Origin: Blasia pusilla
Taxonomy: Eukaryota
Direction of reading: 5' to 3'
Assembly: GCA_050084515.1 (NCBI GenBank)
Contig: CM114271.1
Location: forward strand, 32,488,001-32,552,000
Length of the DNA stretch: 64,000 bases
How positions within the stretch are numbered: the first letter of the stretch is position 1; every line of letters starts with the position of its first letter. Positions 1 to 64,000 of the stretch are shown here, in pieces. The translations under genes were made by a program, and so were the position numbers. Below the pieces are notes generated by a model. The model was not told the origin of the DNA. It did not search any database and was given only the letters and a program-made list of their open reading frames with translations.

Positions 1-1
1 G

Positions 2-2073
2 ATGGTGTTTGAGCGGTTGAAAGCTCATGGTCTACGTTTCCATCCCGGAAAGTGTAAGTTCTTCCATGAGGATGTTGAGTACTTGGGTCATGTGATCTAT
101 CCAGGTGGTTTGGGAGTTCAGCAAGCAAAGGTGGAGGCTATTGCACTTATTCCGCGTCCGATAGATGTGAGTAGAGTTCGAGCATTCATGGGATTGGCGA
201 ACTACTATTGGAGGTATGTGAAGGGATTTAGTGCTATGGCAAAGTCTTTGAACCAATTGCTGAAATCAGATCAAGAGTGGCACTGGGGAGATGATCAGGA
301 GAGAGCTTTTGTGGAGCTTAAGGCCTAGTTGGTGGCGGCGCCTATCTTGAGGAGACCTATCGAGGGCGCCTATTTGAGTTACGATGATTGGAGTAGGTTG
401 GGACTTGGAGCGGTGTTGACACAACATGATGATGAGCACATGGAGTTTGTGGTGGCCTATGCAAGTCGTTCGAATAATACAGCGGAGTCGCGCTATAGTT
501 CATATGAGGGAGAGTGCTTGGCAGTAGTGTGGGTTGTGGCACACTTTAGGTGTTACTTGTTTGGCACACTGATTTACCCTTACCCTTGTTTGATCACCGG
601 CCGCTCAAGTGGTTGATGGAGTCGGACAAGCTTACAGGGAAGCTTGCACGGTGGGCTCTTATCTTACAGGAGTATGACTTCCAAGTGGTACATAGACCTG
701 GAGTTGCCAACCTTGATGGTGATGGCTTGAGTAGGAACCCATGTACTAGCCAAGAGGATACAACTGGGGCTAGATGGCATGGCGAGGTTGATGAGGAGAT
801 GGTGCCAGGTTAGCATGCATCCGCCTTTTTATGTTGGTTAGGGGTGGACTCTAGTATGGAGGATCACATGATATCTTACTCTAGTCAGAGGGTAGATGGC
901 CAGCCTTCAGATCCTAAGGTTGGAGATGGTGGTACGGATCAGCGTGATATTCATGATGATGCGTTGGTGTTGGAGTTCCTACGGACCAAAGAGGGTGCCA
1001 GGCATAGTGAGTGCCAAGGAGCGAGACCGTGTTCTTCAACGTGCTAAGAGGTATCGATTGGAGGGAACACATATTTCTCGCGTGTGGGAGGATGGTAGAG
1101 TACGAGTAGTGCCACATTTGGCTCAGAGAGAGCGCATTGTGCGACATGCCCATGAGGAGTTGGGACATTTTGGGGTAAAGCGTACGTATAGCTTACTCCT
1201 TGGCCAATATTGGTGGCGTGGCATGCATACTCAGGTGCAGCAGTTGGTGTCACGTTGTATGGTTTGTGACCGGGTGAGGGCATCATTCAATGCCCCTACA
1301 CCACAATTACACCCCTTGCCTATTATGGGGTTGGTTTACCATTGGAGTGTGGACTTTTGCGGGACCGTTACCGTTGGTCGCATGCGACATCATCGATATG
1401 TGTTGGTGATGGTGGAGCACTTCTCCAAGTGGATTGAGTTGGTGGCATTACCGGACAAGGCAAGTGAGGGAACGGCATATGCGTTTCTGGATAGAGTGCT
1501 TAGTCATTTTGGTGCACCAGCTGAAGTGCTGACCGACCCGGGGTATAGAGTTTGTGGTGAGTTTGGTCTTGTGTGACAAGGCGTTGATTGATCATCGGAC
1601 CACGTCTCGAGAGCATCCGAGGCGGATGGTTTGGCTGAGCGTGTGGTTCAGACGGTGAAGAGGGCATTGCACAAGTATGGCCTACAGAAGGGGCATCTTG
1701 GAGACTGGGATATTCAGTTGCCATGGTTAGCCATGGGGTATAGGTTCAGTCGCCAAGCATCCTTGGCTTCCTTCTCACCTTATTTTCTGTTATACGGCCG
1801 AGATCCAGACTTGCCAAAGAAAGCAATTGTCGGGAGTCTAGTGAGGTGGTGAACCTTAATGACCCAAAGATGTGGATGAGGGTGTGTTCTCAGCGGGCGG
1901 AGCTCTTTCGGAGAGTTATGCCAACAACCTTTGAGAATCTTGCCATTGCTCAACACAGGGATACGTTGCGGTATGCAACCATTCGGGGTGGAGGTTATCG
2001 ACCATCGATTCGTAGGTTCCATGTGGGGGACTATGTCTATTTGCAGCAGATTGCCCGACAACGTTGGATGTGA
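2..2073 (+). pseudogene. Gypsy pol remnant: RT C-terminus, RNase H, integrase
   Basis: ORF fragments 2-328, 329-616, 550-813, 896-1576, 1631-1852 and 1846-2073 read as successive parts of one pol polyprotein. Confidence 0.93.
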
Positions 2074-2249
2074 CGGCAGGCCGCACTATTTTACGAAAGT
2101 GCGTGAGGTGTTAGCTTCGGAGTTCTCATGTTGGAGGGTCGTGATGGAGTTGTTTGGAAGGACCATGTGCGTAATTGTGCGCCATGTCATCTTCCAAATG
2201 TGGATATCTTGTTGACCCAAGCTTAGCCATGATACGTGCTAGCTTGAGG

Positions 2250-2390
2250 TGCATGTTGTGTGGGTCTGCTGGTAACGCAGCCCGTATGTTGGTGTGTGAT
2301 CGGTGTTCTAGGGGTTGGCACATGATGTGTTTGACTCCACGTTTGGATGTTGTTCCTCTTTGGAAGGTGGGTTTGTCTCGATGTACTTAG
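2250..2390 (+). pseudogene. PHD zinc finger at the C-terminus of the Gypsy integrase
   Basis: CMLCGS...MLVCDRCSRGWHMMCLTPRLDVVP, then a small frameshift (ggaaggtgggtttgtctcgatgt, approximately GRWVC.RC), gives the C4HC3 PHD pattern. Confidence 0.88.
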
Positions 2391-2552
2391 GAGAGGTAGA
2401 TGACTTGATCTTTGCATGATATGGATTACTGGATGTGCGACTAACGATGGGGCAACCTAGCACCCGGCCTTCGATTCGGCACCCAAGAAGGTGTATAGCA
2501 TGTAGTAGATGTATAGGGCTACCTGGGAGTTAGAGGACCTAACCGCTTGATT

Positions 2553-3016
2553 AGGGGGCGAGTTGTGGTACACTTGCGTTTGTGGATACTCGTCTATGTT
2601 ATGTATGTATGGGCGTATGGTATGTCGGCGATGTATGTTGTATGACGATGTGGATTCGCACGACGAATTTGTCATGACCATACGGATTATGTCGAGAGTA
2701 TGGTGTCTTTGGTAGAGGCCATTCCTTATGTAGGACCGTAGTGGCTTGGTAGAGATGCGGTTCCATACATAGGGTTGGGGGTTACTCACTTGGGGGTGAC
2801 TTTCCCAGTAGGGCGCGCTCTTAGGTTGGAGGATATAAGGTGACTTGCCCTCAAAGAACAGTCAGTTCTTTGAGTTGAGCCTGTTGCGTTGGGAGTTAGC
2901 CTTGGTAGTGAGTAGAGCTCTTGGCTATGGTGTTTCCCGCAAGCTTCGACCTAGATTCTCCCATCGTGGAGTGGGTTTGGCTCGATTGTATGTGATTGTA
3001 AAAGTGTTTTATGACA
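2553..3016 (+). repeat. Polypurine tract plus putative 3' LTR (TG at 2564; probable CA end at 3016)
   Basis: agggggcgagt directly precedes tgtggta at 2564. There is a TATA-like gatataag at about 2832. The end ttatgaca (3016) resembles the end of the LTR at 26816-27549. The 3' boundary is tentative. Confidence 0.65.
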
Positions 3017-3039
3017 GTAGGTCTTTCACGCATTTCAGT

Positions 3040-3143
3040 TGTGGTACACTTGCGTTTGTGGATACTCTCGTCTATGTTATGTATGTATGGGCGTATGGTA
3101 TGTCAGCCATGTATGTTGTATGACGATGTGGATTCGCACGACA
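3040..3143 (+). repeat. Direct duplicate of the first ~100 bp of the LTR (2564-2664)
   Basis: tgtggtacacttgcgtttgtggatact...gatgtggattcgcacgac occurs at both 2564 and 3040 with only a few differences. Confidence 0.9.
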
Positions 3144-6100
3144 GGCGTCGAGTGCATAGCATAACCCCACAAGAGCTTGTGCATTTATGGATAGTTTACT
3201 AGTGGAATATATTAAATACTTATGTGCAGTCATGCTAGGGATTGATCGTGTTGCACATAATTTTTTTTATTGTTGCTTGTAGAATGGAAAAAAAATTGCT
3301 CTTACCGTTAGAGTAAGAAATTTTTTTTTTTATGGTTCTCGCATGTCAAACATTGAGGTGTTTGCAAATCAAAGGCACTCTCCATAGATTAGAGCCACCT
3401 TAAATAACAAAAGAGAAAATAATCCACTTTTTTTTTATAAGAAGTCATATGTTGATTTGCCTATAACCTTTTTCTTGACACCATGGTATTGGGGTATAAT
3501 ATAGTGTATCCACGATGCCTCCAATACAAAGCAATTTTTTTATAATCTGATTATTACTTTGGAGTTCACACAATAGTGTTTTGAGGAGACACCCATGTAT
3601 TGCTTGTGCGACCTTCAATGCCAAGAACTTGAGATCATTATAAATATTTTCAAGTCATGAATTTTGTAAATTCCTAAAATTTTGTTTTCGACCCCAATAA
3701 AAATTTGATGGAAAAAGAAAACTTTAGAAAGGTTTAAAATTTGCATAAAGACATTTTCCTTACAGGCATCATATGGATCTGTGGATCCCCCATCTCTTCT
3801 ATTACATTGAATTTAGCGAGGAAAAAATCGAGAATGCATATGAACTTGCATGTGGCATGGTCAGAAGCTTGCCATAGGTAATATACCATGCAATGGTCAA
3901 CATGAAGAAAACTTAGATATTTTTTAATGCAATTTCAAGAGAAAAAATGCCCATGCTCACGCGACAACCTTTTTTTCAATGGATTCATCAATAATTTCTT
4001 CTACCAAAACTTAGATCTTGCCTCAATGATAGATATATGACGTTGTTCATTTTTTCATTAAGGGAAATTCGCCATTGAAACTAGTGGGGACATAGGAAAG
4101 ATTTTGATATTTTTCGTTTCTAGTGCTCCTATCGTCTATTCAAAGTTTGGTTTGTTTTTCTTGTTGTTGCACTCTCATACTGTAGATAAGGGATCTTCCT
4201 TGCCTTCCACTCCGCCCAAGAAAATTTGACTTTTGGGCTATGCTCAAGTCATGGGAGATCCCATTAATAGAGTGTCCCTTTTATGGTTGTGATGTTCTCA
4301 TAATATTACTCATATTATTTTCATTCTTAGTGAAGTATGGTTTTTAGGGTGATTTTTCTCCTTTTCTTCTACCGTTGAGCCAAATATGGATTTGGAATTC
4401 ATTAAAATTTTAATTTTTCTTACCTTTGACCTTTGATGAATTTTCCCATAATTTGTTAAACCACATCTTCTTCTTCTCTCTCTCTTGATTTTTTCATTAA
4501 ATAATAAATTTTGAAGAAATTAGCATCTGCTTCCTCTATTTCATGGGTTAGATAATATTGGTTACTCACATGTTGGGAGAAATTTCCTTTAAAATAAAAA
4601 ATCGAGATGGCACGTAATGCATAATTTTTTTAAATTAATTTTTGTCGGAAGAAATTGGACAATCACTCTTATTAATCACACAAGATGTACGTAATTCACT
4701 TCCCATGCAGAAGCTACATCCATGATTACGAGGCGGGGACGACCATTGATGGCAAGCAAGCTCGCCTTTCAAGGGCCTTCATGTTGCCACTCTTGTAATT
4801 GCAAATACATCCCCCCTCTCCCAAAAGACGTGTAGGGATACAATATACAAATTGGTTTGGTGGCTATTTAAGTGAAGTCATGTTAAGGTTCTTGGGTTAT
4901 TCTGCGCACGCGGTTTTAGGCTTCAAAGTGGTTCTTGGAGAGCTCGGGTTGTACAATATGTGCAAATTTCAATAAACCAACCTGAGAGGATTTGACCATA
5001 AACGACAATCAAACTCGTCTTTCAAAGGTTTTCATGTGATCACTCTTATAATTGATAGAATTACATACATACATACACACATAGGAGCACTTTTGAGGCA
5101 CTTTTTATTCATGGTCGTGTCCACTTGCAAAACGACTATGTAAGAATGTAGGCTTCTTGAATTTGTTTGGGGCATGGTAAGTTGACCCATTAGAGAGGGC
5201 GATTGAGTCAAATTTGGCTTGAAACACCCGTCGCATAATCATGAGTCACGAACCCACGCGGCGAGAAAACGAACTACACTGGCTCAAACTTCAACCTCAA
5301 GGTCTTCCCGTAAAACGTACAGGGATGCCAGCGCGGCGCTGACGGCGCCGTGCGTTGTTGTGCGTTGGGGTGCGAAGCGGAAGAACCCGGTGAGTGTGCT
5401 GGAGCGCTGTCCAGGGGGGAGGACTCGGAGGACCCCGCGGTCCTAGTTCCAGTCAGCAGATAAGGCCTTTAAGAGCGCCAATGAACGGGGTCCCCAACTC
5501 CAGGGGAGGAGATGAGGACCCACCCAGTGGCATTGACTCATCGTAAATTAAATGCCTGACTTTTGCACACGGAAGACAGGAAATGTGGACGCAGGAGGGC
5601 TCTGTTTTATTTAATCTATTAATCCCTGAGCTCAATGCCCTCACTCACGGATTAGTGAGAAACCCTAAACTCAATGCCCTTCCCCGCGCTATCGTAGTTG
5701 TTTCCGGCGGGTAGGTCGTAATAATCATCTAGACGATTATGTGAGTATTGAATCTATATTATAATGGACGACAAAACAGCAGAAAATTTAGCATTTTTTT
5801 AATTCACATTTGAAGCACAAATGAATTTGTATGAAAGAAAAAATTGTTTTTATTGAAATTAATTAAAAATATTTATATTATTATTGGAGAGTGTTTTTTT
5901 ATTTTGCAAAAAAATTTATCTTGATATTTTCAATTATTGAGATCATTTTTTTTATGAAGGGATATGTTAGTTTAGGGTGCCACACATCTAGAGGTTCCAA
6001 CATCTTTTAAATTACTAAGAAACGTTGAACTTTATTCTTCAATTTTATTAGAGAGTTTTTTTTATCAACGTTGTTGGGAAGTTATGATGTTGCCAAAAAA

Positions 6101-6335
6101 TTTGTGGATGCTTGAGGAGTCCAAATTTAAGGTAAACAAATGTGCATGCGCATATAGAATACATTCTAATCTTGACAAGTATGAACGTCTTATTTTGAAA
6201 GAGATTTTCCTTTTCAAAAATAGTGGCGCCCATAGAGTAAAACTCAAGAGTAGAGTAAAACATTGGAGGTGTTGTAATTTTCCCTACATATAAGAATATG
6301 TTGGGCAACAACCTTGCTAGGAAGGTGATTTATTA

Positions 6336-6606
6336 TCTATACTATTAAAAGAAGATGGGGTTTGAAGGAATTCCTCCTTAGTGTCGACACATATGTTTTT
6401 TGCACTCCTCCCTTATTAACATGTGTATTGTTAAACAAAAGAGTTAACAAGAGGAACTAGGAGCTAACAAGTGATAAATTTAACGGACGTGGTCCCCTGT
6501 ACTGTGATTTTTCACCCGTGCTATGCAAAAGAGTTAACAAGAGGAACTAACAAATGATAGATTTAACGGACGTGGTCCCTCCCTACTGTGATTAGTAAGA
6601 TGCTAG
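6336..6606 (+). mobile_element. Probable non-autonomous Helitron fragment with an internal ~70-90 bp duplication
   Basis: Helitron-type 5' end A|TCTATACTATTAAAA at 6336. Duplicated caaaagagttaacaagaggaacta...tttaacggacgtggtccc...tactgtgatt at ~6437 and ~6526. Half-hairpin cccgtgctatgca at ~6515 and CTAG|T at 6603-6607. Confidence 0.45.
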
Positions 6607-8552
6607 TGGAGAAAATAAGAGAGGAATGGAATTATATCAATAAAATCAAGTAGATATGCAACTAGAGGACAATCGTCAAAGGTCATGGCAAATAGATCAT
6701 CTCTTGGAAAGACTTTCAAGAGTATGGACTTCCTTGATTTGCAGGCACGGGTATTTGAAAAAGATTCAAAATACGAATAGGCAGTTTTGAATTCCACCAC
6801 CGGTGAGGACTAGTGAGAAAACTTTAAGAGGGGTGTACACATATGGCCTCTCCCTCTTAATTGAGTGGACGATATCTTTTGAGTTTTTTGCCTTTGGTAG
6901 GATGATTTACTAGCGAACGTGAGCCAAATCTTGCAAAGAAATGCTAAATTCATTTTGATCATACTTGTTCCTATCCACTTTGTTGGCTGGCCACTAAAAT
7001 ACACAGACCGATTGCCATTAGATTTGAAAAAGATGGAAAGTTCGAGATTGTGTGCAATCCTATTTGTCATGCGAAAAGTCTCAAGGGGGGTTAGCTTTCA
7101 CATAAGTTTTATACACGCAATCCTCATCTTCTTTCCAAAGCCCTCCCAACCAAGAGAACTAACCCCAAACTAAAACCCCCCAAAAGACTAGGATTGTTCG
7201 GTGGCCTCGCTACGCATACAGTGCTTAAGATGAGCTAAAGGAAGCACTCACAAGAAAAGGGATCCCAGAATTGGACGAAAACCGCTTCACTAGGCATTAC
7301 AAAATGGGAAGCACATGGGTGGAGCCACGAACATGGTAAGAGTTTGCCTCCTCTCCAAGTTATGTAAAGCCAGCAGCAGAGCTAAAGTTCTTCTGCCATC
7401 AATTTTGGGATTAAAACCAAAAGTTTCGTCTCGCCTTTTCGTGAAACCATCGTGGGAAGATGAAGTCGAAGAAGTGCTAGCTGAGTAGGAGCGGATTGGA
7501 TAAAACGAGAGCCAGCAGAGTGTTTAGATCGGATTTTTCTGGCAGTGTGCGTCAAGGCCAATGCGCTACTCGCAAAGCCCTAAAAGTATTGTACTGTGAC
7601 CTGATCCCGTGGTATGCCAACGGACAACGCCAGAGATGAAAGAGTCCCACCTTTTTCGCCTTGTAAAGAAGAAAAGACAAAGAACATCCGCCCTCGCCAA
7701 GCGCACCACGGCACGCCAAGATGCTTGGCTACATCCGATCGCATGTGGCTCCATCCTTTCAGCAAAAGCGTGCCCGCGGGTGGTCAGGTCTATCACTGCC
7801 GTCTTCAAACAGGAGAGAGATGCTACTGTTTGTTGCCAAAGTAATGGACAGATGATAGCACGGAATCTCAACATCTGTTCTAGGCTTATCCAGTGCACAG
7901 CGCCTCCAACAGGTGAGGTCCACAGCGTTCTTCACAGAAGGGCGCCGCGGTTGCGGTGTGTCGCGGATTCGAGGCACGGAACTACCGGAACACATGATAG
8001 CGCAGAATCTCCCGATCTGTCATAAACTTATCAATTGCAGTGCGAGCGTTCCATCCAACAGTCAGTGCAACATCCCCCGGTGAATCGGAAGGTCGGAACA
8101 GGGGGCGATGGTCCGTTTAGGCGACCAAATCAAGGCAAGCGCACAGTATCCTGTCGCTCGATAATCGCCCCGCCGAATCAATGATTTTCCGCACCACAGA
8201 ATTTCAGCCGATTTCGTGTGCACGCTCTAATCGGCCATTGTCTTCCCCCTCTGCATCGACAGCATCTCCAATGAGACATACATAAATTATGCTATTTATT
8301 GCGCAAATTGGAACCATCGGGGGACTCATCCTTCCGCCACATCTTCACGCAAATCCGACACGAAAGTGTCATGAACATAATTAGGGTTCTCGCATGATGC
8401 CACACTCCCCATATTCACATTCCTTCCTTGCATCCATCCTTCCACGTACAGCTAAAGGCTGAACGTGTCACATCCAATTTGTGTCAAATCAACCCTGAGC
8501 TATAAGAATGCAGCTACAAAGGGGTAGATTGTCATCTCTGGAGCCACTCTCC

Positions 8553-9071
8553 TGTTGAAAAGGTGTGGGTTGGCCCGGACCCAAGAAGGTCCTCCCATCT
8601 CCAGTTCAAGTACATGACTAATGACCGAACGAAACTCAGGCCGGAACTCGGGCAATTGAATCATTCAAGCGTAGAAGATTGTTTCCTCCTGCACGGGCGA
8701 AAAGTGAGATAACAAAGCGTTATTCATGCTAGAGTTGTACGTTAGTATGAAGTAAGTAAGTGAGTGAGTTAGGTTATTTCTAAATGAGATTCCAACCTTA
8801 CTTTTCGAGATGAGGGTTCTTTACCTTATGGAGTGGGGACGTGTCCCTATTTGTCCTTTGATATTGCACTCTCGTCAAAGACGGCGTGTTTTCTTTATTG
8901 TAAGAGTAGGCCTAACTCAGTGGGTTTCGAAACACACTTTAACCACAGGTGACTCAGCGTTTACGTAACTTGAAGTTACGGAACTAAGTACGTTCTGCTA
9001 ACATAACCCAAGCGTCCTTACGGTAGTTGTTCATAGGATCACCCTGGCGTGACACTTGCCGGTAGATAACA
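8553..9071. mobile_element. Possible solo LTR or short inverted-repeat-bounded element
   Basis: Begins TGTTGAAA, like the LTR starts at 18800 (minus strand) and 53333, and ends AACA. No direct 5-bp TSD: the flanks tctcc and ggaga are reverse complements. Confidence 0.3.
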
Positions 9072-10607
9072 GGAGAACACTAGCCTAGTCAAAGACACGG
9101 CCATGCATGCATGCGATCAAGGATGGGATACTTGTGGAGGCTTAGGTGGACTACTCACTTCTTCCTTTGGGGGAGAAAGACGGGGAAGGTTTTGTGGAAT
9201 ATGACTATTTTTTTATTAGATAATTTTATAAAATTAGTCTTGCCGAAAAGAAGACTATGGATCTTTCTTATGGTAACCATTTCTTCTCCATGAGGTACCT
9301 CGTTTTTCTTAATTTTGGTTAGCTGAACCTCTATGTTCTTTCTATCGGAATCTCCTTTCTTTACTTTCCACGCATTTCCCACTTTTAGAATACAATTTAT
9401 TATAAAAATCAACCTCGAAAGAGGACAATGAAAGGAAACACCTTAAGATGGGACGGTGGTGAGAAATGTAAAAAATGAAAGCAAAAAGAAAATGAGCAAA
9501 ACTTAACGCACAAAGTTAGAACATGTTGATCAACACGCTGATCGATTGGTAACTTTTAAAACATTTGACATTAGTACTAGTGGAGGATCAAACGTGAATG
9601 GATGACGAGTTTAGTGGCCACTAGTCTTTTCAGCTCGATTTATTAATGCCAATATTGATGCACATTGTAATGCCACCAATATACATTGTCGAAGTTAAGG
9701 GACAACAGAGAGAGGACTACTAAAAGGGGCAAGTTGATGATTCTTAGGGGAATGGTGAGCACACGTTTTCAAGAAAGTATCAAATGACACATGTAAGTGC
9801 CCAACAACTTCCAATGTAAAACGAATAAATCTATCATTTTCATCTCTTTTGTATAGCTTAATTCCTAGATTATTGCTACTAAATTGATTGCACAATCTTT
9901 AGTATGTGGGGTCCAACACACAAAGTTAGAACATGTTGGATCAGAATAGTGGGAGATACCAAGTATTGACATCTATGAGATCACCCACTAATCTTTCGTA
10001 TGGAAAAATTAATGCTCGTTGGGCAATTGGACGAAGAGCTATAGGAATATGTGTGTAAAGTCCAAGATAAGGGAGACCCGTATAGAAACAACAAAGGAGA
10101 TCAATTTGGTTCAACCATGTCCAAGAAATTGTTGTAGAACAGTAGTTGAAGGAGGTGGTATCATGTTAGGGATTGAAAACACATGGATGGATTGATAGTA
10201 CCGCTGATGTCTTTTGATACTTGTAGGAGTATACTTTTTGCCGTAAGGTATGCAATGAACCTTAGCCACAAATGTAGAAGAAGAAGGATTACAAGGGGTG
10301 GAGGTGGAAGGTGATGATGAACAATGATGTGAGGAAAAGTAAGTTATGGAAGAAGAAGGAGAAAGAGAAGGAATTAAGAAACGATGGGAGTTGGAAGCAA
10401 GGGTTCAAATGAGATATATGAGGATGACAAAGTATTAGGATTTGGTAGTAATGGATCGAGATTATGATGAATGGGAAGAGAAAGCCAAGCGGAGAGGGAG
10501 TAAGAAGAGACTACAGGAGAAATGTAGATAGTGTAATGGATATATGTGTCGTGTGCATTCTCTCTTTGTAAATCAAATGATACTCTCACAATGTCTCCAT
10601 CATGCAC

Positions 10608-10735
<128 letters not shown>

Positions 10736-13700
10736 GCCAAACCAAACCCATTATCCTAATGAGAGGCTTGGGTTACACACACAAGGCAAGGAGGACCATA
10801 GCTCCGCCGTCTCATGCCAAGAAATTCAACAAAGAGAGAATGGGCTCTCAAGCTCACTCTCCTTGAGGTATATCCCCTTCCCTCTCTCAAACTCTCTCCA
10901 CCGTAACATGTGCTCGCAAGTCATCTCCTTTGCTCTTGACCTTTTGTAGGAGGTCAAGGGTCACTTCCCAAAATAGAAATATGACAAAACGGTAACTTAC
11001 CCAAAATAGTACATTTTTCCATATGGCTCCAAATGAGCCAAAACGAAGGGAAAAGTTGCTCTCTTAGGTTACTCATGGCCTCAGTATGTCATCCTCGATC
11101 TCTTGAGGCTGTCCTCCACTATCCTCGAAGGTGCTCTACTAGATCTCGCCGATCTATCCTAAAATACATGACATATGAGAGAAGCGGAAAAATCTACAAT
11201 GAATAGGGGAATCAAGATGAGACGTTACAATTGGAGGAGAGGGTATAAAACCACAAAAGCGAGGAGATGGATTTTCAAAATTCATGTCAAAACTAGTGGA
11301 TATACATAGAATAAATTGTAATAAAGTGAAAGTAGTAGGATAACAGCCATAATAAAGAAGAAGGATCCATCCAGAAAACATTTAGCCGGAGAGAGTGAAG
11401 GTTAGATAAAGGAAATTTTATGATTAAAAATCACTTTAATGAGGATGAAAATATTTGAAATTGAGAAAAAAAATTCAAAAGAGATAGGTTTAGAATAGGA
11501 ATCTGAATGACCCTAAGTAGATAGCAAATTTAGGTGAGGGCAAAGTAGTGAGGTTAAGTGTTGAAAGAGTAAGAAAGATGTGTGAGAGGAATTAACCTAA
11601 AAAGACTCATACAAAAAAATTGGTATGAATGAATAAGAAAGAAAAACCGAGAACCCCACTTAGTATAGAAAGAAAAAACTTGCCAAAACAATTGTAACGA
11701 TATCAAACAGACCCAAAATTGATACTTTAGAGGAAAGTAAGGAAGGAAATGGGAAGCACTCAAAAATAAGATATGAGAAGAAAGTGAAAGCCACCCATCC
11801 ATGATTGATATGGAGGCATGAGGTCGTAATGTGTATCCAACATATAGCAAAAGATTGAGAAAAGCAAGAGAAACCTTGATTATCTAGATTGTAATGAGCA
11901 ATTGTACTCTAAAAAGAGCACAACATATAAATTAGCATATAGGGATCTCTGAGCATATTTGTGAGAGGAGGATGTCCAAAGATTGCAAGAGCTTCGGCCA
12001 AGCCCAAGGTAAGTGGGAAAAAGAAAGACCCACAATTCAAGCTCAAGAAGATGAACAAAGTGCAAGATTGAAAAGATTGGAACAACTACTAACAACAATC
12101 CTCCATATTCTCTACTTCTCCTTCTCCTCCTCTCCCTCCTCCTCAAATCTATAAAATCCCCAAATCCTTCAATTGTTACGAGCAATAGGTGGGAATCCAT
12201 CTTCTATTCAAATAATATATTGACTAGCCCTAGTATGGCTACGCCAAATCCATCTTGGGATTACAGGGTATATCATGTCAAGATGATCTCCTTGGATATG
12301 TCATTTTTTTTACAAAGAGTGAATATATTCATATTCCATCAATGTCCTCTTAATTTTATTAGAATTTCTCCCAAAAAAACTATTTTTAATTCTATTTACA
12401 CAACCTTCCATAGGGATCCCAATTACCATTCTCCATTCACAATCTCTTCTAATACTTGTGATGATTCTTCAGCTATGAGAGTTGTCAAAGCTGCATACAT
12501 GACATACAGACGAGTCATGTATGTATGTCGTGGACGACGGTAAAGTGCATGGATGCGGAGAAATGAGTAGCACTACTGTGGGCATACGGGGTAACGGGAA
12601 TGAAGGAGGATTTATGACGGGTAGTAAAAGGAAAGAAACCGCCTATTCAGCCAGCAAGTTCCAAGGGAACCAACCTCGCGGTATTTTTCTCGGAAACCCC
12701 CCGTCGCTCGGGAAAGTAGTCAGGAGGCGGCCCTCCTCCGGTCTCTAGACTCTCTACAGGACAGGTACCGGCTCCCGGTTCTGACCGGCTCTGCGTGATT
12801 TGTTTTACCCATTGACGAAAGAATCTGCCAAACGAGCCGGTGGCTCCCGGGAAAGTTCGAGAAATTCGCCGGGATTGTAAGGCGTGTCAGTCGGTCCGGA
12901 CGGTTTCTTGTGCAGGCCGCTGTCGCGATCCTCCATTCTCTTCTCGTGTGATGGAATGAATTACTGCGGTCTCGCTCGACATGGCAGAGCCGCAGAAGCT
13001 AGAGAATGTCAGTGAGCGCTCTCGGTTACATGTGGTCTTAGACTCTTAGGGCCCGTGCTGCCCGTGCAGAGCCTCTCTGAGAGGCTCTAGAGATCGTTGT
13101 ACGGTTCATTGCGTGGTCTGCGCATCTTATAACTCACCGTAGTGATCCATCCAGCGAGAAGCAGCTCATAAATACGAGCTCGTAGGCGGCTCCATTACAA
13201 GAATGCAACCGGCGGGCAATGTCGCTTCGTGCTCTGCTCTTGCGGAACCGCACCTGACAGAGATGGGGAGTGACTGGAGAGGGAGTGGCGCAGGTTTCCG
13301 TCTCTCTTTTCCCTAGGATTTGTTTGAGAATTCAACAGAATCAGCACTCACTTTTCTTTGTTAAGGTTAAGGGTTGGAGGTTTGAGAACGCATCAGCTTC
13401 ACACGAGAAAGGCGTTTCCTCTTTGCATGTTTTTATTAGTATTTTGCAACGTCGTATGTAATAGTGGATTTGCAGGAGTGGATGGAAGTGGATACTGTTG
13501 GAGCCGAACGATTAACTATCTTTCAAAACGTGCTCATACGGTGGATGATAGTGATTCTTGATGGATGATTTTATAATGATGATATATACATTTTCTTTCT
13601 TTCCCTGAGTAGTCGTTGTTATAACCCTTCTTGAACTCCCCTGTAATTTCTTCGACGATTTCCTCTCTAGCTTACGCTTTAAGATACTTTTCCCCTCAAT

Positions 13701-13772
13701 AGTAAGAAAAAAAAATCATTTCACTCATTTTATGTTCGATTTTTTCCTCGAAATCAACTCTGGTATAAAATA

Positions 13773-13902
13773 ATGAGTCCTTATTCACCGGCGTGGAACC
13801 GAAAGCTTGGGATGGACAAGTTGTCTGGATGTTTGAAAAGAAAAGAAAGATGAATCCTGATTCACCGGCGTGGAACGGAAGGCTGGGGATGGACAAGTTG
13901 TC
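13773..13902. repeat. Two-copy ~53 bp direct repeat (period 77)
   Basis: atga.tcct.attcaccggcgtggaac.gaa.gct.gggatggacaagttgtc at 13773 and 13850. Confidence 0.85.
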
Positions 13903-15155
13903 GACATGTACTACAAGGGAAGAGGAAAGATCCGTGGCGAGTGGATAGAGGGAGCATCCAGGTTTTGATGAGTGACGGTTGGGCACATGCGCATACGAAG
14001 TCAAACTGGACGAGGGATGGCCTTATCTTCCTTTTCCCTTATGTTGGACGCGTCTTGGCTCCAATGAATTCTTTTAATAGACCGACCGACGCCCGCGGAA
14101 AGCCTCATAGGAACATCTGAGTGGTGAAAAGGCAATGCTGGGATTCCTTTCCTTCCTCGTCAATCGGTGCACCATATTTCACCGATCCACCACCAAAGGA
14201 ACCAAAGCCGACCACAAAGGAAAGGAATCGATACACCTCATCCGATTGTTGTCAAGGCCGGAGTAGGAGGTGCCACAAGTCAGAGGTTTGGACCTACTCC
14301 CTCGTGAGCAGACAAGTGCAAGGCTTTTCGTATCTATTTTCGAATGTGCTCCCCTAGTGCATGGCTCAACACATGCTCGGGTCCACGACTCCACATCGTC
14401 GTAGTCACCATCCCACATGGACGCCGCAGTTTCGTCTGTTGTGAGATGTATCTCGGACGATTCACATCCCTAGAAAGAAGTCTGTGCAGGACTTCATGAT
14501 GGAAAGCGGCAAGTGACTACCGCCTTCTGACCGACTTCACCCACATGGATAAAGGTGGAGTGCTACATGGGCAACCGTAGTGTTTAGAGGTTCTGAATTG
14601 TCAGCGGAGACTAGGTGGCCTCTCGGACCACGAGACCGATCGATGGGAGAGCCAGACATTTTGGCACCAACCGACGGCAAGATATGGGATGCAACTGCAA
14701 CGATCATTATTTCAACGGACAACAGGTCCCCGCCCATATGAGACATCACCAGACCGATCCATAAAAAGAGACATTTGGCAACAGGACCAACGTCCAGCCA
14801 TAGATTGCAACGTGCGCACACTTCTGTCTCATAAAGTGCTGAAATGCGAAGAAGTCCTCCGCCATGACAATGGAAAACAGTTCGCTACTTTTGCTTCGTA
14901 TCATATATCCCTGTAGGATAGTACTAGTCATCTCTGCACGATATTACCGCCTCGGTAGCGTGATGCTCTCCTCTCTATATCCAATTCACTCTCCTTCCAC
15001 GGAGATCTCCGCCATGACTATATAGTGGAAGTTTCATTGACGCTTTGCAGCCCGTAGACTTCACCAACCATGGGCAGGAGGCAGTTTGAGAAACATCGGG
15101 AAGACAAATTTCCTTCGAGTCAGATCTAAGGACTTCCTCGCTGGAAAAGCAAACC

Positions 15156-18100
15156 TTAAATTGAGATATGCGATGATAAATCCGGCGCTGCCAATGGAGG
15201 CATCGCTTCAGGGAATGTATCCAAAAATTGCTGAAGCTGCCTTCTAGCAGTGACCAAGTCCCTCCCTTCATCTACATCGTCTTTGCCCTTCAAATCCGTA
15301 TCCGTGACAGTTGATTGCTCGATATTAGTAGTAACTACACTTTCCTTTCCTATTTTATGCGGTCTCTCTGTGTCGCTTGACGTAGATTTCATCGCTTCTG
15401 GGGAACCGGAGACACTCGACAGGAAAGCATCCCGAGACTTGTACTTTTCCTTCAACGCGTCTCCAGCCACCAAGGCGTCGGTGAACACCCCGGCCTCCTT
15501 CAAACCTTGAATAATCACCTGCACCGGATTTGGGTACACAAAATTAGACCTGCCGTATATGGAATAGGAAACATCTTACAATGAATGCATGTCACAAGGT
15601 TCCTGGGTATCAATCAAAACTATGTGGACCCAGGCCGAACATCCTGGGGACAACTAATCCGTACTATTAGTTGCAGATGGGATTTGCAGTCATTACTTGG
15701 CCAACCATTGACTACACTATTATTTGCGGGTGGGATTTGGGGACGTCAATCGACGAGTGTCCCGTGTGGGAAAAGGTCACCTAACTGGTGAAGGTTAGGC
15801 TTTACAAAAGATTGCGAAACGGGATGTTATGCTTTTGCGACCAACTCGGAGCACCGAGCACACTAGCTGACTCGAATCCTCTGACGAATCTGAAGATTGA
15901 CCGCAGAGTAAAGTCAAAGATGTGTAATTGTAGCGTATGATGTCATGACAGCCGAGTACCCCTCAGAAATCGTAATGCCAACACAGTCCAGATGCTCGGG
16001 ACGAAGAGACACAACAGAATTGACAATCTAAATCTAATAATCTGAAGATGGTCCTGATTTCATTCGAGTCCTACCATGGGAGCGTAGATTCGTGTTAAGA
16101 GCCCTTTCCGCATCAATTTGAGGTTCAATTCCTTGTCCGTCCAGACAACATGTTGGCGATACCTGCTCACAGGACGACAATCAACCTCTTAACGCACTAC
16201 GCTTGGCAGGGAAAAGACTCTGCTAATGACAAGTCCCGATGTTCAGAGACTGAAAACCAGCTTGCATGATGTTTAATTATCTGGATCGCATTTCCGTAGG
16301 CATGCACGGATAGAACCTCGTACCAGAGTCGCATCTCGTCCTCTGTGAAAGTTGAAGCAATGATGAAGGCCTGTGATGACGAGAAACAAGCACAACTCAG
16401 ATAACGGATTCCCCAGATTTGCAATTTGAAAGACCCAAAGTACGGCCATTTCGTCCCTCACCTAGTTATTGATCCAAGTTGATAAAAATGACATCGCTTG
16501 GAAGAAATTTTATCACAGCCACGACAGACTCCCAGACTTGGAGAGGGAAATGAGGTACTCACATCACGGTCAAACTCGAGCATGAAACATTTTTTGACGT
16601 CTTCCTTTGTAGGCTTGCATCCGCACCGGTCTCGTCTTGAGGTCAAATCTGAGAATTTCGTATACGTAAAATGCAGGACCGCTGCCTCTTCCAATTTAAT
16701 CTCACTGCAAATACCAGCAATCCGGTCAGAAGAAGATTGCAGAGCAGGTAATTCGCTTCTTTGAAAAACTCACTCACTATAAGAGATAGTTTCCACTTTC
16801 AGGCAGACACTAACTTAGGGTTCTTCATGTAGTTGTGCCATCGGTGAGCTCCATTAGGTCGTAAATGGTTCTGTACACGAGCAGCAGCCTTGCCATTTCC
16901 GTAAGTCAGGAAGTAATTCGGGTTCCCTCGTGTTGCCTCACGATACAGCCCAAAATAGGTCTCCTTCATGACATGATCATAGTTCTTCTTGAACATGGAC
17001 ACCTGCAAAGACCAAAAGGTGTGAGAAATCTAAGTTCGACGTGTAACAGGTGAGTGTCTGCTGTAACAACTGATCTCTTGAAATATACTCTGTTAATCTC
17101 TTTGACGTGTCGAAGGCAATCCCCGTGCTTCTCTAATGAATCTCCAAACAGAGAAGAAAGTAAGACAACAATAGCCGGTGTAACGAAACATTGAGCCTCT
17201 TGACAAACGGAGCAAGAAGCATGAGGGGAGAGCCACCCAGAGACTTATTTAAGTGAGACACTAGTTCTTCATGGTAGACAAGGCAGCTCTGTACACTTCA
17301 TGGGTCCCCATTACTTCAGAATCTTTGATTGCATGTACACAACACAATATGTTTCCACTCAATCGTCTTGCATAGAAAACCTGACTTGGAATCATATGAA
17401 GTCTTCCGTCTGCTAATTAAAAGATCTCGTAACCAGTAAAGATGATTCGATTACAAGCCCAAGTTATATACTATGAAGCCACCATAATTTTCCTCCATGT
17501 ACTCTGGAATCCAAAGTAACGACACCAAAGCTTGTAATAATATCTGGAGCAGGCTAACATGCTCGCTCAGTAGCACACAGTTCTCTACTCAGTACAGAAC
17601 CAAACCAAACACGTTCATTCACTTCAACTTATGGTCGCAGCTAGCAGGCTCAAGACTTACTCACATGCAGTAAAACCTAATTTTACTCCTACTGTAGGAC
17701 TCATGGATGCAATTATCAACTAAACCAGTCCAGCATTCACATTGTTCTGCGTCTATATTTGTTAGCTTCAAGCACAGACAAAGTAAAAAGAAAAAAAAAG
17801 GTCATGTAAGACAAATTTGATTAGTCTCATCACATCATGGCTTTCTCCGGTCCTACAATCGGTTCGTCCAACCAACTGTAACATCATGTCCAAGTTGAAG
17901 TGGATTACTGAAAGCCTCATAAAGGTTGGTGATCACTTATAGATGGACATTACTCTACAATCCACTACCATCGCGATTCTGTATCGGGAATGTGAGGAAA
18001 ACTTCAATTAGTTCATGACGAGCCCAGATGGATCCTGGACGGTTTCACAAGTGGCATCGGATTGTTGACCAATCTTCCCACCTGAGGCAAGAATTTAGCC

Positions 18101-21100
18101 AGTGCCTTGCCTGTCTGTGAGAAAATGATTGACCAGCAGAAGTATCTCCTTGTACAAAGTCAGAGCTAGCATCAGCTAGACCATCCATGATTTCAGCTTG
18201 TACACAATCAGCAAATCAGTCCCTATCTCTATTGCCAAATCAGAGCCCTACCATGATGTGACTCTTCTTACTATCTAAGAGATACTAAGAAGGATTCTAC
18301 TCAGCCACACCTTGCACTCACACTACAGGTCCTCACATGTCACCAGCTCAGAGATCAGACATGGCTCACCATTGAGCACAAACAATCTCCATCAGCATAC
18401 TAGACAAAACAACCTGCCTTCCAGTGAGGCTCTAACAAGCACAGCAATTAGTCTCAATCTCCTCTTCCTACTCTCTGATCACTCTGCAGCAGGACCAAGA
18501 GCCTCAGGAGTCCTCACCAAAACTGTGCATGCTGTAGAATTTGCTTCTGCTCTCTAAAGAGAGACATTATATACATGAGGGTGAGCACTTCTGGCCCTTG
18601 GATCTTCTTGAACAGATCCATACCCTAAATAACAGATGGTGGCTAGCCCTAACTCGAGAATTGCCCTAATTCAAAGTTACCCTAAAAAGATAGAGGAACA
18701 CTAAGTTATCTCTAGCTAACTAAATTAGTATCCAACTAAGTTAGTATTTGACTAACTACTTTTAGGGCATGACTAAACTAGATATTAACAAATTTCAACA
18801 GTCTGCACACGGCTGGGATTCTTCCTTCTCGTCCATTGTCCAAAAGAGTTTACGTCCAAAGTACAAAGGTTGATCCATCAAGAGGCCCACATTAAGGGGC
18901 CCGCCAGAGGAAGACTTAGTTTCTAGAAAAGCCTCTTCACAATCAGAAGCTGGTGGGTGAGCAAGGCAAGAAGAGACCGCTGTCCTCACCCCTTTAGTAA
19001 TTCACCAAAGCAACCGCAATGTTCCAAAACAAGAAACCTGCACTGAATCTTCCTTCATGTTCCATGATTCTTATATTGGAGCAAGATTCCTAAGAACAAC
19101 AGCATTAAATCCCCTAAATACCTGCAAACATTGAATCAAGTTTTGCACCACCACCAAGAACAGTCTCCCTCATAACAAGACCTCCACTAACTAATGTTGA
19201 GGGTATTGCCGTACGACAGGTATACTTGCCTTACAAATAAAACAAAAATGGTAGGTTTTGGAAGTTTGGAAAAGTTTCCAACAAAAGCCCCTGAGATAGT
19301 AGTTTTCAGAGGATTGAAAATGGGAGGATCGTGGCATAAAACCTCTTGGAGAGGACCTCTGGATAGCTTTAGCATGTATACAGTACACATGCTCATTTCC
19401 CAGCACTTCCATTTGGCCCATGGCTCGGAGAAAGTATAAAAAAAATCACTAAACAGGACCAGAGTCTCCGCAGTTAAGTTCCATTAATTGATTTGTTTTG
19501 TTCCTCGGTTGAGTACGTTTTTTGCAAGTCGTGGATCTATTGTAGATCCATTCTGATAAGTACCCATTCTAAAAAATACATCAGGATATGGAAAGAAAGA
19601 ACTATTAAAGTTACCAAGGATTCCTTTCTTATTCTTTCTGTATCTGTTACCTAGATATACAGAGGAGCTAGTCCAGCAAAACCCAGAGCTTCTATTTGAG
19701 AACTCTAGTCATTTCTATTTCCGAAAGCTGTGCTGATGTCCTTCTCTGTAGAGTTGAAACACCGAGTCATCCTTACTTTGATACGAGCCTAGAAAGCTGG
19801 TCACTTATGTCTTACGCGAGTTGACATCATAAATCAAAGTTTAGGGAGTAATAAAAAATTCAGGGGCAATAACTATTTTGCATATTAACCCCCGATCAGG
19901 ATTGACACCGAGTTATTTGTGTTCCTTAGATAATAAGGGACAGGTGATGATTCTCTGAGTGTTAAGGAAGGCAGTTCAATAAATCCACCACATACATTCA
20001 CTGCTACTGTCGAAAACTCAGGAAAGTCACACTGAGGCACAACTGATGCTTAAGCATTCAACAAAATAGATTATCCTAATTCTATTCTTCAATCAAATAC
20101 TGACCTCAATGAAGGGTTCTGAGATGTCATCACGTTCAATAGCACTTTCCTGTATTCACATATCCTTCCTCACATCAGTATGACATGATCACCAGAGACG
20201 AGCACTTGAAAAAAATCTTCAAAGCTATCCCTGAAATACTCCTCTGATATTGACTTTCTCTCCAACAGTGAATCCAGTTTTCCAATCTCTAGCATCCATT
20301 GATTTGTGTAGTAAGCTGAGATGGGAAGCATTCATGTTTGGCCAGAAAACCATGTCTGAATCTTCAAAGTTAACTATGCAATTCTTGTCTGAATACGTGA
20401 TGCACTGTCCTATTTGAAATTCAGATTTTTCTTCTAGGGCATCTTTTGTTTGATTTAATGAGCTGAAGTGTGAGGTCAGAGGATCTACTCACATAGTTGG
20501 GAAACACAACCATGTCCACATCTTCTGCCACCTCTCCTAATAATCTCCGCAACGAAAACTCAGAAGAACCAGCAGGATACAGCAACTCATCTGTGTCGAG
20601 ATGGATGATCCAGTCCATCCCAGCTGCCTGTGAACACCATGGCAGGTTCAGCCACAACCACACGTTTCTTGAGGTCATGAGAAGTGGAATAAGGATGGGC
20701 CATGCGACCTTTGCAATACCAAAGACCAAAGAACAAAACCGATTAGTGCTTACCCGTGCCATCACTATGGCCATTTCCATGTTGAGAGATTGTCTCACAA
20801 AGAGTTCGTAATTGCAAGGTCGATAGAAGAAGCTTGACAACCAAGTTTCATTCCATATTCGACTGCACCAAAGATCAAACAGGGAAACGGTTCACGGTTA
20901 CTATCTCTGAATCACCTCAGTAAACGCACCATAAATGACCTGCCAAAAACCAAACATAGGAGCAAGTATTCTTGCTCATGATGGACATCAACAGCTCAAA
21001 TTACTTCACAAAGTGGGCACAGCACTAAGAAATGGAATGAGACCCAGATTGATTAGCACAAAGTACACACTCATCTAGAACTACTCATGAAAGCCTTTGC

Positions 21101-22960
21101 TAGGAATTACGGATACCCATAATAGCAGAGGCTTGTATGGGCTGAAAGTAATAAGAGAAATAAATTTCATGTTTGCGGTGAGGTCAGACAGAATCCACAA
21201 ACTTGTAAATACAACCTCAAAGTGCACTGACCATGTATGGAGGATAAATGTGTGATGCCCAGGCTTTTGGAAAAATGTCGTTTTGTTAGTTTTATACCAA
21301 ACTGACCTACACTAAAAAACTGAGGAGATAAAGTTCATATTTGAGGTAAGAGAAGACAGCACCTACCAACCTGTACCCACATACTGACATTCAAATGACC
21401 GAGATTCTATGGAAGCTTAGAGTTTGGAGGATAAGTGAGTGTCCAGAGTTTATGAAAAGTCATGTCTTCTAATTGCATAACCTGAACTGACCAAACTTAT
21501 AGAAATAAATACAGAGATATCCTCCAGACACAGATGCAAAAGGTTTGGTGTAATCAGCAAACTCACTTCCAGCCACTTCTGCTGTGATCACTTTTTTCAA
21601 GTCTTTACACCAACTGTCCTACTGGCGAGAATAGCATTTGCTGTGATCCTTATCTCAGTCTTTCAAATCTTAACTTCTATTAAGACAAATCAAAGGGTTC
21701 CCAAAATGCAAAGCACGCAATACCTTTTAGACTGTTTCTCCTCCAGCTCTTTGGTGCGATGCACGACTTGTACACCCTGAAAAGAACAGGCTCGCATAGT
21801 TAGGCATCATTCGACAGAACTTCCAATGGAAAGGTTGTGAAAGTTCTATTGCAGAAATGAATTCCAATCGGGCTAGGGAAGGACATCATCACATGAACAA
21901 CACTCACAGGAATGGCTTCCAAAACCACCGAACTGTTTGTAGACGCAGCTTTCCCCTCAACAAAGAGAAGAAAGTTGGTGACGCCCAGCACTCGATGATA
22001 GTACAACCAAGGCAATATTTGGTCCAAGCCTGCAGAGGTACTCGTACATATACATATCTGTGCAGGAAAGCGAATCCATTAAAACCCCATGCATTTCCAA
22101 CACTTTGTCAGAAACTTGCTATTGCATAAGCAGCCGTCTGTAGACATGGTTAGTCATCCTAAGATTAGGCACACCTCAAAACCACCCCGATCCACCCTTC
22201 CTGAATCACATCAAGAACCGCCAGCAAGAAACTCGATGGAACTTCAATTGACTAGATCCCAGCAACCAATTCCATTTGAAGTCACTCTTCCATCACACCA
22301 AATGGCAGATGAGATTTTCCTTCCGGAAAATCTATCAGTATTCGATGATAGTACAACCATGGCAATATTTGGTCCAAGCCTGCATAGGTACCAACTCCAT
22401 GCGAAATCCAACCTAAAACTTCCCAGAACTACCCACATCACTTCTGTGCATCCCTCTTAGAAGGTGCAGTACAAGACTTTCGAGACTTCGAGCTCTGCCC
22501 ATCCGCTTCCACTGCTGCTGATGCAGAGCTGCATGAATTTGTTCGCTGCTGGAGCTGCGGTCAAGAGTTGGAAGCTGTGACAGCATAGGGAGAGAATGTG
22601 TGGTACCTTGGGGCGGGCTTCTCCCACGATTGCATAACGCCAGCCGGGATGGTGAGGGAATGAGGGTTGCTTGTGGAGAGCAGACTTGCCACAATCGGAA
22701 TTGGTGACAGAATGTCCACCTGATGGAGAGTTGGGCTGCACTCCCGGAAGTCGAGAACTGTCACCACCCAAACGCCCGATGGTGGAAGGGTCTGAGAGGG
22801 CCCCTCCCTTCAATTGCAGCCCGAACGCGAACGCCGCCAGCCCCAATGGCAGCAACGTAAGCGCCCACAGCAAAACTCTGGAGCTGCTAGGCGCCTGCGG
22901 TTGTTGCGACCTGGGCGGTTGCTGCATTTGGGGGTACCGTTGATAGGGCCCGACCGCCAT
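15156..22960 (-). CDS. KOB1: KOBITO1/ELD1/ABI8-like glycosyltransferase-like type II membrane protein, 11 exons, ~557 aa
   Basis: GT-AG exons: 22960-22607, 22057-21908, 21776-21724, 20862-20754, 20627-20493, 20149-20105, 17002-16815, 16704-16563, 16370-16324, 16162-16075, 15518-15156 (1674 nt, open frame). N-terminal transmembrane segment, then [61 protein letters not shown] and [19 protein letters not shown], which are characteristic KOB1 motifs. Confidence 0.93.
18118..18800 (-). mobile_element. Solo LTR (683 bp) in intron 6 of the KOB1 gene
   Basis: TG (18118) to CA (18800), with a perfect 5-bp target-site duplication GTCTG at 18113-18117 and 18801-18805. A TATA-like tatataa lies on the minus strand at about 18567-18573. 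Confidence 0.8.
22342..22391 (-). repeat. 50-bp copy of part of KOB1 exon 2 (21992-22041) inside intron 1
   Basis: tcgatgatagtacaacca.ggcaatatttggtccaagcctgca.aggtac, with 2 mismatches in 50 bp. Confidence 0.9.
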
Positions 22961-24254
22961 AGCCGTAGTCCTAAACCGATTCACTGCAAATCGACCCAGA
23001 ACTCGCCCAGCATTCGATTCTGTGTCCTCCACTTCGGAACCCCTGGTTCCAAATCTGGGCAAAGCCGCTCCTACCCGCTACAACAACGCGCTTCGACGTC
23101 CACCGCCGAGAGCTATGGACTCGCCACTGGAATCCACGTGAGGAGCATTGGCGGATCCGACGCTGCAAGTTCCCTGAATCTCCAATACGCAAGCGCCTTA
23201 AGGAGCAGAAGCAGCAGCTTATGGCGGCGTTCCGAGAACACGATCGATGAATCAATTCCCAACGAATTCCGTGCACCCTGTGAAAACCGATTCCAACCAC
23301 TCCGCTGATTCAGCGCCCCGAAGCTCGCTCGCGGCTCGCGGCTCGCAATTCAATTCCAGCCGTGGAAGTCCATGAGGAAGCGCGGTGCACTGCAACTCTA
23401 AAATACTATTTCCTCTAAAACCAGCACCCTCTCCAGAAACCAGACCTAGCGCAGCCCTTCAGCGATCCGTCATTCGCTCCACAGCAAAGCAGCGCGTGGC
23501 TCACTCTGGGCACCTGCAACTGGAAGATCAAACCATTCAATCATCCCCACAACGCAGCTCTCCTGTAGCACCACCACGCACGACTCATCTCGCATCTCAA
23601 CCATCGCCGATAATGAAACTCCCTTGCAGACAGACTATAGACTCACCCGATTTAACCACTACAAGCCCCCCCCATGAAACGCACCTTCACCGGCTCTCCA
23701 CAACCCCTCGCGCCACTCTGCCATCTCTCCTCCCACTCCCGACGCACCCACCCACGCACATTCCGGATTCAAATCCTCGCCGATTAGAAACAATTCCCCC
23801 TCCTCTCTCTCTATCTTCCTCCCTCCCTCTGTGTCCGTCTCCATACAAACAAACCTTCAGCGAATACGGAAATCGAAGCAGCCTCTGAATAAGACGTCGA
23901 TCCGGTCGGATTTGCAGTGAGCGATGGCAGCAGTGGAGAGTCGCGCGTCTGAAAATTAGCGCGTAAGCTACTCTGGCGGATGATTCCTTCACTCCGCGGG
24001 CATTGCGCTCGTGGATGGGATCCGGGAGCGCCACCGGCAGCGTCGTGTTACTCGCTCCGATCGCTCGTCCTTTTCTCACTCTCCCATCTCGATATCTGCA
24101 GTATGATCCGCCTCAGCACCAACGACCGCTCGACTACGTACCCCCTCCCCAATCTCCTCGTCTCGAAAGCCCTTCTCTCTCAATTATCTAAAGCCTTTTC
24201 TCAGCGTTGTGACTGTTTATTTTGGATTGTGGATAATGCATTCGCATAAGTACG

Positions 24255-24494
24255 CGACTTTCATGTTTTTCCCACTTCACGGTTCATGAATAAGATAAGA
24301 GCTACGGTGTATCTCGTGAGGTTTCCACGTCTCTAAACTCTATTGTGTATCTCCTTTGACCTTGAGATGTCGCACGACTTTCATGTTTTTTCCACTCTAC
24401 AAAATCCTTGAATACGGTAGGAGCTACGCTGTATCTCGTGAGGTTTCGACATCTCTAAACTCTATTGTGTGTCTCCTCTAAACTTGAATGTCGC
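24255..24494. repeat. Tandem duplication, two ~120 bp units, upstream of KOB1
   Basis: cgactttcatgttttt...gagctacg.tgtatctcgtgaggtttc.ac.tctctaaactctattgtgt...atgtcgc occurs twice. Confidence 0.88.
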
Positions 24495-25744
24495 TTGAAT
24501 GTCGCCGTCATTCTCATTCCCCCCACTTGCCTACATGTTCCATACTTTCCCCATTCTTCCTCCCTCCACCCCCACTTCCCCTCTCCTTATTGCCCCACTC
24601 GTCCTTGTCATGCCTTCCATCATAAACTATAAGTGTTGGCCCCACCTCTTGCAGTCCATATCCGTTCTAGGGACGGACTTATTTTTTAGCAACGATGCTA
24701 ATGAGACTATGTGCTTATAAGTGACTTATTTACTAGCATATTTAGGGTAGAAGAAAACTAGTACTAGCCGTATCCATTTGTCAAATTGAACCTACTTGAG
24801 GAGAAAGTAAGAATAAAAGGTTGGGGCCATGAAGTATGTCTCAAGATCTAAGTTTGAAAACGTGCAAAATACACTTGCCATGATTGCATTGTAGGAGATG
24901 GTGTAACAAGACAATCTGAAATCCATACGGGACGCATAGTTGGTGTGCTAAATATTTGGAATGGATTTTCCTTACAATATTGTAATATTTTCAAAATGAT
25001 TGGAATGGATTTTCTCAAAGTTTTTTTAAGCTTGTCCAAATGAGTTGATAGCAATTTAATTCTAAGGAATAAATTAGGACAATCATGTGTAGAACTTGAA
25101 CAATGTATTGGGTTTAATTATTTATATAGAAATTGATTGGTGAATGTGGAATTTAACAAGAAAGCATGACAATGTATAGTAATGTCAAAAAATTTAAGAG
25201 GTCATATAAGCATAAAATCTCATATCATGATAGAAAATTATGTTTTTAGACTGGAAAGATGAATGCTTTAGAGAAAAGGTTATTGTGTCAATAAAGTTGC
25301 AAAATGTGATATTAAAGAGAAGCATATAAATGCAAAAGAAATAAGAATAAAGAATAGAGCAAACGAAGCAATTTTGCATACAAACAAGAAATATTTTTTA
25401 AATCTTTAAAAAATGAGAAAAATTCACCCTCAAAATTAGTTTTCAAACACCATAAATTATATGGAGAAAAAAATTGGGGTCTAAATTCCCTCTTTCTATG
25501 GTCTTCCTATAGTTATGAACGACATGAAATTTAAGTCTAAAAGAAGCTTTTCCTTAAGTCTTTGATAAATATCTCAACAATTTTCCTCCTCCTCCTCGCC
25601 AAGCTTTAGATCTAAGAACTTTCTATTGGACCTCGATTTTGAAGTTGATGCTACATGGTTCTCCATGCCAAAAATCACAAACAAACATATGTGTGCTATC
25701 TTTGCACCATCTCCTCAGTACTCTTTCCATACCAATGGGCTTTG

Positions 25745-27549
25745 GGCACACTGGCCCGCTCTCGTGGTACTGGTGCTCGCTGTGGCACTTGTGGGGTTAC
25801 CGTCCCTCGTGGACCTGTTGACTCTCGAGAAAATCCAGTGGTCACTACCTGCTCCTCACTCATGTTGAGCTCAATACGCTCAGACAACTCGAAGACCACC
25901 TTCAATGTGGGCTTCGCTGTGTGAATCAACACCGCATCTCTCCTCCGTAGTTCTCGGTCCAGAATCCCATACGAATACTGGACTGGCTGCGCCTCAGTCA
26001 CTCCATAAGTAGCAATGATCAGCCTCCTCATGCGCAGGAATGCCTCTCTTAGACTCTCACCCGATCATCGCTGAAAATTATGTAGACTCTTCAACTTGTC
26101 GGTGCGTATGCCTTGGTAGCTCTTCCCCAACTGTCGAAAGAACTCCACTGTGGGACTGAAGTTGGGTGGCCTTCTACCACTTGAAGTCTCTGCCACATTG
26201 TCTGTCTTAGTGCCTTCTCTCCATCTAGTCTCCGAGCTAATGGTGTGGGTCTCTCTCCTCTCCCACACTCCTCGCTAGCTCACCTACGCTGATGGTAATC
26301 TCGTGACGACACACCCGGCCTCGCGTACACTCAACACTCGGGCTCACCATGAGCCTCCCAACTAACTCACCTAAACAACCAACACTCTCAAGTCATACAC
26401 ATGACCCCCACTCGGCAACCTCCGTATATCCATATACATGCTATACATGCATGGGGACTCCACACGTCACCATCGCTACACCCATCTAGCCATAACAACT
26501 ACCCGATACCCAGCACTCTCAATCACATAAGATAAGCATGGGAAAATGGACTCGAATGGGTAACCTGATCACGCCCTCCAACCTACGGCACCGTCAACAC
26601 TCACTCCTCCATGTGGTATGGGAACCTTCGCAACACGACACTTTCCTCGACACACGTCAAACCTCCCATCAATGGATGCAAACTCCCCGTCGGGGTGGGG
26701 GCTTTTGGCCCGCGCCCTGTCCAGTCCTGCCCTGCCGCGCCAATCCTGCCCCACTTTGCCGCCGGTCCTGCACTCTGACCTAACCCTAGTTTGGCCGCCC
26801 TCAGGGCAGGTATGGTGTCATAACCTAAAACTACTCTTTTCGTGTTCTCAACACTTTCAGCTACTCACTTACAACCGTCGCTGACACTCTCTGCGCTACA
26901 CCTGAGCGCTACACTCTGTTGTTGCCTCCGGATAGTTTGCACCAGCAAACCGACTGGAGGCGCTATCCGGCCTTCCAAATGGAAAAAATGACAAAACACA
27001 ACGCCAACTAGCATCTCCAGGGGCTCCCAACCGAGGCAACTCGCTTGCCTATCTGCAAACAACGAATTCCCTCCAGCCCCCTGACATCTTTATCATGTAA
27101 AAATAAAGAGTAGTAAGAATGGCACACCCGGCCTAAAACTCCACTCCTCAATTTACATCGGCATATGGATCCTTTTCCATCTTGTGCTCTCAGGAAATCC
27201 AGACGCCCTGGTCCTATCTCACACACAACAAGAGAGATGCTCCAACGGCCCAACATGAGAAAGATGGCTTGGGAAAGCCATCTTCCTCCCTTATCTAGGG
27301 TTGGGAAGAAATAGCTATCCTCCTGGTAACTTGCGCGTACATGTTACCAGGGGCGGATGACCTGCTCAATAAGTCACTTGGCTGTGAAAGACCTCAACAG
27401 GAAAGTTATTAGAAACAACGTTTCTAACACAAAAAACCTATCCTCAACATCATAAGACATCTCACGACAAAGTTACACTCAAGACAATCCGCTGGCTCCT
27501 ATGCCCTATCCACGATAGATCTCCGCCTATCAACTACTCAGATGTGACA
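25745..27549 (-). mobile_element. 5'-end fragment (5' LTR + partial gag) of the same Gypsy family as 53552-64000
   Basis: LTR 26816-27549 has 5-bp terminal inverted repeats TGTCA...TGACA, and its reverse complement matches 53552-54041. The gag peptides VAETS.GR.PPNFSP.VEFFRQLGKSYQG.RTDKLKSL and KVVFELSERIELNMSEEQVVTTGFSRESTGPR are nearly identical to 54295-54750. Confidence 0.9.
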
Positions 27550-29294
27550 ACCGCTCAAGCACAAAACGCCGTTTGAGGTTTCGGAACCGACCAAAAATTC
27601 TGTCCCAAGTCTTTTGAGACTTTCCTGTTGTAAACCGCAAAACTAGGAAGGTTGAGCTTGATGAGAGGCCAAGTCGAGAACTCGGCAAGTTAGAACCATT
27701 GATTGATCCAGACCTGACTAACGTGAGTGCGTGTTTTGATGCAGATCAGTGTGTATGGCATCTCGACTAGTCATGCCTCAACTAAATCTTGCCTTGTGAT
27801 ATGGATTACGATCCTCTCTATATCATTATCCTTATGAGGTCGGTATAAGATTAGGATATCATTGGCCAACTTTATCCAAATCCTTGGACTTCTTGATGTA
27901 TTCAAATTTTGCATGCTCCCAATGGAAGTATCCATTATGACCATAGTAAGACTCTTCAATCTTGTTGCAATTGCACAATCCCTTAAGTATCAATGATACT
28001 TTACTTCTCACATGTAGCCAACTCAGACATCTCCACTCTTGAAACTCCTTGGTGATCAGGTTCAAACACCATGTCGACTAAAGTGTTGCCATCTCTTGGT
28101 GTACTTGCGTCACATCCCAAGAAGTTCATGGGGGTCTCTTTCAATCTCCTCTAACCTTTTCCTTGACCACTGCTTGTACCGCCTCTATAGGCAAGAGGAT
28201 CTCAAGTGACTAATAAGTAATATATATGGACTACATCCAACATTGCTCAACTATGTTTAGACTAAAAATCTATGTCTAAAATTCAAATTCATTGCATGAT
28301 CTAAAACGTAGCTTTTAATTTAAATTTATCGATGGAAGTGTTGTCATACTTGTGAGAAGTCCCATTACAAACTCTTGATAATCAATATTGGGATCCGATA
28401 ATTGTTGTGCATGATCATCTCAAATCAAGCTAAGCTAGTCTACCTTCCTTCTAAGCATGAGAGGCAAGAAAAATCACCAACGTGGGTAGCACTACATATG
28501 GCATGCCTATCTTGTCAACCTTTGTCAAGTAGGATGAATCATCATGTTGCATTTCTTATTATTATTTTCTAGGATCCATAATGGAATCCACCAACAATGA
28601 GGAGGATTGCTACACTCTCGTATATGCCATCCTCAATATCTCCTATACAGGGCTCGGATAGTTTTTTTTACTCATCAGTTTTTTACTAGGACTTAGTTCA
28701 TCCCCTCAATTTTCATGATATTCCTTTTTTCCATCCCCTAGGTTTTTTTACTGGTCTCAGTTATCAGCTGGATCCTTTGTAATAAATTGATCATTTGATT
28801 GGTTTTTTTTTGGTCGGCGAGTTTTTTCTGAACTTTAATGATGTTCTCCAGTTATTTTCTGGTTTTGTTTTGATCTCATTAGTTTTTCTTTGCATTTCAC
28901 GTTTTTCCTTCCGTCATGAGTTGATTCTTTTAATTAACTTGATTTTTTTTTACCTCTAGCAAGATTTGAACGTGAAAACCCCACCTAATGGACCTAGAGG
29001 TGCTAACAACCTTTTGTACAAAGCCAGGAAGTGACAATCTTTATATAAAAGATTAATTATAATAGAAATCCCAAAAACAATTTGTAAAATGAAAATTGAG
29101 TAGCAATCTAAATTTTGAGCAGTAAAGATTAAAAGAAGAGTTTAAGAGGCAAGATCATTCGATGATATATTCTGGTATGGTAAATTGTTACCTTTAGATG
29201 GCACGATCATATCATCTAAAGAAGAAGATAGGTATAACTTAAGGTTCGCATACAAGTACCTAAACTCTTTAGACCGCTTCCATACATCTATAGC

Positions 29295-31442
29295 TTATAC
29301 TAAAACATCATCACACTCACTTCTCTCAGAAGGACATTCCATGTTAACTCTCATTAGGACATCCAAATGGTTAGAACCCAAAACATTCCTTAGCCTTGTT
29401 TTAATCACATTTTGAATACTAAAAGCTCTTTCACAAGTAGCTCTACTTACACATTGCACTCTAGCTATGTTAGCTAATATAAGCAAATTAGTATATCTTG
29501 TATTCAAAGAAGGAGTGCAACAAATCATGGGCCATAATGTAACAAATCATGGGCCATAAAGAAGGAGTGCAACAAATCATGGGCCTTAAAGGACTTATCT
29601 TTCCATTATGTAGTGGCTTGGATCTTGAAAACCATAAACTCATTCTTGATGGTTACACCATCCAAAAACGGCTTCTTAAACCTTCCATGTGAAGGCTTTT
29701 CTTCTCCATAAACAATAGCCAAATTTTCCATCTCTTTCACACCCCAATCTTTCAAACCACGCATATGGGATGGCATATGAAGGGGATTGAGGATGTTCAT
29801 TGCTCCGACCAAACCATTGTCCTCAAATCTCTCTCACAATGCTACACATATTGCCTCAGCAAAATTCCTTTAGAAGAAAATTGCATCCTCCAAATTCTTA
29901 CTTGATATATCCCTCTCCATTTGGATGGAATGGAAGAAACACCCTCTAATTTCATATTGTAGACGCTTCAAATACTCATTCGTTGGTCCATAATTTGGAA
30001 TCAAATGGGATCCACTCCAGTTGGATATTAGTTGGGCATTCATGTCTACACTCTCATGAATGTAATTCATTTGGGCATGTGCTATCTCAATGCTAACAAT
30101 GGAAGCCACAGTAGTAACATCTACAAATTTCCTCTGAAGTAGTTTGCTCAGTGTGGCCAAAGAATGAAGAATGTCAGCCAAAAAGTAAAGAAAATAAATC
30201 ATTATAAATTATCTCAACTTTTGAAATGAAGAAGTTTATATTCCATCATCATCACCGGGATCAACACCTTGGAAGCACACTAAGACAAACTCCAAACTAT
30301 CACATAATGTTCTTATTGCATGCCACTTACTAAGCCACCTAATTTAGAGAATCATTCAACTCTACTTGAATCGATGTCAATGTAGACTTTCATTTAGAGC
30401 TCCTCTTAAAGTAAAGAGCGATTGAATTCAGCATAGTTCACCTCATTATACATTTCCTTACATATAGGACTTTTAGCTACAAAATGGGCAGCTAGATAAG
30501 TCCTATGTGCCACACAACGTACACTCGTCAAAAAAGGATTGACATTCCTCTTCAATCTAGCAAAAACCCTATTTCGTGACCCAATCATCGTATTGGCTCC
30601 ATTGGAGCCAAATCCTACTAAAAAATCAAAATCCATGTCCCATTCCCTTAAGAAAGATAGGATACAATTTGAAATGGATTTTGCATCCTTGTTCTCAACC
30701 CGAATCAATCCAAGAAAGGATGTGACTACCTGCCCCTCATTTATGTAAGTAGCAAAGGCTACAAGATGACGTGTTATAGAGATATCAGTACTCTCATCAA
30801 CATAAGTCCATAAAACGTGCTAAGCCTTGCTCTGTTTAAGACTCTTTTTCGCTCAACTTGACTTATGCATGTTATCATTGATGCACAAGCTTTGTCGTCT
30901 TCATACATGGTCTTAATTATACTCGTAGAAACAACCTTGAGTAGCTCACAAAGACTTGCAAAACATGAGAATGCTCTATTATGCTTAGCAACCAAGAAAG
31001 CAGCTCGGAGGAGGGTTAACAGGGCTTCATCACATGCCCTATTGGATGAGGCTATGGCTTTTCCAAGTCTTTTCTTCCCACAGTGGTAAGCCCTGGCTAA
31101 TTGGGCATGTTCCTTGGATTTCCCATGATCTGTGAAAGTTGAGACTTTCATATCTAGGGCTCCATGAGTGGCAAAAGTTGATCTTCCTTTACTATCTCTA
31201 CATATCTTACAAAATACTCGTCGAGAATGGAACTCAAATTCTGTCCATTCAAAGGCAGAATACCATGCATCTCTCCAAAACTTTCTATTTTCTTCAATCT
31301 TAGATTGAAGAGGTTCGATTGAATCGATTTCATCATGTTTGGAATCATCCACATCTCCTACAAGCTCGTTAGCTCGTTCCAATTTTTTGTTAAACCCTAA
31401 TTTTGTGAGTAACTTATGTCTCTTACTAGAATGACTCTCCAT
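29295..31442 (-). pseudogene. Degenerate hAT-superfamily transposase (ZNF862/DUF4371-like)
   Basis: N-terminal zinc-finger-like W...FEW...VFCKIC...H...EH, core GFGSNGANTMIG (D-G-A motif decayed) and CVAHRT, and a C-terminal dimerisation motif SRATCERAFSIQNVIKTRLRNVL. Multiple stops and frameshifts. A probable terminus CAGGGCTCGGATAG lies at 28648; the other end is unresolved. Confidence 0.85.
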
Positions 31443-32126
31443 TGGAGATTCTAAACTGGTTAATTAGGTCTTTACATTGTCTCTTACAAGCTCACAACCT
31501 CTTCAAGTTCAAATAGGCTACAAGAGTCAAGGAAAGAGTTTACAGGGCAACAATCAAGTGACTGCTTGCCACTCATAAGTCTCGCTTGGGCACCTCTTAA
31601 TGTAAAATTCAAGTAGAGGCTAAATCCAAAAGACCGTAGAGTCTAAAAAGTATGCTAGGTTATTGACTAACATTGAGAGAATGATAATGCAACTCAATGA
31701 AAGGGAGCGGAGGTTTAGAGGAGACTCAATGCAACAAATCTACAAGGGAGAAGGGAAAGGGTAGTAAAGTTCTCACAACGACGTATCAACAACAATATCA
31801 TCAACCTTGCAAGGGAGAAACAAGGATTAAGATTGCAAGGGAGGGCCAGCTCCGCCTACTAGTCAAATTTGAAAGACTGCCAAGTTTTCCTACTCGCAAC
31901 TACAAAGATTTGAAACTTGAAGCCTTCTAATCGAGTCTTATATCTAAGACCAAAAAAAAAAAGACAAGAGAGAGTCAAGAACTTGGGCAGAACCTTAGCT
32001 TCTTCCACTGCTTCGCAACATCATGAACACGAAGAGAGACAACCTGATCGCACAAAAGTGCAAAAAGAGAGAGTATGAGAGGGTTAGGTGCCGCATGGGC
32101 CCCGCATACACGAACCAAAATTTGAG

Positions 32127-32265
32127 AAAGATCGGGGCACGAAGAAGCCTGAGTGAAGAACCAAGACTTTGAGAGTCCGAAAAAGATTGGCCCACAGAGA
32201 AGCCTGAGTGAAGAACCAAGACTCTGAGAGTCCGAAAAAGATTGGGGCACGGAGAAGCCTGAGTT
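32127..32265. repeat. ~55 bp tandem repeat (about 2.5 units), probably subterminal to the hAT element
   Basis: agaagcctgagtgaagaaccaagact.tgagagtccgaaaaagattgg is repeated. Confidence 0.85.
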
Positions 32266-35200
32266 GAGGACAATAAGACTCGGATAGTGACCAAGGTAGG
32301 AAGTGAGGCTCCTTTGGTGGTTGAGGGAGACTACCCAAACCCAAAGCTTCAGCCCATGTCCTTACCCCATCGGCCCACCCCAAACCAAACCCTAGAGCTG
32401 CTAGGCCTGTAATACGCCCCACTTCCCCTCTCGAACTCCAATGGCCCATATTGGTCTTCGTGGGGCCTATAGGGCCCTACACCCGCCCAACACCTTGCGG
32501 GCTCCCAACCTCTTCCGTGATTTAGCCGACACCTCCATGTTACTGGAAATTTCTTGCCGTTTTCCATTCTTCCTATCGGAATATTAACCAATACTTTTAC
32601 GCTCAGTGTAGCTTTTTCCCTAGCACTATGTACTCTAGACGGCTCATTTCCAGTTTAGATAGTTTCGGCTTTGGCTTCCTCCCCGACATTATTATCAATC
32701 TCTCACAACCGACGACCTTGACACGAAACGCCGGTTCTGTCTGAACCTTGCTCCTATGGCAACAAGTTTGTCCATCTTAGGCATTGGTGATATGCCAGCA
32801 AACCCATACTCATTACATCTAAAAGTACTATAGGTCTTATCCATAGGTGAATTTGGTGCACACTTGTCAACACTCATGCTCAAGAGTCAACCAAAGTGGC
32901 ATGTTCTCTAGAATGTATGCTAGTAAATGAGACTAATACTCCTACTACAAATGTCAGAAGATCTATGTCATCTCCCAAAATAATATGTATCCTAGGTCTC
33001 CCAAGCCATCCCCTTGTCAATCACTAAAAAAACCCTAATAAGGTCAACCCATAATCACTAATGCAATTAACATTGAATATACCCATCTACTCAAAATTTA
33101 TCCTCGGGTAAGGAACTTTGGTAAATCTGCATTGATGTCAGTAGTAAGATATGTGGAAATTTTAGCTTCGACTAAGCTACATGTTATAGTGAGACTTGCC
33201 TTGCAATCTTGTCTTACTCCACATATATGTATTGGTGCATGCAAAGACATGCTTACAACATGAAATCCAACCCAATGTTAATCCCTCCAAAGAGATCGAG
33301 CACTCTCACACCCTCCTCTAGAAATCTATGCACAATCGGCTAGATATCCTAGGGTTAAAATGTTGTCCTTTGTCCTACCTTGGGTTCTCTAACCCCTACT
33401 TACATGGTGAAAAGGCCTTACTCCAAGTCATTTGCGTGTGCTCATTAGGACTCCATTGAAACTCCTCAATCAAACTCTGTTAAGGCATCTCTCCTTCACA
33501 AAAAGATTCAGCTCCCACAATAATCCTCTTGTAGGGATATTCACATATCCCATACATGAACATGGCCCTTAAACAAATCTTGTAACTACGTGATGGCATT
33601 GTTAAAGATTAATAATGTTGCAATCTCTTACTAACATCACTTTGACACACCACCAAACAATTATATTGCCAATAAAACACCCATCAAATATTGAATTACT
33701 ATCTTGGCCTCTATGAAGTTGTGTCCTCGTAGGAAAATGAGGATAAACTCCATCATGTATAACACTGGTACACCAACCAAGATGTTATGTGACTTGGTGT
33801 AGGTCAATTTCACCTTGGCTTACACCATTGACTTATCTGTCATATGTTTTGGTCTAAGCCTCATTGTTATAATCTCTTGTCGGGTGATAAAATACATGAT
33901 ACATGCCCTACGTATCCAATGACATATAAATGCAAAATGGGAATTGCTCAAATTGACTTGTGTTAGACCCCCCAAAAAATTTAAATTTACTTTTCCTAAC
34001 ATCAAGATATATATTCCTAAATCTAGCAAGATATGATATGGAAAATAAACTTGACATGGTCAACTACCCAAATGGAAGAAACCACCTTGATTTCCAAAAA
34101 TACCATTCCAAGTGCAACCATGACGTGCTCTATGGTAGGTGTAGCTGATAGCTCCCCCATTTTAGGTGCCATGACCTAAGGGTACACGTCCCAATCATAG
34201 GCTCCAAGGGTAGGTATACCACCTCTTCCATTGTGACTCCCTCTAATTTTGAGGCTAAAATACCATCTCCATCCCTACGTAGCATAACAGCTAATCGGTA
34301 AACCTTGACATGTGTTCCTCCTAACATTATAACATCAGAGGAAAAAACCCACAAAGATATTATATGGCTATGACCTCCCCGTAATGTACTTATTGCATAT
34401 TCCTTTTGAGCATCAATAATATGTGTCAAAGTACTTGTCTCCCCTTATCACTTGTCATATCTATACTCTCACCACCAATATCAAACTTGTGGATAGTTTG
34501 ATTGGGACCCATAGATAGGGTCTTCAACACCTCAAACAATGTAAATGATTTAGGGAGCCTTATTTGTTGTCTATGACATTTCCCCCATGTGGATCTAGCT
34601 CCTTTTGTGATCCTTGGTTTACCATGGCAGCCCCACACATCCATCCAAGATCATCTATATTTACACTTGCTCCATGTGACATAGATACCACTAATTTAAT
34701 ATCAAGAAATCTTAATGCCATTTTCGTCATCTCCTTCTACAACATCTCTATCTTAGCAATCATCCAAGATTATGACCGTGGTCTCCCTTCACATGGCTAG
34801 GTGATATGCCTCAATCTTCTCCGTGGACATATCCACCACCTCAACCGCCTACTAGACCACCTACTCAATGGCCTTTGGTTCCACCTAAAACTCAAACTCT
34901 CATTGATACTCTCTCATTTTTTAATTTGGACATAGCTTGGGATGTAAGCTAAAGCACAACTCTCTGCAATCTGGAAAAAAACGCTTGACCTAATCACAAT
35001 AAAACAGTCTTGTAGGGATTCCATCATATAGAAGAGGTTGTATCACATGTCCAACACCCTAATATATGTAATCCTTTTGATGGTAGGCCTCATCAAATGA
35101 TCAAAAAATTCAATATTGGATTTTCTAATCTACATATGACGGCATGATTCTTGGGTACAAAAGCTTATGATAACCACACTACACTCTAGGTTTATGCTCC

Positions 35201-36806
35201 TCTCTCGAGATGCACACTATTGCACTTTTTGTGTATTCACCCCTTGCAAAAATTCCCTAAAATAACTCAAAGCTTCTACACTCTCCCCCCCATTATGTGT
35301 TGCAATGAATTGACTCAAAGGCCTCCCTCAATGTAAGTACGATTCAATGGAGGAGTGTTGCATCTTTCACCTATCACTATACATCACACTCTCATATCCC
35401 ATAATATGGTGGAACGACATGGGCTTCCATCATTCCCTTACTAACGCTAATCAATTAGCACATGCGTTTTAGCGCTTCATGATTTTTATATGGAAGTTTT
35501 AATGCTATGTAATTTCTCATTTTGTATCCTCTAATAATTCTCTTGTAACTCAACAAAGTACTTGAGCATGAGACCCAACCTTGGGCAAATCTAACTAGGT
35601 GACAACTGTGCCCTTAAGCGATTCATCTCTCCATAGATATCACTTATATTGGAGGAGGTAACCTCTTGTAGATCCTCCTCGTCATATGCAAGTAGCTTAG
35701 TCCATAACGCATAATAGGGATAATAGTACAACTCGTAGGCCTCCATCTCTTTTTTGTATTAAGTTATGCTCTTTCTTGGAAGGCAAATTTCATTTCCAAT
35801 GACCATATAGTCAATACCAAAATTTGAGATATATGTTGTAAGTGGATCTATCAATCCACATATTTACATCCAAAATTTTATATAATTACAACACATAATG
35901 AAGAGAACAATCACAACAACTTTGGTAGCCTAAAAAATGGCGGAGAGTGTGTATTAGTAAAGGACTTAATAAATTTGCCTTAATTTTCATTATGGATTTG
36001 GATTTTAAAGATCTAATCCAACACTGGTAAAAATACCACGAAGTTAGTTTGTTGAGGTGTATCTGCAAAAAGGATTGCAAAGGGACATTAAGGTGTCTAT
36101 TAGGGAATTGCATATTTAAACTGATAAATCTTCAAATTTTAACAAGGTTGAGATTTTATCGTGATTCTCCAATCAGCAGTACCACATTTCTCATTATATA
36201 TGCGCCCAAAAGTATAGGAATTGTTAATGTATAGTAAATATAGTAAGTCGATTCCTTTACATATACATTAAAACTATTTCTTTTGGAGATTGTGTGGTTT
36301 CTTCTTAGACTCATAATCTCCATCTTGTCTAAAATTTATATGAATGTGGATGAAAATATTTGTAATTATATTGCAATTTTTGAATTTAAATCATCCATTC
36401 ACCATTGAAATACATAATAAACTAAGCTATTCATCGAAGACTTTGCGATATATGTTTCAAATAATAGAGAATGGAGAAAGTGGGAGTAGTGAAGAATATA
36501 TGAGACAAGAGAGGCAAATAGAGGAAAAACGGAACTTACCTTGAAGAGTAGGAGGAGTGAGACTAAATAATAAGAAAATAAAAAATGGGAGAAGATATGT
36601 TTGACCAACCAATTTTAGCATGGAATCTCGTTGTAAGGAGGGAGATTGGGAAAAATAAGAGAAAATATGAAATTCCATGGGTAGGTGTGCAAGTTTGAGA
36701 GGGATGAAGTAACATGTGTATAATTAGAGCATGGGATATCATTGTTTTGATCGAATGATGATTTGGATATGCACTAGGATTCACTAAATATTATGACTAT
36801 CCTCAT

Positions 36807-39800
36807 CTATCCTTGAGTGACAAATATAAATATTTTCCATAGCTTCCTAAAAAAGGTGGGAGGTGAGGATGGGATATTGTATTTGGTTGAATTTTGCTTG
36901 AGGCTACTTATTTTATCCTTCATTGGTGAGTTGATAGACGTGTTTGGTTGCTTAAAAAATGATCTAGATGACATCCGTGACATTTGATTCTTGCTTGATT
37001 GGGGGACATGGCCAAATCTTGCATCAAAGGATGATTGAAATGTATCATTAGGGATTGAAATGGACATGTTGAGGAAAACACTTTTCAAGGTTGTAGTTTT
37101 TCGTCTTTTCCTTGAAATCTCCATATTCGCCATTCTCCTCCTTTCCTTCTCCAACATTTTTTGAGTTATTTGGGACTCCTCAAATTCTCTTTCCCCATCT
37201 TCTCTCACTTCTTGGAAAAATCCCACTTCGTGAAGGCCTTGAAGAATTACCTATCCATCCAATAGAGCAAAGTACAACCAACAAATAGTTTTTGAAGTAG
37301 ATCTTACAAACTAATTTAGAGCTTCTTTTGTTTAGTCCACAGTGCATATACAATCTTGAGCTCTATAAATATTAAATACTAGTTTTTTCCTCCTTAGGAC
37401 CTTAAGTTATATTTTGAAAGGGGTTGAGGAAACTCATTTCAAAGCTCAAAAGATATGATAACTACTTTTTCTCGTCTAACTTTAAAATTTGAGAAATTAC
37501 ATACTTTTTTACAGTTTTGTATTTGCAAATTCTTGGAGAATATTACCTGAGGCATGTGGTTACGCACAAGAATACTTTTTCTAATGAGTTTGTTGACTAG
37601 AGTCTTATTTGTCCATACCAAATGTTTGATAAACCTGACATCACAAGTTATGCGTACATCCATAAAAATATGCCAAAAGTAGAGCCTCTATCCTTCAAAT
37701 GCATGAAGCTCTACATGCATCTTGGGATCTTAAGGTGTTCATGTGAGCTTACCAATTGGATAATTGTTTGTGAGGTAATGTTTTAGCTGCGATATATGCC
37801 TGGAAAAAAAATGAAGACTTTATCATATTCAATATAAAGTTCATTTGTCAATCAAGGGTTTCCTTGAAGCAAAAGCTCAAGATTTCTTGCAAACTTGAAG
37901 TTGGAATTTCTATTTTAGAGTTACTTTATTGGATTGGTTTCACAATGAACATATGAAAGGTACACTGGGAACTTACAGTGCTATCAAAATAATTTGTGAA
38001 GCATCTCTTTGCAAGCTTTGGTATAGGTTGACACTTGTCACATATGGTAGAGAGGGCTAGTAAGTCAGAGAACTTCGTGTAGATGTAGTGCAAAACCACA
38101 CCCTCGCCCAATGTACCATCTCTACAAGGAGTGTACAAAATATAAGTATATATTGTCACTCAATGCATGAGTATATTATAGACACACATAAGACTATTTT
38201 TAGAGTGATGGTATGCACCTCAAAATCTTATGTATGTTGCTCCAACGATGTGGACCATTGGGATGTAAACCAGGTTGAATGCGTGCTGCAACTCTACCAT
38301 CACCATGTCCGAGGAAGTATCTAGAATTCTTGTGGGCCACTTCTAGGAAAGCCTCCTCATAATCTTGCTTTGACATGTGAATGGGAGATCGTTTAAAGAG
38401 GGTAACCTATAAATGGAGAAATAATATACACAACCAATAAGTAATAAAGAATCAATCTACACTTGCTAAAAAATGAACAATAAACAATTCTTTCCGATTG
38501 GGAGCGTTATTGAGAATACCTCTGTAAATGGGTCTTGGATATTGTCTCTTTCTGGGATACTCTCCTATGGTCAAAGCAATTCTTAATTTTAGTAATTGGT
38601 GCTTTTATCTAAAAAGCATACTCAAAATATGTGTGATTATGAAATCAATACAACTACTTGAAATCATGGATGGAAAAAACATATTTTACTACACCAAGAG
38701 TATAGATTTTAATTTTCTACCTATTTAGAAAGTTTTCTTATTCGTGTTGAATGTTTTTTTTTTTAAATTCACCTTTTCTAACGTACCTAAGAATATGAAT
38801 GAAACCTTTGATCCTCTACCTAGTCTCACATTCTCAAGGAGTATGAAATACAAAGGGTCGTCAATTAATTTATGATTTTCTCTAGTATATAATATTCAAT
38901 GTGTAGGATATAAATTATTGACAAATGTATAGTCTAGAACTGAAAAGATCATGTTAGGATAAAAAATGAATGACATGGAGTAAGATGTTTAAAGACCACA
39001 AGGATTATTTGGGCTCAACATGAGAGGAAAGCTAAAAATCCAAAATCACAACTCGAAACATGAATTAATATTTGGTTGTAAAAATAACAATAGACACTTA
39101 GAGAAAAAAATTATAATTATGCATACATACATAGTGGGGGAATACAATTATGTCAATTGATTCATCCACCCCTTGTAATGTGGAGATAAGTGATTTTGCT
39201 CCACCAGAATGAAGCAACTCATCAACATCTAGATGCAAGATCCACTTCATTCCTGCGTGCTAACCCATGTTCAAAGGTTATTTTTTTTGGCCTATATTCA
39301 TCTTGAGGTATTCTGTGATATGCTTCAAACACTATCTCCTATGCCTACTCTAGTTAGTAGTATAATGTATCAAGGGTGTAAGAGTTACAATAAGCATGAT
39401 ATTTTTTTCGAATCCTTTTAGTCATTAACCTTTTTGATTTTCAAGTTTTTTTTCTCAAGTTTCATAGGATTCCAAGATCTTTCGCAAAAATGGAATGCAA
39501 GACTATTGTAGTAGGCAAGTAGGATGCTATATGCACATATGCTAGACTAATTTCAAGTTACAATCTCAAGCGATGTCTAATTAAGGCCATGATTTATAAG
39601 TATATTCATTTAGGCCTAAACCGAAGAAATTAGAGCTTGAGATGAATCTCATTAAGATTTATAATATCTCATAATAAATCTCATTAAGATTTATAATTTA
39701 TGGAATTTTTGTCCCTCTCCTAGTTTTCTAGGCTTATCAAGTCCTCCGAGTTGTAGTTATACTTGTGTTCATTAGAATACACTTCTTCTTTCTTTGAAGG

Positions 39801-42800
39801 CTTAACATACCTTAGCCATGGATGTCGCTACTTCTAAATTCAATGTTTGCCTTACATAAAGTTGATAATTGCAAGGCTTGTATTGGTAGTCTAGGAACCA
39901 TGTTCCCCTCCATAGTTGACTGTTGTATCCACGAGTGCAAAAGACTGACGTAAAGAACTAGAATGTTTTTAATTCAAACAAGAAGACTAATTAAAACTTT
40001 AAAATGTGAACCAAAAAACCTGAAAATATCATTGGATTGCATGATTTATGGATAGATAAAAAAAAATACACATTAAAATGGTTAATTTCCTAAGAGGGGA
40101 GAAAAAGATAATTATATGAAGCTTAATTTCAAAATAAGATACTTGTAATATACAATTTGTATTATTTAAAATATATCACATGACACATGAGATATTTAAG
40201 GCGGATGAACCTTTGTAGTTGTTTCCCTCGAAGCTTCCTTGTTGGGGAGATAACCTTCACTCCCTGGATACAAAACTTTGCTTTAGTGCACATGCACTAC
40301 GTGAACTCTACAATAACCATCGATGATCTAATGTTCATATGCTAAGATTTCATAACACACAAGGGTTACATCATATAATATGTGCCCAAACTCTATTGGT
40401 GGTAGTCTATCATTATCACGAGAAGAAATTGAGGCTTCATACTCCCTAAAAAAGATAATATCCAAAATAAGTCAAAACATACCAAAAACATTCTTTTAAA
40501 GCAAGGGAGGTCTAGTTGATGAAGACATCCACAAGTGAATTGAGTTTATTATCCACAATGTACTTCTAGATATTAACGCAAAATCTTCATATTTTTTAAG
40601 ACAAGGAAGAGAACTAATTGCTATTTTAAAGGGGACAATTATTTTTAAAGTGTTTGCCTACATCTATTCGGCATTGAAATTTTAGATGATTGCATGTGAG
40701 ATGTTCATATCAAGAAGACATATGAAGGTGGAAATTAGACCTTACATCAATTGTGAAATGACATTATGTGTTATTCTACCTAGCATCTAACCCATATTAG
40801 AATATGGCATAATGTGTGGGATGAACTAACACCAAACAAAGGGATGGGTTTGAAGCCATATACATAAAATTATTGTGTGGTACGTTATCAAATTCCTCAC
40901 AAACCACCAAGATTAGAATCAAATCAAAATTTGGAAAATGTCTATGACTAGAGGTCTAGAACAAATACTATTTAATGAAAACAAACTCTCTTTGGCTCAT
41001 CATGCTTAATGAGTAATCTACATATGGTACTGATTTATCGCTTCTAATAAGTGTTAGGAAATATTAGGTGGATATCGAGACAATACTTAGTTTTCTTCCT
41101 TGTCTATTCACTATGCTATATCATAAATATAATTGAAAAGCCAAGTTATGCACATGTTATTGGAGCAATAATTGGGATTTTTTTAATAAAAATTAAAAGA
41201 AAAATGTTGTTTTCTTATACTTCCATTTAAGATTTTTATTTTGTGAGATATAATGGGAAACATGTCTAGACATGAATAGGTGATGCATAATGAGGCAATA
41301 AGATATCAATAATGTATCCTTTTTTAATATGTATTATCAAACCCACATGAAACTTCACACAAGAGGAAAATTTTCATTTTGTTTCAAAAGAATGTGAATT
41401 TTTTGAAATTTCTGAGAATATTTTAAATTGCAAGAATAGCAAGGTATGCATGTTTCAATAGTATATAGACTAGTGCAGTGCTGCCCATGCTATACACCCA
41501 ACAACAACATGGGCGCCATCACTCTTGAGTGGAACAAGATAAAGCCTTTAGAGACACATAGCTAGCCCCTCCACTTCTACAACCTTCTTGACATCTCTTC
41601 CTTTTTTTAATGTCCCTCTCATGACTAAGTGCCTTCCGTCCTCCATCCCCTCTCTATGTGATCCTTTCATGTTGGCACATAGATTTTCTTCTAGCATGGT
41701 CGATTTCTTTCCGAAAACCAACAAGCCTTATCGGCAATTTCAAAAAATTTATCATTTTGACAAAGAAATCATATTTCCGGCTTTGAGTTTTTCCAAAATA
41801 TTTCTAAAAAATTGGAAATTCCTAATTTTCTCCTACGCATTACGAAGAATGTCCGTTTGAGGCACACATAGATCTCCTCCCCCTTTGTGTAGGATGGACC
41901 CCATATGCCCTTCTTTTATTTATGTAATGTATTTCTTCTTGTGTGACACCCTCTATCCTCGCCCTCATAGAATCATTTCCTGCTATTCCCTTCCCCTTTC
42001 CTCCCCTATGAAAAGCATCATTTTCTTATAAAGAGTTTGTAACCATGCATTTCCACAGTGTTTCTTGTTAAAGTTTCATCATCAAATGGACAATCTAAAG
42101 AAGAAATGATGGACAAATGTCCTCCTCCCTTCAATCGTAAAAAAGTTATACAAGTGATTTCATTTTGACCATGACCATTCAACTGCCACTTGGAAGAAGG
42201 AGCAAGAATTCACCACGAGGGGTTTCATGGGTCCAAGAGATAGAAACTAGTAGGTATGCGTGTACCTACTATTACTAACAAAGGGGAAATTTGAATCAAC
42301 ATCATTACCCCCCTCTACACCCTTCCCCCATATCCCTAACCAACCCCAAAATCTAACCGTATTGATTTCAAATTGACTCCTAATTTGACCGCCCTCATCA
42401 CCCACTCTAAATTATAAAAAAAACACCTATCAATAGTCAATACCCAAAAGATTCAAAAAGTCAATGGGTACATAATAGGATCACCATATAATAATAATAT
42501 GAATGAAAACAATTTTGCAATAATACAAATGAAAGGTTTTTTATTAATTAGCGGACACAGGAATGGAAGAAACATTTTTCTTATATGATAGATATTCTTT
42601 TATGCCCCGTTATCACATATTTAGGATGTTAGGAAAAGATGTTTGCAAATAAAAAACACTCTCCGATAATATGATGATGATATAGATAGATGTTAGGAAA
42701 AGGTGTTTGCAAATAAAAAACACTCTCCAATACAGATGGTCTTCCTTGTAGGGTGGAGTAGAAAACACTCACAGGTATGTTTCGGAGAATGGCGCAGGTG

Positions 42801-44246
42801 CGAGGAGAGCGGGCTCTCCCTTCGACAAAGAGGTAGATGGAATCAACTCCTAGCATGCGATGGTAGAAAATCCATGGGAGGAGATCGCGCAGTTCGGCTG
42901 ATGTTGTTGTTGCCAGAGCGATCTGCCATCCATTCCATTGCACCTGTTACTGAGTCGTCTGCGACTGCGTGGAAACTCGTATCGTTTCCTCTTTCTTCAT
43001 TCCGTGTGTCCGTTTTACCAGTGATTTGTGTCAATGGCGCTCGTGGTCTTCTGAGGTAATCAATCTCTCAGGAGGTGTGCATCATTTCCTCTCTCTTCAT
43101 TCTGTGTGGCCATTTGACCTCTGAATTGTGTCACGCCCTTCGTCATGGCGAGCGCCAGCGCAGGATTTCCGGCGAGTTCGGGCGCTATCGCAGCGCGCGG
43201 GAGGTGGATCGTGCGGGGATGGTTTATGAGACTGGATTCATGGAGACCTGAGAGTTTTCAAGGCTCTCATTCTTGGATGCCCACGTACCTCTGCCGTTCA
43301 TGGTCTGAGGGAATCAATCTCTCACGAGGTGCATGGAGAACGCTCTTGTCTGGAGGTTGAATTTTCTAGTCTATCGTTTGGTTCGCATTACGAAGTAAGA
43401 CCGGTCAATGCCTGAAGGAAACCCGGGAGGCTGAATTCGAGACGTTCGTAGTCATATGTGGGGACGGAGGGAGTGAAGAGACCGAAGTATGATCAGCCGT
43501 GTCGAAATGGCAGTTGTGAGTCGACCAACCTTCGCAATGCCGATTTGGTCGGAGAAAGGCTGCCATGTCGAACACGACGACGAACGAAACCCTATCCAAG
43601 CATTGAAATGAGGCAATAGAAAGGTTGAGGTAAGCAGAGAACACACCATGGATGACAGTGACAACATGGATTTCGCAATCGAGGCTGAAGGCACCGGAGT
43701 GACAGTCTCGTGATTTCATAGCTCTGGAGTCTTCAAGGAGAGGGATTAACTTGCGCAAGGATTGTAGCGAGGGAGCATAGAGTCGAATGAATTTACAAGA
43801 TGACGATTTACAATTGACGCTAGTTGTGCTTGAGGCAGAGTCGGTATGAATCCATAGCTTCAACGAGGATTAAATGCTGTTGTAACTGCTCTCCCGTAGT
43901 CATGCATACGAACAGAAAGACCCAGAAAAGTGGGGGAAGGGAGGGAGGAGACTAGTGAAAGCACTTGAGAGAGAGAGCGCTCCATTGTCCAGCCGGCATA
44001 CTCAAAGCCGGGTCGGAAAGCGGGCGGGGATTCCATGGGATGGATGCCATTATCTCGGACTTCCGGAAGCGTCGTTGCAGGTACAACATCGTGTTTCAAA
44101 TTCCCAGCGATCAGCTCAACAGTCAACGACCTGCTCAACATAAAGGCAAGAAGTGCGAGTGTGAGTGGAAACGCTGCAAGCAGATAGACTGGCATCGTGA
44201 TGATTATTTGGTGCAGAGAGTTTGAACGATCAGGACAGGTGGCCAT
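36807..44246 (-). CDS. Divergent KOBITO1-like paralog, 11 exons, ~559 aa, apparently intact
   Basis: GT-AG exons: 44246-43965 (donor site tentative), 42922-42773, 40263-40211, 39919-39811, 39259-39131, 38564-38520, 38406-38219, 38121-37977, 37799-37753, 37634-37547, 37250-36807 (1680 nt, open frame). Seven internal exons have exactly the same lengths as in KOB1 (150, 53, 109, 45, 188, 47, 88). Motifs: TTTSAELRDLLPWIFYH, KPCNYQLYVRQTLNLE, WILHLDVDEL, NGPHRW, YTKFSDL. Confidence 0.85.
41470..42592 (-). mobile_element. Probable non-autonomous Helitron in intron 2 of the KOB1 paralog
   Basis: On the minus strand: A|TCTATCATATAAG 5' end at 42592, and a decayed GC hairpin (plus strand gcccatgctatacacc) followed by CTAG|T at 41473-41469. 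Insertion at an A|T site. Confidence 0.55.
42625..42728. repeat. Two-copy 40 bp direct repeat
   Basis: gatgttaggaaaag.tgtttgcaaataaaaaacactctcc occurs twice. Confidence 0.85.
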
Positions 44247-45818
44247 GGAGCTGAAAGAATCGAGCCAAACAGAAGCTTTCGTGTGTATGTGCTTGGCTCA
44301 GTGCAGAGCTCTTGGAACGGATCCCAGTCTCGAAGAATCGATGATCTAGTCGACCTGCTTAGACGGTCAGCGAAGCGCGTGCACTGAGTCTGCACTATCT
44401 GAGTTGTTGCAGACAATCAATCACATTGCGCACGAGTTCTTGTGACGGTGGGAAAGGGAACGGATAGGGTCGATATGAAGCCACTTCAAGTATGGACAAA
44501 TGAAATATAAGCAGTTTCTCGGCAGTTTGCAGTCCTGCAAGTTCTCCGGGAGTAGGTATGATCAGTTGCGTCATTACCTAGGTTCGTTACTAGCTTGACC
44601 TCGCAACGACGCCATACTTCATACCCATTGCCACCCAGTATTATCATCTCAACCTCACCAAACAAGAGCACATACCGATAGCAAGTATTTTCATGGGATG
44701 AACGCTAGAATTTGGTGAGAAGGGTCTGTAGTGACGACTCACGCGCAAGCCACCGACGTCACAGAATCCGCAGATTTTAGTAAAGCCTGTTCTACGATTC
44801 AAATATCTACTGTGGGTCCTCGTACCCACTGATAGTAGCTTTTATTCGCAGAGAATGTTGGGCATGCACGACCTGAAGCGGCTGAGGGTCATTTCTTGTG
44901 AGTATAAATGTGGTTCCAGTAGTTCATCCAAAGCAAATGGTCCATATTGTTATCTTCTCTACTTCAAGCATGGGTGTTCTTCCCGTCAAACACTGGCGTA
45001 GGAATCAGCGTTTAGGACGCTTTTTCCTTCTTGCATTCATTGATCAGAAAGTCGATCACAACTTCAACAAGGCTCACGAGAGCAAGACACTATCACTGAT
45101 TTCGGCCCTCGCCAAACTCACGACTGCACCTCGATTTTGATTGGAAACATCCACTTCACTGGCTACACTTAATGCATACATAAATCGTCTGCTGTGGTAA
45201 CAAAAGTAGTCCATTTAATGTGCCACGACCTTCCTTCAACGACAAAGCCATTAAGAGAACTAATATCAAGGAGTAACCATCTGGATACTGGCAGGAGGTA
45301 ATGCGATATGCGCCGATATCACCAAGTAGACAGACAACCTCAACAAGACTCAGGTAGTCAGACCCCCATCTACTGTCATCTAACACAACACTAAACTGGA
45401 GAAAGGGTTGGTGACGTAAGCTTCTCAGAACGAGAGGAAATTAGGTGAAATCGAAAGAGAATATTTGTAGGAATAGGTAGTCAGAATAATCTACTCAACA
45501 ATAAAAAAGATTGGAGATATATATTTCCCAGCAGGAGTGAACCTACTTCGTTTGAAAAAACTCCTTTAAATGTTTCTGTGACTCACTGGCCTCTCCGAGT
45601 AGATCCTCCCCCTTCCTGGGACACGATGGATCCTGGTGTGGTTGTTGAGCTCACAGGGTGAGAGAAATGGAGGATGTACCCCAAGAACTGTACCTTTGGA
45701 AACAGGGAGGATGAGTGTTCCATAATATTCATTTCCAGTCTGGGTTTCATCAAAATAGGGCATCTAAACTGACCAGTTTGCTCACACTCCAGAAAGAACC
45801 TGGCACAATTTGAGGTTA

Positions 45819-48800
45819 CTAATCCAGGAATCTATCTCGCTCTCTGACCCTCTCCCTGTCTCTGGGCCATTCTCGATCTCTATTACGCTCCCAGTCACGA
45901 TCTCTGTCTCGTTCCCTATCTTTGACCCTACCTTTGTCTCTGTCTCGATCCCTACTTCTTTCTCTCACCCTGTGAGAATCTCGGTCCCCCTCTCTTTCTC
46001 TCTCACTGTCCCTCCATTCTCGATCTCCTCTGTCATCTCTCCCTCGGCCTTTGTCGGAATCATACATACTCCGATCGTCATCTCTACCATGTCTATGTCC
46101 ATTGCGGCCCCCTTCTTCTCGATCACGACTGAAGCCACGATTGCCCTCTTGATCCCAGTCGTTTTCTTTGTTCCCTCTCTCGCGACTTTTTTCTTTACTC
46201 CCAGATCGTTCGACAATGCCAAGCTCCTCTTTGTCCCAGGCTGCTTTCCCTACCCCAGGGATTGTTGGACCAACCGCATCTCCAAGCTTTGCCTTCAAGC
46301 GAAATTTTTTCTTCAAGTTGCCAAACTCGTCATACATCTCTCCATCATCCTAAACCCAAGGACACCCAATCCCAGAGCAATAGTGAATAAGACTCTATGC
46401 AGACAAACAAGCAAGAACTAAAGAGAAGTAATAACTTCCATTTACACAAGCTTTAGGTCGAGATGGAATTTTGGATGCTTGATTGCTTCATCGCACAGAA
46501 AATACAATATTCTCTGACATTGACATTAAAACCACACATACACCAACAGGAATTTACAGAAGTCCATTGAAGCGCAACTTACTTCTTCAAGCTCACGGCG
46601 CCGACGCCTGGTCTCTTCAATTTCAGCTTCATCAAACTCTTTATAACCTCCTGCTCTCCCTTCTCTATTGAGGCAAAAGACAAACATAACTTGAGCTATA
46701 CTATTGCATCCATTCCTTCAGGTACATTGCTCAATGGATTATGGTTGCTGTACATTGAATTTCCACAGGCACGCTGATTTAACAGGATGAAAATCAGAGT
46801 TAAGTACGTATGGAGAGGAAACCAAGGAAGAGGCACAAATCCAAATCCCGAGACCAAAATCCGTAATCACTGTTCTTACCTGACACCACCTTCATTGTGA
46901 CCAGGCTTTGTTGTGTTGCAGATATTGCATTTGGTGCGTTTTGCCCAGTTTATGTTTCCACACCTGAAGAAATAAAAGCACATCTACATTCAAAATCATA
47001 ATCGGACACATTTCAGGGAAGAAACAGAAGCATGCATCACAACATCCGATATTCCGAAAATTCAGATAGGATCACCTCTGCAAATCTAATCCCAGATACA
47101 AACTTACATAGGACAATTCCAGTCATTGGGACCAAACAGGCCAGGTGGTCCACCAGGGCCACGTCCACGTCCAGCATCCGCTCCAGGACCACGGCCTCCT
47201 CGACCTCGCCCACCACCTGCTCCTCCACCTCCCCCACCAGAGCCACCAGCTGGACGAGCTGTACCACACCGGTTGCAGACTCCTCGAAATGCGAAGTTGA
47301 TGTTGGCACAACTGGAATAAAATTAACAAGTAAAACTGTTTGATTCATAAACAAGAACTAGAAAGCACAGCCTAACTATACTAGCCTATTTCTAACTTTC
47401 AAGTTTGAACAATCTGTCCCTTGAAATTCTACATTCCCATAACACCTCCACCGACCTCTAGGTCATCACCCTCGACCTAGACAATCATTATTTCTACAAC
47501 TAGCCTATCCTGATAACACGCCCCCAACAACTTGCGAGAGTCTGGCTGTGTATGGTGGATTGTAGGACACAATGATATCTCCGTATATTGCCCATAATTT
47601 CTACATTCTGTCCATGCCCTCCAACTACGTCTTCCTTGGACGGGATGCTAGGGCCTCAGTCACATTTCTCCATAGTATTACAAAAAAGGAGACATCTATC
47701 TACAGATCCATAGACCCCTCTTCCCTGATGAAAACCGACTTTGGTTAAAACATCACTACGTAAGACTTACAAACCACTGTATATCCACACTAATTTCTGG
47801 ATCCACTCATGTACAGTTTCCAGCTCGTGAAGCCTCTGTCGCACTAAGAGAGGATGAGTGAGGTTTTTCTTTAAAAATTCTCTCTATGGACAAATCCATC
47901 CATTGCAGCCAACGGGAGCAAGGAGCATGATAGAGCCGCTCACCAAAGTCATCACAGACCTTGGATTTGGACACGGCCAATCCCCCTCCTGTTGCCACGC
48001 TTTTGCTCCAGGCTCCCCACGACCTCTTCCCCTTCCCCCACCACCAGGCAACCCTCCAGCAGCTCCACCAGCATCGCCCATCATCGAAGGGTCTGCTCCA
48101 AATTCGTCCATCTGTTCCTGTCCCGTCTCCGCCATTGGGATTGGTACTGGCATTGCCATTGCAACTACGGGAGTCTGCTCAGTCTGCTGCTGTTCTTTGT
48201 TCTTAGACTCTGCAATAGAAACACTGATAGTGGAACCATGAAAGTCGGTGTTATTGAACCACTCAACAGCTGCAGACGCTGCATGTGGATCCTCATAAGT
48301 GACAGTTGCATCCCCCTTTGGTTCATTGGTCACCTTATCCCGGTATATCCAGATCTTATGCCGCCCAGTCCTCTTATCTTTCTGCTTGGAAAACAAAGAC
48401 AAATACGACTGGACTTTAATAACGGCAGGACACGCACCTCAAGCAAGAATAATACAGCCCTAACCAAACCACTTCATTCCAGCATAGAAATGCATCCAAC
48501 AAATGCAACAGCGACGGCGTTGACGCATCGACTGGCACAAAGCAACTCACTGAAAATGAAAGGAAGTGAGAAGGGCAACATTTGCCACTCGAGAAGGAGC
48601 AGACAAGCTAAGTTTCACTGGAGAGAGCTTAGGTTAGAGAATCCGCCTCACCAACTCCTATTAGCAGTGTAACTAGATCTCAACTCACAAGAATACGGTC
48701 ACTAATGATCACCTTGATTAAACCTATGGTCCCAAAGTGCTCGGCTAGTAGCATCTCATCGGTCCCAGCCGGGAGTTGGCACACATAAATGGCACTATTG

Positions 48801-48832
48801 AGGACGGGTGGAGCGCCTTCCAGTCCCGTCAT
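45819..48832 (-). CDS. TAF15: TBP-associated factor 15 / FET-family RNA-binding protein (RRM, two RanBP2 zinc fingers, RGG, RD/RE-rich tail), 6 coding exons, ~480 aa
   Basis: Exons 48832-48713, 48381-47960, 47311-47108, 46963-46880, 46664-46583, 46349-45819 (1443 nt, open frame). Peptides IYVCQLPAGTDE..LAEHFGTIGLIKKDKRTG...[69 protein letters not shown] and DDGEMYDEFGNLKKK match plant TAF15. Confidence 0.93.
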
Positions 48833-50070
48833 GCTTCAAACAACCATAAACCCTACTCTCAACTGCCAGCTCCCGGTTCCTGTTCAACAACATACAGCAC
48901 AGTCCGTGGTCACCAAAAGCCCGGCCACCAACATCAAAAAATAACGAACTAAAATCCGTCTCCCATACACTCAACCGAAGCCGAATCAAGTCTTAACCTG
49001 CTCCGCCGTAGCCTTCTCTCCACCGGCAACATTTCACAAATGCAAATGCCCTCCACACGACACCACACCCCAGTCCTCTCAATTAGCTCACGTACCAGAA
49101 CAAAACCCCGAAACTCTAACCAGTTCCCCCTCAAGAAGTACAAACCATCCTCAACCAACGCCACAATGCCGCGATCCCCGGCACTGCGCAACAGAATCCC
49201 ATGGTCCCTCATTTCTCACCCGATGCAAGCAGCCTCCTACCGAAAGCTCCAAAAACGCAAGAAAGTATCAGCCTCACCCCTCTTACTCATCAGGAAAAAA
49301 ACCCACGGTTACTCGCAAAATAAACCCGAAGCATTTCTCCCACTTCGTCCGTACCGCCAACAGGAAAGAGACCTCCGCGTAACTTTACAAGGCTGGCGAT
49401 GGTAAACAAACCCACTCACAGACTCGGACAGGGATGGGAAGAGGGTTCGTTATTTGCCAAGCAACGGCAGATCACACCTCACTGTTCTTCCTCTTCCTCT
49501 TCCTCTTCGCCTTCTCCGTTTTCTTCCACCTCCTCTTCTTCTTTCGCATGGGCGACCAGTCCAGAGCGTGAACAAGCTCGCGCGTCCGGCATAGACAGCC
49601 GAACACAATGCCCTCGCGGCAAACGGATGCAGACCTGAAGACGCCCCTCTTCCCTCGTCGACGGAACAGAGTGCGAGGGCTCCGATTTCACACGAGAGAG
49701 AAGGGTTTCGGTTTCGTTCAGCGTTCCATTACTTTCCCTGACTTCCCGAGACGGACAGACAGACCGAGCGACTGAGAGGGTCAGGCTGACCGGAGAGGGT
49801 GGTCCTCGAATGCTAGCGAGTAGTTCCGGAGACTGACTGACCGACCGGTCCGGTCTTGTGAGGGTCGATTATAGAAGCACAATTCCTCGACGATTAGTGC
49901 ACTAGTCACGAAGGGGCCCGGATTAATGGGCTAATTAATTGGGGATATTCCTCATTGTGTCCGAAAGAGTATTTCGAACATATTTTCTTGTTGTTTTATT
50001 GCTATGGGTAAGGGAAAACAATTTCTTCTCGTTCCATTACTATCAACGAGCGTAGAAGTTCCCTCTTCAA

Positions 50071-50270
50071 TTATATTATAATTTGAGAAGGGCTTATGAC
50101 ATGGTGACACCTGCATAGCATTAGCATGACATGTGTCACTTCAACCTGGTACGTACATACCCAAACCGACATGTATTTCAGAGGGGCTTATATGCACCGG
50201 ATGCGAATACATTTCATGACGGGGGCATATCTGCACATGACCGTGCACGCGCCTCACGGGCACTAACTAG
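50071..50270 (+). mobile_element. Mini non-autonomous Helitron (3' end clear, 5' end tentative)
   Basis: Hairpin ccgtg...cacgg (50241-50259) followed by CTAG|T (50267-50271). The candidate 5' end A|TTATATTATAAT at 50071 resembles TCTATATTATAAT at 5753. Confidence 0.55.
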
Positions 50271-53200
50271 TAATAATAGTTAACATGCCTTTGTTTGGCG
50301 CGAGAAGAAGGGTTTTAATCATCCTATCGAGTAGGATCTTATGACGACTCAATAGGATCACTCCTATTGGGTCTTAAAAAGTAATGGGTTCTTTCTCAAC
50401 ACCCCACTCCTCCTCCCATGTATGAATTTTCCATTACTCAATAACTTCACTACTTCCTCTAATAATATCATTTCCATCCCCAAAGATTTCAGTTCTTGGA
50501 TCGTGTGACCTTGAATGACAAAATAATAACTTGTTGCTATTTTTTTATTGCGTATGTATGGTCGTCCATTATAATATAGATCACTTAGCATGCCCATGTT
50601 TGTGTACGAAAATGATTTTTCTCAATAGTTATATTTTTCATTTCAAAATTTAAGTAAAATTTTTATTCTCTGAAATTTGAAAAGAATAGTAATATTCCAT
50701 TCTTCTCAATAACTTCACTCTTCAATTAAAGTAAAGTAATACCCCACTCCCCTAAGTGATTCCACCTTTCCATAAATTTTTAAACAATACTTACTCCCCC
50801 CTCTTCATTCCTCCCATCAAAATAACACATTAATTAAATCATTCGATAATTTTAATTAATGAAATCATTTTCCTCTACTATTCATTTCCCCTTCCCAAAA
50901 TATCACATGTGAATTAAAGAAAAAAAATTGCAAGCTTGGTGCTAATTTTTTTTTATCTCACTATTTTGTCTTCTTATCTATATATACGATCGCCTATTAT
51001 AACATAGATAAACAAATATGCGGCCTATGCAATTTGATTTATCATGGTGAAATTAGTGGTTAGGGTAGGATTGACAAACAAATCTGGAAGTGAAATTGTA
51101 GGTAAAAGACTTAGATTATTTATGAACATGGGTTTGGAATAGTATATTGTAAGACTGAAATATAAAATAAAGAAATTTAGAGCAAATAGTTGTAATTTTA
51201 TTGTGAATATAAAGTCCGAGAACATAGTGGTTTGCAGGTTTTAGAATGGTGCAAAGAATTAGAATTATGATAAATAAGTAGAATTAGTTTAGTAGTAGGG
51301 TAGAATAGGAGTATTATGGTGGAAAAACAAAACATATTAAGGATAGTATAGTATAGTAGAAAGCCATACTATATGAGTAGTAAGATTCATTGGAAGTTTT
51401 GGATATGGAAAGGTGCATGAAAGTATTCCAATTATGTAGAAGTATAAATATAGATAGATTGGATGTGGACTATTAAGGTCCCAACAATAGAAATGGATGG
51501 AGCAAATGTTATTTGTATTGCATTGTAACATTTTGTGTGTAAGTAAAGTTGAAAATTTATGGTGGGAAATCAACAAAGCAAACTGAAATAACAAGTAGAA
51601 TGTTTTATAGTAACTTGTGGCTAGGTGCATAATTTGGTTGATAGAAAAACAAATGCATTGTGACATGTACAACAATACAGTAAATGGAAAAAGCTATTAT
51701 GCAAAATGGGGAGGAGAAGAGCACCAATGTTACACATTTTGAATCTGATGTAGTTTCGTTATAAACCAAAGAATATGCCGGAAAGTCTCAGAAAAAAAAT
51801 ATCAAGAAGAACCAAAAGACTTTACAGAAATTTATGAAATTTTAGCAATGATAAGAACTTGAGTCTTAAGTAAGAGTTGCCTATGTGGTGTGATATTGTC
51901 AAAATGCACATCAAACACTTAAGCAAACTAACGTCTGGTATCATGGAGCAAGTATAAAATGTAGCTTGACTATCATCCTCTATATTCTCTCAACATGAAC
52001 TGCATGATGCCCAGTTGAAGACAAAGTGTTCGATTGTTTTGTATGAGAGGACTAATATGGTTTGCAAACTCATAAACTTGAATCTTTGCTTCATGCAACT
52101 TCCTTTTCAGAGTACTAATTTCATCAACATGTTGTTGGTTTAGCTCAAGTGAATAATCAAGAGCATTAGTGGTATCACTAATCTCTATATACAATGCACG
52201 GAGCTTATCTTCTATTGCTATAAGCGAATCTATATGTTCGTCATCTGAAGATGGTTTGAGTTGTTGATCACTATTGTTATCGTGGTTGCACTGGAACTCA
52301 ACATCCACATAGTGCAGGTCAGTTCTGGTGTTGCGTCGCACAGTATGTGATGATGAACTACTATGGTGAAGTGGACCGCGCCGAACTGGATGTTGAATGT
52401 GTAACCCTAATTGCTGGAAGTGAAAAAAAAACAATATATACAAAGATCAAATTTGAGGATACAAGTAAAAGTGTAAATGAAACAAAGCAAAAGACAAAAT
52501 AGACATAAAACAAATTAGATTATGGAACCAAATTGTTGCGAAGTGAATGAATTTTGACATACTACGGGAAATTGTTTTCGGGTAGAAGCATCAGAATATT
52601 GAGACATCATACATTGGATTAGGAAATATTGTGGTACACAATAAGAATAGAAATAGTATGCAACAATATAGTTGACAAAGAGTGAGATGCAATTGACGAA
52701 AATAAAGTGTAACAGAATTGGTTATAGTAGAAGAGAGTCTGTGCAAAATGGTGTGCATGTATGTAATACTGCAGAATATATGAGTATAAAGTACAAAATT
52801 TATGCAGAAGCATAGATATAAGCATTATGAAAAGTAGCATTGGTGATGTCTTAGATAAAGAAAATCCAATACTGAAAAGATAAACAAAAGTAGAAAAACC
52901 AATGTCTATGTCCAAAAGTTGTGTGGTAATCGTCATTGAGAGATTGAGTATGGGCCTCAAATCAAACAACCAAGAGGTATTGTGTAAGTATTGTGCTATG
53001 TTTGTTTGCACAGTATGAATAAGCACTAATAGAAATAGTTGCAGAGGACTCACTTGGAAACTTATGTTGGATATTCATGCACCATTTTGTTTGTTTGGTG
53101 AAGTGACAAGAAGGAGATCCTCTCATCCAAGTTCCTCACGGATGATGGATGACGAGTTTCCGTGTGACGCTTGATTAGAGACCGGAGGTTGAGTCTAATG

Positions 53201-54099
53201 GATGATATGTTGGGAAATAGGGAACATGTTAGAATAAGTTTCCCTTTTTTGGGGACCCATTCACAAGTCATATGAGAAGAAACTCACTAATATGGGTAAG
53301 TTTCCAAATTATGTAAGCTTTGACTTTCTATTTGTTGAAAGTGGCTCTTGACCCACTACTATAGGTTTAGGGTCAAGAGATGACCTACGTGTGCAAGTCA
53401 CCAAGGGGAGGACTGGAGATTTAGGGTATACCTTAAGGAGAGCAAGCCTAAGGAGTAAGCTTGGAGAGCTTATTCTCTCCTTCTTAAACCTTTTGAGCCA
53501 GAGGCGGGAGAGTTGTGGTTCATTCCCATCCTCTCACCGTGGGAGTGAGTTTATCACATCTGAGTAGCCGATAGGCCGAGATCTATCATGGATAGGGCGT
53601 AGGAGCCGGCGGACTATCTTGAGTGTAACTTTGTCCCACAGTGTCGGATGAGGTTGAGGATAGGTCCATTGTGTCAGGAACGTCGTTTTTGACAACTTTC
53701 ATGTTGAGGTCTTTCACAACCGGGTGACTTTTGACCAGGTCACCCGCCCTGGTAACCTGTGCGCGCAGGTTACCAAGGGGATAGCTATTTTTAGGGGAAG
53801 AGCCTTTTGGCTCTTCCCAACCCTATATAAGAAAGGAAGATGGCTTTGCTAAGCCATCTTTCTCATGTTGGGCCGTTAGAGCACCTCTCTTGTATGTGTG
53901 TGAGATAGGACTAGGGAGCTAGCGTCCAGATTCCTTGATAGCACAGGGTGGACGAGGCTCGATATGCTGATGTAGATTGAGGATTGGAGTTTTAGGCCGG
54001 GTGTGTTGTTTTTACTACTCTTTATTTTACGTGAGAAAGATACGGATCCCGACATGGTTCAACCCTTTCATGGCATGGAAGGGGTTGTTCCAGCACTTG

Positions 54100-55335
54100 G
54101 AGGGTCCTCGGATGGATGACTACATGGAGTTTCGATCACTATATTCACTAGAGATCGATGCCTGGAGGATGTACTGGGCTCCAGGGTATGTGTCCACTAG
54201 TGGTCGCGAGGCATATGATGGGATCGTGAGAGGAGCGAGACCCACACCATCAACCCGAAGACTAGATGGAGAGGAGGGCAGTGAGATAGGCGTTGTGGCA
54301 GAGACCTCTGGTGGTAGAGGACCACCCAACTTCAGTCCCATAGTGGAGTTCTTCCGACAGTTAGGGAAGAGCTACCAGGGAGTACGCACTGACAAGCTGA
54401 AAAGTCTACAGGATTTTCAGCGACGATCGGGTGAAAGTCTGAGAGAGGCATTCACGTGCATGAGGAGGTTGATCATTGCTACGTATGGATCGATCGAGGC
54501 GCAATGGCCCAAAGATTGGTACGGGTTCGACCGAGAACTACGGAGGAGAGTCTGAGATGCGGTGCTGATTCACATAGCAAAGCCCGCATTGAAGGTGGTC
54601 TTTGAGTTGTCTGAGCGTATTGAGCTCAACATGAGTGAGGAGCAAGTAGTGACCACTGGATTTTCTCGAGAGTCGACGGGTCCACGAGCGACGGTGAGCC
54701 CGCAGGTGCCACAGCGAGCACCACTACCACGAGAGAGGGCCAGTGTGCCGAGAGAGCAGGGCGGGTACTGTGAGCCTATGAGGCAACGACCTGTATCTAC
54801 ATATGTTGCCCAGCATGGACCGATGTTGTCTTGTTGGACATATGGCGGGGCCCATAGGCAGAGAGACTGCACACAGCATGGGAGAGGACCACGAGCATCT
54901 CCGATTGCTCCGGAGCCCAAGAGGATGGCCCCACCACAGTACCAGTGTGACTATTGTCATAGATATGGTCACACTAGGGATATATGTTATGAACTTCATC
55001 GAGAGGCACGTCCAAAGGTAGGCCGAGGGCCTGGGGGTGGTCGTCTTGGAGGAGATCGGGGAGTTCTTCCTGGATGTGGTGGTAGAGGACTACCACCACG
55101 CAGAGGAGATGGAGCAGGAGCACCAAAGCCGGCACTTCTCTCACGCATCGATCAATTGGAGCAGAGGATTGCTGCCATGACGATGATGGAGCTCAGGGAA
55201 GGCGTGGAGCTACGAGCAACTAGTGTGGCTCCACCTTCTACCTCTTACCCTGACCCGGGTGAGGATCTCGCCAATATAGGGTTTATGTGTAGTACAGCTT
55301 TAGGGTTGCTCTCAGCCGAGCATGGGCTGCTCTAA
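54100..55335 (+). pseudogene. gag of the DNMT-carrying Gypsy element
   Basis: LQDFQRRSGESLREAF (gag major-homology-like Q..GES motif) and zinc knuckles CWTYGGAHRQRDC (decayed) and CDYCHRYGHTRDIC. The start coordinate is approximate. Confidence 0.85.
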
Positions 55336-55345
55336 GCCAGCCCAT

Positions 55346-58300
55346 TGCTCACGGACAAAAAAAACCCAGATTGACTCTCATTCTACACATCATTAAAATA
55401 TAATTGAAATTATAGTACATGAATTGAGCCTTACCCGAATCTGACTCGTCGCGGATCGGAATGGGTACTCGTTTTTTATGATCCACGATTGTGCCGTCCT
55501 CCACTTTAGCGACCTCTTGACGACTTTTCGAGGTTGAAGAGCTCGCCCTCGCTCCCTCCTCCAACACCAAGAAGCGCCCCGCCACTCGAGATAGGCGTCG
55601 CAAAGGAGAACAAAAGTGCAATCTAGTCATAAGAGAGCGGCACATTCCACTCGGTACCTCGTCCGACGGATCTCACCCCAAAGTCGCAAACCCGAGGGCA
55701 GATCGGGCGATCAAGAGATCCACCGCAACCTCTTCGACCACTCCATTCACCGCCCCAGCGTGCCCGTTTTGTTGGAGCTTCCGCCCGGCCTTTGTCAATT
55801 TTTGATGGCGGGTGTCGACGCTGAGAATCAAGCTCTTCACTCATCCAAGAAAGGAGTGAATCAAGGAGGACGCTTTTCCGGTCGTTGTTTGTCATGTCTT
55901 CCCAAGGATGATGGGTCAGTATTCTCCTTGGGACAACCCGGCACCTCTCGCTTCCGCTTCTCCCTAGCCTGGGGGACGGCTTGTCGGGGTTTCTATGACC
56001 TCAAATTCTGGTGGCGTTTTTGGGCCGAGACCTGGTCCGACCCTCTCTCCCCTTCGTCGGAAGATTCCGCCCTGGCCTTGAATCTTCACCTCTCTTTGGG
56101 AAGACTCGGCCTCTGAATTTTTCCCTCCCCTTGCCTTGCCTTTGAGACCCGTTGTGGATTTGTCTTTGGCTGTGCGGACCTTGGAAGCCAACTCAGCTGT
56201 CTCGTGGGCCTACTCTTCTACATCTCCTCCGAAGAAGTCTTCAGGATGGACGAAATTGGGGATGTCGTCTTGTCCTGAGGCCACTGCATCATGAAGCACT
56301 CGTAAGTCCTTATCCGTGATGTCTTCAGGCTCGTTGAAGTCGAGCCAAATGAGGCAATTCTCCACCTCCCAATCGGACATGTGCTGCCCCATCTCCACGT
56401 CGTACATGGAGAATGTCTCTGCATCCGGCGGCGAAGCCCACAATTTCAAGGCTATTGGTAATTTTCCCCACGTACCTGCTGTGATACCCACAATTTTGTA
56501 ATCTTGAAGAATATATCTTTTTATTCAACGAAGACTCTTGTATATTATGATTTTGATTATGATTATTTATTATTATGAAGAAGAATAAGTGAATCACCAA
56601 GCTCCTAAGACAAGGCATAGAGATGGAAGATCAAGGATTTGCCTTAGAGGAGAATCAAAAGTTGAATAAGTATAAAGGATCAACACTAAGCTCAAGCTTA
56701 AGCTTAACAAAATCTAACGGCTCAACAAAGCTCTGTTTTAAGAACTTTGCTCTTGCACTTGAAGCACGGCTAAGCACGAAGAAGAATGAAGAACTCCGTC
56801 CTCCGGAAATTTAGCGCAATAAGCTCAAAGATGATTGTGATTCGAACCGACACATAGTTTAAACAATTAGACTAGGAAAGGCGCGACCCTTTGTATCAAA
56901 TTGGTAGTTAGAAAGATTTTTTGTACCATGGATTCACAGGATCGAGGAAAAGCTAAGAGAACCATAGATCTAGGTAGTTCTGAGATATTGAAGAGACACC
57001 AACTTCATCAAGAACGCCGGATCATAGAAACGCTCCTACTCTCGAGAATATTTAAGAAACAGATAGAAGCTATTATAATCATTCGCTCATGAAGTCCTTA
57101 TGTTTGTAGGAATGGTCCGAAAGCAAGAGAGTTGTACCCTCTCGAGCTTGTATATACTTTAAAGTCTTCCAATTCTTGATGGAGTAGTAAAGCATTCATT
57201 CATTCATTCGATGTGCGATGCTTATATCTGAATATTCTTTTGGGTCTGCCGAGTGAAGAGTGAATCAAAGTAACCTTTCTCATCAATGGAATAATCAACA
57301 TAAAGTTGTATGAAATCTGTTTGACAAAGAGTAACCTCGCCTGACGGATTGAGTTCGAAAGTAGGAGAAGCCACTTTATTCTTGTGTCTTTGTGAGGTTC
57401 CGAGATGTCAAGAGAACAAATTGCCTGAGCGCATTTTTAAACTCCACTCGAGAGAATTGAAGAAGAAAACATAGGTACTAAAAAAGGATCGGAAGATGTT
57501 ACTGGAATATTACATTTGAATTACATAATCAATTACACTTTTACAACATAATCATCACTTTATACTCTCTTTTCATCCAACAATGATCCTCTTGGGGATC
57601 GAACTCTACAATTGATTGTAAATAAGAAACACTTAGACATTACATATAGTCGAAGACTTTTTTGCGCCGCCGGGGATCATATCCTTGGTGAGAAGGGAGA
57701 GAAAGACCCATGGGGAAGCAGGGAACGGAGAAAGAAGCTTCGCTCCTAGAAAACCCCACATTCTAGTTCTTACTAAAGACCATCGGCTAGCTCTAGCGAC
57801 CCCCATAAGACAATGTATTCTTGAAGATAACAATACAGTTGCTGCATTGGTGCTAGAGAAGATAGACCAACTAATTAGAATGGTCAAAGAACCAGTCGCC
57901 GAACGGTGCTTCGCCCATGGACGATAGTTGTACTTGGTGAAAACCCGGTACTTTTGTCTATGGGAGGAAAATCTGGCAGAAGCGAGGAGCACCAGGCACC
58001 CTCTCGTAGATGTAAAAGAAAAGTTAACCTCCATCCATCACCCTATCGCCCGTGGGGGTGAACGCAAGTTGCCAAATCCCCAAGAGACTTATGGAAGGCT
58101 CTTAGCCCTCTTCGCGAGAGCAATGAGCCGACGCGCAGAAGCGGCAGGAACAAGAACCGGCTTGAGACCGCTAGTTCGTCTCGAAGTCTTCGCCCTCGTC
58201 CAAGGTGAAGAGCAAGAAGAAAGAAAGGGACGAATTCTCCACTACGCCCCTCGCCAGTTCAGATCGGACGAAGAGTCGCCCTGGGACCCTTTGGGGAGTC

Positions 58301-59720
58301 GGGAGCGAGGAGCCGATCGAGCACCTCGGCGGCACCTTTACCTCCTCCCTCTCGAGCATCAAGCCCGGGGCCAGCAGGAGAGCAGCCCCCATGGCCAACA
58401 CTAGAAAAACTCGCTAAGGTACCCCACCTTTGCCGGAGGCCGACGAGACGATGTGGATAACTTTGTTCTTGAATTCACCCATGTCGCTTAAAAGCCAACG
58501 GGAAGGGGCAGAGGAGGATTTGTTACGAGTCTTTCGGGCCTGCTCAAGAAGCGAGCAAGCCCGGTGGTACGAAGGTCTCGGAGCGGAAGTCACGGAAACC
58601 TGGAAAAGGGTCTTGGAATCCTTCCTACATGAGTTCCGCGACTTGAGTTCGAGGACAAGCTTCTTACAAAGCTTCATGACTGGAAGCGTAGAAAGAGGGA
58701 GACCCTCCGAGAATATACCCAATGGTTCGGAGCCTTGTGAATAAGCTAGAACACACGACTACCTCCCAATTGGTAGATTGGTTCGTGGTCCGCTTGTCCA
58801 AAGAAATGGATCGGTATTGCCGGAGAGGCCAACGGGATTCCTCGGAGGCGGTCATAGCTCGCCGAGGCACATTTAAGCCTCGTAAAAGTCCCGCCGAACA
58901 CAAAGACGCGTCACCAACGAAGAGGGGCGTTTAGACTAGTGCTTCGTCCGAAGACGGCGCCCCTCCATCGACACGGAATCCTCTACAGAGGATTCGTCCA
59001 GTCCTCGGACTCGGAGCAGAGGTAAAAGCTAAAAGGAAAGGGAAGAGCAGCGCCATCGCTCCCCAAGCACCATACCAAAACCCAACCAAGTACCAGCGCC
59101 CTAAGCGGTCGGAAAGTCCAAGAAGAGGGACGGAAAGGAAGGCCGGCAAGTCGGCCATGGAGGAACTCAATAAACAAATGGTGAGTTGAAGGTACATCTG
59201 GCGGCCCGTAAGGACCCCAAAAGACGACCCGGCTGATGAGGCCCAACATTTGGTGTAGTAGTTGTGGAACCCAGGGGGCATACTTGACAAGAATGCCCTA
59301 CTGGAGGGATCTACGGTGGGTCCAGGAAGAGGCCCCTATTGAAGAAGGATGGTATGAACCAGAACAGTGGGAAGGGTGCTATGCCATTCAAGCGGTGCCA
59401 CCCCCAAACCCTGGGAGAAGCTGGATCACGCGGTATGTACCTCCGGAATACGGAGAGCAGAGACCCCTGAGACAGATTATGGGTGCGGCGGCCTTCACGC
59501 CACCCATCAAAAGAAATTGTTGTTATAATCAAGGGCGCGTTGCAGTAACCATTGGGCCAATAATTGCCCAAACCCGGTTTACAGTGGGACTCAATCCCTT
59601 ATGTGGGAACTGCAAGAAGGGCGGGCACACTGCCGTGGAATTCCCGGAGCCCAAGGTCCCGCGTTTGTTGGTCAGATATGTAAATACTCCCGCGGCTCAA
59701 CCTGAGCCCAAGAACGATGT
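55346..59720 (+). mobile_element. Nested, 3'-truncated Athila-like (non-chromovirus Gypsy) element: long LTR, PBS, gag with three zinc knuckles
   Basis: Starts with TG at 55346, right after the host gag. PBS-like ttttttgcgccgccgggga (57658-57676) resembles the tRNA-Asp PBS TGGCGCCGTTGCCGGGGA of Athila elements. The gag core ARWYEGLGAEVTETWKRVLESFLHEF is at ~58560-58640. Knuckles: CSSCGTQG(H), CYN.. and CGNCKKGGHTAVE. Confidence 0.65.
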
Positions 59721-59721
59721 A

Positions 59722-60600
59722 GGTTGAGGCGGCTGCAATGGTGACTCGGGGTGCTGCGAGAGGCACCGAGCCATCGAGAGGTGGAGTTGAGATTGACCCA
59801 CCGCAGGGGACCGATGGACGCCAGACCAGGGTTCCACAGTCATTCACATTGTCAGAGGCACTATACACACCATCGATGGTGCCTCGATGACCAACGGTGC
59901 CTACAGCTCAGGCACCTACATCGACATCACGAGGGGTTGAAGTGACAACTCCTATGCCGGCTCAAGTAGAGTCAGTGTTGACCATAGTGTTGGAGGTGGC
60001 CACTAGAGTGAGTCAGACTCCACTATTTTCCGCCATAGAGTTGGCGACGTTGGGAGTTGGACCAGCTGAGGTGTTTCGGCTGGCCGCCACGTTTTGTGAG
60101 CGTGGAGAGGTGACTCCTTCTTGTTCAGAGGTAGTTGAGGAGATGGTGGACTTGCCCTCAGAGCCAGTGCTCGAGAGGTTCCCCACAGAGTCATGGCATG
60201 CGGCGGTGGCGAAGTTGGTAGATATTCCAGCTCAACCGGCCATAGAGCGAGCAATGGTAATACTTGGCGTAGTGTTATTGGATAACCGAGCTCGAGTATT
60301 TCGCTTGGTTAGTCCAACGGGGACAGTATACCACCCACAACGCGTCCTACTTGATTCGGGAGCGCAACCCTTGATGTTAGGGAGGGCGGCGTGTTTAGTG
60401 TTGGGGTTATGGAAGGCCGACATTAAGCCTTGTCCCTTCTTGATCCAGACCTCGATTGGGGGCGTGTCACCCACGCAGTATATGACTTGACAAGAGATAG
60501 TTGTCATAGTTTAGCACACATGCGATTACGACACCAGCTGAGTCATACGATGTGTTGGTGGGGTGTACAGTGTTATATCCCCTAGGATTCATCCTTGACT
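59722..60600 (+). pseudogene. Retroviral-type aspartic protease region
   Basis: VEAAAMVTRG linker, then RVLLDSGAQPLMLG (catalytic DSG at 60353). Confidence 0.88.
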
Positions 60601-61038
60601 TTTGGGAGGAGACGTTGCTTATCGGCCAGGGTGGCGATCAGGTGACGGGCGGATGAGTCAGTTACCCGTGCAGTTTGCGGGACGAGGTGGTCAATCACGA
60701 GGCAAGTCTGTGACCACATTGGCAGCTTTCACAGGTAGTGTTAGCTCGCCAAGAGAGTTGTTGGAGGGGAACGCACATGCGGAGGATGTCCCAGTAGCGG
60801 ATAGTCCCACGGAGAGACATGCCATGGCGGGTGTCTCTTCCCATGTTGGCAAGACCTCTTCACCATTGTGGGGTACGACTCGAGAGCTACAGAGGAGTGT
60901 CAACGACCTTGTGAGGCAGGCGTGGAGTCATGCTTTTATCCCGGAGCAGCGAGAGTCACATGGCGATCGGGCCCCAGGAGTGGAGACGTTGACCCCACTA
61001 GATACCACACCCATTGTGTGGCAGTGTCTAGAGGAGGT

Positions 61039-61763
61039 GTTAGGGTGTTAGATCTCTTCGGAGGGATTAGCACCGGATTGACTACAATATTGCAAGTGGG
61101 CATACGTGTGCATCAGTACCTTTATATGGAGAGAGATGAGACTGCGCGGCGAGTGTCATTACGTCACGTAGCGAGATTGGTCCAAAGGTATCATGAGTTG
61201 TTGCCGGTATCTGCAATACGGGGATATCAACATACGCTACACGCCAACATCTCTTTGGTGGGGGCGTAGGATCTGGATAGAGTTGGCACCATTCATTTGG
61301 TGATTGCTGGATGGCCATGTCAGGGTCATTCATCAGCTAGCTGAGGATTTGGATTGCAGGATCTGAGGTCAGGGATATTTTGGGAGATGCTGCTAGTAGT
61401 ACGACACTTGCACAAGAGTCAGACATGTTCTCCACCGTATATTTTGGAGAACGTGCCATTATTGGGAGACACTCGTGCATATGTGATGATGAGTGTGCAT
61501 CAGATGAGGTCTAGGTTGGGACCTGCTGTGTTGCTAGAAGCAGCGAGAGTGGAGGAGTTGAGGGTAGCCTTACCTCAACTCCTCCACCCTATTGGGATGA
61601 GGTGACCCGAGCATTAGAGGAGCCTACAGCAGATGAGCGCGAGCGCGGCATGGGGTTTGCTAGGGGTACTACGACGGTGCGAGGTATGATTGAGGTATCC
61701 CGCAGACAGGTGTTGGGGCAAGCGATGGACCTCAACTGTCTCACTTGGATAGTCACCCTAGGT
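61039..61763 (+). pseudogene. C5 cytosine DNA methyltransferase domain (DNMT3-like) within the retrotransposon polyprotein
   Basis: Motif I VRVLDLFGGISTG (61039), II YMERD, III ANISLV, IV LVIAGWPCQGHS (catalytic Cys 61318-61320), V DLRSGIF, VI YILENV (61447), IX ERERGMGF (61635), X RRQVLGQAMD (61701). Two in-frame stops (61267, 61342). Motif VIII and the target-recognition region are missing. Confidence 0.92.
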
Positions 61764-62165
61764 ATGGCTGAGCAGAGACGGATGCGAGTGTCATCCATGT
61801 CGTCACGTCCACGAGTTAGACCATTTCCTATAGGGTCTGTACAGGCATTGGTTGGGGGCAAGACGAGGAGAGATAGGCATCCATGGACTTCTTGGGACTC
61901 GTCCGAGCAGAGAGTGCGAAGGCAACCAGAGTAGCACATGTTCATTTTTTTGGATGTGGAGCATGGTGTAGGAGGTCAGAGTGGAATGGCTGTTGCGGAG
62001 GTGGCTAGGGTTGCTACATAGCAACCAAAGCCAGAGGTTGCGTCCTCTCCGAGTGAGATCACGATGGAGACTTGGGAGCCTGTGATAGTTCTCAAGTTGA
62101 TAGGAGGAGAGCGTCGGCGAGTTCATAGGTTTTTGAGAGGGCATGTCTAGTGCTTTGCCTTCAGT

Positions 62166-64000
62166 ATGAGAGACTTGGGTATGCTAAAGGGTCTCGGGAT
62201 ATGGATTGAGTCGGCTAGTGATATGCCAATCTTTCGTCGACCCTACAGGTATTCTGATATGGAGCGAGCCTTGATTCAGAGCAAGAGTCATGACTTGTTG
62301 GAGGCAGTACTTGTGGAGTTATCACATGGGGAGTATGCATCTGCCACAATCATGCCGGCGAAGAAGGATATGTATGGCAATTGGACAGATAGGCGGATGT
62401 GTGGAGATTACCGTCCTATCAATCGACAGACGAGGTCAGATCGGTACACCATGCCTACTCCTAAGGAGATCTTTGATGCGGTAGGGCATGTAAAGATCTT
62501 CAGTACTATAGATCTTTGTACTGACTATCATCAACTTCCTATCAGGTTGGAGAACAGGGAGAAGACAATATTCAGGGGGATAGATCGGTTCGAGAAAGAT
62601 TGCTTGTATAAGTGGCGGTTCTTACCATTTGGGTTGAAGAACGCGCCTGCAGAGTTTTAGATAGTGATGGATAGGATTCTGGCTGGCTTGGATTTTGTAC
62701 GATGTTACATACATGACATTCTTATCTTCAGTTCCACCGTTGAGGAGCATGAGCGACACCTGGAGGAGGTGTTTCGGCGATTGCAGTTATATGGACTGAA
62801 GTTACATCCAGACAAGTGTAGATTCTTTCAGGACTAGATTGAGTACTTGAGACACATCATATACCCGAGTGGGTTAGGTGTTCAGCAGACAAAGATGGAG
62901 GCTATTGCGTAGATTCCACGTCCTACAGATGTGAGTCGAGTCCGAGCATTTCTTGGACTGGAAAACTTCTATCGACGGTATGTCAAGGGTTTTAGAACGA
63001 TCACAAAGTCTTTGGCCTTGTTGACGAGACTTGATCAGGTTTGGTTGTGGGGAGATGATCAGGAGCAAGCATTTCAAGAGCTTAAGGACACGTTGACGTC
63101 CTCACCCATTTTACAGAGACCGATTAGGGGTCGCCCATTCTAGTTACATACGGATTGGAGCATGTTGGGTCTAGGATCAGTGCTTACTCAGAGGGATGAC
63201 GAGGAGAGGGAGTTTGTTGTGGCTTACGCGAGCCGATCGAAAAACATTGCACAGGAAAAGTACAACTCCTACAAGGGAGAGTGCTTGGCTGCAGTGTGGG
63301 CCGTGGCACATTTCAGGAACTATTTATTCGACAACCCTTTCACACTTATCACTGATCATCAACCATTGAGGTGGTTGATGGAGTCCGACAAGCTTACGGG
63401 AAAGCTTGCCAGGTGGGCTCTATTAATACAAGAGTATGAGTTTGAGGTGGTTCATAGGCCATGCCGGCTGAACCAGGATGCGGATGGGTTGAGTCGTAAC
63501 TCATGTTCGAGTCAGAGAGACGATACAAGAGCTCGATGGCATGGAGTGAGTGATGAGGATATGGTGCCGGGTTGGCATGCATCTGCCTATCTTTGTTGGT
63601 TGACTATGGTAGGTCAGCCACAGGTGATGACTCCAATCGTGGGATTGGATGATGAGTCTTTGGATCCGGAGGTCAGTGAGGAGGCGATAGGTGGTCGTGA
63701 TATCCATGACGATGTGGAGGTTGTGGAGTTCTTGCGCATTGGCGTCATAGCGAGCACAATGAGTGCTAGGGAGCGGGATCGGATCCTACAGCGAGCTAGG
63801 AGGTTTAGGCGGGATGGGAATCACATTTTGCGAGTATGGGGAGATGGTAGGATACGAGTGGTACCTCATCCTTCTCAGCGAGCACGTGTAGTGCGACTTG
63901 CCCATGAGGAGTTGGGACATTTTGGAGTGAAGCACTTTTACAAATTTTACTCCGATTCGGTGATTGGTGGCGTGACATGCATACTGGGATACATCAGTTT
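62166..64000 (+). pseudogene. Gypsy reverse transcriptase, RNase H and integrase N-terminus
   Basis: PIFRRPYRYS, RMCGDYRPIN, FSTIDL...YHQL, LPFGLKNAPAEF, CYIHDILIFS (YIDD decayed), TDWS..GLGSVLTQ, TDHQPLRWL and HEELGHFG. Several in-frame stops. Confidence 0.95.

Follow-up and report, generated by a model that had tools for sequence, protein, structure and literature searches.

Ty3/gypsy elements with an integrase-end PHD finger and a DNMT3-like methylase in Blasia pusilla: a land-plant branch of an old clade of the green lineage

The elements at both ends of the analysed DNA stretch of Blasia pusilla (64,000 nucleotides, G000:C1:32488001-32552000, hereafter the window) belong to a land-plant branch of an old Ty3/gypsy clade of the green lineage, which carries a PHD finger at the integrase end together with a DNMT3-like methylase. 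The family makes up roughly a quarter of the sampled DNA and is transcribed. In its workings it resembles a Gypsy element that primes itself and whose integrase is tipped by a reader, and it is neither a DIRS element nor a chromovirus nor an EpiLTR. As an overall explanation, a self-primed, permuted Gypsy element with the methylase on Gag and a PHD-tipped integrase is given a somewhat better than even chance. Reader and writer would travel together in such an element, but as separate proteins acting at different steps. More tentatively, and at less than even probability, an old green-plant Gypsy clade, dominant in this genome, may replicate by an undescribed permuted-cDNA route, with a DNMT3-like enzyme made at Gag level, with thousands of copies that could add to host methylation, and with a PHD finger that places them on nucleosomes.

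The window elements and the state of their family

The two window elements share 69.6% identity over 1226 bases of pol (38-1245 vs 62802-63999), which bears out the sister relation proposed in an initial annotation made from the window sequence. They represent two families, named A (element at the window start) and B (element at the window end), and the domain order of protease, reverse transcriptase (RT), RNase H and DDE integrase identifies both as Ty3/gypsy. Several boundaries of the initial annotation had to be redrawn. Element A ends at 3143 instead of 3016; in place of one LTR, its repeats are split, with B1-A2-B2 at the 3' end; the 5' repeat of element B is 53552-54028, and 55299-59720 is foreign to the family. 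Split permuted ends, self-priming and a readthrough signal were likewise missing from that account. The features located in the window are the following:

1-2390, plus strand: element A, 3' part of pol, from the RT end through RNase H and integrase (zinc finger, core, C-terminal region) to the PHD; stops and frameshifts interrupt it in the assembly
2250-2390, plus strand: PHD finger at the integrase C-terminus of element A, six of eight ligands in frame in the window copy
2553-2561, plus strand: polypurine tract of element A, abutting B1
2562-2664, plus strand: repeat B1 of element A
2659-2676, no strand assigned: B1/A2 junction of element A and proposed inner integrase site; the palindrome GACA-GC-TGTC, commonest in the family, is garbled here
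2670-3037, plus strand: repeat A2 of element A, U3-R-U5-like, with a TATA-like word at 2832
3038-3143, plus strand: repeat B2, right end of element A, with terminal ACA
3144-3147, plus strand: 4-bp target-site duplication GGCG of element A, also present left of A1 (in L011)
53552-54028, plus strand: repeat A1 of element B (second family); its target duplication AGTT is common to the 3' end of the element (L012:2381)
54029-54041, plus strand: self-priming primer-binding site of element B, diverged in the window copy
54114-55298, plus strand: gag region (part) of element B
55299-59720, no strand assigned: nested insertion interrupting element B, no match to the family
60191-60487, plus strand: aspartic-protease region of element B (Pfam Asp_protease_2 matches weakly, and on the intact relative L175 only)
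61039-61760, plus strand: C5 methyltransferase region of element B, DNMT3-like, with motifs I, IV, VI and X at 61054, 61309, 61447 and 61716, respectively
62019-62027, plus strand: conserved in-frame stop TAG CAA CCA at the methylase/RT boundary of element B, readthrough-type context
62028-64000, plus strand: RT, RNase H and integrase zinc finger of element B

Both elements continue outside the window. Protease, methylase and RT start of element A lie upstream (L011 7212-9998; 5' end at L011:3436), and element B proceeds through the integrase core (L012 71-316) and a PHD finger (2017-2112) to a single B repeat (2245-2381). The initial annotation had stated that neither copy shows both domains, which is correct inside the window, but both copies hold both domains in the adjoining genome. 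Its expectation of a methylase upstream of position 1 and a PHD finger downstream of 64000 was borne out on reading that sequence, and the predicted gag-PR-DNMT-RT-RH-INT-PHD architecture was found on one element. A third copy, of family B, is represented by its 5' part (repeat A1 and gag pieces) at 25745-27549 on the minus strand. The nested 4.4-kb insertion has a zinc-knuckle-like motif near 59610 but no Pfam match, and its middle does not recur among the fetched loci; a word near 57660 resembles a tRNA-type primer site.

Searches of the 390-Mb assembly (26 contigs) gave 1220-2451 first-look candidates per genome search, which are not copy numbers. As a rough measure of abundance, 27% of the bases in 20 arbitrarily placed 8-kb stretches match one of two reference copies, with matches in 14 of the 20. 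Co-occurrence of the two extra domains was counted in samples of 18 of 39 non-self PHD matches and 20 of 39 non-self methylase matches: the other domain is present in 16/18 and 16/20 copies, respectively, the six misses being truncated or deleted copies. PHD and methylase are not confined to separate copies, the distribution that would have contradicted the initial annotation.

Transcription of the family was seen in three stranded RNA runs of one study, in which 4408-4927 reads match a full copy at a likeness of at least 88%, mostly in the usual-library sense direction, and cover both methylase and PHD finger. In the last bin, which contains B2, depth is down to 4-9 from 93-144; it is a family-level measure, as any copy can be the source of a read and reads from the repeats may be placed on either one. 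A read joint 9402 -> 11 was considered as circle evidence and rejected, being ordinary B1/A2 sequence placed on A1. Some reads skip large inner parts (L025:7642-8651 and 2143-8723), pointing to transcribed deletion derivatives.

Among 40 long stretches, no unbroken frame exceeds 464 codons. This broken appearance of the copies is likely due to assembly error at methylated sites, because 135 of 280 indels between family-A copies lie within three bases of CWG (background 11%), and because many indel sites of the assembled copy are contradicted in concert by RNA reads and an independent contig. In family A, it is B1 and the beginning of A2 that collect errors or variants, not B2 or A1 (in the window, 2562-2664 vs 3037-3143). 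If such variants are misreads at methylated CWG, the inner junction would be more methylated than the outer repeats.

Split repeats and a putative permuted insertion route

The repeats are arranged as A1-ORFs-B1-A2-B2, and two complete identical flanking LTRs are not present. Repeat A has a length of about 368 or 480-500 bases and B of 107 or 137 bases; the ends read TGT...ACA, and 11 of the 14 full-length family-A copies are flanked by exact 4-bp duplications. A search for A/B joints (n=60) returned 45 cases of tract-B-A-B, 13 solo A-B units and 2 truncated copies. Family A contributes 29 of the tract-B-A-B cases and a single solo unit, family B the other 16 together with 12 solo units and both truncated copies; in terms of junction matches among L051-L110, solo units account for 12/30 in family B vs 1/30 in family A. 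Duplications flank 11 of the 13 solo units (5 found by script, 6 read from the ends). In 60 5' ends, neither a conventional B-A...B-A insertion or clean B-A-primer site nor a clean mirror product A-B-A...B was found, one case (L168) being ambiguous. A few copies, including element B of the window, end in a single B, and two others (L039:8409-9787 and L092:888-1698) end in B-A-B-A-B with an extra tandem unit.

Signals for reverse transcription are found beside these repeats. A self-priming complement of at least 11 bases connects a word behind A1 with a word mostly about 175 bases before the A end in 26/30 family-A and 24/30 family-B copies, where an 11-base match anywhere in 370 bases has a chance of about 1e-4 by our own arithmetic. 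The words differ between the families, and a third word occurs in relatives; in family B, a TATA word lies 31 bases upstream. In A2 of element A, the equivalent of the predicted transcript start is at 2863 and is complementary to the primer site behind A1. A purine tract directly precedes B1, and the B1/A2 junction is most often the palindrome GACA-GC-TGTC, which is kept in relatives whose repeats otherwise differ. The full A...B-A-B layout was found in 8 of 80 metagenome loci, two of which probably represent a single element, and 13 further loci have a 3' B...B pair; palindrome, tract and the third self-priming word are largely retained there. B1 is the source of B2: in 22 family-B elements, variants are shared by both repeats in 8 elements and one-sided in none, against 2.9 expected. 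The A2/B2 joint is rather uniform in the genome, more so than imprecise end-joining would lead one to expect. Variants occurring only in B1 or only in A2, near their junction, would not be expected if both were copied from one template, but they fit assembly errors.

The anatomy suggests an RNA that would start within A1, about 175 bases ahead of the A1 end, and stop in A2, with expression seen at family level. Quite likely, this RNA would prime itself behind A1, with the plus strand starting before B1, to give a cDNA with B-A at both ends. Given the self-priming and purine-tract signals, B-A at both ends is what standard reverse transcription yields, and the A2/B2 joint is then a fusion of those tips. 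The inserted form may be a circular permutation of the BA...BA cDNA, opened at the conserved inner palindrome, for which we see about even odds. The integrase step of this route, evenly balanced as well, would leave the cDNA tips unused and cut the palindrome in the left B/A repeat into two processed-type CA ends with a 4-bp stagger, the tips being joined before or after, so as to leave A...B-A-B. Foamy-virus integrase cuts a palindromic LTR-LTR junction, as described in PMC1180852; there, cleavage of the 2-LTR circle restores an ordinary linear genome, whereas the elements described here would be cut at the inner junction and their genome permuted.

The permutation route has two identical B/A junctions and leaves the exclusive use of the left one unexplained. 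The one-sided product and the uniform A2/B2 joint would be explained by an end repair resembling that of DIRS/Ngaro elements, in which the RNA reaches B2, the inner B1-A2 serves as a splint that restores the ends by template jumps, and the integrase uses ordinary linear ends; the layout is also that of split-repeat DIRS elements according to PMC5890265. Such repair, however, needs no primer site or purine tract. Both signals are nevertheless conserved, the primer site with covariation. In addition, RNA coverage declines ahead of B2, and B2 and the B1 of the same element have variants in common, so that end repair by template jumps is considered unlikely. A tyrosine recombinase, the mark of the DIRS order, was not found: in Pfam, the two frames of the intact relative L175 match rve but no recombinase family. 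The anatomy offers a concrete way in which an element with a DDE integrase could come to have split repeats, a combination noted in 2018 without explanation in the accessible text of PMC5890265. LTR finders would presumably miss or misbound such elements, because they expect two flanking LTRs.

Methylase, readthrough stop and PHD finger

The methylase has a match to Pfam DNA_methylase. Among solved structures, DNMT3A is closest to it (E 2e-7), followed by DRM2 and bacterial enzymes, and a DNMT3-like fold is predicted from these sequence matches. Catalytic motifs IV and VI are present in 13/21 and 20/21 copies of family B and in 5/17 and 9/17 copies of family A. Identity to named relatives from Calypogeia and Marchantia reaches 64%. 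Between families, pN/pS amounts to 0.30 for the methylase, 0.19 for the PHD finger, 0.24 for RT and 0.14 for integrase, where one family-B copy was compared with 17-19 family-A copies in non-independent pairs, under a similarity filter and with synonymous sites near saturation; the row for the integrase C-terminal region (INTc) was left out, its query being out of frame. Judged by these ratios, purifying selection acts on both extra domains, as strongly as on RT.

In both families, an in-frame stop between methylase and RT splits gag-PR-DNMT from RT-RH-INT-PHD. Its context was read in the 33 of 40 stretches that carry the anchor word. Family B has TAG CAA CCA in 17/17 anchored copies. In family A (n=16), TAG CAG CCA (4) and TAG CAA CCA (1) together give TAG CAR CCA in 5/16, the other 11/16 being garbled or altered (TAG CGA CCA 4, TAG TAG CCA 1, unreadable 6). 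Four metagenome relatives show TAG CAA CCY at the equivalent place. In the intact relative L175, a frame of 1369 aa encodes protease and methylase and abuts, across TAG CAG TTA, on a frame of 1047 aa for RT, RNase H, integrase and PHD. According to PMC2754532, CAR YYA after UAG is the readthrough signal of TMV. The stop is missing from a more distant subfamily (L194) and from P0059, and the methylase lies in the ORF of RT in L194, P0059 and Closterium. In the branch studied here, the methylase is probably made at Gag level and the finger in the rarer Pol product. Very probably, translation would yield mainly Gag-PR-DNMT, with RT-RH-INT-PHD made by leaky readthrough of TAG CAR YYA and the methylase abundant in the particle. 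A methylase in the abundant Gag product and a finger in the rarer Pol product argue against coupling of the ADD type and for action on packaged cDNA. Such action has been proposed for enzymes of this kind by de Mendoza et al. in their Discussion (PMC5890265). Here, it is slightly favoured that the methylase would act on the element's own cDNA, so that new copies arrive methylated.

For the PHD finger, a C4HC3 motif had been annotated as the end of pol. The Pfam PHD match at the integrase end (window 2229-2390, E 1.7e-8, above the curated cut-off, first Cys at 2250) supports this, but the window copy is incomplete, its last CxxC being out of frame via a frameshift near 2360-2380. Complete C4HC3 fingers occur in seven other copies among the 40 long stretches (L018, L026, L035, L039, L044, L045 and L047), and an unbroken frame leads from the integrase core to the PHD finger in L038, L040 and L048, with Pfam rve and PHD on L038. 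At the integrase C-terminus, Pfam scans found PHD only and no chromodomain, which sets the family apart from chromoviruses; they also found no adenine methylase, which an EpiLTR would carry. The nearest solved structures of the finger are those of CHD4, DPF2/3, KDM5, ATXR5, PHF21A, BAZ2, AIRE and UHRF1. Fingers of these types mostly read the unmodified H3 tail. A Trp two positions before the His, which we take to be the place of the cage Trp, is found in 0/121 relatives, and the own copies have Gly there. A Trp is required in H3K4me3-reading PHD fingers, as stated in PMC3214078, where the fingers of UHRF1, AIRE and BHC80 are described as reading the unmodified H3 tail and the Asp after Cys3 as binding H3 R2. 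The finger accordingly lacks the mark of an H3K4me3 reader. An Asp after Cys3, by position the equivalent of D334 of UHRF1, is present in 111/121 relatives, suggesting a UHRF1-type finger. The Asp directly before Cys1 that BHC80 and AIRE have for H3K4me0 is missing in both own families, and an Asp at -3 occurs in 43/121 relatives. Binding by the land-plant fingers may be weak, because most acidic residues of their Cys2-Cys3 loop are lost. It is reasonably likely that the PHD finger would bind the free unmodified H3 N-terminus and tether the intasome to nucleosomes, its selectivity for K4 being weak or uncertain.

Insertion flanks (102 ends vs 80 random windows) gave no usable sign of targeting. 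CG was found in 5/102 target duplications, with a weak symmetric preference only, which rules out a CG preference like that of Phygy elements. Repeats are not in excess in the flanks (44/102 vs 39/80 in random windows). Flank composition was tried as a heterochromatin proxy and is uninformative: the difference in CpG o/e is small (0.59 vs 0.66), and the contrast is confounded by the element's own sequence, which makes up 29% of the random windows.

Two other readings of the extra domains have to be weighed against a methylase acting on packaged cDNA and a finger acting at integration. In the initial annotation, reading and writing were thought to be coupled, with the PHD finger finding H3K4me0 chromatin and bringing the methylase to the insertion site like the ADD domain of DNMT3A. 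Both domains are indeed conserved on one element, some relatives hold them in one frame, and in the chlorophyte type the methylase directly precedes the integrase (48/163 proteins) and could stay fused to it. In the Blasia genome, however, the conserved stop as well as RT and RNase H separate the methylase from integrase and PHD, the Asp sensing K4me0 is not in place, and the flanks carry no targeting signal, which makes coupling quite improbable here. Still less credible, and largely refuted, is the reading of the extra domains as passengers or of the copies as dead relics, with a methylase that serves or harms only the host. The limit of 464 codons on unbroken frames in the long stretches would fit decay, yet the CWG clustering of indels and the disagreement of reads and contig with the assembled copy point to assembly error, selection on both domains is as strong as on RT, and intact relatives such as L175 exist.

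Relatives and known systems

Among the matches listed (best 120 of 227), integrase-PHD relatives come from Marchantia and from the chlorophytes Pleodorina, Volvox, Tetrabaena, Chromochloris and Haematococcus. Both domains are present in 52/163 database proteins, counted with profiles built from the matches (Pfam's own calls are fewer), and in 23/80 metagenome loci, some of which are duplicates and many short. The methylase precedes RT in a streptophyte group; in the group that includes the named chlorophytes, it follows RNase H and precedes integrase. FastTree trees of methylase and RT, midpoint-rooted without outgroup and with the RT tree comprising this clade only, separate the two groups with support of 1.00 and 0.99; one capture with relocation and two captures would both fit these trees and cannot be told apart on them. 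An example of the second order is L234:1108-11145, with in-frame ORFs of 1163 and 2182 aa and a single TAG without CAR YYA; split repeats were not found in the loci of this chlorophyte-type order, L234 and L245. No Klebsormidium-named record occurs among the matches listed, where the nearest named algal relatives are from Closterium. A metagenome scan with one protein query gave no match, and the viral collection held no relative.

Compared by description only, the family is most likely kin to KnitGypsy-Dnmt3 of Klebsormidium nitens (PMC5890265), which shares the Gypsy domains, a Dnmt3-like domain under purifying selection and A1-ORFs-B-A2-B repeats. That element is a low-copy acquisition in the K. 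nitens lineage with the methylase in the ORF of RT, and the available text and supplement text name no PHD finger; the Blasia elements differ, by description rather than sequence, in their occurrence in land plants, very high copy number, readthrough stop, self-priming and defined inner palindrome. Gypsy-7a_cRei and REM1 of Chlamydomonas (PMC9940879) are Gypsy elements with a PHD finger likewise proposed to guide insertion, but the accessible text names no methylase and describes near-ordinary LTRs for Gypsy-7a. The combination of chromatin reader and cytosine methylase on one LTR element is already in print for EpiLTRs (bioRxiv 10.64898/2026.05.21.726589), which, as described there, carry a chromodomain, an adenine methylase and a DNMT4-sister enzyme instead of PHD and a DNMT3-like enzyme. 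The chromoviruses Tf1/Sushi and Tcn1 share self-primed reverse transcription and a reader at the integrase C-terminus; according to PMC6317226, this reader is a chromodomain, the LTRs are ordinary and there is no methylase.

In a search of mainly open-access literature, no paper was found on PHD and DNMT3 on one Gypsy element, on a bryophyte expansion, on the readthrough stop or on the permutation, and the family is not reported in the accessible text of PMC12344493, PMC8557442, PMC6673714, PMC11982613, PMC6453930 and PMC13519894. Methylase-bearing retrotransposons have been described from algae and dinoflagellates, and a review gives them as absent from land plants such as tracheophytes (PMC6338049, as far as its accessible text goes). 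Here, a high-copy, transcribed bryophyte family is added, and named records in Marchantia, Calypogeia and Sphagnum put methylase-bearing elements in bryophytes; Marchantia makes the function of such a methylase testable in a model plant.

Other parts of the window hold unrelated features. The minus strand at 30409-31463 matches zf-C17orf113 (E 7e-10) and, weakly, DUF4371, which we take to suggest a hAT-like DNA transposon remnant. An RRM_1 match (E 1e-4) at 47887-48438, also on the minus strand, is possibly a host-gene exon, and 9000-12000 contains another repeat family with matches in up to 21 fetched loci.
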